Part shown: positions 1 through 64,000 of the stretch, piece after piece
How the letters are laid out: each line of letters starts with the position of its first letter
Numbering within the stretch: the stretch's first letter is position 1
Assembly: GCA_039935455.1 (NCBI GenBank)
Contig: JBDTKF010000146.1
Location: 22,543 to 86,542 of the forward strand
DNA from: Ginsengibacter sp.
GTDB taxonomy: Bacteria > Bacteroidota > Bacteroidia > Chitinophagales > Chitinophagaceae
DNA length: 64,000 bases
Reading direction: 5' to 3'
Translations under genes and position numbers: made by a program
Notes under the pieces: generated by a model
Told to the model about the DNA's origin: nothing
The model's database searches: none
The model's input: only the letters and a program-made list of their open reading frames with translations

Positions 1-1
1 T

Positions 2-238
2 GGGATTGACATTCACGCTACGGCAGGAAAAGGAGATGTCGGTTTTTGTGGCCATTGGACTTTAGAAATTTCCTGCAAAGTTCCGGTAAGAATTTATGGA
101 GGAATGCCAATCGGACAATTAATTTATTTCCCCATAGAAGGCGACGTTGAAATAAAATACGACTCAAAGAAGAATGCAAAATACAGCAATCAACCAGACA
201 GACCTATTGAAAGTATGATGTGGAAAAACAGTTTTTAA
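2..238 (+). CDS. dcd: dCTP deaminase, C-terminal part (truncated by window start)
   Basis: Own translation of frame 2: GIDIHATAGKGDVGFCGHWTLEIS...IYGGMPIGQLIYF...SMMWKNSF*. Stop TAA at 236-238. Confidence 0.9.
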   Translation, partial: GIDIHATAGKGDVGFCGHWTLEISCKVPVRIYGGMPIGQLIYFPIEGDVEIKYDSKKNAKYSNQPDRPIESMMWKNSF

Positions 239-327
239 ATTCTTTACCAACAGATTGTTATATAAAGTTCAAGGCTGGGACAAATTCTGCTTTGCTTAGC
301 GCTCAGTCTATAATCGCAAATAAATTT

Positions 328-1143
328 TTATTGCAATTTATAAGCAGACACCGTGTTACCTAAAAATGTAGGAACGTAAACGATTTTATTAATAGGATCA
401 AAACCAATATCAGCAGTATTCTTATTCTGATCGTGCGTGTCTAATAAATTTTCAATTTTACCATCCGCTTTTACATAATAAATATAGCCAACCCATGCAC
501 TGACAATAAAATCGCCGTTGCCGATTGGTTCAATACCATCAATTCCCTGAGGCAATTCAGCTATTTTTGTGACCTGTTTATTTTCATCAGCTTTCATCAA
601 AGATTTCCCGCGGGCAAATATCAAATCATTTCCAATCGCTTTTAATCCATTCGCACCTTCAATGTTGTCCAAAAATAGAACTGGTTTGGAATCTTCAATG
701 CGCCAGATTTTAGACGTTTTAGAATCGGATACATACACAATTCCGTTGTCGCTTACTGTTATATCATTTAAGCCTGACGCACCTTCTATCTGAATTCTCT
801 TTTCTATTTTACGTTCGTTCAGATTAATAACTACCACTTCATTTATGTCAGCAGCATACAAAAGGTTTTCGTATCTGCCCAAACCTTTCGGTGCATTTAG
901 ACCGGTAATCCAGGTCGAATCATAATTTTCCCCATCTAAGGACAATTTCCCAATACCACCCTTTCCATCTGCGTCCCACGCCCCACCATCTATTAACGAA
1001 ATATATAAGGTATTTTCTCCAGGTAGTACCGACTCTGGAACAGCAACGATCGCATCTGTTTCCCATATTTTCTCTAGTTTGTGTTGTTGCGCATTTGCCG
1101 AAGCTGCAATCATCATGAAAAATGCCGGAAATAAATATTTCAT
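328..1143 (-). CDS. Secreted SMP-30/gluconolactonase-like beta-propeller protein
   Basis: Signal peptide MKYLFPAFFMMIAASANA; repeated PESV / APKGL / LNDITV / GANGL / GIDGI blade motifs. Start moved from TTG 1170 to ATG 1143. Confidence 0.7.
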   Translation of the reverse strand: MKYLFPAFFMMIAASANAQQHKLEKIWETDAIVAVPESVLPGENTLYISLIDGGAWDADGKGGIGKLSLDGENYDSTWITGLNAPKGLGRYENLLYAADINEVVVINLNERKIEKRIQIEGASGLNDITVSDNGIVYVSDSKTSKIWRIEDSKPVLFLDNIEGANGLKAIGNDLIFARGKSLMKADENKQVTKIAELPQGIDGIEPIGNGDFIVSAWVGYIYYVKADGKIENLLDTHDQNKNTADIGFDPINKIVYVPTFLGNTVSAYKLQ

Positions 1144-1223
1144 AAAAATATATTTTAAATAAGGGTTCAAATTTGATGCCGCTTCTCCATGTTTACTTGA
1201 TTTTTTTTAGATGTTTGGTAATT

Positions 1224-2489
1224 CTACCCAACTTTACTATTTACTAATTCAATTACCGTTATCTCAGCTAAGATTCCAACCCTGCCGGGATATCCGATAA
1301 AACCAAACCCGGGATTTACATACAATTTCTGTTTTCCTTCTTCATACAATCCATCCCATTGCTTATACACATATTGAACCGGGCTCCATTTGAAACCTGG
1401 AATTTCCACACCAAATTGCATCCCATGTGTATGGCCGCTAAGGGTCAAATCAATGTCAGCATATTCAGGCCTGATTTGCGCATCCCAATGACTCGGATCG
1501 TGGCTAATTAAAATTTTGAACGGAATTTTTTCGCTTCCATTATATGCTTTTTTCAGATTCCCATATTTTGGGAAACGTGCCTTTGCACTCCAATTCTGAA
1601 TGCCGATTAAAGCAATTTTATCTCCGTTTCTCTCAAGCTCTATATGCTCATCCATCATCAACCGCCAGCCAAGTTCTTCATGAACTTTCGCAAGATTAAT
1701 GAGGTTTTGTTCTTTCGTAATCCCCTTATAAGGCCACTTTACATAATCTCCGTAATCATGATTTCCAAAAGTAGAATATACGCCCATCGGGGCTTTTATT
1801 TTATTAAAAACATCCATATACTCTTTCATTTCTGTTGAACGGTCATTCACCAGATCACCACTGAAAATGACCAGATCTGCATGCTCCGCTATGATTTTTT
1901 CAACCCCACGCATCACGGATGGTTTATTCATAAAACTTCCTGAATGTACATCACTAAAATGAACAATCTTCAATCCTTCGAAACCCGGGGGCAGATTATC
2001 AAATGCAAGTTTTAGATGTTTTACCTGGTAATTATATTTGTTTGAAAATCCGTAAATCAAACTGCCAAAGAGCGTAGTTCCAGCGGTCAATCCAATCCAG
2101 CTAAGGAATACAGAGCGGCTAATGCCATCATTATTCATTTGTGAAACTTCCGTATTTCTAAAAAAAGTTTTTCCGGCAAGCCACTGAATCAGACGGCGAA
2201 AATCATCCACCAGGAAAAAGACTGAGGAGATCAATTGACCAAAAACGAACGCAAGAATACTGGCAATGAGATAAGTTCTTACCTTCTTAGGAAAAAAATC
2301 CGGGTCATTAAAAATCATAAGTAACACGCTTCCTATTGCAACAACCGAAGCCAGCCAGTATATCGAAAAAATGACAGTTCTCAATCTGGAAGACGCAGAA
2401 TGACTCACCGATTTTATAGCCATGAAAACATAGATATCCAGTAAAATCATAATCACAATTATGAAAAAAGTTCCAATTGGCGTACGCAT
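1224..2489 (-). CDS. Membrane-anchored metallophosphoesterase (YkuE/YaeI-like)
   Basis: N-terminal TM helices; calcineurin-like motifs SDVHSG, GDLVN, GNHD, SHDP, GHTHG. Confidence 0.9.
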   Translation of the reverse strand: MRTPIGTFFIIVIMILLDIYVFMAIKSVSHSASSRLRTVIFSIYWLASVVAIGSVLLMIFNDPDFFPKKVRTYLIASILAFVFGQLISSVFFLVDDFRRLIQWLAGKTFFRNTEVSQMNNDGISRSVFLSWIGLTAGTTLFGSLIYGFSNKYNYQVKHLKLAFDNLPPGFEGLKIVHFSDVHSGSFMNKPSVMRGVEKIIAEHADLVIFSGDLVNDRSTEMKEYMDVFNKIKAPMGVYSTFGNHDYGDYVKWPYKGITKEQNLINLAKVHEELGWRLMMDEHIELERNGDKIALIGIQNWSAKARFPKYGNLKKAYNGSEKIPFKILISHDPSHWDAQIRPEYADIDLTLSGHTHGMQFGVEIPGFKWSPVQYVYKQWDGLYEEGKQKLYVNPGFGFIGYPGRVGILAEITVIELVNSKVG

Positions 2490-2510
2490 TGTTTATTCTT
2501 TTAATTGCGT

Positions 2511-3008
2511 TTAGAAAATAAGAAACTCATCTATTTGTTTGTTTACTACTTTTAGGGTCTCTTCATTCAGATGCCCTTCTTCGTTCATTATTTTATCAAT
2601 CACCGAAATTGGAAGCTTGTTATAAAAAACTGTCATCTTCAAATAATGTAGCGTGTCTGAAAGATGATCCATCCCCCGCAAATTTCCAGCTCTACCGGTG
2701 GCCACTCCTGTCAACAGTGCTTTCTTGAAATTCCATACTTTTCTGATGTCGCTGTTATCTATCAGTGCTTTCAGAACGCCGGGGTAGGATCCGTTATATT
2801 CAGGAACGATAAAAATAAATTTTTTTGTGGGGATCAAAATTTCAATTTCCAATTTCGCAATTTCTTCAGAACGATGTAGTACATCAAGGTTTTTTAATGA
2901 AAATATTTTTGCGTCAATGTTCTTATTTTTCAGAATTCGCTGATATTCTTTGGCAACTCTTTCCGTGTGGCTTCCTATGCGGTTTGTGCCGCTGATAATC
3001 GTGTACAT
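2511..3008 (-). CDS. NADPH-dependent FMN reductase
   Basis: SGTNR, PEYNGSYPGVLKALID and GRAGNLRG motifs. Confidence 0.85.
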   Translation of the reverse strand: MYTIISGTNRIGSHTERVAKEYQRILKNKNIDAKIFSLKNLDVLHRSEEIAKLEIEILIPTKKFIFIVPEYNGSYPGVLKALIDNSDIRKVWNFKKALLTGVATGRAGNLRGMDHLSDTLHYLKMTVFYNKLPISVIDKIMNEEGHLNEETLKVVNKQIDEFLIF

Positions 3009-3128
3009 AAATATAAAATTAATTGCTTTTCATCTTATTGGTAAATCAAAATAACAAATTGTTAGAAGTTAGGGTATTAATAAATAGTGATTAACCATAG
3101 ATTATGCCTTAATATTATGCCTAATAAT

Positions 3129-3136
3129 TAAATTTG
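3129..3136 (+). promoter_or_regulatory. Bacteroidota -7 promoter element upstream of parA
   Basis: TAAATTTG matches TAnnTTTG, about 90 bp before the ATG. Confidence 0.6.
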
Positions 3137-3226
3137 CCGGAATGGCAGATTTAATCAAAAAGTGAAAGCCAAAAATTTCAGAGGAAAGATTTTTAAAAAA
3201 GAATAACGAACAACCGACATAGAATT

Positions 3227-4033
3227 ATGGGTAAAATTATTGGAATTGCAAATCAAAAAGGCGGCGTGGGTAAAACAACTACAGCAATTAATCTTGCTGC
3301 AAGCCTGGCTGTACTTGAATTTAAGACTTTACTGGTCGATGCAGACCCGCAGGCTAATACAACTACGGGCGTTGGTTTTGATCTTCATAATGTAACAACT
3401 GGACTATATGATTGTATGGTAAATCAAACACCTGCAAAAGATGTGATCTTAAAAACCGAAATTCCGCATCTTGATTTGATGCCCTCTCATATTGATCTGG
3501 TTGGAGCTGAAATTGAAATGATCAGTTACCCGGATCGGGAAAGTGTTTTGAAAAATGTATTGAAACAAGTCCGTGACGAATATGACTTTATTATTATTGA
3601 CTGCTCTCCCTCGCTTGGATTAATAACCGTGAATGCGCTTGTGGCCGCAGATAGTGTAGTAGTGCCGGTTCAGGCAGAATTTTTTGCTCTGGAAGGTTTG
3701 GGAAAACTTTTGAATACAATCAAAATTGTACAAAACAGGCTTAATCCTGAGTTGCAGATTGAAGGACTATTGATGACGATGTATGATGGAAGATTACGCT
3801 TGTGCAACCAGGTGGTGAATGAAGTACGTCACCATTTTGAAGAACTTGTTTTTAACAGCGTAATACATCGGAACACCCGCCTGAGCGAGGCTCCGAGCTT
3901 CGGCAAGCCCGCTATACTTTACGATGCAGATAGTAAAGGCGCAATTAATTATTTGAACCTGGCAAAAGAAGTTCTTCAAAAAAATAATATGACCAATATG
4001 AATTCGAAAGACAAAGTGTTGGAGCATCCATAA
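3227..4033 (+). CDS. parA: Chromosome partitioning ATPase ParA/Soj
   Basis: [11 protein letters not shown] deviant Walker A, DADPQAN, DCSPSLG. Confidence 0.97.
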
Positions 4034-4072
4034 AAATCCAAATAAAAATATTTATTGAAGCAATACATGAAA

Positions 4073-4993
4073 ATGAGTACACCAAATAGAAAAGAAGCAT
4101 TGGGAAAAGGAATCAGGTCGCTGCTACAAAATATTGACAGCGATCTTTCCGTCACAGAAAAAAGTTTTATAAAAGACGCTTCTGAAAAAACGAATCCGGC
4201 AAACGTAAGAATTCCATTAAATCAAATAGAGACAAATCCCGGACAGCCCCGCCATGATTTTGATGAAAATGCATTGAGCGAATTGGCTGCTTCCGTAAAA
4301 ATGCATGACATTATCCAGCCAATTACTGTCAGCAAAACTGCGCAAGGGAAATATAAAATCATTGCGGGAGAACGACGATTTCGTGCCGCTAAAATTGCAG
4401 GCCTCTCTGACATTCCGGTTTATATAAAAGATATCAAAGATTCAAAAGTTCTTGAACTTGCCTTACTCGAAAATCTGCAAAGAGAAGACTTAAATGCAAT
4501 AGAAATTGCACTGAGTTACAGACAATTGATTGAAGAGTTGGATTATACCCAAGACCAGCTTGCAGAGCGAATGGGCAAAGAAAGAAGTACTGTTACAAAT
4601 TATATTCGTCTGTTAAAATTGCCACCTGATATACAGGCCGCTGTGCGGAATGGAAGCATTAGTATGGGGCATGCCCGTGCGCTCATAAATGTTGATGTAG
4701 TAGACAAACAACTATACATTTTTAATGAAATAAGAAGTAAAGAACTTTCCGTGCGCCAGACAGAGGAATTAGTCAGGAAATTATATACGCCCACAAAAAC
4801 GGCTGTTAATAATTCTGTAAAAACAACGCTCCCGCCGTCTTTGAAAAAAATTGAAGATAATTTAGCATCTCATTTCAGCACAAAAGTGAAAATGACTCAT
4901 AGTAAAAAAGGAACCGGCAGCATTACTTTTGATTATTTTTCTATCGAAGAATTAAGCTCACTTTTAGATAAGATGCAGGTTTCGATAGATTAA
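4073..4993 (+). CDS. parB: Chromosome partitioning protein ParB/Spo0J
   Basis: LGKGIRSLL N-terminal motif, NPGQPR, GERRFRA, ENLQREDL, HTH. Start probably ATG 4073 (ORF open from 4055). Confidence 0.96.
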   Translation: MSTPNRKEALGKGIRSLLQNIDSDLSVTEKSFIKDASEKTNPANVRIPLNQIETNPGQPRHDFDENALSELAASVKMHDIIQPITVSKTAQGKYKIIAGERRFRAAKIAGLSDIPVYIKDIKDSKVLELALLENLQREDLNAIEIALSYRQLIEELDYTQDQLAERMGKERSTVTNYIRLLKLPPDIQAAVRNGSISMGHARALINVDVVDKQLYIFNEIRSKELSVRQTEELVRKLYTPTKTAVNNSVKTTLPPSLKKIEDNLASHFSTKVKMTHSKKGTGSITFDYFSIEELSSLLDKMQVSID

Positions 4994-4997
4994 CATT

Positions 4998-5687
4998 ATG
5001 TCAGCACGATCATTTATTTTTTCCATTTTATTCATACTCCTTTTACTGCCAGGATCCGAAATTTTTGCGCAGCAGATAGAGGATACAGTTTTAATTAAAA
5101 ACGATACTACAATCATTGATGACGGAGGCCCTGTTGTCATCAAGGAAACTAAACCCGATACGACCGGGAAAAGTCTTTTATCGCTGGATAAAACTTCAAA
5201 AAAATTTAATCCAAAAGTAGCTACGCTTCGGTCATTAATTTTGCCAGGATGGGGACAATGGTATAATAGAAAATATTGGAAAATTCCAATCGTTTATGGT
5301 GCTTTAGGAATAACGGCTGGAGTGTTCTTTTATAATTTGAAAACCTACAGACTATTGCGGCTTGGCGTAATTTATCTTTCAGATACAATTCCAGGAAATG
5401 ACCGACTTGTTGATCCTCAATTTGCAGGCCTCTCTTTACAATCTCTTCGTGTTTATAGAAATGCTTACCGCCAGAATATAGATTATTCTGTTCTCGCTTT
5501 TCTGGCTTTCTGGGGTTTGAATGTTTTAGATGCCTCTGTTGACGCGCATTTAAAGGCTTTCGACGTAAGCCCGGATATCAGCATGAAAATTCGTCCGGGT
5601 TTTAATTATATGTCAAACAATGCAGGACTTTCGCTGGTCTTCTTTTTTAAAGATAAAAACAAAGTTCCCAGGTTGGCACTTCCATAA
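4998..5687 (+). CDS. DUF5683-family membrane protein
   Basis: SLILPGWGQWYNRKYWKIPIVY and DASVDAHL motifs; position between parB and dapB is typical of Bacteroidota. Confidence 0.8.
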   Translation: MSARSFIFSILFILLLLPGSEIFAQQIEDTVLIKNDTTIIDDGGPVVIKETKPDTTGKSLLSLDKTSKKFNPKVATLRSLILPGWGQWYNRKYWKIPIVYGALGITAGVFFYNLKTYRLLRLGVIYLSDTIPGNDRLVDPQFAGLSLQSLRVYRNAYRQNIDYSVLAFLAFWGLNVLDASVDAHLKAFDVSPDISMKIRPGFNYMSNNAGLSLVFFFKDKNKVPRLALP

Positions 5688-5721
5688 ATTTTTTAATTAT
5701 ACATAATTATCAGTTATTATT

Positions 5722-6438
5722 ATGAAAATCGCTTTATTAGGTTACGGAAAAATGGGCCATGCTATTGAAGAAATTGCTCTTCAAAGGGGTCATACAATTG
5801 TATTACGGATAACAGATGAAAACCTGGAAGAACTGACAGTAGGGAATCTCAAGGATGCAGATGTAGCCATTGAATTTACCAATCCAAAAAGCGCAGTAGA
5901 GAATATATTACTTTGTTTGAACAATAATATAGCCATTGTTTGTGGCACCACTGGCTGGTTGAATCTATGGGAAAGCATCAAAGAAAAATGCAAAGAAGTA
6001 AATGGAAGTTTTGTATATGCCAGTAATTTTAGTGTGGGTGTAAATATTTTTTTTGAATTGAATAAAAAATTAGCAACGCTGATAAAGCCACACCCGGACT
6101 ACGATGTAAAGCTTGAAGAAATCCATCACACTCAAAAAAAGGACGCACCAAGCGGAACTGCAATCACACTTGCAGAACAAATTATAGGCCTATCAGGCAA
6201 TAAAAATAAATGGGTAAATAACGAGACCACAAACGAATCTGAGCTTTCAATCATTAGTAAAAGAATTGATGAAGTTGCCGGAACGCACGTTGTAAAATAC
6301 TTCTCTTCAGTTGACGATATTGAGATTATTCATACTGCACATAATAGGAAAGGATTTGCGGAAGGTGCTGTTTTGGCTGCTGAATTTATCGTCGATAAAA
6401 AAGGAATTTTTTCAATGAAAGAAGTCCTGGGATTTTGA
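5722..6438 (+). CDS. dapB: 4-hydroxy-tetrahydrodipicolinate reductase
   Basis: GYGKMG, GTTGW, ASNFSVG, EIHHTQKKDAPSGTA. Confidence 0.97.
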   Translation: MKIALLGYGKMGHAIEEIALQRGHTIVLRITDENLEELTVGNLKDADVAIEFTNPKSAVENILLCLNNNIAIVCGTTGWLNLWESIKEKCKEVNGSFVYASNFSVGVNIFFELNKKLATLIKPHPDYDVKLEEIHHTQKKDAPSGTAITLAEQIIGLSGNKNKWVNNETTNESELSIISKRIDEVAGTHVVKYFSSVDDIEIIHTAHNRKGFAEGAVLAAEFIVDKKGIFSMKEVLGF

Positions 6439-6525
6439 AAACTATCATCAGTTCGATGAAGAGATAATTCCTGTGTAAAATTTTCATGAATTTCCATTTC
6501 AAAATTCTGTTCTACACTTAATCCT

Positions 6526-6557
6526 AAAAATAAAGCCTTCCAAGTAGAAGGCTTTAT
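6526..6557 (-). terminator. Intrinsic terminator of the barrel gene (possibly bidirectional)
   Basis: ataaagccttc-caagta-gaaggctttat, 11-bp stem with a T-run on the minus strand, between convergent genes. Confidence 0.75.
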
Positions 6558-6576
6558 CGAATAAAAACTTTTTCTA

Positions 6577-7071
6577 TCAAAAATTATAAGCAACCCGGAA
6601 GTTTACAGAACCAGTAGTATTGCTGTTTTTGCTATATGCCAAATACTTCAAACCAAGATCCAGGTTTGGACTTACATAATAGCCCAGGCTTGGGGCATAC
6701 GCGAATGCACCGCTACCTCCTTTGCTTGTAGAAACAGCATAACCCAATTGAGCATGCCCGTACATTTTGCCGGTTTCACCAAAAAAGAACTTGGCACCAG
6801 CAAGGATCGGAACAATTCCAAAAGTGCTTTTGAAACCCGACGGGACATCCTTTATTTTGTAACCTTCGTATCCAACGCTGCCAGTGATTCTTGTGGTAGG
6901 AGCAACAGCAAAATCAGCCTGCAAGTCTGCGCCATAAGCAATAGAAAGCCCGGATGTTGTCGGGATACCTATATTAGCCGCCAGGCTTAAAGTCGTTGAT
7001 TTTGCATCCTGTGCTTTTACACTTATAGTTGTAAACGCAACAGCGGCAAATACTAATAATAATTTTTTCAT
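6577..7071 (-). CDS. Small outer-membrane beta-barrel protein
   Basis: Signal peptide MKKLLLVFAAVAFTTISVKA; alternating beta-strand pattern; C-terminal RVAYNF. Confidence 0.8.
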   Translation of the reverse strand: MKKLLLVFAAVAFTTISVKAQDAKSTTLSLAANIGIPTTSGLSIAYGADLQADFAVAPTTRITGSVGYEGYKIKDVPSGFKSTFGIVPILAGAKFFFGETGKMYGHAQLGYAVSTSKGGSGAFAYAPSLGYYVSPNLDLGLKYLAYSKNSNTTGSVNFRVAYNF

Positions 7072-7169
7072 CGTTTGTGTTTTTAGTTTTTAAAATTTTG
7101 TTTAATAAAAATTAAAATACAAATATCAAATATATTTTTATTACACAATCATTATAAGCAGGAATTCTT

Positions 7170-8120
7170 TTACAATTGTTTCTGAATATTCACAATCATA
7201 TCTTTTGTCATTGCGGCAAGATCATATTTGGGTTTCCAACCCCAATCATTTTTTGCGAACGTGTCATCAATACTTCGTGGCCAGCTTTCAGCAATAGGCT
7301 GGCGATAATCAGGTGCATACTTAATTTCAAAATCGGGAAGATATTTTTTTATTTCAGTGGTTATTTCTTTTGGAGAAAAACTCATACTGGAAATATTATA
7401 AGAAGTGCGAATTGAAATTTTTTCTTCGGGAGATTCCATCAATTCTATCGTTGCCCGGATCGCATCAGGCATGTACATCATTGGCAAATACGTGTCTTCT
7501 TTCAGAAAGCATGTATATCGGTTTTCTTCTACCGCCTCATGAAAAATTTCAACCGCATAGTCTGTCGTGCCGCCGCCAGGTTCACTTTTGTAGCTGATCA
7601 GGCCCGGATAACGCAAGCTGCGTACATCAATTTGATAGCGGTGATGAAAATAATTACACCAAAATTCTCCGGCATATTTGCTGATACCATACACCGTAGT
7701 CGGTTCAATGATAGTTTGTTGAGGGCAATTTATTTTCGGTGATGTCGGACCAAAAACTGCTATGCTGCTCGGCCAATAAACTTTATGTACATTTTCATCT
7801 TTTGCAATTTCCAATACATTGATGAGACTTTGCATATTCAGGCTCCATGCAAGGTGCGGATTTTTTTCGCCGGTGGCAGACAAAATTGCGGCAAGTAAAT
7901 AAATCTGTGTAATATTTTGTCTGATCACCTGCACATGCAGCATTTCTTTATTCATTACATCAAGACTTACATAAGGTCCTGTTCCTTTTAGTAATTCGTT
8001 TTCAGCACGGAGATCAGAGGCTATTACATTACCGCCGCCATACATTTTACGAAGTTCTAAAGTAAGTTCTACTCCAATCTGTCCACAAGCACCAATCACC
8101 AATATTTTTTCTTTGATCAT
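7170..8120 (-). CDS. tdh: SDR-type L-threonine 3-dehydrogenase / NAD-dependent epimerase
   Basis: GACGQIG, LAAILSATGE, YGISK, PGGGTTDYAVEIF, MMYMPD. Confidence 0.85.
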   Translation of the reverse strand: MIKEKILVIGACGQIGVELTLELRKMYGGGNVIASDLRAENELLKGTGPYVSLDVMNKEMLHVQVIRQNITQIYLLAAILSATGEKNPHLAWSLNMQSLINVLEIAKDENVHKVYWPSSIAVFGPTSPKINCPQQTIIEPTTVYGISKYAGEFWCNYFHHRYQIDVRSLRYPGLISYKSEPGGGTTDYAVEIFHEAVEENRYTCFLKEDTYLPMMYMPDAIRATIELMESPEEKISIRTSYNISSMSFSPKEITTEIKKYLPDFEIKYAPDYRQPIAESWPRSIDDTFAKNDWGWKPKYDLAAMTKDMIVNIQKQL

Positions 8121-8337
8121 TATATCTTTTTGTGTCGCAAATTAAAATCTAAAAAAAACATAACCAAAACAGCTTTCACAAACTGTATCCGAACTGTCAG
8201 TTATTTTGAATTCTAGATTTCAAAAAGATGCTCTCAATAGAGCACATCCAAAACAGTAAACGAACTAATTTTCTATTTTTCTATTCCAGGGAAACAGAAA
8301 AAACTTATCAGAATTTGTATTTGTCCCGCAAAATGAT

Positions 8338-8721
8338 TCATTGTTTTAATTCTTTCTCTTTGATTGTAGCTTCCAGTTTTTCATTTTTCATTCCAACTCT
8401 TACGAAGCCAAAAATACTCATATAAATATTCGCTATCCAGACGAGTGCGAAACCTCCAATTATATAGCCTCGCCAATCTGCAAATAGTAAATGATAACCG
8501 GTAATTAACAGGAATAGAATGGTTATATAGTGACTGAAACAATACTCGCACGTAAAGAGATAAAAAAATTTTCGCACCAAAAGACTTTTACTGACTTTAG
8601 ATTTTCTGATACAAAAGTTACGAGGCTCTTTAAACACTTCTTCATGCGTTACGGTCCATGTTATACATGCAATGGCTAATGGCAATAAAAAAAGATCGCG
8701 AACCTGATTTAATAAATCCAT
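8338..8721 (-). CDS. Conserved hypothetical membrane protein with CxxC (DUF1360-like)
   Basis: Three hydrophobic segments; TVTHEEVF and LFTCEYCFSHY motifs. Start set at ATG 8721. Confidence 0.6.
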   Translation of the reverse strand: MDLLNQVRDLFLLPLAIACITWTVTHEEVFKEPRNFCIRKSKVSKSLLVRKFFYLFTCEYCFSHYITILFLLITGYHLLFADWRGYIIGGFALVWIANIYMSIFGFVRVGMKNEKLEATIKEKELKQ

Positions 8722-8737
8722 ATTTATTGATTTGATT

Positions 8738-9019
8738 TTATGATCGGAGAACATTATTATTTTGATTTTTATAGCGCAAATTGATTATTACAATCAATAA
8801 ATTCAAGCACAAGGAAAACAGATTTGCGAAAATAATTATCCAATCTTCTATACGGAATCCATACCAGATCCACAAAGCAAGGCCTGCAAGTAATGTAGCC
8901 AGCATCCACATTGAAATATCGGATGCTTTTTTTTCTTTTATCAATTTTATCAATTGGGGCAAAAGAGAAATACCCGTGAATATACTTGCCAGGATTCCTA
9001 TGATAGTTGTACTTGTCAA
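8738..9019 (-). CDS. SemiSWEET / PQ-loop family transporter
   Basis: SLLPQLIKLIKEKKASDIS (PQ loop), WIWYG, three TMs. Likely TTG start at 9019 (ORF open to 9070). Confidence 0.85.
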   Translation of the reverse strand: MTSTTIIGILASIFTGISLLPQLIKLIKEKKASDISMWMLATLLAGLALWIWYGFRIEDWIIIFANLFSLCLNLLIVIINLRYKNQNNNVLRS

Positions 9020-9316
9020 ATGAATGTCTTTGGTGTAATAAAAACAATAAAACTTATGAATAAAATACATGCCAATTTTTGAAAAAAAACTGTTGAATCT
9101 TTATAAAAGTTGATTCAAGTAATAAAGACAAAATAGATCAACCAATCAGTTATCTGGCAGGAATGAAATACACGCGCCAGCAAAGTTTATTCAAAATCAA
9201 ACTTTTTGTTTTGTACAGTCGATAATCTTAAATCAGGATGTAAAGTAATTTCGATTGAGTATAGACATTATATGGTTTACAAAAAAACAAAAAGACATTT
9301 TTCTTGGTTTACTAAT

Positions 9317-9356
9317 AAAAAAGCCCCACGCGTTTAAAAAAAAACGGTGGGGCTAT
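9317..9356 (-). terminator. Intrinsic terminator
   Basis: agccccac...gtggggct stem with inner cgttt/aaacg pairing and a T-run on the minus strand, just after the stop at 9371. Confidence 0.8.
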
Positions 9357-9370
9357 TGATATAATAATAA

Positions 9371-10258
9371 TTATTTCAACTTAGCAACCTGATCATTGTA
9401 ATACTTAACTGTTGCAATCACATCAGGCAAACTATGATACCAATTCGATTCATGTTCAATTGAAAACATTCCATTGAAATGCTGACGTTTCAATTCCTGG
9501 AAAATGGGAGGAAAATCAATTACACCCTTACTCACAATTGTATCTGCCGCCTTTGTATCATCAAACTTAACGATGTCTTTTAAATGCACCCCGAAAACAT
9601 GGCCTTCTAATTTCTTTAACGCATCAACCGGATTTATCCCATTTCTTGCCCAATGCCCTACATCAGCGCATGAGCCAATATTTGGATGTCCGACGGTAGC
9701 CGCTAAAACAGAATCCGGACTCCAATAAGCATTTGGTTTTGGATGGTCATGAATCGCCACTTTTATTCCGTAAGAACCTGCCATGCTATCAATCATATCC
9801 CATTGATTTTTTAGCGGTTCTGCAGTTATATAACTGAGCCCAAATTCTTTGGCAAGATCAAACGCCTTTTTCCATTCCTCGCGGTTGGCCGGTACAATAA
9901 CGCCCATCGCAACCATATGAATTCCTTTTGACTCAAGCATTTGTTTCAATTTCGTTTTGCTTGCCTCAGACATGGTAAGATTAAAACTGTCTTTCATCCC
10001 TGCGCCGAGTGGTTGCCCCCAAAACGCTTCAATATTTTTTACCCCGGCACTATCAACTTTATCCAGTGCTTCAGCAAAAGTAAAAACCCTGAAAGTCCAC
10101 ATCTGTACACCTATTTTCCAATTGTCGGTTACATTTGATGTGTCATTTACGGTTGCTGTTGAGTCAGAATTGGAAGTAGTTTTTGACTCCGAAGAATTGC
10201 ATTCAGTAAGAGCAAAAATGCAAACCAATCCAAGAAGTGTAAAAGCAATCTTTTTCAT
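9371..10258 (-). CDS. Exported sugar phosphate isomerase/epimerase-family (AP endonuclease 2 TIM barrel) lipoprotein
   Basis: Signal peptide with Cys, Ser/Thr linker, AIHDH, CADVGHW, VHLKD, SIEHE. Confidence 0.85.
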   Translation of the reverse strand: MKKIAFTLLGLVCIFALTECNSSESKTTSNSDSTATVNDTSNVTDNWKIGVQMWTFRVFTFAEALDKVDSAGVKNIEAFWGQPLGAGMKDSFNLTMSEASKTKLKQMLESKGIHMVAMGVIVPANREEWKKAFDLAKEFGLSYITAEPLKNQWDMIDSMAGSYGIKVAIHDHPKPNAYWSPDSVLAATVGHPNIGSCADVGHWARNGINPVDALKKLEGHVFGVHLKDIVKFDDTKAADTIVSKGVIDFPPIFQELKRQHFNGMFSIEHESNWYHSLPDVIATVKYYNDQVAKLK

Positions 10259-10521
10259 TTTCTAAATTTTAAGGTTTTGTTGAACAGCAATATACTCATT
10301 TAATCAAAAAAAAATCTTTAATCAAGACACTCATTCTAAAATCTCTAAACAGGAATTTCGGATGAAAAGACAAATTGTGCCAAAAACAATTTTTTATTTA
10401 GCTTTCCACTCACGTAGAATACAATATCTTATCAAATTGTTTTTTTGATAAACGAACCGTTATACTTTACTCTAACTAAACTATCGCTATCTGCAAACTA
10501 TCTCTGAAAATTTTTTGAAAA

Positions 10522-11787
10522 ATGATAAAGGAAAAAGACGAACTGGTTCCTAAGAATGGATGGAGAAAAAAAATAGATCAAAGAAATGCAGTAGCAGCTG
10601 GCTTCTTAGGCTGGACGTTGGATGCCTTTGATTTTTTCATCCTCACATTTACACTTGCTGAAGTTGCCAAAGATTTCAATAAATCAATCCCTGAAATCGC
10701 ATTGGCACTTACTGCCAGCCTTGTTATGCGCCCGGTTGGCGCTTTTATTTTCGGGCTAATGGCCGACAAGTATGGACGAAAAGGACCTCTGATGATTTCT
10801 ATCACTTTTTATTCAATCATAGAAATTTTTTCGGGACTGGCTCCGAATTATACCATCTTTTTATTATTACGATTATTATACGGCATCGGGATGGGCGGCG
10901 AATGGGGCGTTGGCGCATCTTTGGTTATGGAATCGGTTTCCGTTAAAAGGCGCGGCCTTCTATCAGGGCTTTTACAGGAAGGATATGCTTTTGGGTTTTT
11001 GTTGGCCGCAGCAGCTTATTATTTTATTTTCCCTCACTTTGGATGGAGGGCGATGTTTTTCGTCGGTGGGCTGCCCGCATTGCTGACACTATTTATTCGT
11101 TCCAAAGTAAAAGAAACAGAAGCATGGAAAGCCACCAAAACTACCAACTGGAAAGAATATAGAAATGCAGTAAAAAAGAATTCAAGACTATTTTTATATT
11201 TAGTTTTATTGATGTCGATGATGAACCTGATTTCTCATGGAACACAAGATTTATATCCCACTTTTTTGCAGCAACAACGGCATTTCAATCCTCATTCAAC
11301 GGCGTTGATCACAATGATTTCTATGGTTGGCGCTATCTTAGGCGGCTTGTTTTTTGGTCATTTATCAGATTTATATGGAAGAAAAAAAATGATGGCAACA
11401 GCGGTAATCCTCGCAATATTTATAATCCCCGTCTGGTTGTTGGCAGGAGGTAGTTTTTGGATAGCCACCGGTGCTTTTGCCATGCAGTTCATGGTGCAGG
11501 GCGCCTGGGGAATTATCCCGGCGCATATTAATGAATTATCTCCGGGCGCATTGCGGGGCTTTTTTCCCGGGTTCGCTTACCAGTTGGGCGTTTTAATCGC
11601 ATCGGGGATTGTTTATATCGAAGCGGTTCTTGCTCAGCATTTAGATTATGCTACCTCGATGGAAATTTTAGCAGGAACCGTGCTGGTGTTGGCAGCGATC
11701 GTCATCATCGCAGGCCCCGAAGCAAAAGGCATTCATTTTCACAATGATCTAACCCAAAAATCAGAAAATAGTCAAGCTATATTGTAG
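10522..11787 (+). CDS. MFS transporter, SHS (sialate/carboxylate:H+ symporter)-like
   Basis: GWTLDAFDFF, DKYGRK, GMGGEWG, SHGTQDLYPTFL, QGAWGIIPAHINEL. Confidence 0.88.
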   Translation: MIKEKDELVPKNGWRKKIDQRNAVAAGFLGWTLDAFDFFILTFTLAEVAKDFNKSIPEIALALTASLVMRPVGAFIFGLMADKYGRKGPLMISITFYSIIEIFSGLAPNYTIFLLLRLLYGIGMGGEWGVGASLVMESVSVKRRGLLSGLLQEGYAFGFLLAAAAYYFIFPHFGWRAMFFVGGLPALLTLFIRSKVKETEAWKATKTTNWKEYRNAVKKNSRLFLYLVLLMSMMNLISHGTQDLYPTFLQQQRHFNPHSTALITMISMVGAILGGLFFGHLSDLYGRKKMMATAVILAIFIIPVWLLAGGSFWIATGAFAMQFMVQGAWGIIPAHINELSPGALRGFFPGFAYQLGVLIASGIVYIEAVLAQHLDYATSMEILAGTVLVLAAIVIIAGPEAKGIHFHNDLTQKSENSQAIL

Positions 11788-11829
11788 AAAAAAAATGAGC
11801 ACAATTTCTTTGTTTACTGTAATTGAAAA

Positions 11830-12252
11830 TCAAATTTCTTTCATAATCGCTTCTACAGCCAGCAGATAACTTTTAAGGCCGAAACCCGAAATAGTTCCAA
11901 CACATTTAGAAGAAATATGGGATAGTTTCCGGAATTCTTCCCGAGATTGTACATTGGAAATATGGACTTCAATCACCGGTATTTTAATTGCAGCAATAGC
12001 GTCACCAATTGCGATTGAAGTATGTGTATATCCGCCGGCATTCAGAATGATTGCATTCATTTTTTTAGCGGCGTTTTGGATCTCATTGATTATTTCTCCC
12101 TCAACATTACTTTGAAAATAATCAAAATCAACATTCTCGTATTCTTTACGAAGCTTTTGGAAATAATGTTCAAAAGTCTCTGAGCCATAAATGCCAGGTT
12201 CTCTTGTTCCAATTAAATTCAAATTTGGTCCATTAATGATCGATATTTTCAT
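11830..12252 (-). CDS. aroQ: Type II 3-dehydroquinate dehydratase
   Basis: NGPNLNLIGTREPGIYG, NAGGYTHTS, EVHISN, REEFR. Confidence 0.97.
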   Translation of the reverse strand: MKISIINGPNLNLIGTREPGIYGSETFEHYFQKLRKEYENVDFDYFQSNVEGEIINEIQNAAKKMNAIILNAGGYTHTSIAIGDAIAAIKIPVIEVHISNVQSREEFRKLSHISSKCVGTISGFGLKSYLLAVEAIMKEI

Positions 12253-12363
12253 TTCACAAATTTAAAGAATATTAACCCGTATTTTTTTAAGGGCAAACTG
12301 ATCAACAAATCTCATAAAGTCTAAAAGATCCGGTGAATCTAAATCGTTCATCAATACCAATTC

Positions 12364-13026
12364 TCACTTCCCTCCTACTACAATTACAATTTCTCCTTTC
12401 ACAGCTTTCGCATTAAAATAATCATGAACTTCTTGTAAAGTTCCTCTTTTATTTTCTTCAAAAATTTTGGTCAATTCCCGGCTTACGCTACAAGGTCTTT
12501 CTGCGCCAAAATAGTCAATAAAATCTTTGAGCGTTTTGATTAGTCGCATCGGGCTTTCATAAAAAACCATGGTTCGTTCTTCGCTTGCCATTTTTTTCAA
12601 GAATGTTTGACGGCCTTTTTTTAAGGGCAAAAATCCTTCAAAACAAAAACTATTCATTGGCAAGCCGCTGTTTACCAAGGCAGGAACAAAAGCTGTTGCA
12701 CCCGGAAGACATTCTACTTTGATATCATTTTTTATACATTCCCGTACCAATAAAAAAGCAGGGTCGCTGACGCCGGGAGTTCCTGCATCAGTAATCAAAG
12801 CCATGGTTTTCCCTGCCATCAGTTGCTGCGTTAAATGCGCAATTATTTTATGTTCATTATGCTGGTGATAAGCGGACGTGGGCTTTTCTATTTGATAATT
12901 CCGGAGAAGTTTGGACGAAGTTCTGGTGTCTTCCGCAAGGATTAAATCTACTGATTTCAAAACTTCTATCGCTCTGAAGGTAATATCAGCCAGATTTCCA
13001 ATTGGAGATGGAACAATGTAAAGCAT
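12364..13026 (-). CDS. rsmI: 16S rRNA (cytidine1402-2'-O)-methyltransferase
   Basis: PIGNLADIT, AEDTR, TDAGTPGVSDP, FYESP, RELTK. Confidence 0.96.
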   Translation of the reverse strand: MLYIVPSPIGNLADITFRAIEVLKSVDLILAEDTRTSSKLLRNYQIEKPTSAYHQHNEHKIIAHLTQQLMAGKTMALITDAGTPGVSDPAFLLVRECIKNDIKVECLPGATAFVPALVNSGLPMNSFCFEGFLPLKKGRQTFLKKMASEERTMVFYESPMRLIKTLKDFIDYFGAERPCSVSRELTKIFEENKRGTLQEVHDYFNAKAVKGEIVIVVGGK

Positions 13027-13060
13027 TTATAATGTGCTGTTGTAATGAATGTCAGTTAGA

Positions 13061-13306
13061 TTATCTGATCGAAATAAAATACTCTTCCATTACCGGATTG
13101 GCCAATAATTTTTTTGATGCTTCTTCTGCAAGAGTTTTTGCATCTTCTGCCGATTCAGCTTCGATATTCAACTGAATTTGTTTTCCAATCCGAACATCCT
13201 GGATATTTTTTATGCCAAGATTTTCGAGTCCGCCTAATACTGCTTTTCCCTGGGGATCTAACAACTCTTTCAATGGCATTATCTTTATTTCTGCAACAAA
13301 ATTCAT
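13061..13306 (-). CDS. purS: Phosphoribosylformylglycinamidine synthase subunit PurS
   Basis: LLDPQGKAV, VRIGK, LLANPVME. Four-base overlap with the upstream gene. Confidence 0.95.
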   Translation of the reverse strand: MNFVAEIKIMPLKELLDPQGKAVLGGLENLGIKNIQDVRIGKQIQLNIEAESAEDAKTLAEEASKKLLANPVMEEYFISIR

Positions 13307-14073
13307 TCAACGTTATTTTTTGATATGGTTAATGATAATAAAATATAAACAATAAAAACTACCGGGACAGCAATCCACTGCAAAAATAATGCAGCAATAA
13401 TTGTTATGACCAACAAAATTAGTTTGGGCAAATTATTCTTCAAAGTATAATCACGGAATTTCAACGCCATCATGCGATGATTGCTGACCATCAAATAACT
13501 AAGCACAATGATCGTCATGTAGAGAAACCATTTATTGATGATCAAAGAATTTATACCGCTTATCGTATTAAAATGTAAGATCAGTGGAAAAGAACCAATT
13601 AATAATCCGATTGCCGGAACGGGCACACCCCTGAAAGAAAAATGTTGAGAAGTATCCAGGTTGAATTTTGCCAGCCGGTAGGCAGCCGCTCCGGCAAGGA
13701 TAAATGCCGGAACTAAAACTAAAATAGAAACCTCCAATCCATTTTGTTCTTTCGCAAAACTAAATTTTAATAATTGGTATAAAATTACTGCAGGCGCTAC
13801 GCCGAAACTTACAACATCACTCAGGGAGTCCAATTGTTTGCCCATCTCGCTGGTTGCTTTCATAAACCTTGCTACGAAGCCATCCAGAAAATCTATCAAA
13901 GCAGCTATAAAAATACATATCGCTGCCCAGCTAATTTTTTCCGGAATATTAAAGCTGCTGTTATATTCATCATTCAAATAAAAAATAACAGCGTTTGTCT
14001 GCAATGCAAATACGATTGCCATGCAGCCAAAAAATAAATTGAAAAGCGTAAAGATGTTTGGAATTTGTTTCAT
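13303..14073 (-). CDS. pssA: CDP-alcohol phosphatidyltransferase (phosphatidylserine synthase type)
   Basis: IPNIFTLFN, DFLDGFVAR, GKQLDSLSDVVSFGVAP, RLAKFN. Confidence 0.9.
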   Translation of the reverse strand: MKQIPNIFTLFNLFFGCMAIVFALQTNAVIFYLNDEYNSSFNIPEKISWAAICIFIAALIDFLDGFVARFMKATSEMGKQLDSLSDVVSFGVAPAVILYQLLKFSFAKEQNGLEVSILVLVPAFILAGAAAYRLAKFNLDTSQHFSFRGVPVPAIGLLIGSFPLILHFNTISGINSLIINKWFLYMTIIVLSYLMVSNHRMMALKFRDYTLKNNLPKLILLVITIIAALFLQWIAVPVVFIVYILLSLTISKNNVE

Positions 14074-14239
14074 TGTGCTCAGACAACAGATGACCGGTTA
14101 CCGACGAAAGACGCCGACAACCATCATATAACTGTGAATTTTTTTATTTAAGTGAATTTTTATTCTTTGAATCATCAATTTCAATTTATCAATTGAATTA
14201 CCATAATTTCTGAAATATTTTTTACGCTAACTCAGACAT

Positions 14240-15526
14240 TCATTTCATCAATTTCTCAATCTCTTCCACGGTTTTTGGTATATTATTCATCAAATCTCTA
14301 TTACCGTTTTTCGTGATCCAATAATTATCTTCTATCCGGATTCCCATGTGTTCTTCTTCGATATAGATTCCGGGCTCAATTGTAAAAACCATTCCCGCTT
14401 TTATGGGTTCATTTCTTGTTCCCAGATCGTGCACGTCTATCCCAAGATGATGAGAAATTCCATGATATAAATATTTTCGGTAAGCCCTGTTCTCTGGATC
14501 TTCATTCTTAATGTCTGATTTCTTCAGCAGCCCGATTTTCTGAAATATTTCTGTAGCTTTATCGCCCACTTGTTCTGTGTAATCATTAATACTAATGCCG
14601 GGTTTCAAAATCGAAGCACAATAATAATGCAAATCAAGACAAGCATTATAAACGGTTTTCTGTCTCTTTGAAAATTTACCATTTACCGGAACTGTTCTTG
14701 TAAGATCTGCAGAATAATTTCCATATCGTGCACCAAAATCCATCAAGATCAAATCGCCATCCTTACACTCCTGGTTGTTATTTACATAGTGCAGAATCCG
14801 AGCATTGTCGCCACTCGCAAGGATACTTCCATAGGCCGTTCCGGATGCCCGTTGTGATAAAAACGAATGCCAGATTTCAGCATCTATTTCATACTCCATA
14901 ACGCCCGGTTTTATAAACTGTAATAAACGCCTGAACGTATGTTCTGTAATATCAATCGCTTTCTGCATCACTTCGATTTCCAGTGGCGTTTTAACCGAAC
15001 GCAACTCTTTCATAACCTTCGCACTTCGTTTGTATTGATGTAACGGATATCGGTTACGCATATAGGCTGCATAACGATAATCCCGAACCGGTACTTCATT
15101 TGCTTTGCGATCATTTTCATTGGAATTCAGATAAATGGTATCAGATAAATGGATCCATTGTTGCAACAAACCTTCCAGTTCATCTAACCAAACTATTCTT
15201 TTTATTCCGGAAATTTTTTCTGCTTCATTTTTTCTTAACTGGTGCCCGTTCCACTTTTCTTTCAATTCATTTGGCCGCACCAAAATCAATACTTCGCGGT
15301 ATTTTTCATCCGGATTATCAGGATATAAAATTACCATTGTATCTTCCTGTTCAATTCCTGAGAGCCAGAACAGATCAGAGTTTTGAACAAAAGGATGTAA
15401 TGCGTCACCATTAAAAGGAAGTTCATCATTGCTGTTAAAAATGGCAATGGATTTTTTATCCATTTTTGCAACAAACCTTTTCCTGTTCTGAATAAATATT
15501 TCAGGATTCAGGGGCAAATATTTCAT
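14240..15526 (-). CDS. pepP: Xaa-Pro aminopeptidase (M24B)
   Basis: MDFGA, ADLTRT, HGISHHLGIDVHD, TIEPGIY, GIRIED. Confidence 0.92.
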   Translation of the reverse strand: MKYLPLNPEIFIQNRKRFVAKMDKKSIAIFNSNDELPFNGDALHPFVQNSDLFWLSGIEQEDTMVILYPDNPDEKYREVLILVRPNELKEKWNGHQLRKNEAEKISGIKRIVWLDELEGLLQQWIHLSDTIYLNSNENDRKANEVPVRDYRYAAYMRNRYPLHQYKRSAKVMKELRSVKTPLEIEVMQKAIDITEHTFRRLLQFIKPGVMEYEIDAEIWHSFLSQRASGTAYGSILASGDNARILHYVNNNQECKDGDLILMDFGARYGNYSADLTRTVPVNGKFSKRQKTVYNACLDLHYYCASILKPGISINDYTEQVGDKATEIFQKIGLLKKSDIKNEDPENRAYRKYLYHGISHHLGIDVHDLGTRNEPIKAGMVFTIEPGIYIEEEHMGIRIEDNYWITKNGNRDLMNNIPKTVEEIEKLMK

Positions 15527-15888
15527 GTTTATAATTTTTATTTTTTAAAAAACTGGTTCATTCTGATTGTTAAAAAAATACCCTTACCAGAAATAACCGG
15601 ATTTTTCATTGATTGAAATAATGATTGCAATATAGTAAACAAACAAATATTGATTGTTTCTATTTGCACCAGCCAATCGTTTTTGAAGCCACTAAAATTC
15701 TATAGGGTGTAATTTGTACACAATAAGAAAGTGAAGTTTTTTTTCTTTTTAATGAAATTCAAATACCTATATCATTTCATCTAATCATAGTACAATTTTA
15801 TTAAAGATTAACTGATGCAAAATAAAAACTATAAGATATTAAGAGGATAAAACACGCGTGTTTAAATATCCCCAAAATTCCGAATGGC

Positions 15889-15896
15889 TAACTTTG
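15889..15896 (+). promoter_or_regulatory. Bacteroidota -7 element upstream of pckA
   Basis: TAACTTTG 25 bp before the ATG. Confidence 0.65.
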
Positions 15897-15921
15897 CTTT
15901 TTAACCAGAAATTAAAATTTC

Positions 15922-17526
15922 ATGTCAGTCCCAACGATGTTTAACGTGTCCAGAAACATGCTATTTTCTTTAGGCTTACCATTAGCAGAACACACGTTTT
16001 ATCAGCTTCCTCCTGAAGAATTAACTGAGCAGTGTTTGGAAAGAGATGAAGGGGTTTTGAACGACACCGGAGCATTGGTAATAAATACCGGCAAATTTTG
16101 TGGCCGCTGTCCTAAAGACCGTTTTATTGTAAAAGACAGCATCACGGAAAACACGATTGACTGGAATGACAACAATCAGCCAATTGAAGCAAAATATTTT
16201 GATACACTTTACCAGAAAATGATGGATCATTTACGATCGAAAGAAATCTGGATAAGAGACTCTTACGCCTGTGCAGATCCCGAAAATAAATTGAATCTCC
16301 GGGTTATAAATGAAGATCCGGCAAGTAATTTATTTGCTTACAATATGTTTCTGAGGCCGTCAAAGAAAGAATTAAAAAATTTCAACCCGGATTGGTATCT
16401 CGTCCATACGCCAACCTTTTTTGCAGATCCTGAAGTCGATGGAACAAGACAGGGAAATTTTGTTATTATCAGTTTCTCGAAAAGAGTAATTCTGATATCC
16501 GGTTCGGCCTATACCGGCGAAATAAAGAAAGGAGTTTTTTCAATATTAAATTTTGTGATGCCCCATGACCGGAATGTACTGAGTATGCATTGTTCTGCAA
16601 ACGTGGGAAAAAAGCATGACACTGCTATATTTTTTGGATTGAGCGGGACGGGTAAAACCACGCTGAGCGCTGATCCTGACAGAAAGTTAATCGGGGATGA
16701 TGAACATGGCTGGACAGACCATACAATTTTTAATTTTGAAGGTGGCTGTTATGCAAAAACGATTGATCTGAGTGAAGAGAAAGAGCCTGAAATATTCAAT
16801 GCTATTCGTCCGGGGGCGTTGGTGGAGAATGTTACTTTTTTCGAAGGAACTCACAAAATCGATTTCGGTAGCAAAAAAATCACAGAAAATACAAGAGTAA
16901 GTTACCCGATCAGTTTTATTGGAAATGCTTTACATCCTTCCATCGGTGATATTCCAAAAAATATTTTTTTGTTGACAGCAGATGCTTATGGAATTTTACC
17001 CCCGATCAGCAAACTCACACGGGGGCAGGCTATGTATCAGTTTATCAGCGGATACACTGCAAAAGTTGCGGGAACAGAAGATGGTATTAATGAGCCAAGA
17101 CCAGTATTCAGCGCATGTTTCGCATCTCCTTTCATTCTCCTGCATCCGGCAGTTTATGCAGAAATGCTGGGCAAAAAAATGGAACAACATCAGGTCAACG
17201 TGTGGATGATTAATACCGGTTGGAGCGGCGGACCTTACGGCATTGGAAGCCGAATGAAACTTTCTTACACCAGAGCGATGATCACTGCTGCACTGGACGG
17301 AGTTCTTGAAAATGTAGACTATGAAACGGACCATGTTTTCAAAATGAAGATGCCCAAAAGTTGCCCGGGCGTACCATCAGAAATTTTGAATCCGCGCCAC
17401 ACGTGGAAAGATAAAAAGGAATATGATAAAAGAGCGAAGGAACTTGCAAAGCGGTTTGTTGATAATTTCAAAAAATTCGCAGATCAGGTAAATGACGAAA
17501 CCTTGAAGGCCGCTCCTCTGGCTTGA
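15922..17526 (+). CDS. pckA: Phosphoenolpyruvate carboxykinase (ATP)
   Basis: YTGEIKK, MHCSAN, GLSGTGKTTLSAD, GDDEHGW, NFEGGCYAK. Confidence 0.98.
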   Translation: MSVPTMFNVSRNMLFSLGLPLAEHTFYQLPPEELTEQCLERDEGVLNDTGALVINTGKFCGRCPKDRFIVKDSITENTIDWNDNNQPIEAKYFDTLYQKMMDHLRSKEIWIRDSYACADPENKLNLRVINEDPASNLFAYNMFLRPSKKELKNFNPDWYLVHTPTFFADPEVDGTRQGNFVIISFSKRVILISGSAYTGEIKKGVFSILNFVMPHDRNVLSMHCSANVGKKHDTAIFFGLSGTGKTTLSADPDRKLIGDDEHGWTDHTIFNFEGGCYAKTIDLSEEKEPEIFNAIRPGALVENVTFFEGTHKIDFGSKKITENTRVSYPISFIGNALHPSIGDIPKNIFLLTADAYGILPPISKLTRGQAMYQFISGYTAKVAGTEDGINEPRPVFSACFASPFILLHPAVYAEMLGKKMEQHQVNVWMINTGWSGGPYGIGSRMKLSYTRAMITAALDGVLENVDYETDHVFKMKMPKSCPGVPSEILNPRHTWKDKKEYDKRAKELAKRFVDNFKKFADQVNDETLKAAPLA

Positions 17527-17544
17527 TTAAGAAAGAATTACCGG

Positions 17545-18180
17545 TCAAAACAATCCATATAATTGTGCATCGATCTGATTGATGATGATTCCCAAATCTT
17601 CTTCACTTTCAGCAAACTTATTTTTATCTGCATCAACAATCAGCAAAGGACCTTCTTTATAACCATCAATCCATTTGTTATAAAATTCATTTAGTTTTTT
17701 CAAATAATCCAGGCGGATATTTTCTTCATATTCGCGGCCACGTTTTTGGATTTGTGCTACCAGTGTGGGAACAGAAGCGTTCAAATAAATCAGCAAATCT
17801 GGTGGCTGCACCATCGTTTTCAAAGTTTCAAAAAAAGAATAATAATTGGTAAAATCTCTTTTTGTCATCAAACCCATATCATGCAGGTTTGGGGCGAAAA
17901 TATTTGCATCCTCATAAATTGTTCTGTCTTGTATAACAGTTTCAGTTCCACGTTTAATTTCAAGCAACTGATTGAGACGGCTGTTCAAAAAATAAATTTG
18001 TAAATTAAAACTCCAACGGGGCATATCATCATAAAAATCATTCAGGTAAGGATTATGGTCCACATCTTCAAATTGCGGAATCCATTTATAATGTTTACTT
18101 AATAATTCTGTCAAAGTAGTTTTTCCTGCTCCAATATTACCGGCAACCGCAATGTGTTTTGGTTTTTTTGATTTGGCCAT
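17545..18180 (-). CDS. Deoxynucleoside kinase
   Basis: GNIGAGKTT P-loop, LQIYFLNSR, DRTIYED, IQKRGREYE. Confidence 0.93.
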   Translation of the reverse strand: MAKSKKPKHIAVAGNIGAGKTTLTELLSKHYKWIPQFEDVDHNPYLNDFYDDMPRWSFNLQIYFLNSRLNQLLEIKRGTETVIQDRTIYEDANIFAPNLHDMGLMTKRDFTNYYSFFETLKTMVQPPDLLIYLNASVPTLVAQIQKRGREYEENIRLDYLKKLNEFYNKWIDGYKEGPLLIVDADKNKFAESEEDLGIIINQIDAQLYGLF

Positions 18181-18277
18181 TTATTGATTTTTTAGATATT
18201 TATTTTCGCAACAATTTAGCTTTTTTTGGCCAAACACATTGATTTTAAAGCCGTGCTGGTTATAAGCATTACCTGTT

Positions 18278-19282
18278 TCAAAAGTAATTTAATCCCATTG
18301 CATTTCTCACCAACTTCATCGTTGTTTCTGCATTGGCAATCGATTTTTCAGCGCCCCGGGACATTACTTTTTGCAAATATTTTTCGTCATCCAAAATTTC
18401 ATTTACTTTCTGTCGGATTGGTGAAATAAAGTTCACCATATCTTCGGCTAATTGTTTCTTCATGTCGCCATATCGGATTGAACAGTTATTGAATTTCTCT
18501 TCAAAATAATTTAATGTATCCTCGGTACTTACCAGTTTTAGTAATAAAAAAATATTCTGGATATATTCGGGTTTTATAGAATTATTTGTGGAAGGGCCGC
18601 CATCCGTTTTTGCTTTCATAATCTTATTCCGGATCGCATCATCTTCATCAGAAAGATACAAAGTAGCCATCTTATTTTCACTTTTACTCATCTTACCACT
18701 TCCATTGAGTGAGGGAATTTTCACCAACTCTTCATTAAAATTAAAAGCAAAAGGTTCAGGAAAAACTTCGCCATATCGATGATTGAACCGGTTTACATAA
18801 TTCCGGGCAACCTCCAAATGTTGCCCCTGGTCTTTTCCGACCGGAACATAATTTGCACGATGAATCAAAATATCGGCAGCCATCAGCACAGGATAAGTTA
18901 ATAATCCAGCATTGATATTATCAGGATGTTGACGGATTTTATCTTTGAAAGTGGCTGTTTTTTCCAACTCACCTTTATAAGCCAGCATGTTCAGATACAA
19001 ATACAATTCTGAAGTCTGGAAGACGTGACTTTGACAATAAAAAGCAACTTTTTCAGGATCCAGACCGCAGGCGATATTCTCGGCTAAAACTCTGTAAACA
19101 TTGGATTTCAGACCTTTCGTGTCCGGATGCGTTGTCAACGAATGTAAATCAGCGACCATAAAATAACATTCATAATTTTCCTGCATTTTCACATAATTAC
19201 GAATGGCGCCAAAATAATTTCCGAGGTGCAAAAACCCCGTTGGCCTGATGCCACTCATTACTATTTCTTTCTCTTTTTTCAT
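18278..19282 (-). CDS. trpS: Tryptophan--tRNA ligase
   Basis: SGIRPTGFLHLGNYFG, YPVLMAADIL, VPVGKDQ, KMSKS. Confidence 0.98.
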   Translation of the reverse strand: MKKEKEIVMSGIRPTGFLHLGNYFGAIRNYVKMQENYECYFMVADLHSLTTHPDTKGLKSNVYRVLAENIACGLDPEKVAFYCQSHVFQTSELYLYLNMLAYKGELEKTATFKDKIRQHPDNINAGLLTYPVLMAADILIHRANYVPVGKDQGQHLEVARNYVNRFNHRYGEVFPEPFAFNFNEELVKIPSLNGSGKMSKSENKMATLYLSDEDDAIRNKIMKAKTDGGPSTNNSIKPEYIQNIFLLLKLVSTEDTLNYFEEKFNNCSIRYGDMKKQLAEDMVNFISPIRQKVNEILDDEKYLQKVMSRGAEKSIANAETTMKLVRNAMGLNYF

Positions 19283-19442
19283 AAGTCAGCGAAGATAAAA
19301 TAAAATCATTTTTCAAATGATAAATACAGGTAGTAGTACAGTAAATAAACAAAAAAGACAAGTTTACCTGTGTCATTTATAAAAAAATGATAAACGGAAC
19401 AAATGCGCCGACAAGCGACAAATGACCAACCAATAAACTGAT

Positions 19443-19450
19443 TATATTTG
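19443..19450 (+). promoter_or_regulatory. -7 element directly abutting the gatC start
   Basis: TATATTTG followed by 4 nt and then ATG at 19455. Confidence 0.65.
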
Positions 19451-19454
19451 TCAG

Positions 19455-19745
19455 ATGATTGTGAATGATGCACTAATAGAAAAGATGGCTGATCTTTCCA
19501 GACTCGAATTCAATGAAGATGAGAAACTGGAAATCAAGTATGAGCTCGAAAAAATGATTGGGTTTTTTGACAAATTGAATGAACTGGATACAACTGGTAT
19601 TGAACCTCTGCTGCACATGAGTGACAATATAAATATGTTTAGAAAGGATATTGTCAAAGGAGAAATAAGCCGGGAAGATGTGTTCAAAAATGCACCTGCC
19701 CATACAGACGAATTTTTCAAAGTTCCAAAAGTGATAAAAAAATAA
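19455..19745 (+). CDS. gatC: Asp/Glu-tRNA amidotransferase subunit C
   Basis: ADLSRLEF, KLNELDTTGIEPL, NAP, FFKVPKVI. Confidence 0.93.
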   Translation: MIVNDALIEKMADLSRLEFNEDEKLEIKYELEKMIGFFDKLNELDTTGIEPLLHMSDNINMFRKDIVKGEISREDVFKNAPAHTDEFFKVPKVIKK

Positions 19746-19841
19746 GAATCAGCTATAGAATTGGAAAAGGGAAAACAGTAATCTCAATTCGAATCAATTT
19801 AAAAATGAGATTGCCCCATTAAGAACCAAGAACAAAATAAT

Positions 19842-20549
19842 ATGTCTTCAATAATAGGTCTGGAAAATATTCAAAAAAGCTATTACCTGGGCAAACAGGA
19901 GCTGCAAGTGTTGAAGGGAATCAGCCTGGAAATATTCAAAAATGAATATGTCGCCTTAATGGGCCCAAGTGGAAGTGGAAAATCTACCTTAATGAATTTA
20001 ATAGGATGCCTCGACTCTCCTACCGGTGGAAAATACATACTGAATGGAGATGACGTGAGTAAAATGCAGGATGATGATTTGGCCGATGTACGCAACAAAG
20101 AGATTGGATTTGTGTTTCAACAATTTAATTTACTACCCCGGCTGACCGCTGCAGAAAATGTAGCGCTTCCACTTATTTATAATGGCACTCCCAAAAAAGC
20201 CAGGACAGAGCTGGCGCTCGAAATGCTTGATAGGGTTGGTTTAGCTGATAGAAGTCATCACAAACCAAACGAATTATCAGGCGGTCAAAATCAAAGGGTC
20301 GCTATTGCCCGCGCTCTTGTAAATACCCCATCCATTATACTTGCAGATGAACCAACAGGAAATCTGGATTCAAAAACTTCTGTTGAAATTATGAATATTT
20401 TTGACAAGATACAGGCAGAAGGTAACACCGTCATCCTGGTAACTCATGAAGAAGATATTGCCGAATTTGCACATCGTATTATCCGGCTCAGAGATGGTGT
20501 TATCGAAAGCGACCATCTGAATGAAAAGAAAGTTGCAATGGTTGAATAA
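19842..20549 (+). CDS. ABC transporter ATP-binding protein (LolD/MacB-like)
   Basis: [36 protein letters not shown]. Confidence 0.95.
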
Positions 20550-20677
20550 ATAAATTTTTCAATAGCCGTAAAACAAAAGTTAATTTTTCCCATCTCACCC
20601 ACTTTTTCGGTTTCTATTTTCCATGTACTTTAGATTACTAAAAATCATTTTTCGATACAAAATAAACTGATATAATT

Positions 20678-21238
20678 ATGGCAATGAAAATATATACAAA
20701 GACTGGTGACGCAGGAAAAACAAGTCTTATCGGGGGAACTAAGGTTTTAAAAAGCGATCCGAGAATTGAGGCTTACGGAACGGTCGATGAATTAAATTCT
20801 TATCTAGGGTTAGTTTCTGATTATTGTGGCGATAATCACGCAAAGAATATCCTTAAAGAAATTCAGGATCGTCTATTTACCATCGGCTCTGTACTTGCCT
20901 GCGACCCGTCGCGAGCTGTAAAAATGAGCATCCCAGATCTTCATGAAAGTGATGTGGAATTACTCGAAAAAGAAATGGACCAAATGGATTCAGAGCTTCC
21001 GGTGATGAAAAATTTCATTTTGCCCGGAGGTCTGCCTGCTGTGTCTTTTACGCACGTAGCACGTTGCGTATGCAGGCGTGCAGAAAGGTCCTGCGTAAAT
21101 TTGAAAGAAACAAATGGAGAAGTAAATCCTTTGATCATAAAATATATTAATCGGCTGAGCGATTATTTATTTATGTTGGCACGATATACAGGTATGAAAA
21201 ACCATGCACCGGAAATCATTTGGAAAGCGCGAATTTAG
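20678..21238 (+). CDS. PduO-type cob(I)alamin adenosyltransferase
   Basis: KIYTKTGDAGKT, YGTVDELNS, FILPGG, RRAER, YINRLSDYLF. Confidence 0.93.
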   Translation: MAMKIYTKTGDAGKTSLIGGTKVLKSDPRIEAYGTVDELNSYLGLVSDYCGDNHAKNILKEIQDRLFTIGSVLACDPSRAVKMSIPDLHESDVELLEKEMDQMDSELPVMKNFILPGGLPAVSFTHVARCVCRRAERSCVNLKETNGEVNPLIIKYINRLSDYLFMLARYTGMKNHAPEIIWKARI

Positions 21239-21345
21239 GAATACAAATTACGCTTATTTCTTCTTTTACTATAATTTTTGAAAAGGGAGTAGATACGGTT
21301 TAGCATCCCATTTTTCAGTAAATTTGCACCACGAAAATTGCATTT

Positions 21346-21750
21346 ATGAAAACTTCCAGTATAATAATTTTAGTGATTATAGCAGCTGCGATCGGTGGAC
21401 TACTCATGTATTCTGTTGATTTTTCTACTTACGATACGATCGGTTCTGCTAAACAAAAGCAAGGTCAATATGTTCATTTGATCGCCAAACTTGACAAGTC
21501 TAAACCGATCCAATATGATGCATTGAAAGATCCAAATTATCTTACTTTTTATGCTGTGGACAGCTTGGGTAACAGCACACAGGTCATTTACAGAAATACA
21601 AAACCACCAGAGTTGGAACAAAGTGAACGCGTAGTTTTGAAAGGGAAAATGGAAGGAAATGTATTCGAATGCAAAGATATTCTGCTCAAATGTCCCTCCA
21701 AATACAAAGACGATAAAAAACAATTAGAAAAAACGGTTACTCAATATTAA
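21346..21750 (+). CDS. ccmE: Cytochrome c maturation heme chaperone CcmE (CxxxY variant)
   Basis: N-terminal TM, OB-fold segment, ILLKCPSKY; directly upstream of a ccmF-like gene. Confidence 0.88.
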   Translation: MKTSSIIILVIIAAAIGGLLMYSVDFSTYDTIGSAKQKQGQYVHLIAKLDKSKPIQYDALKDPNYLTFYAVDSLGNSTQVIYRNTKPPELEQSERVVLKGKMEGNVFECKDILLKCPSKYKDDKKQLEKTVTQY

Positions 21751-21759
21751 GCTTGCATT

Positions 21760-24276
21760 ATGACATTTGAGAATGAACATTTGCTACCGGGGCAGGTAGG
21801 CCATTTTTTTGTATTGCTCGCATTTGTAGCCTCTATCATTTCCGTTATAGCTTATTTTACCGCTTCCAAAATACGGTCCGAAAATGAAAAGCAATCCTGG
21901 ATTCGTTTTGCCCGGGCCGCCTTTTTTATAGAAACCTTTTCACTCCTCGCCGTATTTGCAACCATCTTCTATATCTGCTCAAATCATTATTATGAATATC
22001 TCTATGTATATAAACATGCATCCAGAGAATTAGAACCAAAATATCTACTGGCCTGCATTTGGGAAGGACAGGAAGGTAGTTTTTTGCTGTGGGCTCTTTG
22101 GCATTGTGGCTTGGGGAGCGTCTTAATCTTTACTGCAAAAAAAAGAGAAGCTGCAGTAATGACTATTATAAATGTGGCGCAGTTCTTTTTAATCCTGATG
22201 CTTCTGGGCTTGTATTTTTTCAATGTCCGCATTGGCAGTAGTCCTTTTATACTTACCAGAAATGAACTTGTTGGTCCTATATTTTCACAACCCGACTATT
22301 TATCCTATATAAAAGATGGAATTGGTTTGAATCCACTATTAAGAAATTACTGGATGGTCATTCATCCCCCGATTTTATTTTTGGGATTTGCGAGCACTGC
22401 CGTTCCAATCGCATTTGCCTATTCTTCATTGATTACAAAAGATTGGGGTGGATGGGTAAAAGCCGCACTACCATGGGCTTTATTCAGCGGCTGTGTTTTA
22501 GGAACCGGAATTATGATGGGAGGTAAATGGGCTTATGAATCTCTTTCTTTTGGTGGTTATTGGGCCTGGGATCCCGTTGAAAATGCCGCTCTTGTACCGT
22601 GGTTGATTCTTGTTGCGGGTTTACACTGTATGGTCATTTTTAATTCTACAAAAAATGCCTTGCGGGCTTCATACCTGTTTATTATACTCACTTACTTGTT
22701 CATCCTCTACTCTACTTTCCTGACAAGAACGGGAATCCTCGGAGACACTTCCGTACACTCATTTACAGAAGCGGGAACCGCCATGAATGTGTTGATCGGA
22801 ATTTACGTGATAGCGATTTCATTACCTGTATTTTATTTATTTTTCAGGCATTATAAAAGTATCCCTTCTATTCAAAAAGAGGAAGATATGTCTTCCAGAG
22901 AATTTTGGATGTTTATCGGCGCATTAATCCTTTTCCTTTCTGCTTTGTTTGTGATATCTATTACTTCTCTTCCTGTTTATAATAAAGTTTTTGGGACGAA
23001 TCTTGCGGATCCACAGGACCGTGAATTTTCTTATAATAAAGTGCTGGTGCTTGTTGCAGTGATTGTCGGACTTCTTACAGGAATTTCTCAATTCTTAAAA
23101 TATAGGAATACGAATAAGAAATATCTTATAAAAAAACTCGCTTTTCCACTGGTAATTTCTCTTGCCGGCTCCGTGTTATTAGCAATTTTTTATCCAATAG
23201 ATTATGTAAAAAAAGGTCCGGGATTTTTAGTAGCCATTCACCTGGCTTTGTTTGCTTCGATCTTTTCCGTTATTACAAATGCATTTTATTTAAAATCAGT
23301 CTTAAAATGGAATTTGAAAGCAGGAGGCGCTGCAATTGCGCATCTTGGATTTGCATTGATGATTACAGGAATGCTTATTTCTGCAGGTAATAGAAAAGTA
23401 ATCAGCGATAATAGTAAAACTGGTTTGTTTATTCCTTTTGATAAAGATCCAACCGGAAGAGCGACAGAAGATCCGATGGAAAATCTGACACTTTTGAAAG
23501 AAGTTCCTACGCGAATGGGGAAATATACGGTTACGTATATGAATGATTCGGCTTCGAATGAAAAAGATCGCACTTTTTATAACTTACGGTTTCAAAAGAT
23601 CGATAGTGTAACCGGGAAAGTAGAAGAAGATTTTGTGTTATCACCTGATGCGTATCGTATGAAAGATAACAATCTTACGTCCAATCCCGGAACAAAACAT
23701 TATCTAACACACGATATTTTTACTTATATCTCTACGATCTCTATTCCTAAAGAAGAAGCAGATACAAGTACTTTTAAACTACATGAACTAAATATTGGCG
23801 ACTCCGTTTTTTACTCAAAAGGATTTTATGTTTTGAATAACATTTTGAAAAACCCTGACAATGAAAAATTCCATTTTTCGCCTAACGACACCGCATTGGT
23901 AGCAGATATCACGGTTTATGGCCAAAACGGAATGAGCTATAAAGCGTCTCCGGCACTCTTAATTCATAATCAGGAAATTAAGCTGCTCACGGACACTGTC
24001 ATTTCGCAAAATCTTTATTTTAATTTTTCAGGGATCGCATCTAACAAAAAATTCAAAATCAGTTCGAAAGAAACCGATAATCTTTCGGATTTTATTACGT
24101 TAAAAGCCTATTATTTCCCATATATCAATTTAGTTTGGCTTGGTCTGGTTATCATGTCATGTGGTTTTGTCGTATCACTTGTAAACAGGGTCAAAGCACC
24201 AAGAAAATGGGCTTATCTAACCATCGGATTGGTTCTTGCATTTCTATTTTACATGTTTATTCTTGCAAATGCTTAA
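21760..24276 (+). CDS. ccmF: Cytochrome c biogenesis protein CcmF/CcsA
   Basis: WEGQEGSFLLW, IHPP, WWD-domain GGYWAWDPVENA, FLTRTG, SVHSF. Confidence 0.92.
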   Translation: MTFENEHLLPGQVGHFFVLLAFVASIISVIAYFTASKIRSENEKQSWIRFARAAFFIETFSLLAVFATIFYICSNHYYEYLYVYKHASRELEPKYLLACIWEGQEGSFLLWALWHCGLGSVLIFTAKKREAAVMTIINVAQFFLILMLLGLYFFNVRIGSSPFILTRNELVGPIFSQPDYLSYIKDGIGLNPLLRNYWMVIHPPILFLGFASTAVPIAFAYSSLITKDWGGWVKAALPWALFSGCVLGTGIMMGGKWAYESLSFGGYWAWDPVENAALVPWLILVAGLHCMVIFNSTKNALRASYLFIILTYLFILYSTFLTRTGILGDTSVHSFTEAGTAMNVLIGIYVIAISLPVFYLFFRHYKSIPSIQKEEDMSSREFWMFIGALILFLSALFVISITSLPVYNKVFGTNLADPQDREFSYNKVLVLVAVIVGLLTGISQFLKYRNTNKKYLIKKLAFPLVISLAGSVLLAIFYPIDYVKKGPGFLVAIHLALFASIFSVITNAFYLKSVLKWNLKAGGAAIAHLGFALMITGMLISAGNRKVISDNSKTGLFIPFDKDPTGRATEDPMENLTLLKEVPTRMGKYTVTYMNDSASNEKDRTFYNLRFQKIDSVTGKVEEDFVLSPDAYRMKDNNLTSNPGTKHYLTHDIFTYISTISIPKEEADTSTFKLHELNIGDSVFYSKGFYVLNNILKNPDNEKFHFSPNDTALVADITVYGQNGMSYKASPALLIHNQEIKLLTDTVISQNLYFNFSGIASNKKFKISSKETDNLSDFITLKAYYFPYINLVWLGLVIMSCGFVVSLVNRVKAPRKWAYLTIGLVLAFLFYMFILANA

Positions 24277-24368
24277 GATTTTTCATTCCCATACCTATCG
24301 TTAATTTTGTAGAATCTATCATTCAATCTTTTTTATTGAATATTAAAATGATAATTTTACAGAGACGA

Positions 24369-25025
24369 ATGCGTGCCAACCTCAAAATATGGACTATAAT
24401 ATATTTGCCACTTATGGGGCTTTTCTTAATTACTGCATTGAATGTAAAATCACAATCACAGTCTGCACAAAACTTTAACCCCATTTTTGCGCAACATGGC
24501 ATTAATGATACGATCATATGCTCTGCCGTAATTTACAACGGCGATACAATTGAAGCAAAAATTCTTCCCGGAGTATATGTTTGGGGAAAAAGAAATGCTG
24601 CATCTCGAGCAGAATGGACTCGTTTGAGAAACGCAGTGTATGTTACTTATCCGTATGCAAGGCGCGCTGGTTGGGTGTTTAAAGATATTGAACAACATAT
24701 TTCAAACAACTCCAGTAAAAAAGATGTAAACAAATATATCAACAGTCGTGAAAAAGAATTGAAAAAGGAATTTACGGAACCATTAAAAAATTTATCCGTT
24801 TACCAGGGAAAAGTGTTGATGAAATTAATAAACCGCGAAACGGGTGGAACAGATTGTTACGAAATTTTGAAAGAATTAAAAGGTGGATTCACAGCCCGTT
24901 TCTGGCAAACCGTGGCATTCGTTTTTGGCAGTGATTTGCGACAGCCTTATGAAGCTGCAGGCAAAGATTCCCAGATAGAAATTATCGTCAAAGAAGTACA
25001 ACGGATGTATGGATATTCCGGATAG
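24369..25025 (+). CDS. DUF4294-family exported protein
   Basis: RLRNAVYVTYPYA, LSVYQGKVLMKLINRETG, FWQTVAFVFG. True start is probably 24348 or 24369, not 24135. Confidence 0.8.
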   Translation: MRANLKIWTIIYLPLMGLFLITALNVKSQSQSAQNFNPIFAQHGINDTIICSAVIYNGDTIEAKILPGVYVWGKRNAASRAEWTRLRNAVYVTYPYARRAGWVFKDIEQHISNNSSKKDVNKYINSREKELKKEFTEPLKNLSVYQGKVLMKLINRETGGTDCYEILKELKGGFTARFWQTVAFVFGSDLRQPYEAAGKDSQIEIIVKEVQRMYGYSG

Positions 25026-25194
25026 ACCAGTAACGATAAATCTAATTTAAAATTTGTATTATTTCTTCGTTTACTGTTCTTCAAATTCATCTCGTATAAT
25101 ATCATAAAACTCCAAAAAGCAACTTTTTTTTAACGTATCTTCGCTCACATATTACGTATCTAAAGCGTTACTGTTTTTGCAATTATAGAATAAA

Positions 25195-25929
25195 ATGAAG
25201 TTACATCTTTTAGCCTTTGGCGTTCATCCGGACGATGTAGAATTAAGTTGTGCCGGAACCTTATTAGTAGAAAAGAACAATGGAAAGAAAGTGGGAATTA
25301 TCGATCTTACACGTGGTGAATTAGGAACGCGTGGGTCGGCAGAGATAAGAAAACAGGAAGCAGAACATTCAGCAAAGGTGCTTGGAGTAGATATTAGAGA
25401 GAATCTGGGAATGGCCGATGCATTTTTTAGAAATGATATAGAAAATCAATTAAAAATAATAACAGTTCTTAGAAAATACCAGCCGGAAATTGTGTTGTGC
25501 AACGCACCGGAAGACCGCCATCCTGATCATGGACGCTCTTCAAGATTAGTAGCGGATGCAACTTTTTTATCAGGATTAAGAAAGATTGAAACGTTTGATG
25601 GGACAATCAAACAGGAAATCTGGAAGCCTGGTTATGTTTTAAACTATATTCAGGACCAATATTTCACGCCAACATTTGTCGTTGACATATCAGATGTGAT
25701 TGATAAAAAAGTGGAAGCAATTAGATCCTTCGAAACACAGTTTTTTTCGAATGGACCAAATGATGATGAACCACAAACCTACATTTCTAGTCCTGAATTT
25801 TTAGAAAGTGTAATCTACCGGTCAAAGATGTATGGGAAAATGATTGGAGTGAAACACGCAGAGGGTTTTATTTCAAAGAAAATGATCGGAATAAAAACCT
25901 TTGATGCGCTGATTCAAAAAAGATTTTAA
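25195..25929 (+). CDS. bshB1: Bacillithiol biosynthesis deacetylase (PIG-L family)
   Basis: HPDDVEL, DLTRGELGTRG, DRHPDH, AEGF. Confidence 0.9.
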   Translation: MKLHLLAFGVHPDDVELSCAGTLLVEKNNGKKVGIIDLTRGELGTRGSAEIRKQEAEHSAKVLGVDIRENLGMADAFFRNDIENQLKIITVLRKYQPEIVLCNAPEDRHPDHGRSSRLVADATFLSGLRKIETFDGTIKQEIWKPGYVLNYIQDQYFTPTFVVDISDVIDKKVEAIRSFETQFFSNGPNDDEPQTYISSPEFLESVIYRSKMYGKMIGVKHAEGFISKKMIGIKTFDALIQKRF

Positions 25930-26013
25930 CAAGCTCCTAAATACAAATTCAAAAAAAAAGGATAAATTAAACACCCAAATAACTATTAAAAAACAACAAA
26001 TCAAGAAACCATA

Positions 26014-27084
26014 ATGCCAGCACCCAAATTTATGCAAGACAGAGGTGATTTTCACACGGTATTAAAAAATCGTGTAAATCAATACTTTGCCGAACAACAT
26101 CGTCCAATGACGGGAAACTTTGCTTTACTTTTTAAAGCATCTCTTTTCTGTGTTTTATATCTAGCAGTTTACGTCCATCTTGTCTTTTTTACTCCACCCG
26201 TCTGGATCGCGCTACCCGAATGTGTCCTATTTGGTTTATTGACTGCTGCAATCGGTTTCAACGTAATGCACGATGGCGCTCATGGAAGTTTCAGTAAATA
26301 TAATTTTCTGAATAAAGCAGCCGGCGCGTCATTGAACTTTCTTGGTGGTTCAGCTATCATGTGGAACATGAAACATAATATTATTCATCACACTTTTACA
26401 AACATTGACGGCATAGACGATGACATTGAAGCACGCCCCTGGCTTAGGTTTGCTACGACCCAGAAGAAGTTGAAGATGCACAAGTTTCAGCAATATTATT
26501 TTTGGTTTCTATATGCTCTTCTTCACATTATCTGGATATTTATGACAGATTATCAAAAATATTTTAAACGCAAAATTGGAACAGTTCCACTTAGAAAAAT
26601 GACTCCTTATGAACATTTTTCATTTTGGACTGCTAAATTGATTTATACATTTATGTTCGTTGCATTACCAATTATGTTGATCGGTTTTACAACCTGGATT
26701 ATCGGGTTTTTACTGATTACAATGGTCACTGGACTTGCAATCAGCATCGTGTTTCAATTGGCACATACTGTTGAACAAACCGAATTTCCGGTTCCAAGTG
26801 AAATAAGCGGAAAGATTGAAGACGAATGGGCTATTCATCAAATTCATACAACAGCAAATTTTGCTACAAAAAGCAAAACTCTTTCATGGCTCTTAGGTGG
26901 CTTGAATTTTCAGATTGAGCATCATTTATTTCCGAGGATCTCTCACGTTCATTATCCAGCCATTAGCAAAATCACTAAAAGAACCTGTAAGGAATATGGA
27001 ATTAAATATATCGAATTCCCAAAAATGCGACAAGCAATCTTATCACATATACACTATTTGAAACGCCTTGGCCAGATAGCATAA
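26014..27084 (+). CDS. Membrane fatty-acid (acyl-CoA) desaturase
   Basis: Three His boxes: HDGAH, HNIIHH, QIEHH. Confidence 0.92.
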   Translation: MPAPKFMQDRGDFHTVLKNRVNQYFAEQHRPMTGNFALLFKASLFCVLYLAVYVHLVFFTPPVWIALPECVLFGLLTAAIGFNVMHDGAHGSFSKYNFLNKAAGASLNFLGGSAIMWNMKHNIIHHTFTNIDGIDDDIEARPWLRFATTQKKLKMHKFQQYYFWFLYALLHIIWIFMTDYQKYFKRKIGTVPLRKMTPYEHFSFWTAKLIYTFMFVALPIMLIGFTTWIIGFLLITMVTGLAISIVFQLAHTVEQTEFPVPSEISGKIEDEWAIHQIHTTANFATKSKTLSWLLGGLNFQIEHHLFPRISHVHYPAISKITKRTCKEYGIKYIEFPKMRQAILSHIHYLKRLGQIA

Positions 27085-27096
27085 AAAAGTTATCTC

Positions 27097-27131
27097 AAAA
27101 AATCCTCAAACTGCAAGTTTGGGGATTTTTT
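27097..27131 (+). terminator. Intrinsic terminator after the desaturase
   Basis: aaaaaatcctcaaac-tgcaa-gtttggggatttttt stem-loop with T-run. Confidence 0.8.
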
Positions 27132-27238
27132 ATAAAAATAAACTGGCAAGGAAATTGTAAATTTCAAATTAAATTTCAATTGAAAAGAAGAAATTCTTTT
27201 AATTTACTTATTATAAGTTTGATTCCAATAATATAAGC

Positions 27239-27754
27239 ATGAATATTCATTTCCAGGAACTGATACCAGATGATTTTGATAATAACTCACGAGTTTGGGT
27301 TTACCAATCCAACCGAGCGTTTAGCCTGAGTGAAGTATTGAGTCTTCAAGAATTACTCGAAAATTTTACTAAAGAATGGAACAGTCACGGCAGCTCTGTA
27401 AAAGGTTTTGCTAATTTATTTTTCGGTCAGTTTCTTGTAATAATGGCTGATGAAACTCACACAAAGATTGGCGGATGCAGTACAGATTCTTCAATAAGAT
27501 TCATCAAAAATATCCAAAAAGATTACAATACACAACTACTCGACAGGCAAATGCTTGCTTTTATCGTGAATGAAAAAATACAGTTAGTTCCTTTACCCGA
27601 AGTCAATCACTCTATCGAAGACGAATTTATCACCTCCGAAACTTTATATTTCAATAATACAATTCTTACAAAGAAAGAATTATTGAATAATTGGATCATT
27701 CCGGTAAAAGACAGTTGGCTTGCAGCAAGAATTTCTTCCAGGCACCTTCACTAA
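27239..27754 (+). CDS. Conserved Bacteroidota hypothetical protein
   Basis: SRVWVYQSNR, WNSHG, GGCSTDSS, DRQ, PVKDSW; no Walker motifs. Confidence 0.75.
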   Translation: MNIHFQELIPDDFDNNSRVWVYQSNRAFSLSEVLSLQELLENFTKEWNSHGSSVKGFANLFFGQFLVIMADETHTKIGGCSTDSSIRFIKNIQKDYNTQLLDRQMLAFIVNEKIQLVPLPEVNHSIEDEFITSETLYFNNTILTKKELLNNWIIPVKDSWLAARISSRHLH

Positions 27755-27776
27755 GACATTTTCAATCAGCAAACTT

Positions 27777-28898
27777 TTATTTCTGAAGCACATTTTTGAA
27801 ATCTGCCCAGCCCCATTTATTTTTAATTACGGGCCCATGCATCAGATACAGCTCAGGATTAACCCGCGCTGCTGTTTTAAATGCCGTAGCATCCAAACTA
27901 AAAACCGGTAAGCTATATTTCTTTCTCACGTTGAAGAACTCATCAGCTTCTTTCATTTCTGGTGTCACAACATATAGCATGCGATTATTCTTTTTTGCAT
28001 AATTAATTATTTTATCAAAATCCTCCAACCAGAAGTTAGTATTTGAAAATCCTTTTACGAAAAATAAATAATACGACGCGTCAAGGCTCAAAATTGCATC
28101 AGTCGTGTCGTTTCCTGATAAAGTAGTCAGATTAAAGTCTTTAATCGGGGGTTCATTATTTTTCCCTTTTTCAATAATGATGTCTTCACGGCTGATAAAT
28201 TGCCAGGTAGAATCAGGCAAATCTTTGATGGTAAAATCTTGTTTCTTTCCTTCTTTTTCGTAAACGAACCGATATTCTTTTTTATCTGGAATCGCATTTG
28301 CAGGCATTTTGCGAAGTTCCAAAACATTGCCGCCCTTTTTGAACGGCAGACAATCTACGGTTGGTAAATGCCGCATCACATGCCACTGGTACAATAAAAC
28401 CAAAACAGTAGAAATAATTAAAAGAAAAATATTTATAGCAGAAGTAAACACCGGAAATATATATTTCCTTCCAAAAAGAAGAATCAAAATCAGCACAAGT
28501 AATACCAGGTCTTTTATAAATGATTGCATGGAAGTTAGGGGAACACAATCCCCAAAACAACCACAGGTAGCAATCTTGCCCGAAAGCGCTGCATATCCTG
28601 TAAGGAACCCAAAGAAGATTATCAGCAATAAAATAAGCCATGTAAAAAACTTTTTCCAAACACCTAATAAAATTCCAACACCAACTATGATTTCCAGCGT
28701 GATCATAAAAATCGCAAAGGGAAGCGCAAGACTATCCAACCAATGCATCATATTTGCAAGCGAACTGTTTAGAGCCCATACTTCATAAAACTCCTGCATT
28801 TTATAAGCAAGTCCATGTGGATCCATTGCCTTGATCAGGCCGGAAAAGATAAAAAGAACGCCAACAATTACCCTGCAAATGTTTACTAAAATTTTCAT
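27777..28898 (-). CDS. DoxX/MauE-type membrane protein (BT_3928-like) with a periplasmic thioredoxin-like domain
   Basis: RVIVGVLFIFSGLIKAMDP, CGCFGD, KTAARVNP. Confidence 0.85.
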   Translation of the reverse strand: MKILVNICRVIVGVLFIFSGLIKAMDPHGLAYKMQEFYEVWALNSSLANMMHWLDSLALPFAIFMITLEIIVGVGILLGVWKKFFTWLILLLIIFFGFLTGYAALSGKIATCGCFGDCVPLTSMQSFIKDLVLLVLILILLFGRKYIFPVFTSAINIFLLIISTVLVLLYQWHVMRHLPTVDCLPFKKGGNVLELRKMPANAIPDKKEYRFVYEKEGKKQDFTIKDLPDSTWQFISREDIIIEKGKNNEPPIKDFNLTTLSGNDTTDAILSLDASYYLFFVKGFSNTNFWLEDFDKIINYAKKNNRMLYVVTPEMKEADEFFNVRKKYSLPVFSLDATAFKTAARVNPELYLMHGPVIKNKWGWADFKNVLQK

Positions 28899-28927
28899 TC
28901 GTGCTTATTTAAAAAAGAGAAGTTTAT

Positions 28928-29467
28928 TTAATCTGATAATATTAAAGCAAAAACTGCATAATTTAAAATGTCATAAAAGTTCGCATCTATTCCCTCGCTC
29001 ACTAAAGTTTTTCCGTCGTGCAGAAGGATCTGTTTGATGCGCAGAATCTTCGCAAGAATAAGATCAACAAAACTCTCCTGGCTCATATCGCGCCATGCTT
29101 CTCCGTAATCATGATTCTTATCATGCATTAAAGCTTTGGCACTTAAAATTTTTTCATCATAAAATTTTAATGTCTCTTCTACAGTTAATTCTTCCATCTC
29201 ATCATCATGAATATCTAATTGAATTAATCCAATAACCGCATAATTTAAAATGCCTTTGAATTCTTCTTTTGCATTGTCGTCAATTTTCTGAATCACTTTC
29301 TCCTGGATATTCCGAATACGTTTTGCTTTGATATAAATTTGATCAGCTATTGAAATACTCCGGTATACACGCCATGAAGTCCCATAATCGATCGTTTTTT
29401 TTAAAAAGATTTCTCTGCATTCGTATACTACATGATCGTATTGCAGATCGGTATTAACTTGCGTCAT
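28928..29467 (-). CDS. DUF1599 (nucleotide-modification-associated) tandem-domain protein
   Basis: Two internal repeats: KxxDYGxSWR...ILNYA and KNHDYGEAWR...DILNYA. Start set at ATG 29467. Confidence 0.85.
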   Translation of the reverse strand: MTQVNTDLQYDHVVYECREIFLKKTIDYGTSWRVYRSISIADQIYIKAKRIRNIQEKVIQKIDDNAKEEFKGILNYAVIGLIQLDIHDDEMEELTVEETLKFYDEKILSAKALMHDKNHDYGEAWRDMSQESFVDLILAKILRIKQILLHDGKTLVSEGIDANFYDILNYAVFALILSD

Positions 29468-29500
29468 AATGATCATCAAATTTAAACCTAAATAAACAAA

Positions 29501-30331
29501 ATGTTTTCATTGAATTGTAAAGGAAAAATAATTTCTATTGAAAAGCCATTAGTGATGGGTATCATAAATCTAACAGGCGATTCTTTTTATGCCGGAAGCA
29601 GAATGCAAAATATAAAATCGATACAAGATAAAGCAGCTCAAATGTTGAGCGAAGGAGCAACTATTATTGATATCGGCGCACAAAGTACAAAACCCGGGAG
29701 CATTCGGATTTCTGCAGAAAATGAATTAGAGAAATTAATTCCGGCAATCGCTACACTCGTAAATAATTTTCCAGAAATTGTTCTTTCAATAGATACCTAT
29801 TATTCAAAAGTTGCAGTGGAATGCAGCGTTGCCGGCGCAGCAATCATCAACGACATCAGTGGCGGTGAAATGGATAAAAGTATGATTAATACTGTGGGAA
29901 AACTAAATATGCCTTATGTGTGCATGCACATGAAAGGGGTTCCCGAAACCATGCAGCAATCGGCACATTATGAAAATGTAACAAAAGAAATTCTTGACTT
30001 TTTCATCCGGAAAATTGACGAATGTAAAAGGGCAGGCATCAACGATATAATTATTGATCCGGGATTTGGATTTGGGAAAAATATCACACAGAATTTTTGT
30101 TTACTAAAACAACTGGAAATATTTAAAATGCTTGAAAAGCCAATGATGGCAGGTCTCTCAAGGAAATCGACAATTTATAAAACATTGAAAACTACCGCCG
30201 AAAATTCATTGAACGGAACCAGTGTTCTAAACACCATTGCCTTATTACATGGCGCTTCTATACTTCGCGTTCATGATGTAAAAGAAGCATGCGAAGCAGT
30301 TACATTATTACAAGCATATGAGAAGTCCTGA
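29501..30331 (+). CDS. folP: Dihydropteroate synthase
   Basis: MGIINLTGDSFY, DIGAQSTKPG, INDISGG, DPGFGFGK, SRKS, LRVHDV. Confidence 0.97.
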   Translation: MFSLNCKGKIISIEKPLVMGIINLTGDSFYAGSRMQNIKSIQDKAAQMLSEGATIIDIGAQSTKPGSIRISAENELEKLIPAIATLVNNFPEIVLSIDTYYSKVAVECSVAGAAIINDISGGEMDKSMINTVGKLNMPYVCMHMKGVPETMQQSAHYENVTKEILDFFIRKIDECKRAGINDIIIDPGFGFGKNITQNFCLLKQLEIFKMLEKPMMAGLSRKSTIYKTLKTTAENSLNGTSVLNTIALLHGASILRVHDVKEACEAVTLLQAYEKS

Positions 30332-30405
30332 CATTCATTTTCCGGAATGATAATTCGCATTATTTGTTTCTTTACTCTAAGTCTTATTTAGATGAATAGT
30401 AAAAG

Positions 30406-30433
30406 AAACGCCGCATATTATTATGCGGCGTTT
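30406..30433. terminator. Bidirectional terminator between folP and the FKBP gene
   Basis: aaacgccgcata-ttat-tatgcggcgttt, perfect 12-bp stem between convergent genes. Confidence 0.8.
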
Positions 30434-30458
30434 ATCATTAAAAATCATTAGAATAAAT

Positions 30459-31505
30459 CTATTTTCCCGACGGCGGTGCAGATGGTTTCTGCTGCTGTTG
30501 CTGTTGCATCTGCTGTTGCATTTGTTCCATCATCTGGCGTTGCTGCTGTATTTGCTGTTGTTGTCTTTCCAGTTCCTTTTCATACGCATCCTGACCAACA
30601 ATGTCTGTAACTTTTATGTCAAAAATCAGATTTTCATTCGGCCCAATTTTAGGTGCACGGCCATTTTTACCATAAGCCAGGTAAGAAGGAATGATTATTT
30701 TTCCCTTACTTCCTTTTTGCATCAGTTTCAAGCCATCTATCCAACCAGGTATTACGCGCCAGCCACTCATGTCAACGTATAGCGGTTCAGAATGCCCAAA
30801 TATCTGTTGGGTGTTAGAATCAAAAGTGCTATCATTAAACGTACGTCCTGTATAATTTACCACAGCCACATCGTTTTCTCCGATCATGCTACCAGTACCA
30901 GCACTGTCAATCACAACATAAGTTCCCCATTTGGTTTTATTGCCTTTCAGATTATTTTTATTCATGAATTCCTGAATACTTTTATCATCAGCTTTTACCA
31001 AAGAATCGTTTGACGAAATATTTTTTTCAATTTCTTCGATTGATTTTTTATTATTAAAAATCTTTGCGGCAGCCACATAAGTTTTCGCAGCACTGTCTGC
31101 TGCAGCTTTGGAAGAAAATAATTTCACAAACTTATAAGTCTGATAGACAAATTCTCCTTTCTGCATGAAAGGCTGTCCCTGACCGTATTTGATGATAGAA
31201 TCTGTTGATTGCCTGATCACCAAACTATCCCCTTCATGTACATCTTTATAATACGGAGGTAGTTGGGTAGTATCGAACGGAAGAAAGCGGGGCTGACTAC
31301 TTTCAATACTGCTAAAAAGTACGCTGTCCTTATATTTTGCCAGTATGTTCACCTGCATATAATCTCCGGCAACAGCTTTTCTACCATCCTCATTGCGGAT
31401 AATTTTATATTCTGATCCGTCTTTATCTTTTTGAAATTTTTGCTCATTACAACCTGACGCGATCAGTAAAAATGCAGCGGCAGTAAGGCAAAGGATTTTG
31501 TTCAT
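30459..31505 (-). CDS. FKBP-type peptidyl-prolyl isomerase lipoprotein with Gln-rich tail
   Basis: Lipobox IASGC; degenerate N-terminal FKBP domain; C-terminal VNYTGR...FDSN...VIPGW...PSYLAYG...LIFDI. Confidence 0.9.
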   Translation of the reverse strand: MNKILCLTAAAFLLIASGCNEQKFQKDKDGSEYKIIRNEDGRKAVAGDYMQVNILAKYKDSVLFSSIESSQPRFLPFDTTQLPPYYKDVHEGDSLVIRQSTDSIIKYGQGQPFMQKGEFVYQTYKFVKLFSSKAAADSAAKTYVAAAKIFNNKKSIEEIEKNISSNDSLVKADDKSIQEFMNKNNLKGNKTKWGTYVVIDSAGTGSMIGENDVAVVNYTGRTFNDSTFDSNTQQIFGHSEPLYVDMSGWRVIPGWIDGLKLMQKGSKGKIIIPSYLAYGKNGRAPKIGPNENLIFDIKVTDIVGQDAYEKELERQQQQIQQQRQMMEQMQQQMQQQQQQKPSAPPSGK

Positions 31506-31525
31506 GTTTGTTTTTTTATAAATGG

Positions 31526-32536
31526 TTAATTGTTTAATTGTTCTTTATTTTCTTTAATTGCTTTTTTGAATTTGGAAATTACTTCGTCCAAAGTTTCTGT
31601 ATTTCTTCCACCAGCCGCATTGAAATGTCCGCCACCGTTAAAATATTTTCTGGCAAAAGTATTTACATCAAAACCACCTTTGCTTCTGAAAGAACTTTTT
31701 CGCTCATCTCCCCTATCAATAATTACAGCTGCCAATTTGATTCCTTTAATGCTTAACGGAAAATTAACCAAACCCTCGGTATCGCCGGTTTTTACATTAA
31801 ACTTTACAAGGTCTTTTTGTGGAATTGCAATCAAGGCCGTATTGAATTCGTAGAATATTTCCATCCGGTTTAACAAAGTGTTTCCAAAAAAACGAAACCT
31901 TCCTTCCATGAAATTATCGAATAAATTCTCATGAACCTGGCTATGATCAAACCCAGACTCTTTCAATTTCGCAACCATTTTGTGCACATCAGCAGTTGTA
32001 GAATTAAAACGGAAAGAGCCAGTATCAGTCATAACACCAGCATATAAGCATTCAGAAATATCAACATTTATTTTATCATCGTGACCGCTATTTAAAATAA
32101 AATCAAATACCATCTCTGCTGTAGAACTCTTTTTGGGATTACTTATCCCATAATCGAAGGCCTCAGTTTGCGGTTGCTGATGGTGATCAATCAATATTTT
32201 AGTACAAGTAAGATCAGTAATAACAGGCTCCATGTTTTTAACACGGCTGAGAACATTGAAGTCAAGGCAAAAAAGCCATTGCGCTTCCTTCAAAGCCTTC
32301 AAAGCTTTTTCTTTTTGGATTTCAAAATCCAATACTTTTTTTGCTCCGGGCATCCAACTTAAAAAGCCCGCCCAATTTGTAGGTGAAATAACAGTTACCG
32401 CATGCCCAAAGCGGATCAAAAAATTATACAAACCCAATCCAGATCCCATCGCATCTGCGTCAGGTTTCTGGTGGAAAGTAATTACAATCTTTTTTTGTTC
32501 TTCCAGTAAAGAAAAAATTTCACTAATTGGTTTCAT
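31526..32536 (-). CDS. nrnA: DHH/DHHA1 oligoribonuclease / pAp phosphatase
   Basis: HQKPDADAMGS, IDHH, DTGSF, SFRSKG, GGGHFNAAG. Start set at ATG 32536. Confidence 0.92.
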   Translation of the reverse strand: MKPISEIFSLLEEQKKIVITFHQKPDADAMGSGLGLYNFLIRFGHAVTVISPTNWAGFLSWMPGAKKVLDFEIQKEKALKALKEAQWLFCLDFNVLSRVKNMEPVITDLTCTKILIDHHQQPQTEAFDYGISNPKKSSTAEMVFDFILNSGHDDKINVDISECLYAGVMTDTGSFRFNSTTADVHKMVAKLKESGFDHSQVHENLFDNFMEGRFRFFGNTLLNRMEIFYEFNTALIAIPQKDLVKFNVKTGDTEGLVNFPLSIKGIKLAAVIIDRGDERKSSFRSKGGFDVNTFARKYFNGGGHFNAAGGRNTETLDEVISKFKKAIKENKEQLNN

Positions 32537-32545
32537 AAAAGGCTG

Positions 32546-32576
32546 CAAATGTAAATTTAATTAGCCAATTGGCAAA
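32546..32576 (-). promoter_or_regulatory. Full Bacteroidota sigma-A promoter for nrnA-FKBP
   Basis: TTTG (32576-32573), 19-nt spacer, TACATTTG (32553-32546). Confidence 0.75.
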
Positions 32577-32605
32577 TTACCTACGTTGCTAATTGGCTCA
32601 TTAAA

Positions 32606-34603
32606 TTATTTACTTGTCCAAACATTATTACCAGCATCTATATCCGGGAAAATATGGGTAGGATCAATGGTTACAGATTTTAGTTTTTCTTTTGTGGTCA
32701 ATTTCTGAATCCACGTATTTCCATTCTGCCAAACTTCGACAGGAACCTTTACTGTATCTGATTTTCCACTCTCTGTTTCATATTGAATATAAATAGGCAT
32801 AGCCATTTTATCAAGGTTAACAACGGTTACCAAAGCGCCCTTTTCAGAATCCCCATCTATATATTTTACGTCAGTAATTGCCTGATCTAGTTTATAGTTT
32901 TCAATGAACAATCCTTTCCAAAACCAGCCAAGATCTTCGCCACCAGCGTTTTCCATTGTCCTGAAGAAATCCCAGGGAGTGGGATGCTTGTATGCCCATC
33001 GTTGAATATACAAGCGAAAAGCATAGTCAAATCTTTGCTCGCCCAAAATATGATTTCTCAAAAGATCAAGTGCATACCCCGGCTTGTAATACAATGCCAC
33101 ACCGATGTTGGCTTCTTTCAAGGCATCCGGCACACTCATCACGGTTTCACTGTTTGGGCCAAAAACATATTTATACATGGAACCATTATTTTGCCCTTTG
33201 TTTACATATTCCCCATTATTAAAATCTTTGGTAGAAATTCCATTGATGAATGTATTGAATCCTTCGTCCATCCAACCATATTTTCTTTCATTGCTTCCAA
33301 CAATCATCGGGAACCAGGTGTGGCCAAATTCATGATCCGTAACTCCCCAAAGCCTTCCACCTTTTGATTTTGAATTACAAAATACGATTCCTGGATACTC
33401 CATTCCGTTAATATTGCAAGCCACGTTGGTTGCATTATTATAAGGAAATTCGTACCATCTTTTAGAGTATCCTTCCAGCGAAGCTTTTGTATATTCAGTA
33501 GAACGTTCCCATCCATTATCCCCGTTTGATTCAACCGGATAAACACTTTGTGCAAGGCCTTTTCTTCCGGAAGGAAAATTAATTCTGGCCGCATCCCATA
33601 TAAACGCTTTCGAAGCAGCCCAGGAAACGTCACGGGAATTTTTCATTTTGAAATGCCAGGTAATATTTTCTTTTTGCGGACGTGATGCCGGATTACTCAC
33701 TTCTTCCGCACTACGGATCATGACTGTTTTATCACTCTTTCTGGCTTCATTTAATCTCTTTATTTCGGTAGATGTCAGCACGTCTTTTGGATTTTGCAAT
33801 TCCCCGGAACCAACCACAATAAGGTTTGCAGGGGCCGTGATGGAATAATCATAATCGCCGTAATCAAAATAAAATTCACCAGCGCCAAGATAGGGTAATG
33901 TATTCCATCCTTCGATATCATCATACACACACATCCTCGGATACCACTGTGCAATAGAATAAATCTTTCCGTTTTCTGTCTCCAGAATTCCCGTACGATC
34001 ACTACCTGTGTGTGGAATCATATAAGAGTAATCGATTTTAATTTCAACCGTTTCTCCCTGACCTAATTTTTTGGGAAGCCTAATTTGCATCCTGGTATCA
34101 GAAATTAAATTCACCACATTTGCAGAGGAAACTTTTCCTTTTATGGTAGTTAAAAGTTTAACCGATTTAATATCATATCCGCCCTCAAAGTTCGTACCCA
34201 CATTAGTATAGCGGCTTTTCCTGGTTGCCGGTGCTTTCGCCTGTCCACGTGAATCTGCGTTGAAAAGATTTTGATCGAGGTAAAGCCAGAGAAATGGTAA
34301 AGCCTGTGGACTGCGATTAGTATAAGAAATAGTTACACTCCCTGTAATCGCGTCTTTCACATCATCTAATGTAGCATTGATTTTATAACTTGCTTTGTTT
34401 GTCCAATATTTTGGACCAGGTTCTCCATCAGCTGCCCGATACTCGTTCACAGAAGAAGGATAGAAATTTGGAGTAAAAAGATCGTGTTCATTATAAACCG
34501 ATTTATCACTTTGTGCAAATGAAAAGGAGCTTATTAATACAAATGAAAAAACAAAGAAGAATTTAATTTTGATCATTGAATTAAGTTTTAGATTTCGAAT
34601 CAA
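32606..34603 (-). CDS. M1-family metallopeptidase, exported
   Basis: [20 protein letters not shown] (HExxH), WMDEG. Start may be 34576. Confidence 0.9.
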
Positions 34604-34856
34604 ATTATTATAAAAAGTTCCGAAGTTAATTATATATTGGCCTAAAAGATCTATGAAATCATAACTGGATAAATAATGATTTAAACGGTAAGTTACTAAT
34701 CCAAAAAAAAATCCCTTGTAGTTGAAATTATTTTGTTTTCATTGCCTATCCAGTAAGTTTTGATGAAATAGAAATCCCGATTATTTGTTAATTTACTATC
34801 TGGAAATTTTAAAAAAAAATATCACCAGCCGACAAAAAATCGTATAAACAAAATTC

Positions 34857-35210
34857 TCAAAACTCCTTGCGCCAGCTCACTTCCGCGGCGCCTTGCATTC
34901 CTTCTATCGGCGGATGCATTTTTTTTATTGAAAGAAAAATTGATTTCAAATCAGGAAACTGCCGGTGAATTTCATTCCCTGTTTCCATCACAATTGTTTC
35001 CAAAAGCGGAGTAGGAATATTCATTCTTTTTTTTATGATATTATAAATAACCGCATAATTGATCGTCTCGCTTATACGTTCAATTACTTCGTCTCTTTCA
35101 TGAAATTCAACAGAGGCATTCACTACATACTCATTCCCCAATATTCTTTCTTCTTCATAAATACCATGGAAAGCGTTGAACAAAAGATTTTGCAATTGAA
35201 CTGTTATCAT
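34857..35210 (-). CDS. folB: Dihydroneopterin aldolase
   Basis: FNAFHGIYEEE, TINYA, LLET, KMHPPI. Confidence 0.92.
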   Translation of the reverse strand: MITVQLQNLLFNAFHGIYEEERILGNEYVVNASVEFHERDEVIERISETINYAVIYNIIKKRMNIPTPLLETIVMETGNEIHRQFPDLKSIFLSIKKMHPPIEGMQGAAEVSWRKEF

Positions 35211-35222
35211 AAAACCCGGAAT

Positions 35223-36212
35223 TTAATTCTTCACGTTCTGAGGAAGTGCATCTAAATGATCAGAAGGGACGGGATGTTTGAGCATGCTCAAAAATCTTTC
35301 TGCGTCAAGAGCGGCCATACAACCCGAGCCAGCAGCAGTTACGGCCTGCCGGTAAATCTTATCCTGCAGATCGCCCGCGGCAAATACGCCTTCAATGTTT
35401 GTCTTTGTGGTGCCGGGCAAAGTTTTTATATAACCCGATTCATCCATATCCAGCCAACCTTTGAAAATTTCAGAATTAGGCCGGTGACCTATGGCAACGA
35501 AATATGCACTCACCGGAATTTGCATCTTTTCCCCGGTTTTATTATTAATCACCTTTACAGATTCTGTTTTTGATTCTCCTATAATTTCTTCTACTTCAGT
35601 GTTCCAATAGACTTTTATATTTTTTGTTTCCAATACCCTTTTCTGCATGATCTTGCTGGCGCGCATTACCTCTTTTCTTACAAACATGTGTACAAAATGA
35701 CAAATCTTACTCAGGTATAACGCTTCCTCCGCTGCTGTATCACCCGCACCCACGATGCATACATCTTTTCCTTTGAAAAAAAATCCATCACAAACCGCAC
35801 AGGCGCTAACTCCATATCCATTCAATCTCTTTTCACTTTCTAACCCAAGCCATATGGCACTGGCGCCTGTGGCTAAAATAACCGCATCGGCACTAATCCA
35901 CTTTTCCTCATCAATTAAAACCTTCAATGGACAAACCGAAAAATCTACTTTCGTTGCCAATCCATAGCGAATATCAGCACCCATTCGTTGGGCTTGTTTT
36001 TCAAAATCAACCATCATATCCGGCCCCTGAATACCATCTGGATAACCTGGATAATTTTCCACGTCAGTAGTAATGGTAAGTTGGCCTCCGGGTTGAATTC
36101 CCTGATAAACCACCGGTTTCAAATTGGCTCTCGCAGCATAAATCGCGGCCGTATATCCAGCCGGTCCCGAGCCAATGATCAAACATTCTACATGTTCTGT
36201 TTTTGTATCCAT
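35223..36212 (-). CDS. trxB: Thioredoxin reductase
   Basis: GSGPAGYTAAIY, VENYPG, CAVC, GAGDTA, AAGD. Confidence 0.97.
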   Translation of the reverse strand: MDTKTEHVECLIIGSGPAGYTAAIYAARANLKPVVYQGIQPGGQLTITTDVENYPGYPDGIQGPDMMVDFEKQAQRMGADIRYGLATKVDFSVCPLKVLIDEEKWISADAVILATGASAIWLGLESEKRLNGYGVSACAVCDGFFFKGKDVCIVGAGDTAAEEALYLSKICHFVHMFVRKEVMRASKIMQKRVLETKNIKVYWNTEVEEIIGESKTESVKVINNKTGEKMQIPVSAYFVAIGHRPNSEIFKGWLDMDESGYIKTLPGTTKTNIEGVFAAGDLQDKIYRQAVTAAGSGCMAALDAERFLSMLKHPVPSDHLDALPQNVKN

Positions 36213-36450
36213 AAAGGCAAAAATAATATATTCAAAGGAAACATGTAAAGGCTAATGCTGGGACGTTCTTATTCCCTTACAATAAATGTAATAAGGAGCG
36301 TAATGAAAAAAAATGAATCTTTTTTGCAGTTGTTCCCCGTGGTAATTTGAAAATATCCACTCAATTGAGTCATTAATAACAAAAATTATAAATTATTGTA
36401 GAAGATAATTTAAATTCACAGTTTTAACCGGTTTCGTTAAATTTACAAGT

Positions 36451-36843
36451 ATGAAAGTTTTGGTAGTAGATGATGAAGCAGACATGCAAACGCTTTTCGA
36501 ACAACGCTTCAGGAAAGAAATTAAAAGTGGGGAAATTGATTTCGTTTTCGCAAATTCGGGGAACGAAGCCCTGGAATATCTTAATCAACAAAGTCATGAA
36601 TTTGTATTGATATTATCTGATATCAATATGCCAGGTATGAGTGGACTGGAATTACTGGAACGCATCAAACAAAGATATCTGGCGCCGCCGCCAAAAGTAA
36701 TGATGATTACTGCTTATGGCGATGAATACAACTATAAACAAGCGATGACGCTTGGTGCTGATGATTTTCTCACCAAACCACTTGACTTTACAGCACTTAA
36801 AGAAAAATTAAAACCGAATGATGGCAAAAATATTAGTCGTTGA
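36451..36843 (+). CDS. Single-domain response regulator
   Basis: [23 protein letters not shown]. Confidence 0.93.
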
Positions 36844-37861
36844 TGACGAAACAGATCTGGAGATACTAATAAAGCAAAAGTTTCGTCGTCAAATACGTGA
36901 ACAAAAATATGAGTTCACATTTGCTACTGACGGCAATGACGCGCTTGTTAAAATCGGGGAAAATCCGGATATGGATATTGTACTCAGTGACATTAATATG
37001 CCCGGTATGGATGGCTTGACGTTGATTGGCAAATTGAATGAAGTCAATCCGTTAATCAAATCAATCATTGTTTCCGCTTATGGTGATATGGAAAATATTC
37101 GTACCGCAATGAACCGCGGTGCGTATGATTTTTTATGCAAACCAGTAAATTTTGATGATCTGGATCTCACGATTCAAAAAACGATCCGATATGTAATTCA
37201 GCTCAGGGAAACCATCGAGGCAATCAGAGAAAATAATATCTTAAAAATGTACGTGGATAAAAACGTACTCAATTTTATGAACAGCCGCGAATTCGAATCT
37301 TCCTTATTGTTAAGTGAAAATATCGAAGCTTCTGTTGCATTTATCGATATCTGCAATTTCACAGCAATCACTGAAAAAGAGCCTGCGGATGTAGTGGTAA
37401 AATTGCTGAATCGTTATTTCGACGTCATGGTAAAAGAAATTATTGCACAGGATGGATACATCGATAAATTTATGGGAGATGCGATCATGGCGATTTTCAG
37501 AGGAGAATATCATTTAGACAGAGCCATAGAAGCAAGTCTGGGCGTAAGAAAACAAATAGAAATCCTTCCACAACTTGCAGAAGGATTATCTTTTTTACCC
37601 AAACTTTCTATTGGTATCAATTCCGGTGAAATGATTTCAGGAAACATTGGCTCAGCAAATCTTCGCCGGCTGGATTACACAGTAATCGGAGACACGGTTA
37701 ATACAGCACAACGGTTACAGAGTGCAGCTAAAGAAGGTCAAATCATTATCAATGAAGTTTCCTACCACAAAGTAAAAGATTCATTTCACTGTGAACAAAT
37801 CGGCAAAGTAGCTCTAAAACACAAGCAAGAACCGGTAACTATTTACCAGGTAGTAGATTAA
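36821..37861 (+). CDS. Receiver-domain class III adenylate cyclase
   Basis: REC (VVDDE, SDINMP, CKP) plus cyclase motifs [30 protein letters not shown]. Start 36818 or 36821. Confidence 0.9.
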
Positions 37862-37904
37862 AAATCTTACTTAAAAGTTTGTTTACTGCGAAACCACCAG
37901 GTTC

Positions 37905-38636
37905 CTATTTTTTTACAATTGTTGCGTAAATCACCACATCATTGAAATCATTATCGCAACCCGCCTGTGTTCTATCATAATCTTCAAATCCTACGAGGAT
38001 TTTATTTTCCGGTGCATAATTAATCAGAACTGCATGTTTCTTAAGTTTTGGATCCACCTCAGGATTCAATACGTCGTTAGAGGCAAAATGTACCGCATCA
38101 TTATTCATGGTCTTTTTTATTGGATCCCATGCATTTTGCATTAAAACAAAACCGATTGAAGTTCCGGCATTGAAAGTCCCAAGTTTGGCTTTATCACCAG
38201 GATTTAATGGTGTAAGGTTTCCGGCATTTGGGAAAACGTACGTGATTAGTTGAATGTCTTTCGCACTTAGTGGTGGCTGGTTGGTCGGATAAGTATAGAA
38301 AGCGATAGAATTTTTTGATCCGCCATCTTCGGTGACAAAAGTGATATAAACATCGGAGGTCTGTGTAACAGCAACATCAGCAATCAATTTACCCGAAAAA
38401 AATTCGGGATGGCTAATAGTCAAATTCTGACCATTTGGAAGGATTGAATCAATGAAATTTATCATCCCCGCAGGAATGGTATCTTTCAACAAATTGCTAG
38501 GCTTACCTACGTCATCAAAAGTATTTAACGATTGGTAAGACGTCGTAGTAAAATTTACAGGTTTGGTTACAGGGTCTTTTTTACATGCATTCAGCAAGCA
38601 AAGCATCAAGATCAATGATGCAGTATTTTTTATCAT
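37905..38636 (-). CDS. DUF4114-like lipoprotein
   Basis: Lipobox LNAC; GFEDYDR...DNDFNDVV motif. Confidence 0.75.
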   Translation of the reverse strand: MIKNTASLILMLCLLNACKKDPVTKPVNFTTTSYQSLNTFDDVGKPSNLLKDTIPAGMINFIDSILPNGQNLTISHPEFFSGKLIADVAVTQTSDVYITFVTEDGGSKNSIAFYTYPTNQPPLSAKDIQLITYVFPNAGNLTPLNPGDKAKLGTFNAGTSIGFVLMQNAWDPIKKTMNNDAVHFASNDVLNPEVDPKLKKHAVLINYAPENKILVGFEDYDRTQAGCDNDFNDVVIYATIVKK

Positions 38637-38913
38637 TATTTTCTTTTAGGTTTATTTTTTAAAATACAATTCAATAGTTATTCAAAAAGTTTGCCGAAAT
38701 TTTTTATTTGGAAAATAGCACCATATGTCCTAGCTATCGAAGTTACAATTTTCCCAGCAAATTAATCTGTACTCTCCATATGTCAACGAGTAATTATTTC
38801 AACAAGAATAAAAAAATTAACATGTTACCTAAGATCCCAATAACTTTATATTTTATTTACTTTTTAGTTCAATGTTACAATATAATAAGTTTATTATAAA
38901 ACGATTTAAAAAG

Positions 38914-38997
38914 ATCAAAAGTATGCCGAAGTAAAATGACTTTGTGGTTTTTTGGAATGTAATTTCCAAAAAACCGATGTGGCTTGCAACTTTTGAT
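38914..38997. repeat. Nested inverted repeat downstream of a DHFR-fold gene
   Basis: Perfect 12-bp IR at 38946-38957 / 38964-38975 inside a 9-bp IR atcaaaagt / acttttgat. Confidence 0.7.
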
Positions 38998-39016
38998 AGT
39001 AGGAAAATATGTTTTG

Positions 39017-39562
39017 TTACGACGGTTTGTAATACAGAGTTACTGCACCACCACTAAACGTTTTAGTAGTTAAGAGTTTAAGAGTAATTCTATTGTTTGT
39101 GTTCTCAAATAATGGCAACCCTTTTCCTGCTATAACAGGGTGAACACAAAGTTGGAATTCATCAATCAAATTCAGTTTCATTAATTGAATAATTAAACTC
39201 CGACTACCAACTAAAATGTCTCTGCCAGATAAACGTTTGAGTTCTAAGACTAATTCTTCAACAGGTTGATTTGACAATTTTGCACTGTGCCATGCAACAT
39301 TTTTAATCGTGTGGGAAAATATAATTTTTGGAATGCGATCCATTACAACAGCAAAGTCATCCATTGATTTTTCACCTGAAGGATTTTCCGCTAAAGTTCG
39401 CCAAAATTCCATAAGTTGATATGTTATTCTCCCATAGAGAATAGTGTCTGCGTCTCTTATAAGGTCAGCATAATATCGATGTATTTCATCATCTGGGATA
39501 ATTGCAGTATGGTCGCAAAAACCGTCAAGTGTCATATTGAGAGCTGCAATTATTTTTCTCAT
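39017..39562 (-). CDS. Dihydrofolate-reductase-fold (RibD C-terminal) protein
   Basis: MRKIIAALNMTLDGF, YGRITY, DEFQLCVHPVIAGKGLPLF. Confidence 0.88.
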   Translation of the reverse strand: MRKIIAALNMTLDGFCDHTAIIPDDEIHRYYADLIRDADTILYGRITYQLMEFWRTLAENPSGEKSMDDFAVVMDRIPKIIFSHTIKNVAWHSAKLSNQPVEELVLELKRLSGRDILVGSRSLIIQLMKLNLIDEFQLCVHPVIAGKGLPLFENTNNRITLKLLTTKTFSGGAVTLYYKPS

Positions 39563-39641
39563 ATTTTGCATTTTGATTGTCTGTCTTCTTGATTCTTACA
39601 ACCTGTTACTATCAATGACTGCTATTAGCATTTCGTAATTA

Positions 39642-40220
39642 TTATCTGTCTACTGTGTAATTTAGTTCAGTTACGCCGCAAGTAAATTGTCGGGTAGTTA
39701 ATAGCTTTAGTTTTATTTTGTCTTTGATGTCTACAAATAATGGAATGCCTCGGCCAAGAACAATCGGATTAACAAATAGCCAGTAACCGTCAATTAAATT
39801 AAGTTGCATCAGTGAATGTGTTGCTGTGGGGCTACCAAAAAGTAAGATGTCTTCACTCCCACCGTTGCGGGATTGTTTTATTTCATTTATTCTGTCAGAA
39901 AAGTTGTCGCTTATAATTTTTGTGTTAACTAAATCTGCGTCTTTCATTGTTTTGGATAAAACAACTTTTTGAGCTTTGCTATACCACCTTGAATGTTCAA
40001 TGTCATGCCTGGTGGCTGTCGCCTTATCTGCTGCAGTAGGCCAGTAATTTTCCATCAGCTGAAAAGTTTTCCGTCCATATAATGCGGTGTCACCTTTCCC
40101 TATCCGCTTACCGACATAATCAAAAATTTCTTCATCCACTTTAATCCAGTCCATTTCTCCGTTCAGTCCTGCGACAAATCCGTCCAGAGATATGTGCACA
40201 AAAGAAATTATCTTTCTCAT
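39642..40220 (-). CDS. Dihydrofolate-reductase-fold (RibD C-terminal) protein
   Basis: MRKIISFVHISLDGF, YGRKTF, FGSPT, LIDGYWLFVNPIVLGRGIPLF. Confidence 0.88.
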   Translation of the reverse strand: MRKIISFVHISLDGFVAGLNGEMDWIKVDEEIFDYVGKRIGKGDTALYGRKTFQLMENYWPTAADKATATRHDIEHSRWYSKAQKVVLSKTMKDADLVNTKIISDNFSDRINEIKQSRNGGSEDILLFGSPTATHSLMQLNLIDGYWLFVNPIVLGRGIPLFVDIKDKIKLKLLTTRQFTCGVTELNYTVDR

Positions 40221-40884
40221 ATGATGCTCTTTTTATTGTAATTACAAACAGATATACTTTTATTCCCCATTGCTGAAAGCTCATTTAAATAATTATTTTA
40301 TCCTTTATCTTTTTTAGGACTCAATAGGGTCGTCATTTATGAATAGTAGCTGTAATAAACAAGTTCTTCCAATTTTAGAAATGATTCCTATTGAATTTGT
40401 ATACTGTAATTTACAATACTATCTCAAAAGTTGAAGAAATTGTTTCATTCCACGAGCTAAGGCTGTAGATGCCCCTTGAAGGACACTTTGCAAATAAGCC
40501 CGGACAAGGATCAAGCGCTATTGTGCCGGTTCGTTAGAAAAAAACACAAATGAACGCGTTAAGATTAAGCTTTTAAAAATACGATAAAAGAGGGACCGAT
40601 TCATCCAAATTATTTCCGGAAATTCGCGATTTAATTCAAAAGTTTCAATAACTTGCATTTGCGATTGCCTTGAGATAACACCCCATTATTCTGGGATTAC
40701 ACTTATCCAAAAAATCATATCCCTAGAAACTCTGATGCTCCTCACAATAGTGGGTCAATAACTTGACTCGTTCATTCATTTTCAGATTCATTATCATCAT
40801 CCACTTCCATTGAAGAATTAATGCTTTGAAATTTATAAGAACGATCGTTCCGGTAACATTCTTGCTAAAAAAAATTTTGAGCAC

Positions 40885-43035
40885 ATGAAAAGAAATCTAC
40901 TTTTAATCGCAGGTATTGCCATCCTTCATTTTAGTGCAGATGCACAAGGAGTAACACAAATTAATGCCAATAAAAGCCTGCAGGTTGTGTTACCAATGTC
41001 CAATAATAAAACATTGCTCTACTCTCAACTCGATAGCTCAATTTGGGTAACAGATGCTACTCTTGCCGGCACTGTTCAAATATCTCCAAACATTAAGTTT
41101 GAGGATGAGTGGGGGTTACTTAATGGTAAAGTTATTTTTAGCGGAAGTACTGCAGCTACTGGTTCCGAGTTATATATTTCGGATGGTACGCCAGGAGGAA
41201 CCGTCTTGGTAAGCGATATTAGTGGGGGTGTTACTGGTTCGAGTCCAGGTGAATTCGTATTGCTGGGTAACTATTTATATTTTACTGCAAAAACAGCTTT
41301 ACAAGGACGTGAATTATGGAGAACAAACGGGACATCCGCAGGGACAACTATCGTTAAGGACATTGTAGCTGGTGCCGGAAGCAGCAATACGGAATTCAAC
41401 TATAATTTATTTTCAAACGGATCCTATCTTCTATTTGCAGCGAATACAACAAGTGCAGGAAATGAATTGTGGAAATCGGACGGAACCTCTGCCGGAACTA
41501 TTTTATTAAAAGATATCAATACAGGTCATTCGGGTGCTGATTCTTCGAATCCCGATTATTTTACAGTACTTAATAATATTGTTTTATTTTCTGCTACGGA
41601 CGCTACACATGGGAATGAAATTTGGAAAACTGATGGCTCGTCTGCTGGTACTGTACTTGTTAAAGACATCAATTCCGGGACAGCAAGTTCTACCGAAACA
41701 GAAATATTTCCGGGCTATTTTGCAAATTTCTTTCTAGGCTTTCATATTTTCAAGAAACGTGCTTATTTTAATGCTAACGATGGCACAAGTTCCGGTGAAA
41801 TTTGGGTTACCGACGGAACCTCGGCTAATACGACGCTTGTAAAAGATTTTCCTTCCACGGCTCCAAATTTTTCATGGCCACTTTTGATAAATGCTGTCAA
41901 TTATCCCGGCAAGTTTATTTTTCCTTACGGAGATGGCATTAGCAGATCTGAACTTTGGCAGTCAGATGGCACTCCAGCCGGTACTGTTTTGTTTAAGTCA
42001 TTCTCTCCAACTACTCCGGGAACAAGTCCTTCAATTTTCATACCTTATAGAGTCGACTTCATCAACCAAACTTTGACCAACCCACTTTTCAAGGGCACTA
42101 AATTTTTCTTTGCCGCAGGTACTTCCACACAGGGAACGGAATTGTGGGTTTCTGATGGAACGGTCGCAGGAACTAATGTTGTTAAGGATATTTATGCAGG
42201 CACAGGTGATGGAATTGATTTCAGCATGGGTAGTGGATCATACTTGTACACAGGAACAACGTTTTTCTTCGGAGCTTTCGAAGGAACCCATGGTAGTGAG
42301 TTATGGCAAACCGATGGTACATCTGCGAATACCACTATGGTAAAGGATATTAATCCCAATGCAGGCAACTCGAGTCCGGAACTTTCTTTCTTTGTTGCCA
42401 ATGGAAAAGTAATGTTTGGTGCTACAGATGGCACTCCCGCTGATCCTGCCATAACGGATCTTTACATTGTTGGCGGCACTTTTACGGCGTTACCGGTTAC
42501 ATTGATTGACTTCACCGTTACCCCAAAAGGAAATGATGCATTATTGACCTGGAGTACGCAACAGGAAATAAACAGCAAAAGTTTTAATATACAACGCGGA
42601 TATGACGGGCAGCATTTTGAGGATATCGGGAGTGTCAACTCTGGAGGAACCACGTATGGGATAAGTAAATATTCTTTTACTGATGAGAGCATCATCATTA
42701 GTGGAAAACCCGTTATTTATTACAGGTTAAACGCAATTGACAAAGATGGGAAATCAGCTCTAACGAATATTATTTCTTTAAGAATTAATGGCAATAGCCA
42801 GTGGAGTGTACGATTACTTTCTAATCCCGTAAAAGATTTTGTAAGTCTCTTATTGAATAACATTAACGGGAAACTACAGCTCTCTGTAAGAGATATGAGT
42901 GGTAAGATTATTTACACAAAATCAATGGAAAACATAAATGGACAAATTACATTGCCCGTGCCTTTGCAAAGTGGAATGTATCTTTTGGAGGTTGTCACTA
43001 ACAATGAAAGGGAAATTATAAAGTTTATAAAATAG
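40885..43035 (+). CDS. ELWxxDGT-repeat protein with T9SS C-terminal domain
   Basis: Signal peptide; eight ELW/EIW-x-x-DGT-like repeats; LPVTLIDF Ig-like domain; NPVKD...SGMYLL...KFIK type-A CTD. Confidence 0.9.
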   Translation: MKRNLLLIAGIAILHFSADAQGVTQINANKSLQVVLPMSNNKTLLYSQLDSSIWVTDATLAGTVQISPNIKFEDEWGLLNGKVIFSGSTAATGSELYISDGTPGGTVLVSDISGGVTGSSPGEFVLLGNYLYFTAKTALQGRELWRTNGTSAGTTIVKDIVAGAGSSNTEFNYNLFSNGSYLLFAANTTSAGNELWKSDGTSAGTILLKDINTGHSGADSSNPDYFTVLNNIVLFSATDATHGNEIWKTDGSSAGTVLVKDINSGTASSTETEIFPGYFANFFLGFHIFKKRAYFNANDGTSSGEIWVTDGTSANTTLVKDFPSTAPNFSWPLLINAVNYPGKFIFPYGDGISRSELWQSDGTPAGTVLFKSFSPTTPGTSPSIFIPYRVDFINQTLTNPLFKGTKFFFAAGTSTQGTELWVSDGTVAGTNVVKDIYAGTGDGIDFSMGSGSYLYTGTTFFFGAFEGTHGSELWQTDGTSANTTMVKDINPNAGNSSPELSFFVANGKVMFGATDGTPADPAITDLYIVGGTFTALPVTLIDFTVTPKGNDALLTWSTQQEINSKSFNIQRGYDGQHFEDIGSVNSGGTTYGISKYSFTDESIIISGKPVIYYRLNAIDKDGKSALTNIISLRINGNSQWSVRLLSNPVKDFVSLLLNNINGKLQLSVRDMSGKIIYTKSMENINGQITLPVPLQSGMYLLEVVTNNEREIIKFIK

Positions 43036-43472
43036 GAAGAGTATTAGAAATACAGAAGCTCCATGGGTGGTGCCTGGTTGTGTTTTATTATCCTTACCCG
43101 CTCAATCCGATTTAAAAATACAGTAAAGCAACAAATTGATGCGATTTTATTTTGATGAGATATAAGAAGGATGATGGGTATTTCTTCAGACAACACTTCT
43201 TTGAAGGACTTGTTTGTTCGGGTATTACTTTTTCCTGCCATGAAAACATTGTAATTTGTCTATTGCTTACAGGTCTCATTTTTGTTAGAAAATCGTCCCA
43301 TAATTTCAATGAAAAATTTATAAGCGTTGCTTATCACAGTTGCTGTATCCATTGCTTGTCCTGTGGAGAACTGAAGCTAATATTTAATTGAAAGTGATTG
43401 TTAGAATTAATGGTCAGCAGAATTCTGTCAAGTCGAAACTGCCGCTGATCGTGTTTTGAAGTATTTATTTTA

Positions 43473-43940
43473 CTATTTAATGTCAGGCATTCTTGTAATG
43501 TCTTCAATATGGATAAGAGTTAATTTCCAAATCCCTTCTTGCTGTTTTGTCCATACCAAACTATAGTTACCTTTTTCTTTAAGAACGGGTCCGCCCGGTG
43601 GAGTGAGGTCAAGTGAATAAGTTCCACCGTCATAGGCCAAAAGATTGTCGCTTTTTTTTATAACAGAAGATGTTTTGAGGTTACTAATAACTTTGACGCC
43701 TCCGCTAACCCAGTTGTCAGCAATTGCTTTGTGTCCTTGGTGAATCAAAGAGTCGTTCATAACAATAGCATTGTCAGCAATAACACGCATGATTGAGGAG
43801 GAATCTTTATTATTCCAGCCACTATTAAAAATCGCTGTCAGTGAGTCAACATTTACAAAACCCTGGTCCGTGCTTTTTTCTGTCGACTGATTGCAACTGA
43901 TACTCGTAAATGAAATTAGAAGAAAAGTCAGCAGTCTCAT
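43473..43940 (-). CDS. SnoaL/NTF2-like (DUF4440/YybH) lipoprotein
   Basis: Lipobox SISC; EKGNYSLVWTKQQEGIWKL...H. Confidence 0.8.
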   Translation of the reverse strand: MRLLTFLLISFTSISCNQSTEKSTDQGFVNVDSLTAIFNSGWNNKDSSSIMRVIADNAIVMNDSLIHQGHKAIADNWVSGGVKVISNLKTSSVIKKSDNLLAYDGGTYSLDLTPPGGPVLKEKGNYSLVWTKQQEGIWKLTLIHIEDITRMPDIK

Positions 43941-44304
43941 GATTGATTTATTTGGTTTAAGATTGATGAAGCTTCGCTAACGGTTTTGCATTGAGCTGTT
44001 GCGCAATAAACTTCCTTCAGACCGCCTTATCAAATATAGAAAGAAAAATTCATTGTTTTAATAAATGTCGAATGAATTCAATCCTCATGAACCAAAGCTC
44101 AGTTGAAAGAAATGCTGATGAGACATTGTTTCAGCAAGCTATTGATTAAATCGATGGTTTGCTGTGGTTTTTTTTAGATTAATGTCAGAATTACTAAGCA
44201 TAAAATCTCAACAAAAAACAAAAAAAACTGAAGTAATTTTTGCTTTCACCAGAAGGTTTTTGCGAAGAGGGAAGTTTGAAAAATTTTTTAGTCTTTCTCT
44301 TTTC

Positions 44305-44340
44305 AAAAAAGAACTGGGTAACAAAAATGCTACTCAGTTC
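44305..44340 (-). terminator. Terminator of the tRNA transcript
   Basis: Minus strand gaactgagta-gcatttttgt-tacccagttc followed by TTTTTT. Confidence 0.75.
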
Positions 44341-44344
44341 TGTG

Positions 44345-44421
44345 TGGTGACCCTGTCAGGATTCAAACCTGAAACCTCTTGATCCGTAGTCAAGTGCTCT
44401 ATTCAATTGAGCTACAGGGCC
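44345..44421 (-). tRNA. tRNA-Arg(ACG)
   Basis: GGCCCTGTAGCTCAATTGAATAGAGCA-CTTGA-CTACGGA-TCAAG-AGGTTTCAGGTTTGAATCCTGACAGGGTCACCA. Cloverleaf forms, anticodon ACG, CCA is encoded. Confidence 0.97.
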
Positions 44422-44504
44422 ATTATTTCATTTTAGCAATTACAGTGAATTAGAACAAGCTCTCATACTCACTTCTTAAAGAAAACTGAACAGCTAAAGA
44501 GGCG

Positions 44505-44512
44505 CAAAAGTA
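44505..44512 (-). promoter_or_regulatory. -7 element of the tRNA promoter
   Basis: TACTTTTG on the minus strand, about 85 bp upstream of the tRNA. Confidence 0.6.
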
Positions 44513-44692
44513 ATAAATTATTTATTCAACTCAATTTCTTCCACTACAATTATTTAATAATATTATTAATTTTTGACTATTCATAAGAAGCTGCAATAAA
44601 AGCTTTTCCTCAGCGTTTATATAGACTTAGTGAAGGACAAGTCTTCGATAAATCAGGATTCAAACTACCTCCAAATCTAAACTTAAAACCAA

Positions 44693-47665
44693 ATGAAGGT
44701 CTCAAAATATAGCCTCTTTATTATCTGCTTAGGAATTTTATTATCATGCTGGCTATTTATTCGCATTAACGACAATCATAAAAGAACAATCGAAAATTCT
44801 GATCAGATATATTTGGCGCGCCAAAATGTAAATAATATTGATAACATTTTTTTCAAAATCACCCAGCTCGAACTAAACAGCCAGAAATATATTATTACCG
44901 GCGAATCCTCGTTTGAAATCAAGGCGCTGGAAAGAATTGCAGATTTGGAAAATCTGTCAGTTCATTTGGATAGAGTTGCCAATGAAAACCAGTCGGCCAA
45001 AATATTGTTGCCTTTATTACTTGAAAAAACCAACCTCCAAAAACAAATTATTGAAATAAACAAAACTTCAAATAATAAAGCACGATTCATCATTACAGGA
45101 GCAGAAAACACAGCACTCACGGATCAAATCTATCAATCTATTAATAATTTGAAAACGGAATATGGGAACAAAATTGTTTCATTACGCGAAGAAAGGCAGA
45201 TGATGGATTCCAGGAATTTTAAAACAACTGTCCTTATCATCCTCTGCTCAATTGGATTTATTCTTCTGACTCTTACTCTATTAATCAGGAATAGATTATT
45301 GAGAAAACTGGCTCAAACTGATACACACGAAATTGAAGAAAAATATAAAAATCTTATCGAAAATTCAGGAGTTGGTTTGCTAACAACCGATCTGGACGGG
45401 CATATTACTTTCATAAATAAACGGATCACTTCATGTACCGGTTTTAGTAGTGATGAGATTATCGGCAAACACTTTTCTTCCCTGGTGGGGAAAAAATGGG
45501 CTCAGATTATCAACGAAAAATTCAAAAGTCAGTTTCAATCATCTGAATACGAATGGATAATCGAGTATCCACTGAAAGTGAAATCAGGAGACACAATCTG
45601 GGTAGAACAGTCGAATGTCATCTTGTCCGAGAACGGGGTAGCAAAAGGTTTCCAATGTATTTTAAAAGACATCACTGAAAAATTGAAAATCGAATCAGAG
45701 CTAAAAAAAATCGAATCAGAGCGAGCTGAAAATGAGTTCAGACTTCAATCGATCCTTGACAATACACCACGTATTATTTTTATCAAAAACCTGGAAGGCA
45801 AATACTTACTTACAAATGAAAGCTACCGTACAGCATTCAATTTGACAAAAGAGCAAATAATCGGAAAATCTGATTTTGACTTAGTTAAAGAAAGTGAAGC
45901 AATCCGTTATAGCGAGAGTGATCAATATGTAATCAAAGAAAAGAAAAATGTTGAGGTAGAAGAAACCATCTACCTAAATGGAGAGCCTAAGAATCTTCTA
46001 ATCGTTAAATCTCCATTGTTTGATAAGAATAATAACATTTACGGTATTTGCGGAATAGCCAGCGATATCACAGAAAGATATATCTACGGAATGCATCTGA
46101 TCGAGGCAAAAAGAAAAGCTGAACTGGCAGAGCAATTACAGGAACAATTTTTGGCAAACATGAGCCATGAAATAAGAACGCCGATGAATGGGATTATCGG
46201 GATGACCAATAATTTATTGTCGGGCCCGATTACAGATGAGCAAAAAGAATTTTTACAAGTAATCAAAAAATCATCAGATAGCTTGATGGTTCTGATGAAT
46301 GATGTCCTTGATCTTTCTAAAATAAAAGCAGGAAAATTAAGAATCGAAAAAATTGATTTTCGCCTGAGAGAAACGATTGAATATACCATTAGCACTTTCA
46401 GAACTTTGATAAAAGAAAAAGGTCTCGTGCTCCGTGTTTCTGTGGAGCTTGATGTTCCTGATTCATTGACCGGAGATCCCCACCGGCTTAACCAGGTTCT
46501 CAATAACCTTCTCAGTAATGCCATCAAATTTACGCCGCAGGGAGAAATTAAATTTGAGATTAAATTGCTCCACCACTATAATAATGAGGTGCAACTCTCC
46601 TTTTCTGTAACCGATTCGGGAATAGGAATTCCGAAGGAGAAACAACAGGTAATTTTTGATTCTTTTTCACAGGCAGAAACCGGTACTTCGAGAAAATTTG
46701 GTGGTAGCGGACTTGGTTTATCAATTTCCAAAAGATTGATTGAAATGCAAGACGGAAAGATTGAAGTGAACAGTACACCAGGAAAAGGAACTGAATTTTG
46801 TTTTACTATCAATTATGCAATTGCTACTCATACTGTTGCAAAACAATATGACAGTATGAAACAGGAAACCTTTATCCAGGACGGGTTAGCAGGCAAACGA
46901 ATTCTGGTAGTTGAAGATAATGAAGCCAATCAAAAAGTAATTTACCACATGCTGAATAAGGCAGGAATCGAAACGGATCTTGCAGATAATGGACAAGTCG
47001 CAATACAATTATTGGAACAAGGTTTCGAATATGACCTGATTATCATGGATCTTCAGATGCCAGAAATGGATGGTTTTGAAACAACCATTTATCTTCGTCA
47101 GAAATTGAAACTAACGATTCCAATCATTGCGATGACAGCAAGCGCATTAAGAAATGAGAAAATTAAATGCATGGAACTGGGCATGAATGAATATTTGAAT
47201 AAGCCTTTTGTTCCTGCTGATCTTTTTCGGCAATTAAGAAGATTTCTACTAAAGAAAAAAGAGACTACATTGCAAAATAATCAGCCCTTTTCTGAACATG
47301 GAGCAAAAAGGCTTTATAGCCTCAATCATTTGATAGAATTGGATGACATGGATTGTCTTTGTGAGGTATTACAGCTTTTTATAGAATCAACCCCAGTAAT
47401 GATGCTGGAAATAAAAGAAGCAATCCTCAATAAGGATTGGGAGGAGGTTTACAAAAAATCTCATAAAATAAAAAGCAGTATCGGAATTTTACAAATGGGG
47501 GAATTAATGTCAACAATTTCTAAAATAGAATCCGATTCAAAAGAAAGAAGAAATTTAAACGAAATATCAATCAATTATGGAAAGGCAAACGAACTTTTTT
47601 TGAAAACAATTCCTATGATAAAATCAGAACTTCAAAATGCATTGAGTTTGGTTTTGAAAAATTAA
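44693..47665 (+). CDS. Hybrid sensor kinase (TM-CHASE3-like-TM-PAS-PAS-HisKA-HATPase-REC-Hpt)
   Basis: FLANMSHEIRTPMNG, NLLSNAIKFT, DSGIGI, GGSGLGLSI, VVEDNE...MDLQMP, C-terminal HKIKSS (Hpt). Confidence 0.93.
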   Translation: MKVSKYSLFIICLGILLSCWLFIRINDNHKRTIENSDQIYLARQNVNNIDNIFFKITQLELNSQKYIITGESSFEIKALERIADLENLSVHLDRVANENQSAKILLPLLLEKTNLQKQIIEINKTSNNKARFIITGAENTALTDQIYQSINNLKTEYGNKIVSLREERQMMDSRNFKTTVLIILCSIGFILLTLTLLIRNRLLRKLAQTDTHEIEEKYKNLIENSGVGLLTTDLDGHITFINKRITSCTGFSSDEIIGKHFSSLVGKKWAQIINEKFKSQFQSSEYEWIIEYPLKVKSGDTIWVEQSNVILSENGVAKGFQCILKDITEKLKIESELKKIESERAENEFRLQSILDNTPRIIFIKNLEGKYLLTNESYRTAFNLTKEQIIGKSDFDLVKESEAIRYSESDQYVIKEKKNVEVEETIYLNGEPKNLLIVKSPLFDKNNNIYGICGIASDITERYIYGMHLIEAKRKAELAEQLQEQFLANMSHEIRTPMNGIIGMTNNLLSGPITDEQKEFLQVIKKSSDSLMVLMNDVLDLSKIKAGKLRIEKIDFRLRETIEYTISTFRTLIKEKGLVLRVSVELDVPDSLTGDPHRLNQVLNNLLSNAIKFTPQGEIKFEIKLLHHYNNEVQLSFSVTDSGIGIPKEKQQVIFDSFSQAETGTSRKFGGSGLGLSISKRLIEMQDGKIEVNSTPGKGTEFCFTINYAIATHTVAKQYDSMKQETFIQDGLAGKRILVVEDNEANQKVIYHMLNKAGIETDLADNGQVAIQLLEQGFEYDLIIMDLQMPEMDGFETTIYLRQKLKLTIPIIAMTASALRNEKIKCMELGMNEYLNKPFVPADLFRQLRRFLLKKKETTLQNNQPFSEHGAKRLYSLNHLIELDDMDCLCEVLQLFIESTPVMMLEIKEAILNKDWEEVYKKSHKIKSSIGILQMGELMSTISKIESDSKERRNLNEISINYGKANELFLKTIPMIKSELQNALSLVLKN

Positions 47666-47680
47666 AAGAAAACACTACCT

Positions 47681-48079
47681 ATGAAAATATTAATTGCTGA
47701 TGATGAAATGATCACGCGAAAAATTATTGAGCTCAGATTAAAAAAAGACGGCCATGAGGTCATCGTAACTTCCAACGGTCAGGAGGCTTTGGAGCAAATC
47801 AGTTTACAAGATCCAGATATGATCATTGCAGATATCATGATGCCATTTACCTCAGGGCTGGAAATCGTAAGTGTTGTAAAACGAGGTGGTCATCATCGTA
47901 AAGTGCCAATAATAATCCTGTCGTCAATGGGCCAGGAAAACGTGGTGCTGGAAGCATTTAATCTTGGAGCAGATGATTATATTACAAAACCATTTAGTCC
48001 TAACGAACTTTCGATGCGTGTAAAACGACTAACTCCTGCAGCAACTAATCTATTTGTAAAAATTAACGAAAGAACATAA
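47681..48079 (+). CDS. Single-domain response regulator
   Basis: IADDE, ADIMMP, LSS, ITKPF; no output domain. Confidence 0.93.
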   Translation: MKILIADDEMITRKIIELRLKKDGHEVIVTSNGQEALEQISLQDPDMIIADIMMPFTSGLEIVSVVKRGGHHRKVPIIILSSMGQENVVLEAFNLGADDYITKPFSPNELSMRVKRLTPAATNLFVKINERT

Positions 48080-48121
48080 TTGCTCATAAACTTGCAATCC
48101 GTATCGCTATAATTTAAATAC

Positions 48122-49261
48122 ATGCTCACGTTCCTAAACTTTAATTTAAGTAGCATTGGTAAATCAATTAATTATTTACGCGAAAATATTTTTACCGAAC
48201 ATGTATTGTTTGATATAACTATATTTTTTGCCGCAGCAATAATTGGTATCACCGGATTTATTTTTGTATATCTTTTTAGAAAAGAAAAAATCGCAAAAAG
48301 AAAAAACATTCTTCAAGCGTCCATTGATAATTTTATTGGTGAAATTGCGATCTCTGAATCAGAAAATGAATTGATCCAGGTGGTTTCAAACCAGGATTAT
48401 CAAAATCTGCTGCTGCAAGTACAACATAGCAAATTCTATCGCAAAATGCTGATTAATGAATTATCCGAAACCTCGAGAAAATTCAGAGGATCTACAATGA
48501 CAAATGTTTTATGGCTTTTTAAGAAATTGGATTTGGAGAAACAATTATTAAAGAATTTTGACAAAAAGAAATGGCATAAAAAAGCAAAAATCGTTCAACA
48601 GATTTCTTACTTGCATCTAAATAGTAACATTGAAAAAATATTCTCTTTAACGAATGACCGTAATGAATCATTACGTATGGAAGCGCAAATTGCAATTGTG
48701 AAAATGACTGGTTTCGATGGCTTAAATTTTTTAGATAATGTCATTTATCCGATCTCGGAATGGCAGCAGCTCAGATTAATAGAAGAACTTTCAAGCCATA
48801 TTGAACCTAAAGCCGGGAATATTATTGAGTGGTTGAAATCTAATAATCTAACCGTTGTAAACTTTGCATTACGTCTTATAGAAATTTACAGACAATATGA
48901 TTTTTATAATGAAGTTGCCATTTGTCTTTCGCATCCGTCCATTTCTATATGCAGTAGAGCTGTCATAACAATAAGCACGATCAGTAAAGAGACTACTGCA
49001 GATCTTTTAATAGCCCATTATGATACTTACAACGAGTCCACGCAAATAACAATTTTAAAAGTTTTGCAGGTTATAGGAACAGAAAACCAATTTCCTTTCT
49101 TACTATCAATTTTAAATCACCACGATGACACTTATAAACTCCAGGCAGTGAAAGCAATTACAACCATCAGCAAAGCCGGAATTGAAAAAATTGAAAAGGT
49201 CATCGATAAAAGCTTGTTTCCATGGAACATTATTTTGTCTCAAATTAAAAACGTTGCATGA
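48122..49261 (+). CDS. Membrane-anchored HEAT-repeat protein
   Basis: One TM near the N-terminus; LRMEAQIAIVK, ISEWQQLRL, SNNLTVVNFALRLI and repeated helical pairs. ATGA overlap with the GT2 gene. Confidence 0.8.
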   Translation: MLTFLNFNLSSIGKSINYLRENIFTEHVLFDITIFFAAAIIGITGFIFVYLFRKEKIAKRKNILQASIDNFIGEIAISESENELIQVVSNQDYQNLLLQVQHSKFYRKMLINELSETSRKFRGSTMTNVLWLFKKLDLEKQLLKNFDKKKWHKKAKIVQQISYLHLNSNIEKIFSLTNDRNESLRMEAQIAIVKMTGFDGLNFLDNVIYPISEWQQLRLIEELSSHIEPKAGNIIEWLKSNNLTVVNFALRLIEIYRQYDFYNEVAICLSHPSISICSRAVITISTISKETTADLLIAHYDTYNESTQITILKVLQVIGTENQFPFLLSILNHHDDTYKLQAVKAITTISKAGIEKIEKVIDKSLFPWNIILSQIKNVA

Positions 49262-50676
49262 ATATTACTGATCACATATTTCATTTTCTCGCATTAGGAA
49301 TCCTTATATACTCTGTTACGCTGCTTTTATTTTACATGCTGATTATCATTTATTCGATTTCTGAAATGAAACTTTACTTCCGCAAAAGCAGTTTCACTGA
49401 TTATAATATTATTGCTTCTTCAGAGTTTGCGCCAACAGTAAGTATCCTGGCACCGGCCTATAACGAAGAAAAGAATATTATCGAAAATGTGCGCTCATTG
49501 CTTGCAGTTCATTACAATAATATAGAGCTGATTGTTATCAACGATGGGAGCAAGGATAATTCTCTGCAACAATTGATCGCAGCATATAACCTGGTGAAAG
49601 TTCCTTTTCTTGTAAATGAGAAAATCAAAACAAAACCTATTCTCGGAATTTACAAAAGCAGCAATCCTGTCTATCACAAATTGATTGTTATAGATAAAAT
49701 CAACGGTGGAAAAGCAGATGCGTTGAATACAGGAATAAATGTTGCTACCAATAAATATATTGTTTGTATTGATGCAGATTGCGTTTTAGAACAGGATGCG
49801 ATGCTTAAATTAATTAAGCCCTTTTTGGAAAAAACAAATAAGCGCGTGATTGCAACCGGTGGCGTAATCAGAATCGCAAACTCCTGTGAAATCAGGAATG
49901 GAAAACTTATAAAAGTTCATTTGCCCAGGCAGATTTTGCCACGCATGCAGGTTCTTGAATACATACGTGCTTTTATGTTGGGAAGAATGGCCTGGAGTCG
50001 GATGAACGGCCTATTGATTATATCAGGAGCTTTCGGTGCTTTTGATCGTGAAATAGCGCTAAAAGCCGGTGGTTATAATCCTGAAACAGTTGGAGAAGAT
50101 ATGGAGCTGATTGTTCGTATGAGACGTTATATGCACGAGCACAACCTACCTTATAAGGTTCCCTTTATCCCTGATCCTTTATGCTGGACAGAAGCGCCTG
50201 CCTCTTATAAAATTTTAGGAAGGCAACGCAATCGCTGGACCCGTGGTACAATCGAAACTTTGAAAATTCATAAGAAAATGTTCTTCAATTACCATTTCGG
50301 TATATTAGGAATTCTGAGTTACCCTTATTGGTTCTTTTTTGAATTACTGGCCCCTATGATTGAATTTTCAGGGTTCGCACTTTTAGTGATTTTCGCTATG
50401 ATGGGTTTCGTCGCGTGGCATTTTTTTCTCTATCTCCTTGCATTCATCTTATTTTTTGGATATCTATATTCTGTATTTGCAATCTTAGTCGAGGTGCTCA
50501 CTTTCAATCAATATAAAAAGCGATCTGATATTTTAAAACTAATCCTGGTTGCATTTGCCGAACCGATAATTTTTCATCCGTATGTAGTATTGGCGGCGGT
50601 TAGAGGAAATATAGATTTTTTAAGAAAACGCAAGTCCTGGGGCGAAATGACAAGACAAGGGTTTAACAGTAAATAA
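49258..50676 (+). CDS. Processive GT2 glycosyltransferase (PgaC/IcaA/YaiP-like)
   Basis: PAYNEE, DGSKD, GGKADALN, DAD, EDMEL, QRNRW (QxxRW); one N-terminal and several C-terminal TMs. Confidence 0.92.
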   Translation: MNITDHIFHFLALGILIYSVTLLLFYMLIIIYSISEMKLYFRKSSFTDYNIIASSEFAPTVSILAPAYNEEKNIIENVRSLLAVHYNNIELIVINDGSKDNSLQQLIAAYNLVKVPFLVNEKIKTKPILGIYKSSNPVYHKLIVIDKINGGKADALNTGINVATNKYIVCIDADCVLEQDAMLKLIKPFLEKTNKRVIATGGVIRIANSCEIRNGKLIKVHLPRQILPRMQVLEYIRAFMLGRMAWSRMNGLLIISGAFGAFDREIALKAGGYNPETVGEDMELIVRMRRYMHEHNLPYKVPFIPDPLCWTEAPASYKILGRQRNRWTRGTIETLKIHKKMFFNYHFGILGILSYPYWFFFELLAPMIEFSGFALLVIFAMMGFVAWHFFLYLLAFILFFGYLYSVFAILVEVLTFNQYKKRSDILKLILVAFAEPIIFHPYVVLAAVRGNIDFLRKRKSWGEMTRQGFNSK

Positions 50677-50695
50677 CCGATAATAGTTTACCAGT

Positions 50696-52735
50696 ATGAG
50701 TAATTCAAAAAACTTTTTTCAAGAATATCCAAAAAAGATTCTAACTGCTTTAAGTTCATATTGCAGACTTTCTATTTTATTTTTAATTCTTTTATTCTTT
50801 ATCGCTGTATATGAAATTTTTGCCAGCCTGAACTCTCCTGTAGAATCACTTCCGATGGCAACAATAGCTGGTTCTATATTCATGAATTATCTCTATTATT
50901 GGTTGAAAACATTTGTCTTTTTTCTGATTCCTTATCTTATTCTTCATACTCTACTTAATCGGCTGGCTCAGTTTTTTTATATCTTTTTTGCAACGATCCT
51001 CCTTCTATTGCAGATTGCATTGATCCAATATTTCAATAAATCAATGGTTCCTTTAGGAGCTGATTTGTTTGCTTACTCTTTGACTGACATCAAACAAACG
51101 TTGGGTGCTTCAGGCGGAATAAGTATAATACAAATCATCTCTTTTGTATTTGCAATCGCTTTTTCATTATTCGTTTTTATCTATGTTTCAAAGAAAGTTA
51201 ACGTCCATAAATATGTGGCTCTTACTGTAACATTTCTTTCCATTTTTATTTTAGCTACCGGATTTTCTTTTTCCAACGTTGATGCTCTGAAAACAGAATA
51301 TGCCCGGACTTTGGTTCTGAATAAATCCGACTTTTTTCTCACACAATCTTACCATTATTTTTATCCTGAAATTGTAGAAACAGATATTTATTCTGACAGC
51401 TATTCAGGAGATTTTGGGAATGATCACTTAAAGGTGGAAGATTTTGTTTATGTAGATGAAGAGAAGTTTCCATTCCTACATAAAGATGAAACTCCGGATG
51501 TTTTATCTCCTTTTTTTAATCATAGTGATCAAAAACCAAACATCGTAATTATACTTGTGGAAGGCCTTGGGCGCGCATTTACGAATGAAGGAGCGGTGCT
51601 GGGGAATTTTACTCCATTCCTCGATTCTCTTTCAAAACAAAGTCTTTACTGGAACAATTTTTTAAGCTCTGCTGGTAGAAGCTTTGCAGTACTGCCCTCA
51701 GTTTTAGGATCTCTTCCCTTCGCCAAAAATGGGTTCAATGAATTAGGCGAGCATATGCCAAAGCATCTTTCTTTGACAAGTATCACACGCCACAGTGGAT
51801 ATAAAAGTGCTTTTTTTTACGGTGGAGATTCGAGATTTGATAACATGAATCTTTTTATGAAAAAAGATGGCGTTAATAATATTTATGATGAGGAAACTTT
51901 TCCCGTCGGATTCACGAAACTTCCTGCACATAACGGTTTTACCTGGGGTTATGGAGATAGTGAATTATTCAGGAGATACTTGCAACTGGAGCCCGACAAT
52001 GATGGCCAGCCTAAATTGAATGTGCTTTTTACCGTGGCGACTCATAGTCCTTTTTTGCTCAACAACCAGGAAAAATATAATCACTTATTTCAGGAAAGAA
52101 TGGATGAACTGAAATTTTCAGCAAACAAAAAATTGGCTTATCAGCAATTCCAGCCGCAATATGCAAGTATCTTGTATTTGGATGAGGCTATTAAAACTTT
52201 TATCAATAATTACAAACAACGTAAGGATTTTAAGAACACCATTTTTATTATAACGGGAGATCATCGGATGCCTGAAATTCCTATGCTGACAAAAATAGAT
52301 CGTTATCATGTTCCATTAATTATCTATTCTCCTCTTCTAAAACGAACAGCTGCTTTTTCTTCAATATCTTCTCATTTTGACATAGCACCGAGCCTGCTTG
52401 CTTTCCTGAATAATTCTTATTCGATAGAAAAGCCAACCCTCGCAAGCTGGATGGGAAGAGGTTTAGATACTTCACGATCCTTCTCCAACTCCCATCAATA
52501 TCCATTAATGCAAACAAAAAATGATGTAGTGGATTTCGTACAGGGAATGACGCATTTTAATAATAAATCGATTTTTTCTATTACCTCCGGGATGGATGAG
52601 GAACAAATAAATGATAAGGCCATATCTGATCAATTAATCGATGGTTTTGATCGCTTCAAAGTAAGGAATGAAAAATTCATTCAGGGCGCGGGGTTGATTC
52701 CCGATTCTATTTACGTAAAATATTTTCCCCACTAA
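50696..52735 (+). CDS. LTA-synthase-family / sulfatase-fold membrane phosphotransferase
   Basis: About five N-terminal TMs, then PNIVIILVEGL, AGRSF, TVATHSPF, YLDEA, TGDHR, VPLIIY, HFDIAPS. Confidence 0.85.
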   Translation: MSNSKNFFQEYPKKILTALSSYCRLSILFLILLFFIAVYEIFASLNSPVESLPMATIAGSIFMNYLYYWLKTFVFFLIPYLILHTLLNRLAQFFYIFFATILLLLQIALIQYFNKSMVPLGADLFAYSLTDIKQTLGASGGISIIQIISFVFAIAFSLFVFIYVSKKVNVHKYVALTVTFLSIFILATGFSFSNVDALKTEYARTLVLNKSDFFLTQSYHYFYPEIVETDIYSDSYSGDFGNDHLKVEDFVYVDEEKFPFLHKDETPDVLSPFFNHSDQKPNIVIILVEGLGRAFTNEGAVLGNFTPFLDSLSKQSLYWNNFLSSAGRSFAVLPSVLGSLPFAKNGFNELGEHMPKHLSLTSITRHSGYKSAFFYGGDSRFDNMNLFMKKDGVNNIYDEETFPVGFTKLPAHNGFTWGYGDSELFRRYLQLEPDNDGQPKLNVLFTVATHSPFLLNNQEKYNHLFQERMDELKFSANKKLAYQQFQPQYASILYLDEAIKTFINNYKQRKDFKNTIFIITGDHRMPEIPMLTKIDRYHVPLIIYSPLLKRTAAFSSISSHFDIAPSLLAFLNNSYSIEKPTLASWMGRGLDTSRSFSNSHQYPLMQTKNDVVDFVQGMTHFNNKSIFSITSGMDEEQINDKAISDQLIDGFDRFKVRNEKFIQGAGLIPDSIYVKYFPH

Positions 52736-53165
52736 TTCTTAAAAAAGACAAAACCAATAAAAGGTGAATCTTTATAATTAGATTTGACAGAGAGTTGAAA
52801 AAGTTTAGTGAACCAGAAGTCATTAAACTTTTTTTTGCCTTATCAAAAAGCAAAAAATGCTGCGGAATTGTTGTAGATTTTTAACCATTAGTTTGAGACG
52901 AATTTATGATATGGTTCAAATGCAGTTAAGGTGATTTCCGTTCAACCTTGATAATCTATCTCAGGAAAGACGTCCAATAAACGATTTTTAGACCTTGAAG
53001 AATAATCTATAAAATTAACAGCCCAAACATATTTGTTATCTGGCTGTTAGATTGCATCAATTAAATTGTTTGGCAGGTTGTATTATCCATCAGAGTTTGC
53101 ATACTCTTCAAAATCAACATTACTAATAAAAGGTTTTATTTTGAAATGCCAGCAACCATCCATCA

Positions 53166-54332
53166 CTACTTTTCTTTTTGTAATGATTGATAATAATCCG
53201 AAACGATTTCTGTTAGAAGTGGATTGTAAAAGTTCCAGAAGAATTTACGGGGATTATCCAATTCACCTGACGGATAAAATAAACGATTAAGAACACCAAT
53301 TCCTCTAAAATAGGAGCTCTTCATCGAGATTGGATTATCACAAAAGTTTCCAGAGAAATAATAGAATTTGTAATCCGCATTGCGATGAACTAATATGGCT
53401 GGAAAGCTAACTGGCAGATTGTTTTTCTTCAATATTTCTTTGCCTGCTGCATTCACATCCAATTTAAATGTTGCAATTGGCTCATTTATTGAAGGATCAT
53501 ATTTCATCACTTCAAACCAGTACCCATAGGCAGTCTTTGCAGGAATGCCGTATTTTTTCTGAATTGAATCAGTCGCATAAATATATGGTAAAGCAGACGT
53601 CAATTCATTTCCTTGTTCCAAAACAATCATTTTTTCATCGGTGTTTATGTAAACAATACCCTGACGATGAAATGGCCATTTTCCATTATTAGATTTTTTA
53701 TAATTATCAATAATCCATTGGGGTAAATCGGGATTATTTACCGTATCAAGCGAAGAAAAATACCGCCCAATCCAACCACTCCATTTTAAGCCAAAAAGAT
53801 TTTCAAAATCTCCACGGATCTCATCAGAAGTAGGAGTACCTATTGTATTGAATTCAGAAATGATCAATTTATGCTTCGCCTTCATCATCGTAAGCAATTG
53901 AATATCTTGTTCGCTCAAACCACCATAAATTTTCCCCGCACCAATAGCTTTCCTTTTTTTATACCAATCCTTTCTATATACGCCATAGGTGTCAGTATAA
54001 TAGACTAAATCCGCATCATTGCTCAGTTTGTCCAACATCGGGGTAGAAAATCTTTCTAATCCTTTCAAACGAAATTTTTCGTCCTTCATTGGAAAAAACC
54101 CAAAATAATCATTGGTATTTTTATAAAGAGTAGTCTTCGATTTTGTAAATCGAAGGTTATTAAGCACCCAGGTAAATGAAGCGTGTTGCTCTGCATCAGT
54201 CATCTCAACCGTTTTATCAACTATTACGGCCACCATCTTCTTTTTAGAAGTAAATATCCATCCAAGCCACATTAGAAGTGGCAATAAGATAATGATAATT
54301 AAAACTATAGCAATCGTCTGTTTTCGAGTCAT
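53166..54332 (-). CDS. Membrane-anchored periplasmic protein of unknown function
   Basis: Single N-terminal TM then about 360 aa soluble domain with DKTV, DTYGVY, SEFN, WSGWIGRYF and YYFSG motifs; 2 bp from the upstream gene. Confidence 0.75.
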   Translation of the reverse strand: MTRKQTIAIVLIIIILLPLLMWLGWIFTSKKKMVAVIVDKTVEMTDAEQHASFTWVLNNLRFTKSKTTLYKNTNDYFGFFPMKDEKFRLKGLERFSTPMLDKLSNDADLVYYTDTYGVYRKDWYKKRKAIGAGKIYGGLSEQDIQLLTMMKAKHKLIISEFNTIGTPTSDEIRGDFENLFGLKWSGWIGRYFSSLDTVNNPDLPQWIIDNYKKSNNGKWPFHRQGIVYINTDEKMIVLEQGNELTSALPYIYATDSIQKKYGIPAKTAYGYWFEVMKYDPSINEPIATFKLDVNAAGKEILKKNNLPVSFPAILVHRNADYKFYYFSGNFCDNPISMKSSYFRGIGVLNRLFYPSGELDNPRKFFWNFYNPLLTEIVSDYYQSLQKEK

Positions 54333-54334
54333 AA

Positions 54335-55582
54335 TTAGAATCTTCTTTGATAACCCACACTAAAAAGATACTGGTTGCCGGTTACTTTTGGTAAATATTC
54401 CTGTTGCAAATATGAGAAACTAAATAAGATCATATTGAATGTTTTGAAAGTATTTCGATAATTTGCTGAGACATGATATGATTTCAATTTGTAAGCATTT
54501 GCAAGTTGTACATTATTTGCAGTTTCATCCGGTGAAATTCCAGTGCCTAAGCCTATACCGAAATAATCTGTTCCCTTAAAATAGTATCTTGATAGAATGC
54601 TATAAGAATTGGATACAGATTTTGTTGCTGGTGTAATGTATGTTCTGAAATTGAACCAGTAGTTTTTGTAATATTTTCCCAGTGAAGCTGTATAAATCCA
54701 GGTATTACCACTAAAATGAAGATAGCGGAAACCTGCTTCTCCTTCGAAGCTTTTAGGCAGATTTGCATACAAAGAAAAGCCACCACGATATTGAGGAAAG
54801 ACGCTACTTTTATCGGAGATACCCGCGTTCACGTAACTGTAAAAAGTTTTCGAAATCCGGGGATAAGCATCCACTTCAAACTGAACCGCGTTTGTTCTAA
54901 ACCGGTTTGCATAATTTACGCGTCCTACAAATGATCCCGCCTTAGTTCCTCGAGAATATTCGAGGCTTACAATATGCCATGGATCATCGAATTGTTTATC
55001 GAAAATTGCCAAATCATAACTAATGCTTAATTTATTTTTAGCACTGAGATCTTTTATTTTTTCCAAAAGAGAACGCGCTTCGGCATTTTTGGGATCTATT
55101 TTTAACAAGACAATTAGATTGCTGTCAGCTTCATTAAATCTTTCCAAGTCGATTAAACTTTTCGTTTTTTTAAGAAGGATCACCTTTGATTGTGGATGAA
55201 ATACGAGTGCATTTTCAGCAATCTTTAAAGCTTCTTCCGGTCGATCATTCCAATATTCAAGATCCGCATAAGCGGAAGCGGCATCTTCATTGTCCGGCTG
55301 GCGTTCTAATACTTGTTTGAAACTTTCCCGTGCACTGTCAGTCTTGTCCCACCAGGTATAAACCCGGCCCAAAAAAATCTGGATGTCGGCATAATCAGGA
55401 CTAATCACCAATGCTTGTTTACTCAATTCAGTTGCAAGTTTGTAATCTTTTTTGTCAAATGCAGCAGTCCTTGCCAATTGAAAAAGTTCATCAGAAGAAA
55501 GTCGCTCCTGGCCTAAAACAAAATGAGGGACTATCGAAGCAGCAAAAAGGATTAAAAGAAATAATTGTTTTTTAAAGATCAT
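54335..55582 (-). CDS. TPR + YaiO-family outer-membrane beta-barrel
   Basis: Signal peptide; TPR motifs (PDYADIQIFLGRVY, PDNEDA, DPKNAEA); barrel WHIVSLEY, DAYPRI, FPQYRGG; C-terminal GYQRRF. Confidence 0.85.
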   Translation of the reverse strand: MIFKKQLFLLILFAASIVPHFVLGQERLSSDELFQLARTAAFDKKDYKLATELSKQALVISPDYADIQIFLGRVYTWWDKTDSARESFKQVLERQPDNEDAASAYADLEYWNDRPEEALKIAENALVFHPQSKVILLKKTKSLIDLERFNEADSNLIVLLKIDPKNAEARSLLEKIKDLSAKNKLSISYDLAIFDKQFDDPWHIVSLEYSRGTKAGSFVGRVNYANRFRTNAVQFEVDAYPRISKTFYSYVNAGISDKSSVFPQYRGGFSLYANLPKSFEGEAGFRYLHFSGNTWIYTASLGKYYKNYWFNFRTYITPATKSVSNSYSILSRYYFKGTDYFGIGLGTGISPDETANNVQLANAYKLKSYHVSANYRNTFKTFNMILFSFSYLQQEYLPKVTGNQYLFSVGYQRRF

Positions 55583-55650
55583 GAAATATAAAATTCAGTT
55601 GTTTAGGGTAAAAAAAGATTTATTTCATCAAATTTTCTTTGAAATTTCTA

Positions 55651-55680
55651 TTTGTTCTATTTAACGTAAAAGTACTTTTG
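55651..55680 (+). promoter_or_regulatory. Promoter upstream of rlmH
   Basis: TTTG at 55651-55654, 18-nt spacer, TACTTTTG at 55673-55680. Confidence 0.6.
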
Positions 55681-55703
55681 CATATTGCAACCAAATATTG
55701 AAA

Positions 55704-56177
55704 ATGAAAATTTATTTTTGGACAGTCGGAAAAGCGCATGAGACCTACGTAAAAGATGGAATCGAAACTTTTACAAAACGTATTTCTCATTATTATCCCA
55801 TTGAATGGAAAATTTTTCCATCCGCAAAAAATGCCGCACAGTTAACAGAAGAAGAAATAAAACATGCCGAAGGAATTCCATTGTTAAGTGCTTTACAAAA
55901 TGATGATGTGCTGGTTGCTTTGGATGAAAACGGAAAGCAATGGAACTCTATAGAATTATCGGCGTTCATTCAAAAAAAAGCAAATGAAAGTTCTAAAAAT
56001 ATTATTTTTCTAATTGGTGGCGCTTATGGACTACATGACAATATTCTAAAAAGATGTAACGAGAAATGGAGTCTTTCCAGATTGGTTTTCCCTCATCAAT
56101 TGGTTCGTTTGATTCTTGCTGAACAAATCTATCGCGCCTGCACAATACTTAAAAACGAAAAATATCATCATGCTTAG
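55704..56177 (+). CDS. rlmH: 23S rRNA (pseudouridine1915-N3)-methyltransferase
   Basis: ALDENGK, FLIGGAYG, SLSRLVFPHQLVRLILAEQIYRA, KYHH. Confidence 0.96.
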   Translation: MKIYFWTVGKAHETYVKDGIETFTKRISHYYPIEWKIFPSAKNAAQLTEEEIKHAEGIPLLSALQNDDVLVALDENGKQWNSIELSAFIQKKANESSKNIIFLIGGAYGLHDNILKRCNEKWSLSRLVFPHQLVRLILAEQIYRACTILKNEKYHHA

Positions 56178-56211
56178 TTTTTATGTAGGTTTGATGCTTT
56201 AAATAAAATAA

Positions 56212-56868
56212 ATGTCCGTCACAATAATCATCATCGTCGTAACAGTTATCGTTTCCATCATTGCATTCCGTTCACAAAAAGTAATGGATGATCTGATATT
56301 TTATCCAACTTCGATCACAGAAAAAAATCAGTATTACCGCTTTATTTCTTATGGATTTATTCATGCTGATATGTCCCATTTATTTTTCAACATGTATGCA
56401 TTTTATTTATTCGGAGGTGCATGTGAAAATTCATTTATGGAAATTTTTGGTCTCTATGGAAAAACCTACTATTTGCTGATGTATTTTTTAGCGTTAATTG
56501 CCTGTGTAATTCCTGATTTCAATAAACACAAAACAAACCCGGGATACAGAAGCCTGGGTGCTTCAGGAGCCGTGTCAGCAGTAGTTTTCGCTTATATTTT
56601 ATTTCAGCCTTTGCAAGGAATTGGTTTGTTATTTATTCCCATCTTTATTCCGGGATTTTTATTTGGAATAATCTTCCTGGTCGTTTCCTTTTTTTTAGGG
56701 AGAAAAAGCGGATCCAGAATCAATCATTCTGCGCATATTTGGGGGGCCATATTTGGTATTATTTTCCTGCTTTTATTCAGCCAGTTATTTTCAGACTATC
56801 CGTTGCTGGATAATTTTATAAGGTCTGTAAAAGAATTGGATCTTCGCCATATTTTTACGACTTATTGA
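56212..56868 (+). CDS. Rhomboid intramembrane serine protease
   Basis: YRFISYGFIHADMSHLFFNM, GASGAVS, NHSAHIWG. Confidence 0.93.
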   Translation: MSVTIIIIVVTVIVSIIAFRSQKVMDDLIFYPTSITEKNQYYRFISYGFIHADMSHLFFNMYAFYLFGGACENSFMEIFGLYGKTYYLLMYFLALIACVIPDFNKHKTNPGYRSLGASGAVSAVVFAYILFQPLQGIGLLFIPIFIPGFLFGIIFLVVSFFLGRKSGSRINHSAHIWGAIFGIIFLLLFSQLFSDYPLLDNFIRSVKELDLRHIFTTY

Positions 56869-58234
56869 ATTCAATTGTAAGCATATTTTTTGTCTGACCT
56901 GACAATTTGAACCGGTTGTCAATTCTTTTACCAATTATCCAGATAATTCTTTTATTGCTTTCAATAATCCAGGTTTTTTCTTTCTCAGTTGAAGACAATT
57001 TCTGATCAATGAAAAATTTACTGAGTTTCTTCTTTTTCTGCATTCCCAACGGATAAAAATAATCGCCCTGTTTCCACCTTCGTAATAATAACGGAAAAGA
57101 AATATCCGTTGCATCAAGTTTAGCCGTATTTTCAGAAGCAAAGTCTTTAAGTGGCGACATGTCTGTAACTGCTTCACTTTTAAAATTCAATTTCCCTAAT
57201 TCAAATGTGATTTGTTTGTCAGCTTCATCAATCAATATGTTACTGGCAATTAGATTATTAAGTGGCGCAATGATAAGCCAGTTGCGGTTCCTGATAACTT
57301 TATGCGAAGCCGATGAAATATATCTCCCGGTTTCTCTTTTTAATAAATTGACCACTTCTTCTGTTTGATGCGCCGTAAAATCATACTCTTTTATAATTTC
57401 ATAGATTATCGTTTTTAAAGGTTTCGCTTTCAATAATTTTATAACAGGAATATGAACTTCACTTCCTTTTCTCTCTAATAATTTTTCTTTATGAAGATTA
57501 ATAGATTGATGGTATAATGAATCTATTTCTTTAAACCTTTCAAGGTTATTCAATAAATTTTCCGACACCTGTGGAAATATTTTTTCGATTGATGGAATCA
57601 ATTGATGACGGAAATAATTGCGGGTATACTTATCAGAATTATTGGAAGAATCCTCAACAAACTGAAGATTATTTTCTTTGATGAATGAAATTATTTCTTC
57701 TCTTCTTGCGAATAACAAGGGTCGTATAATTTTCCCCTGCTTTGATAAAATTCCTTGCAAACCCTTTATTCCTGTGCCTTTGAAAAAATTCATCAAGAGT
57801 GTTTCTATATTGTCATCTGCATGATGAGCGGTCAGAAGATAGGCTGAGTTTTGAAATTTTAGATCAGGATCCTGGTTTACATTTTCTTTATTCTGTAATA
57901 ATTCATCGAACCATTGATACCTTAATTCCCGTGCAGCTACCTGAATTGAAACTTTATTTGTTTTTGCATAATCATTTGTATCAAATTTTTTTACAAATAA
58001 TTTCATCTGATATTTCTCTGCCAATTCTCGTACAAACCTTTCATCACGTTCACTCTCCTCACCTCTTAACTGAAAATTACAATGCGCAATTTCAAAATGA
58101 AATCCAGCCTGAAAACACAGCTCGCACAAAGTGACAGAGTCAGCACCACCACTAACTGCAAGCAATAAATAATCTTTTCTTTGAAAAAGGTTTTGTTGCT
58201 CTATATTCTTTGAAAATCGATTTAATAACGACAT
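56855..58234 (-). CDS. tilS: tRNA(Ile)-lysidine synthetase
   Basis: AVSGGADS, AARELRY, TAHHADD, RPLL, RNYFRH, RRWKQGD...KKKLSKFFID. Confidence 0.96.
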   Translation of the reverse strand: MSLLNRFSKNIEQQNLFQRKDYLLLAVSGGADSVTLCELCFQAGFHFEIAHCNFQLRGEESERDERFVRELAEKYQMKLFVKKFDTNDYAKTNKVSIQVAARELRYQWFDELLQNKENVNQDPDLKFQNSAYLLTAHHADDNIETLLMNFFKGTGIKGLQGILSKQGKIIRPLLFARREEIISFIKENNLQFVEDSSNNSDKYTRNYFRHQLIPSIEKIFPQVSENLLNNLERFKEIDSLYHQSINLHKEKLLERKGSEVHIPVIKLLKAKPLKTIIYEIIKEYDFTAHQTEEVVNLLKRETGRYISSASHKVIRNRNWLIIAPLNNLIASNILIDEADKQITFELGKLNFKSEAVTDMSPLKDFASENTAKLDATDISFPLLLRRWKQGDYFYPLGMQKKKKLSKFFIDQKLSSTEKEKTWIIESNKRIIWIIGKRIDNRFKLSGQTKNMLTIEFNKS

Positions 58235-58463
58235 TTTTAATTTTTATTCTAAACATCAGTAAACGAACAAATATCAGTGATTTCCAGTTTACTATGTTCT
58301 ATAAATTAAAATGTTTTAGGAATTGATTCTTTTGCTTTTTAGAAACAACATCAGAAATAAAAAATGGTTAACAAACAACCCGAATATTTTCATAGAAGGT
58401 ATCGCCGACATTACAATACCTTGGCCTGTAATGATTTTGATTGATTGGTATCAAACAATTTAT

Positions 58464-59807
58464 TTATTTTGAAGGTTTGGACAGCGCCACCATTTCTGCA
58501 GGAATCACAATGGTAAACCTAGTCTCTTTTCCATAATCAGAATTTACTTTTATATCAAAGTCATGAAATGAAATAATACTTTTCACGATAGATAAACCAA
58601 GCCCAAATCCCTCACCTTTATCTTTTCCAGTCTTTTTGAAGCGATTGAAAATGGTTTCCAATTCTTCCTTCCTGATTCCAATTCCAGTATCTTTTATAAA
58701 AATTTTATATGATTCACCAGAAACCAAACTGTCGCTGAGATGAATGGATCCATTGTCTTTATTATACCTGACCGCATTATTAATAAGATTGTAAAGAAGT
58801 TGGAAAATTAAATCGCGGTTTACTTGTTTCAATTTAATCCCTTTTGAAATATTATTGTTGAATTGAACAGATTTGGTTTCGAGACGAGGCGCAAGTTCTT
58901 CCATTACTTCCAGAGACAATTCCCGGATATCAAGCGTGTCATTTTTTGCAAACTGGTCATTTTCAATTCGGGAAATATAAAGTAAGGAATGAACAATTTT
59001 TTTAAGCCGGTTAACTGTTCTCATCATTCCGGAAACCCTCTCCTGCTGATCTACACTGGTGTTTTCTTCCATCATCATGTTTTCAATATTTGTTTGTAGA
59101 ATACTAATTGGAGTCATCAGTTCATGGGAAGCATTAGAAGTAAATTCCCTTTCTTTTTCAAAAGCTTCATGTATTTTTTCCATCAGGCTGATCAGAGAAT
59201 CATCCAAATATTTGAAATCAGTTGTTGTTGTTTTTATCGGTACGAGCTTTTCTACGAAAGGAAATTTTCGGTTTAACAACTTCGTTTGAACAATTCGGGT
59301 AAGTGGTCTGATAAGAATGTGTGTATATGCCAGATCTACAAGAATACTAATCACAATCAAACCAATCAAAATATAAAATGTAAAGCGCTGGAGAAGTTTA
59401 TTGTATTCACCAATGGTTGCTGTTGTTTTCCCAATCTCGAGGATATATTTCCGGCTTTGATAATCTAACGGATGCATGAGTATTCTGTAGTTCAATGTGT
59501 CCTCACCTACTATTCGCCGTGAAGTTTCTATGGTATCATGTACACTGTTTATTTCGGATGGAATTAGTGAAATATATTCTTCTTTCAACATCGTATAACT
59601 GGCATAAGCGCTATCGCCCTGGAGATAATAATCCATCCCGTTTTTATCTATGGTCGTCAGTACTTTTTTCTTTTGCTGTACCAGGTAATAATTAGTATAC
59701 CTAAAACTTACAATGCTGACTAAATAAGGAAGAAGTAACACAAAAAGTATTACGATAAGCAATTTAGACAACGTGATAAAAAGCGTAAGTTTAGTCAGCA
59801 GTTTCAC
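58464..59807 (-). CDS. Sensor histidine kinase (CusS/CpxA-like class)
   Basis: Two TMs; FTSNASHELMTP, NLINNAVRY, DTGIGI, GFGLGLSIV. Confidence 0.92.
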   Translation of the reverse strand: MKLLTKLTLFITLSKLLIVILFVLLLPYLVSIVSFRYTNYYLVQQKKKVLTTIDKNGMDYYLQGDSAYASYTMLKEEYISLIPSEINSVHDTIETSRRIVGEDTLNYRILMHPLDYQSRKYILEIGKTTATIGEYNKLLQRFTFYILIGLIVISILVDLAYTHILIRPLTRIVQTKLLNRKFPFVEKLVPIKTTTTDFKYLDDSLISLMEKIHEAFEKEREFTSNASHELMTPISILQTNIENMMMEENTSVDQQERVSGMMRTVNRLKKIVHSLLYISRIENDQFAKNDTLDIRELSLEVMEELAPRLETKSVQFNNNISKGIKLKQVNRDLIFQLLYNLINNAVRYNKDNGSIHLSDSLVSGESYKIFIKDTGIGIRKEELETIFNRFKKTGKDKGEGFGLGLSIVKSIISFHDFDIKVNSDYGKETRFTIVIPAEMVALSKPSK

Positions 59808-59813
59808 CGATAC

Positions 59814-60488
59814 TTAAATTTTAATTTTATAACCAATTCCTCTCATGGTTTGTAACCAGTCGACCGATGCAAAGGCCATCATTTTTTTTCTGATATTTTT
59901 GATGTGCACATCAATATAGTTGGAATCATAATCGTCATCCGAAAAATTTCCCCAAATGTGTTCACTTAACTGGAGCCGGGTAAGTGGCCTGTTTTTATGC
60001 AAGAGCATATAACTAAGCAAATCAAATTCTTTTCGGGTTAAATCAATTTGCTTTTCTTCAAATTGCACGATTCGTTTGTTGAGATCAACATTGAAATCGC
60101 CCAATTGCAGAATCGGATCATTATTGCCCGATTTTCGCCGTGAGATCGCGTGCATCCTGGATTGTAATTCGAGTAATGAAAATGGTTTCGGAAGATAATC
60201 GTCAGCACCCAAATCCAACCCCTTAATTCTGTCCTCCAGTTTTCCTCTCGCCGTAATAATAATGTATGATGCATTAGGGCAGATTTTTCTTGTATCATCT
60301 AAAAGTATAAGCCCATCACAATCGGGCAAACCCAGATCGAGCAGAATGAAATCGTAAGCATTTTCTACCATCAACTTTTTAGCCTCTTCCGCAGTGTAGG
60401 CTCTGTCGCAGAGATAAAATGCCTTTTCCAAAAAAGTCTTCATTTCCCTGGCGAGTGCTCTTTCATCTTCAATGATCAAGACTTTCAT
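59814..60488 (-). CDS. OmpR/PhoB-family response regulator
   Basis: IIEDE, LDLGLPD, GADDYLPKPF, LTRKEFDLL, IDVHIKNIRKK, RGIGY. Confidence 0.95.
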   Translation of the reverse strand: MKVLIIEDERALAREMKTFLEKAFYLCDRAYTAEEAKKLMVENAYDFILLDLGLPDCDGLILLDDTRKICPNASYIIITARGKLEDRIKGLDLGADDYLPKPFSLLELQSRMHAISRRKSGNNDPILQLGDFNVDLNKRIVQFEEKQIDLTRKEFDLLSYMLLHKNRPLTRLQLSEHIWGNFSDDDYDSNYIDVHIKNIRKKMMAFASVDWLQTMRGIGYKIKI

Positions 60489-60491
60489 GGA

Positions 60492-61355
60492 TTAAAATTG
60501 ATAATAAAAGCTTAAAGTAAAAAAAGAATTGATTTTTCCTGCGTCAGACTGTGATTTCGCGCTTAAGAAGGAAAGCTGATAAGCCGCCTCTACTGAATAA
60601 TGCGCCCTATTGTATGCGAAAGGAATTTTCAAATTATAAGACAAAATATTAAATGCAGTTGTGGCAACGGTATCAACATGTTCTGAAGGTGAACTACCAA
60701 AAATAGGGTTGGGTAAAATTCCAAGAACACTATCACGTATCTTTTGCTGAGTGACATAAGTTTGATAAAAATGTTGAGTTCCCGCCACTAAATCTGCTGA
60801 AGGACTAATAGTGATTATATCTTTTTTCCCGGTGCTGAAGAGATTAATCACTTTGGATAACGATCCGGTAACAAAAGCATCATTTGCTTTTCCAAAAGCA
60901 TAATCCCCGGTTATGGTTGGTTTTATCCAACTATCGTATGAAAGAGAAATACTGGCATTATCGAGGTTGGCAGCTTGTAACATGGGAGAATATTCAGGAT
61001 AAAAACTATGACTATAACTCAGATCGGTAGTCAGTTTTGGTCCCAATTTAAAATTAACACCTGCGCCAAGACTTGCTGCAGAAACCGTTGAAGTATTTTC
61101 ATTCAATAATTTGAAAGTTTGAGCTGTGAAATAAAAACCAGATTTAAGGTGATAGTTGGCAGCAAAAGCCACATAAGGTAAATTCGTTTCAGCTTTTTGT
61201 CCATAATAGCTTGCATTATTTGAATACACTCCAGCAAGTGTTAGAGTCGATTTTGCCTGGGTATCAGTTGAAGCTTCGCCGGTAATGGTATCTGTTTGAC
61301 CGAAGCAGATCCCATTAACAATTGCAAATGCAGTAATTAATATGATTGATTTCAT
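60492..61355 (-). CDS. Hypothetical outer-membrane beta-barrel protein
   Basis: Signal peptide; amphipathic strands rich in Y/F/S; C-terminal LSFYYQF. Confidence 0.7.
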   Translation of the reverse strand: MKSIILITAFAIVNGICFGQTDTITGEASTDTQAKSTLTLAGVYSNNASYYGQKAETNLPYVAFAANYHLKSGFYFTAQTFKLLNENTSTVSAASLGAGVNFKLGPKLTTDLSYSHSFYPEYSPMLQAANLDNASISLSYDSWIKPTITGDYAFGKANDAFVTGSLSKVINLFSTGKKDIITISPSADLVAGTQHFYQTYVTQQKIRDSVLGILPNPIFGSSPSEHVDTVATTAFNILSYNLKIPFAYNRAHYSVEAAYQLSFLSAKSQSDAGKINSFFTLSFYYQF

Positions 61356-61373
61356 GAGGTGTAATTTTGATTT

Positions 61374-61688
61374 TTAATGAAGGATTCTGATCACGGGTTT
61401 GATCACTTTTATGTTTGGCTTTATGATTTTCACCGGATCAACTTTAATTTTTACAGGTATTGGTATTGCTTGTTTTCGTGCCAGAGGAACTTCTCTGATT
61501 ACAGCATCTGCCGGTTTTTCTTTCGTGCTTTCTATAGCTTTTTTTGCAGGTACCGAAGTGTCTGTTTGCATCTGGTTAATGACAGGTTGGAGTATTAACG
61601 GTTTATCTTGAGCCGCCAAAGCCCAAACAGGCAAACTTGTCAAAAAAAAGATTCCTATAAAATGTTTCACTTTATTTATCCTGTTCAT
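61374..61688 (-). CDS. Small exported Pro/Ile/Lys-rich hypothetical protein
   Basis: Signal peptide ending WALA; EVPLARKQ motif; tail PVKIIKPNIKVIKPVIRILH. Confidence 0.7.
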   Translation of the reverse strand: MNRINKVKHFIGIFFLTSLPVWALAAQDKPLILQPVINQMQTDTSVPAKKAIESTKEKPADAVIREVPLARKQAIPIPVKIKVDPVKIIKPNIKVIKPVIRILH

Positions 61689-61700
61689 CTTTTCGATTTA

Positions 61701-61739
61701 AAAAATAACAGGTTTTGCAGAATTACAAAACCTGTTATT
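61701..61739 (-). terminator. Intra-operon terminator after the 226-aa gene
   Basis: aataacaggttttg-8 nt-caaaacctgttatt, 14-bp stem with a T-run on the minus strand. Confidence 0.8.
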
Positions 61740-61745
61740 GAGTTA

Positions 61746-62426
61746 TTATTTAAGATTAATACCACCATTCGTTTTCACCAGTGTATTTGTTCTTATGGAA
61801 ACCGGATGGGGTTTTACAGTGGTTGCAGAGTTTGCTCCGACGTGCACAGCTGCTGAAGAAATAGCTTTCACTTTTTCCCCGGTTTTTGAAGCTGAATTAT
61901 TCACCTTGGTAGCTATATGGTGTTCGTGTTCCATTGTTGCATCGACCATTGTGGCTCCTACAGCTTTTCCATTTTCTTTCGTTTGATGAAAATTTGTTGT
62001 TTCACCGGAAGCAGATAAACTTGTGCCACTTATTATAGACGTATTATTACTAACATTATTGTCTTTTTTAGATAAACCGGCATTTGCACTTGAATGTGCA
62101 GAACCAGAAACTGATATGTCCTGTTCTGTCATCTTTTTGGATTCTTTTGCTGCAGATTTTGCCTCCGTTTTTGTTTTGTCAGACGTAGCAACAACGGATT
62201 CCTTTTCTTTTTTTAACTCAGCGTAGGTTTTATTTTTCGCTTTCAGCACAGCATCTGTTTGTATACTTGTACTAGAAGAAGCGCTGGTAGAACTATTTAC
62301 CTCACCACTTTTATTACTTTGAATGTTGGTGTTATTATTAATGGATCCTGTATTTTTTACAGATGTTTGTGCAAGCAAACCGAACGATAATAATAACGCA
62401 ATTGAGAATAATGATGTCTTTTTCAT
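61746..62426 (-). CDS. Exported low-complexity Ser/Thr/Asn/Lys-rich protein
   Basis: Signal peptide MKKTSLFSIALLLSFGLLA; mature part has no Cys or Trp and almost no aromatics. Confidence 0.75.
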   Translation of the reverse strand: MKKTSLFSIALLLSFGLLAQTSVKNTGSINNNTNIQSNKSGEVNSSTSASSSTSIQTDAVLKAKNKTYAELKKEKESVVATSDKTKTEAKSAAKESKKMTEQDISVSGSAHSSANAGLSKKDNNVSNNTSIISGTSLSASGETTNFHQTKENGKAVGATMVDATMEHEHHIATKVNNSASKTGEKVKAISSAAVHVGANSATTVKPHPVSIRTNTLVKTNGGINLK

Positions 62427-62463
62427 AATGTTTGTTTTTTAGTTTAATAATTGATTACAGGGA

Positions 62464-62506
62464 CAAACATAAAATGCCAACATGAAGAGAAAATGAAAAA
62501 TGAAAA
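62464..62506 (-). promoter_or_regulatory. -7 element plus direct repeats upstream of the 226-aa gene
   Basis: TATGTTTG at 62471-62464; TTTTCAT / TTTTCAT / TCTTCAT repeats at 62506-62482. Confidence 0.55.
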
Positions 62507-62687
62507 ATTAGTTTGAATCTATGCAACTATAATAAGACTTGGAATGAAACAACACTGAATGAAAGCACTTTACCAATTACATTCACTTGAAAAGAGTTTC
62601 GGTAAAAAAATATTTCAAGAAACGGCAACAGCTTTCGATAACAACTATCCGAAATTGTCAATTTTATTGAGTTTTCCGAAAATGAAA

Positions 62688-63011
62688 TCAATTCTCCAAT
62701 TCGTCTTCTACATCTTCGAATGCTCCTTGTAATTCCCGGTAAGAATTTGAATCGTTTGCGGCTTCTGCAATTTCCATACCTCTCTTATAAACACGCATGG
62801 CTTTTCTCGGATCTCCAATCCTTTCTAATAACTTACCTAAATGATAATAAGAACCTACATAAGTTGGCTCTCTCTTTAGAATCTCATTGAACAGCATTTT
62901 TGCTTCCTTATCATCACCCGCTTTAATATACTCGAGTGCCAAAGCATGTTGTAGAAAACTATCGATACCATTTATATTTATATACTCCTTCAATTTATTA
63001 ATTCTGTCCAT
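62688..63011 (-). CDS. Small TPR protein
   Basis: MDRINKLK...DSFLQHALALEY...YVGSYYHLGKLLE. True start is ATG 63011; the extension to 63164 overlaps etfB. Confidence 0.85.
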   Translation of the reverse strand: MDRINKLKEYININGIDSFLQHALALEYIKAGDDKEAKMLFNEILKREPTYVGSYYHLGKLLERIGDPRKAMRVYKRGMEIAEAANDSNSYRELQGAFEDVEDELEN

Positions 63012-63068
63012 GAATAATTTTTTACTTTTTTTTTCCTTAGTATCTTCGCACCTCGAAAAAAAAGAACA

Positions 63069-63812
63069 ATGAAGATACTTGTTTGCATCAGCAAAACGCC
63101 GGATACGACCGCAAAAATAGCCTTCACAGATAACAACACGAAATTTGCAGAAGCTGGCGTCCAATTTATATTAAACCCTTATGACGAATGGTATGCACTA
63201 GTCAGAGCAATCGAATTGAAAGAAGCGGATCCGGGCGCAACATTGCATTTGATAAATGTCGGCGGTGCAGAGAATGATCCGATAATCCGTAAAGCACTGG
63301 CACTAGGCGGCGATGAAGCAATCAGAGTAAACAGCAACAGTCATGATGATTTTTATATTGCTTCTCAAATTGCCGAAGTTGCCAAACAAAATAATTATGA
63401 CCTTATTTTCACCGGAAAAGAAACGATTGATTACAACGGATCTTCCATCGGAGGAATGGTTGCTGAATTATTAAGCCTCCCGTTTATTTCGTTGGCAACC
63501 AAATTTTCATTAAATGGAAATATAGCTACTGTCGAACGTGAAATTGAAGGTGGCGAAGAAGTAGATGTGGTAAATCTGCCAGTCGTTGTTAGTTGTCAAA
63601 AAGGAATGGCCGAACAGCGAATTCCTAATATGAGGGGCATAATGGGTGCAAGGACAAAACCTTTGAAAGTGCTGGAACCCGTTCAGGCAGACACTTTCAC
63701 AGAGATAGATTCTTTCGAGTTGCCTCCGGCAAAAGCAGGAGTTAAATTAATTCCTGCCGATTCGCCAGAAGAATTAGTAAGGTTATTACATGAAGAAGCA
63801 AAAGTGATTTAG
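63069..63812 (+). CDS. etfB: Electron transfer flavoprotein beta subunit
   Basis: MKILVCISKTPDT, NPYDE, ALALGGD, GKETIDY, RIPNMRGIM. Confidence 0.95.
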   Translation: MKILVCISKTPDTTAKIAFTDNNTKFAEAGVQFILNPYDEWYALVRAIELKEADPGATLHLINVGGAENDPIIRKALALGGDEAIRVNSNSHDDFYIASQIAEVAKQNNYDLIFTGKETIDYNGSSIGGMVAELLSLPFISLATKFSLNGNIATVEREIEGGEEVDVVNLPVVVSCQKGMAEQRIPNMRGIMGARTKPLKVLEPVQADTFTEIDSFELPPAKAGVKLIPADSPEELVRLLHEEAKVI

Positions 63813-63896
63813 GAGATTATAGCGAAATCAGTAATTCGGGTTATTTGTTCGTTTACTGTTTTCTCAATTCTTAATTGTTAATTTATAATTGATAAA

Positions 63897-64000
63897 ATGA
63901 GTGTTTTAATATTTTTAGATCAATCTGAAGGTCATATAAAAAAGAATTCGCTTGAAGCTGCCTCTTACGGAGCAAAGCTTGCAGAAGATTTAAATATTTC
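63897..64000 (+). CDS. etfA: Electron transfer flavoprotein alpha subunit, N-terminus (truncated by window end)
   Basis: Own translation MSVLIFLDQSEGHIKKNSLEAASYGAKLAE, directly after etfB. Confidence 0.8.
   Translation, partial: MSVLIFLDQSEGHIKKNSLEAASYGAKLAEDLNI

What the first reader, a model, noticed from the sequence alone, without database searches (positions are those of the whole stretch)
44693..55582. Candidate uncharacterised exopolysaccharide synthesis, modification and export system under phosphorelay control
Seen: two convergent, tightly packed arms. The plus arm is hybrid kinase, stand-alone REC, TM-HEAT protein, QxxRW GT2 synthase (ATGA-coupled to HEAT) and LTA-synthase-like transferase. 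The minus arm is a TPR+barrel exporter and an unknown TM-anchored periplasmic protein (2-bp gap). Knowledge: a processive GT2 plus a TPR/beta-barrel is the architecture of synthase-dependent systems (Pga, Bcs, Pel, Alg, Nfr/Yai). Those normally need c-di-GMP and encode a recognisable deacetylase or hydrolase; neither a GGDEF/PilZ domain nor such an enzyme is visible here. Inference: a distinct system making a phospho-decorated surface polymer, possibly GlcNAc-based, for biofilm formation or as a phage receptor. Similar clusters probably exist in other Bacteroidota, but I know of no characterisation.
Basis: partly seen in the sequence, partly recalled or inferred. Interest (0 to 1): 0.8.

Follow-up and report, generated by a model that had tools for sequence, protein, structure and literature searches.

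The report
Response-regulator-linked polysaccharide synthase and export cluster
A soil Chitinophagaceae bacterium carries a conserved, uncharacterised gene set that most likely makes, decorates and exports a surface polysaccharide, and it is linked to a stand-alone phospho-receiver protein rather than to the c-di-GMP sensors that accompany the known systems of this kind.

Summary
All seven ORFs lie at the stated coordinates with the stated domains.

The two arms belong together. Of 50 related Bacteroidota loci with full flanks, 43 carry all six non-kinase genes, in at least seven gene orders. No other gene family is shared.

Natural fusions link the parts physically:
- GT2 fused to the LtaS-like enzyme
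- HEAT–GT2–unknown protein
- unknown protein–HEAT
- unknown protein–SPOR

This changes the role of the "unknown periplasmic protein". It is a periplasmic partner of the inner-membrane synthase, not only of the barrel.

The barrel protein models as 5 TPRs plus a 14-stranded barrel. Its best structural matches are the exporters BcsC and PelB.

REC–HEAT–GT2–unknown also occurs in a clostridial genome, and HEAT–GT2 with the unknown domain in three other Firmicutes. This core is older than the Bacteroidota porin and LtaS-like add-ons. The hybrid kinase is accessory, adjacent in about a third of loci.

No PilZ or intact GGDEF domain, and no deacetylase or hydrolase, is conserved. I found no paper on the system.

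Polymer chemistry, the phospho-decoration and activation by the receiver protein remain inferences.

Verdict: a real, uncharacterised variant of synthase-dependent exopolysaccharide systems.

The parts
44693..47665 (+). Membrane hybrid histidine kinase: TM1, a ~150-aa CHASE3-like periplasmic sensor, TM2, 2 PAS, HisKA, HATPase, REC, Hpt. It is the likely cognate phosphodonor for the stand-alone REC. It is an accessory part, not core.
   Evidence: Pfam and NCBIfam domains. Translation shows the H-box SHEIRTP, the receiver Asp in IIMDLQMP and the Hpt His in SHKIKSS. Weak CHASE3 match, E = 6e-4. TM scan. Present next to REC in 27 of 81 loci, and it moves together with REC in 8 rearranged loci.
47681..48079 (+). 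Stand-alone receiver domain (single-domain response regulator, 132 aa). Proposed post-translational activator of the synthase.
   Evidence: PF00072, 95 bits, no output domain. D8, D51 and K103 are invariant in 68 orthologues. Conserved in 63 of 81 loci, and found beside HEAT-GT2 in the Firmicute Andreesenia.
48122..49261 (+). Inner-membrane protein with one N-terminal TM helix and a cytoplasmic HEAT/ARM-repeat domain. Proposed regulatory subunit of the synthase and docking site for REC~P.
   Evidence: HEAT_2, E = 7e-7. One TM helix followed by a basic stretch. Stop codon overlaps the GT2 start (ATGA). Fused to GT2 in Heliophilum and Trichococcus, and to the 388-aa family in P0248 (hhalign 98%, E = 6e-14).
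49258..50676 (+). Processive, membrane-embedded GT2 polysaccharide synthase. It is PgaC-like but not a PgaC orthologue.
   Evidence: PF00535, PF13641 and PF13632. DxD, GED and QRNRW motifs invariant in 47 orthologues. 28% identity to E. coli PgaC (E = 9e-33), 25% to YaiP, none to NfrB. TIGR03937 scores 131 bits against a cut-off of 422.
50696..52735 (+). Multi-TM protein (about 5 TM helices) with a periplasmic alkaline-phosphatase-superfamily (LtaS/OpgB-like) domain. Proposed to transfer a phospholipid head group onto the nascent polymer.
   Evidence: PF00884, 114 bits. Weak hits to OpgB (45 bits) and LtaS (36 bits). Best PDB match is 3lxq (VP1736), E = 2e-18, followed by LtaS. E289, H449 and D522-H523 conserved, and S324 invariant, in 52 orthologues. 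Fused in frame to GT2 (~1200-aa ORFs), Pfam-confirmed in L019, L047, L064 and L078; seven further loci show the same long ORF.
53166..54332 (-). 388-aa protein of a new family: N-terminal TM anchor plus an aromatic-rich periplasmic alpha/beta + beta domain. Proposed periplasmic subunit that bridges the synthase to the porin.
   Evidence: No Pfam, NCBIfam or PDB sequence hit. 871 homologues, all named 'hypothetical', and 707 representatives at 50% identity. AF2 model pLDDT 72.5, pTM 0.75, with weak GATase1/ThuA/GH42-domain-B-like fold matches. Fusions to GT2, HEAT, SPOR and a 690-aa Firmicute domain. Adjacent to the barrel gene in 78 of 81 loci.
54335..55582 (-). Outer-membrane exporter: signal peptide, 5 TPR motifs (10 helices), and a YaiO-family beta-barrel with 14 predicted strands.
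   Evidence: PF19413, 245.7 bits; TIGR04390, 188 bits. AF2 model pLDDT 89. Best Foldseek PDB matches are BcsC 9b8a (E = 1.8e-10) and PelBC 9h80 (E = 1.3e-7).

Best explanation
The six genes from REC to the TPR-YaiO barrel, plus an accessory hybrid kinase in this lineage, encode one envelope-spanning, synthase-dependent polysaccharide machine of an uncharacterised family.

Shown by sequence and comparative evidence:
- A processive PgaC-like GT2 with all catalytic motifs.
- Three membrane partners that are fused to the GT2 or to each other in other genomes: a cytoplasmic HEAT-repeat protein, a periplasmic 388-aa protein of a new family, and a periplasmic LtaS/OpgB-like enzyme.
- A TPR + 14-strand YaiO barrel that resembles BcsC and PelB.
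- A phospho-acceptor-competent stand-alone receiver that stays with the HEAT-GT2 pair across two phyla.

Inferred mechanism:
1. The kinase senses a periplasmic or PAS-borne signal and passes phosphate His->Asp->His(Hpt)->Asp51 of the receiver.
2. REC~P binds the HEAT subunit or the GT2 and switches on polymerisation. This is the role that c-di-GMP with PilZ, PgaD or MshEN plays in the Bcs, Pga and Nfr systems.
3. The GT2 polymerises a UDP-sugar and threads the chain through its own channel.
4. The 388-aa protein receives the chain in the periplasm.
5. The LtaS-like enzyme adds a phospholipid-derived head group (phosphoglycerol or phosphoethanolamine type).
6. The TPR-barrel exports the product.

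The sugar is unknown.
For: Domains and motifs.

Synteny: the six families are the only ones shared by most of the 81 loci. 43 of 50 full-flank loci have all six, in at least 7 gene orders, including single-strand HK-REC-HEAT-GT2-YaiO-unknown in Leeuwenhoekiella.

Fusions:
- GT2-LtaS-like ORFs of ~1200 aa
- Heliophilum HEAT-GT2-unknown, 1377 aa, whose GT2 part is 39% identical over the full length
- unknown-TM-HEAT
- unknown-SPOR, which places the domain in the periplasm

The topology is self-consistent: there is a basic cytoplasmic tail after the last GT2 TM helix, and then the anchor helix of the unknown protein.

Cross-phylum core: Andreesenia has REC-HEAT-GT2-unknown. Brassicibacter, Paenibacillus and Heliophilum have HEAT-GT2 with the unknown domain. 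C. beijerinckii and Trichococcus have HEAT-GT2 with the related 712-aa family instead.

Barrel model: best matches are BcsC and PelBC.

LtaS-like enzyme: metal ligands conserved.

[quoted passage not shown] The same paper states that synthase-dependent pathways frequently use c-di-GMP (PMC12802240).
Against: - There are no experimental data of any kind, and no RNA data. Only soil-metagenome DNA runs hold the sequence.
- No REC-HEAT or REC-GT2 fusion was found, and a multimer prediction could not be run, so the REC target is a guess.
- REC is missing next to HEAT-GT2 in some Firmicutes. In Heliophilum it is replaced by a pseudo-receiver (Glu for Asp) with a degenerate GGDEF.
- 7 of 50 full-flank loci have the barrel-unknown pair without GT2 within 10 kb.
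- The nucleophile of the LtaS-like enzyme is not securely aligned, and the glycerophosphate-binding residues of LtaS are not conserved. It could carry out different chemistry.
- The predicted barrel has 14 strands, against 16 (from memory) in BcsC, PgaA and PelB.
- The model of the unknown protein is only moderately confident, and its fold matches are weak (TM-score 0.25-0.4).
Confidence: 0.6

Rival explanations
1. It is a divergent poly-beta-1,6-GlcNAc (Pga/Ica-type) system. The GT2 is a PgaC orthologue, the TPR-barrel does the job of PgaA, and the product is PNAG.
For: PgaC is the closest characterised relative of the GT2: 28% identity over 324 aa, E = 9e-33. The best NCBIfam hit is TIGR03937. 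The two share a C-terminal W-x4-R-G tail motif. There is also a weak PgaA TPR hit.
Against: TIGR03937 scores 131 bits against a cut-off of 422, and TIGR03939 (PgaA) scores 34.7 against 366. No PgaB-like deacetylase/hydrolase or PgaD occurs in the window or in 80 related loci. The profile of the 388-aa family does not match PgaB. The barrel is YaiO-type, not PgaA-type. The conserved partners (HEAT, the 388-aa family, LtaS-like) are foreign to Pga.
Confidence: 0.15
2. The GT2 and the OpgB/LtaS-like enzyme make a periplasmic or membrane-anchored glycan rather than a secreted exopolysaccharide. The product would be OPG-like, phosphoglycerol-substituted, or teichoic-acid-like. The barrel pair would serve another purpose.
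For: The best NCBIfam hits of the transferase are OpgB (45 bits) and LtaS. GT2 is fused to it in several genomes. There is a weak MdoH hit for the GT2 C-terminus. In 7 of 50 loci the barrel pair sits apart from GT2.
Against: The barrel-unknown pair stays with the GT2 arm through at least 7 rearrangements, and it lies in one operon with GT2 in Leeuwenhoekiella. The unknown protein is fused to GT2 or HEAT elsewhere. The barrel model resembles the exopolysaccharide exporters BcsC and PelB. The LtaS-like gene is absent from the Firmicute versions and from L093, so it is an add-on and not the core.
Confidence: 0.12
3. The stand-alone REC does not act on the synthase. It is a phosphorelay intermediate or phosphate sink that feeds a transcription factor elsewhere, and the synthase is controlled transcriptionally or by another ligand bound by the HEAT protein.
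For: No REC-HEAT or REC-GT2 fusion was seen. In 8 loci REC sits with the kinase next to the barrel gene rather than next to HEAT. Several Firmicute HEAT-GT2 loci lack REC. Some relatives carry GGDEF-containing partners.
Against: REC is retained in 63 of 81 loci even where no kinase is adjacent, and it occurs beside HEAT-GT2 in another phylum. No DNA-binding regulator is conserved in the cluster. [quoted passage not shown]
Confidence: 0.2
4. The two convergent arms are neighbours by chance and are functionally unrelated.
For: They are on opposite strands, separated by a 430-bp gap. A few genomes have the barrel pair alone.
Against: 43 of 50 full-flank loci keep all six genes in many different orders. 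No other gene family is shared. There are cross-arm protein fusions: GT2-unknown and unknown-HEAT.
Confidence: 0.02

Closest known systems
E. coli PgaABCD (PNAG synthase-dependent system)
   Same: A membrane-embedded processive GT2, which is the closest characterised relative (28% identity). A small membrane partner is needed for activity (PgaD there, the HEAT protein here). A TPR + beta-barrel outer-membrane exporter.
   Different: There is no PgaB deacetylase/hydrolase, no PgaD and no c-di-GMP module. The barrel is of the YaiO family with 14 predicted strands. Extra subunits are present: HEAT, the 388-aa family and the LtaS-like enzyme. The equivalog cut-offs are missed by a wide margin.
E. 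coli Bcs cellulose system with BcsG (pEtN-cellulose)
   Same: A GT2 synthase with a TM-anchored periplasmic partner (BcsB there, the 388-aa protein here). A multi-TM alkaline-phosphatase-superfamily enzyme that decorates the nascent chain from a phospholipid donor (BcsG). The TPR-barrel exporter BcsC is the best structural match of the barrel protein.
   Different: No sequence similarity to BcsB and none significant to BcsG, and only E = 1e-5 to BcsA. There is no PilZ, BcsE, BcsQ, BcsR or BcsZ. The transferase is LtaS/OpgB/VP1736-like rather than BcsG-like.
E. coli yaiO-yaiX-yaiP-yaiS cluster and the NfrA/NfrB/YbcH system (the 'Nfr/Yai' type)
   Same: The barrel belongs to the YaiO family, and in E. 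coli yaiO lies near the GT2 gene yaiP. The window GT2 is 25% identical to YaiP (E = 7e-10). Nfr likewise combines a GT2, a TPR-barrel and a small periplasmic protein (PMC8669469).
   Different: E. coli YaiO has no TPR domain, and its cluster carries an acyltransferase and a deacetylase that are absent here. NfrB shows no significant similarity; by published description (PMC8669469, not re-examined here) it carries a c-di-GMP-binding domain that the GT2 here lacks. YbcH does not match the 388-aa family. I found no paper that treats YaiO as an exopolysaccharide exporter.
Myxococcus xanthus EpsW-EpsZ (a single-domain response regulator that activates an EPS enzyme)
   Same: A phosphorylated stand-alone receiver is proposed to switch on polysaccharide synthesis post-translationally by protein-protein contact (PMC12802240).
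   Different: That is a Wzx/Wzy pathway, and the target is the initiating phosphoglycosyl transferase. Here the pathway is synthase-dependent and the proposed target is a HEAT subunit or the GT2. The interaction here is inferred, not shown.
Bacillus subtilis ydaJKLMN (unknown EPS, c-di-GMP receptor YdaK)
   Same: A Firmicute GT2-based operon with large membrane proteins of unknown function (YdaL, YdaN). The Firmicute relatives of the present system pair HEAT-GT2 with a ~712-aa protein that sources name 'family 2 glycosyl transferase'.
   Different: The yda operon has no HEAT protein or REC, according to the papers read.

Membership tests
Synthase-dependent exopolysaccharide secretion systems (general class) | Membrane-embedded processive GT2 with D, DxD, (T/G)ED and QxxRW motifs | tested here: met
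   The Pfam GT2 families, with DAD, GED and QRNRW invariant in 47 orthologues.
Synthase-dependent exopolysaccharide secretion systems (general class) | Outer-membrane TPR + beta-barrel exporter encoded with the synthase | tested here: met
   TPR + YaiO barrel. The AF2 model best matches BcsC and PelBC. It co-occurs with GT2 in 43 of 50 loci.
Synthase-dependent exopolysaccharide secretion systems (general class) | c-di-GMP receptor (PilZ, a degenerate GGDEF I-site, MshEN, or a PgaC-PgaD interface) | tested here: not met
   None of the seven proteins has a PilZ, GGDEF or MshEN domain, and no such family is conserved across the 81 loci. A cryptic binding site cannot be excluded.
Synthase-dependent exopolysaccharide secretion systems (general class) | Periplasmic polymer-modifying hydrolase, lyase or deacetylase | tested here: not met
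   No such domain is present or conserved. The only periplasmic enzyme is LtaS-like. Some Firmicute relatives fuse the 388-aa domain to an uncharacterised 690-aa domain.
PgaC/IcaA PNAG synthase (TIGR03937 equivalog) | Score above the curated cut-off of 422.3 bits | tested here: not met
   130.9 bits. 28% identity to E. coli PgaC.
PgaA export porin (TIGR03939) | Score above the cut-off of 366.65 bits | tested here: not met
   34.7 bits, in the TPR region only.
YaiO family outer-membrane beta-barrel (PF19413 / TIGR04390) | Match above the curated cut-offs across the whole domain | tested here: met
   PF19413: 245.7 bits against 23.9, covering model positions 1-173 of 173. TIGR04390: 188.3 bits against 32.
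LtaS lipoteichoic acid synthase / OpgB phosphoglycerol transferase | Equivalog-level similarity (NF053595 cut-off 970; PRK03776 cut-off 574) | tested here: not met
   35.7 and 45 bits. Only superfamily-level similarity (PF00884).
LtaS lipoteichoic acid synthase / OpgB phosphoglycerol transferase | N-terminal multi-TM domain plus an extracytoplasmic alkaline-phosphatase-fold domain with metal ligands (Glu, Asp-His) and a Thr/Ser nucleophile | tested here: inconclusive
   About 5 TM helices. E289, H449 and D522-H523 align with LtaS E255, H416 and D475-H476 and are conserved. The nucleophile is not securely aligned, and invariant S324 is the candidate. LtaS W354 and R356 are not conserved.
NfrB-type c-di-GMP-activated synthase | GT2 homologous to NfrB with a C-terminal MshEN c-di-GMP-binding domain | tested here: not met
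   BLASTP E = 0.8 against NfrB. The GT2 ends 20 residues after its last TM helix.
Two-component phosphorelay with a single-domain response regulator | Hybrid kinase with H-box His, receiver Asp and Hpt His, plus a stand-alone REC with the DD / D / (T/S) / K acceptor residues | tested here: met
   Pfam HisKA, HATPase, REC and Hpt. The motifs are read in the translation. REC D8, D51 and K103 are invariant. Phosphotransfer itself is not testable here.

The most novel reading that the evidence does not exclude
HEAT-GT2, with the 388-aa and/or 712-aa extracytoplasmic partner, defines a previously unrecognised, cross-phylum family of synthase-dependent polysaccharide machines in Bacteroidota and Bacillota. 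[quoted passage not shown] That would be a phosphorylation-based counterpart of c-di-GMP control. The Bacteroidota version would add a YaiO-type porin, giving the YaiO family its first functional assignment, and an LtaS-like enzyme that phospho-decorates the polymer.
Probability: 0.4. Interest if true: 0.8.

Novelty: new variant of a known kind. Interest (0 to 1): 0.7.

Why it matters
The well-studied synthase-dependent exopolysaccharide systems (cellulose, PNAG, alginate, Pel, Nfr) are switched on by c-di-GMP. This view is stated in PMC12802240.

This cluster offers a testable case in which a conserved stand-alone receiver protein takes that place. From my own knowledge, c-di-GMP signalling is sparse in this phylum.

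The cluster also does four other things:
- It assigns a likely role to the YaiO barrel family, which in E. coli serves mainly as a PCR marker.
- It defines two protein families without any annotation: the 388-aa family (871 homologues in the first search; 707 representatives at 50% identity) and a family of more than 5,000 Firmicute proteins of about 712 aa.
- It points to a second example, after BcsG, of a phospholipid-head-group transferase coupled to a polysaccharide synthase. Here the two are even fused.
- It is widespread in soil and aquatic Chitinophagaceae, Sphingobacteriaceae and some Flavobacteriaceae, where the genetics of matrix polymers are poorly known.

Tried and rejected
- Sequence searches of the 388-aa protein and its profile against Pfam (even at E <= 10), NCBIfam and PDB gave nothing.
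- Profile comparison with E. coli BcsB, YbcH and PgaB gave nothing.
- Foldseek on its model gave only weak GATase1/ThuA/GH42-domain-B/GIFT-like matches. These are too weak to assign a function.
- The 690-aa Firmicute extension has no Pfam or PDB hit. Its 'VAEFG' motif only hints at a clan GH-A hydrolase, and that hint rests on my own knowledge.
- The Rfam scan of the whole window found only a tRNA, so no riboswitch precedes the cluster.
- Promoter and terminator scans were not above the shuffled background.
- A search for RNA-seq runs found only soil-metagenome DNA runs.
- I looked for REC-HEAT fusions. The long HEAT ORF in L046 has no REC.
- I checked whether loci that lack GT2 carry a substitute synthase. 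They do not: the neighbours are unrelated (ABC/MacB, his genes, restriction-type genes).
- The clostridial cellulose synthase Ccs is a different system, with a BcsA-like GT2 carrying PilZ.
- The link of the 712-aa family to B. subtilis YdaN could not be tested.
- Literature searches for YaiO or HEAT together with an exopolysaccharide role found nothing relevant.

Full report
**1. The observation**

The plus arm holds five genes:
- 44693-47665 (990 aa)
- 47681-48079 (132 aa)
- 48122-49261 (379 aa)
- 49258-50676 (472 aa)
- 50696-52735 (679 aa)

The minus arm holds 54335-55582 (415 aa) followed, after 2 bp, by 53166-54332 (388 aa). A 430-bp gap separates the two convergent arms.

Pfam and NCBIfam give these assignments:
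- 990 aa: 2 PAS, HisKA, HATPase, REC and Hpt.
- 132 aa: REC only.
- 379 aa: HEAT_2, in a protein with one N-terminal TM helix.
- 472 aa: the GT2 families, with a partial Chitin_synth_2 match.
- 679 aa: PF00884 (sulfatase/LtaS-like) behind about five TM helices.
- 415 aa: TPR plus the YaiO barrel (PF19413, 245.7 bits; TIGR04390, 188 bits).
- 388 aa: no hit at all.

The HEAT stop codon overlaps the GT2 start as ATGA.

The kinase has two TM helices that flank a ~150-aa segment with a weak CHASE3 match (E = 6e-4). Its H-box His, receiver Asp and Hpt His can all be read in the translation.

None of the seven proteins has a GGDEF, EAL, PilZ, deacetylase or glycoside-hydrolase domain.

**2. Are the two arms one system?**

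The 388-aa protein has 871 homologues, all named 'hypothetical' where a name is given. The named ones come from Chitinophagaceae and Sphingobacteriaceae.

A scan of one genome per GTDB species with a profile of this family returned 185 confirmed matches. I kept the 80 best loci with up to 10 kb on each side.

tblastn of the window's proteins against these loci and an unsupervised clustering of all their ORFs agree. The families shared by most of the 81 loci are exactly the six non-kinase genes:

| Family | Loci (of 81) |
|---|---|
| 388-aa unknown | 81 |
| YaiO barrel | 78 |
| LtaS-like | 69 |
| HEAT | 64 |
| REC | 63 |
| GT2 | 54, plus 11 copies hidden in fusion ORFs |
| Hybrid kinase | 27 |
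| Next most common family | 16 |

Of 50 loci with complete flanks, 43 carry all six genes.

The gene order is not fixed:
- The window's convergent layout occurs in 42 loci.
- In 8 loci HK-REC has moved to lie upstream of barrel-unknown.
- In Leeuwenhoekiella, HK-REC-HEAT-GT2-barrel-unknown form one co-directional string.
- In Desertivirga all six genes are collinear.
- In three Mucilaginibacter-type loci the GT2 arm lies on the other side.

Proximity that survives this much rearrangement is strong evidence of functional coupling. In seven full-flank loci the barrel-unknown pair, with or without the LtaS-like gene, lies among unrelated genes. The two modules can therefore be separated in a genome.

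**3. Fusions show a physical complex and fix the topology**

In 11 loci the GT2 and the LtaS-like enzyme appear as one ~1200-aa ORF, and Pfam confirmed both domains in the four tested (L019, L047, L064 and L078, from Sediminibacterium, Daejeonella lutea and an unclassified Bacteroidetes MAG).

A profile search of 1.84 billion representative proteins found 707 members of the 388-aa family. Sixteen of the best 150 are much longer than 388 aa. Among them:
- P0382 from Heliophilum fasciatum (1377 aa) reads TM-HEAT, then GT2, then a linker, a TM helix and the 388-aa domain. Its GT2 part is 39% identical to the window's GT2 over the full length (E = 1e-112).
- P0248 and P0289 (~750 aa) read the 388-aa domain, a TM helix and a HEAT domain. 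The match to the HEAT profile has hhalign probability 98% and E = 6e-14.
- P0257, P0295 and P0276 carry a C-terminal SPOR domain. From my own knowledge, SPOR domains bind peptidoglycan.
- P0344 is a tandem duplication of the 388-aa domain.

Three points place the 388-aa domain in the periplasm and the HEAT domain in the cytoplasm:
- The GT2 ends in a basic tail (RKRKSWGEMTRQGF) after its last TM helix.
- The 388-aa domain always follows one further TM helix.
- SPOR domains are extracytoplasmic.

The LtaS-like catalytic domain would lie in the periplasm, behind about five TM helices. In Bacteroidota it is always encoded with the porin (78 of 81 loci), which fits a bridging role.

**4. The individual parts**

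*GT2.* The DxD, GED and QRNRW motifs and the surrounding blocks are invariant in 47 orthologues. Against E. coli proteins the best relative is PgaC (28% identity, E = 9e-33). YaiP follows (25%, E = 7e-10), then BcsA (E = 1e-5). NfrB does not match. The PgaC equivalog model scores 131 bits against a cut-off of 422. The GT2 is therefore a PgaC-like synthase but not a PgaC orthologue, and the sugar cannot be inferred.

*Barrel protein.* An AF2 model (pLDDT 89) shows ten TPR helices and 14 beta-strands. Its best PDB matches are the cellulose exporter BcsC (9b8a, E = 1.8e-10, covering both TPR and barrel) and the Pel exporter PelBC (9h80, E = 1.3e-7).

*LtaS-like enzyme.* Its closest solved relative is the uncharacterised Vibrio protein VP1736 (3lxq, E = 2e-18). 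LtaS and LtaP follow at E ~ 1e-5. The residues that align with the LtaS metal ligands (E255, H416, D475, H476) are conserved in 52 orthologues. Ser324, in an S-x-x-G-R motif, is invariant and is the likely nucleophile. The glycerophosphate-binding Trp and Arg of LtaS are not conserved. From my own knowledge, the multi-TM + alkaline-phosphatase architecture is typical of enzymes that transfer a phospholipid head group (LtaS, OpgB, EptA, BcsG). That is the basis for proposing decoration of the polymer. It is an inference.

*388-aa protein.* The AF2 model (pLDDT 72.5, pTM 0.75) has a confident alpha/beta + beta core. It resembles GATase1-like folds only weakly: GH42 domain B, ThuA-like proteins and the IFT52 GIFT domain. 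Its many invariant aromatic residues would suit carbohydrate binding. No similarity to BcsB, YbcH or PgaB was detectable.

*REC.* D8, D51 and K103 are invariant in 68 orthologues, so it is a competent phospho-acceptor without an output domain.

**5. Distribution beyond Bacteroidota**

| Organism | Gene content |
|---|---|
| Andreesenia angusta (Clostridia) | REC, HEAT, GT2, [388-aa domain + 690-aa domain], then an SLH-GH16 protein |
| Brassicibacter mesophilus | [388 + 690], HEAT, GT2 |
| Paenibacillus cellulosilyticus | [388 + ~650-aa extension], HEAT, GT2 |
| Clostridium beijerinckii | stand-alone ~712-aa protein, HEAT, GT2 |
| Trichococcus ilyis | ~712-aa protein, an ODP-GGDEF-REC protein, a HEAT-GT2 fusion |
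| Heliophilum fasciatum | a protein with degenerate GGDEF (EGPKF) and a receiver with Glu for the acceptor Asp, then the HEAT-GT2-388 fusion |
| A second Bacteroidota lineage (L093) | 388-SPOR convergent with REC-HEAT-GT2; no porin, no LtaS-like gene |

The 690-aa domain belongs to a family of more than 5,000 Firmicute proteins. They have no Pfam domain and are often misnamed 'family 2 glycosyl transferase'.

The ancient core is therefore HEAT-GT2 with an extracytoplasmic partner, usually accompanied by a receiver-domain protein. The TPR-YaiO porin and the LtaS-like enzyme are Bacteroidota additions, and the hybrid kinase is mostly a Chitinophagaceae addition.

**6. Most likely mechanism**

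The model is set out in the Best explanation section. The shown elements are the domain content, motif conservation, gene linkage, fusions and predicted topology. Every functional step is inferred: signal to kinase to REC~P, REC~P to HEAT/GT2 activation, polymerisation and translocation, periplasmic hand-over, phospho-head-group transfer, and export.

The regulatory step has a recent precedent. In Myxococcus the phosphorylated single-domain regulator EpsW directly activates the phosphoglycosyl transferase EpsZ. The authors contrast this with synthase-dependent pathways, which 'frequently' use c-di-GMP (PMC12802240).

**7. Comparison with known systems and novelty**

The cluster fits the general class of synthase-dependent systems: a GT2 synthase plus a TPR-barrel. 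It fails the membership tests for Pga, Bcs, Nfr, LtaS and OpgB, and it lacks the c-di-GMP receptor and the periplasmic hydrolase or deacetylase that are typical of the class.

Its barrel is a bona fide YaiO-family member. In the searchable literature YaiO appears almost only as an E. coli PCR marker.

The operon survey of synthase-dependent systems by Bundalovic-Torma et al. does not mention Bacteroidetes, HEAT or response regulators in its main text (PMC7112194). The clostridial Ccs system is a different, BcsA/PilZ-type machine.

I therefore rate this a new variant of a known kind, resting on two unannotated protein families. The organism is an uncultured soil Chitinophagaceae near Hanamia and Ginsengibacter. 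No expression data exist for it.

**8. Limits**

- No experiment and no multimer prediction could be run.
- The polymer, its decoration and its biological role are unknown.
- A single GH16 neighbour in one Firmicute is the only hint about the sugar (a beta-glucan), and it is not conserved.
- The possible kinship with the B. subtilis yda operon is untested.

Noticed in passing
window 44345-44421 (-): tRNA-Arg (anticodon ACG) lies 271 bp upstream of the hybrid kinase start. It is the only Rfam or ARAGORN hit in the whole 64-kb window.
   Followed up: yes
window 40885-43035 (+): A 716-aa protein with a C-terminal Por_Secre_tail (T9SS sorting domain) and no other Pfam hit. It marks the organism as a T9SS-bearing Bacteroidota.
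   Followed up: partly
window 58464-60488 (-), 60492-61355 (-): A second, classical two-component pair (HisKA/HATPase kinase plus an OmpR-type regulator) with a porin-like gene downstream. It is not conserved with the cluster outside the closest relatives.
   Followed up: partly
window 55698-58234: The housekeeping genes rlmH-like SPOUT methyltransferase, rhomboid protease and tilS flank the barrel gene. This synteny is kept only in the four closest loci, L001-L004.
   Followed up: yes
P0348/P0391 (Andreesenia angusta), P0331, L094 8001-10136, L095 8001-10193: A family of more than 5,000 Firmicute proteins of about 712 aa. It has no Pfam domain and is misannotated as 'family 2 glycosyl transferase'. 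It is encoded next to HEAT-GT2 pairs and is sometimes fused to the 388-aa domain. Its 'VAEFGVPSS' motif recalls clan GH-A hydrolases. It may be related to B. subtilis YdaN, which I could not test.
   Followed up: partly
L085 7821-10001 (Heliophilum fasciatum): The gene that overlaps the start of the HEAT-GT2-unknown fusion encodes a degenerate GGDEF (EGPKF), a pseudo-receiver with Glu in place of the acceptor Asp, and a DivIVA-like coiled coil. It looks like a constitutively 'on' or rewired version of the regulator.
   Followed up: partly
L090 12229-13764 (Andreesenia angusta): An SLH-anchored GH16 enzyme sits directly downstream of the REC-HEAT-GT2-unknown operon. From my own knowledge GH16 enzymes act mostly on beta-1,3 and beta-1,3-1,4 glucans or galactans. 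This is a possible clue to the polymer, but it is not seen in Brassicibacter.
   Followed up: partly
L091 2337-8774 (Brassicibacter): A MoxR-DUF58-BatA-VWA (Bat-like) operon lies immediately upstream of the 388-aa fusion gene, and its last protein has a GATase1_like domain. The 388-aa model also has a GATase1-like fold. This may be coincidental.
   Followed up: no
L046 16284-17160: This locus has two tandem stand-alone REC genes upstream of an unusually long (555-aa) HEAT protein.
   Followed up: partly
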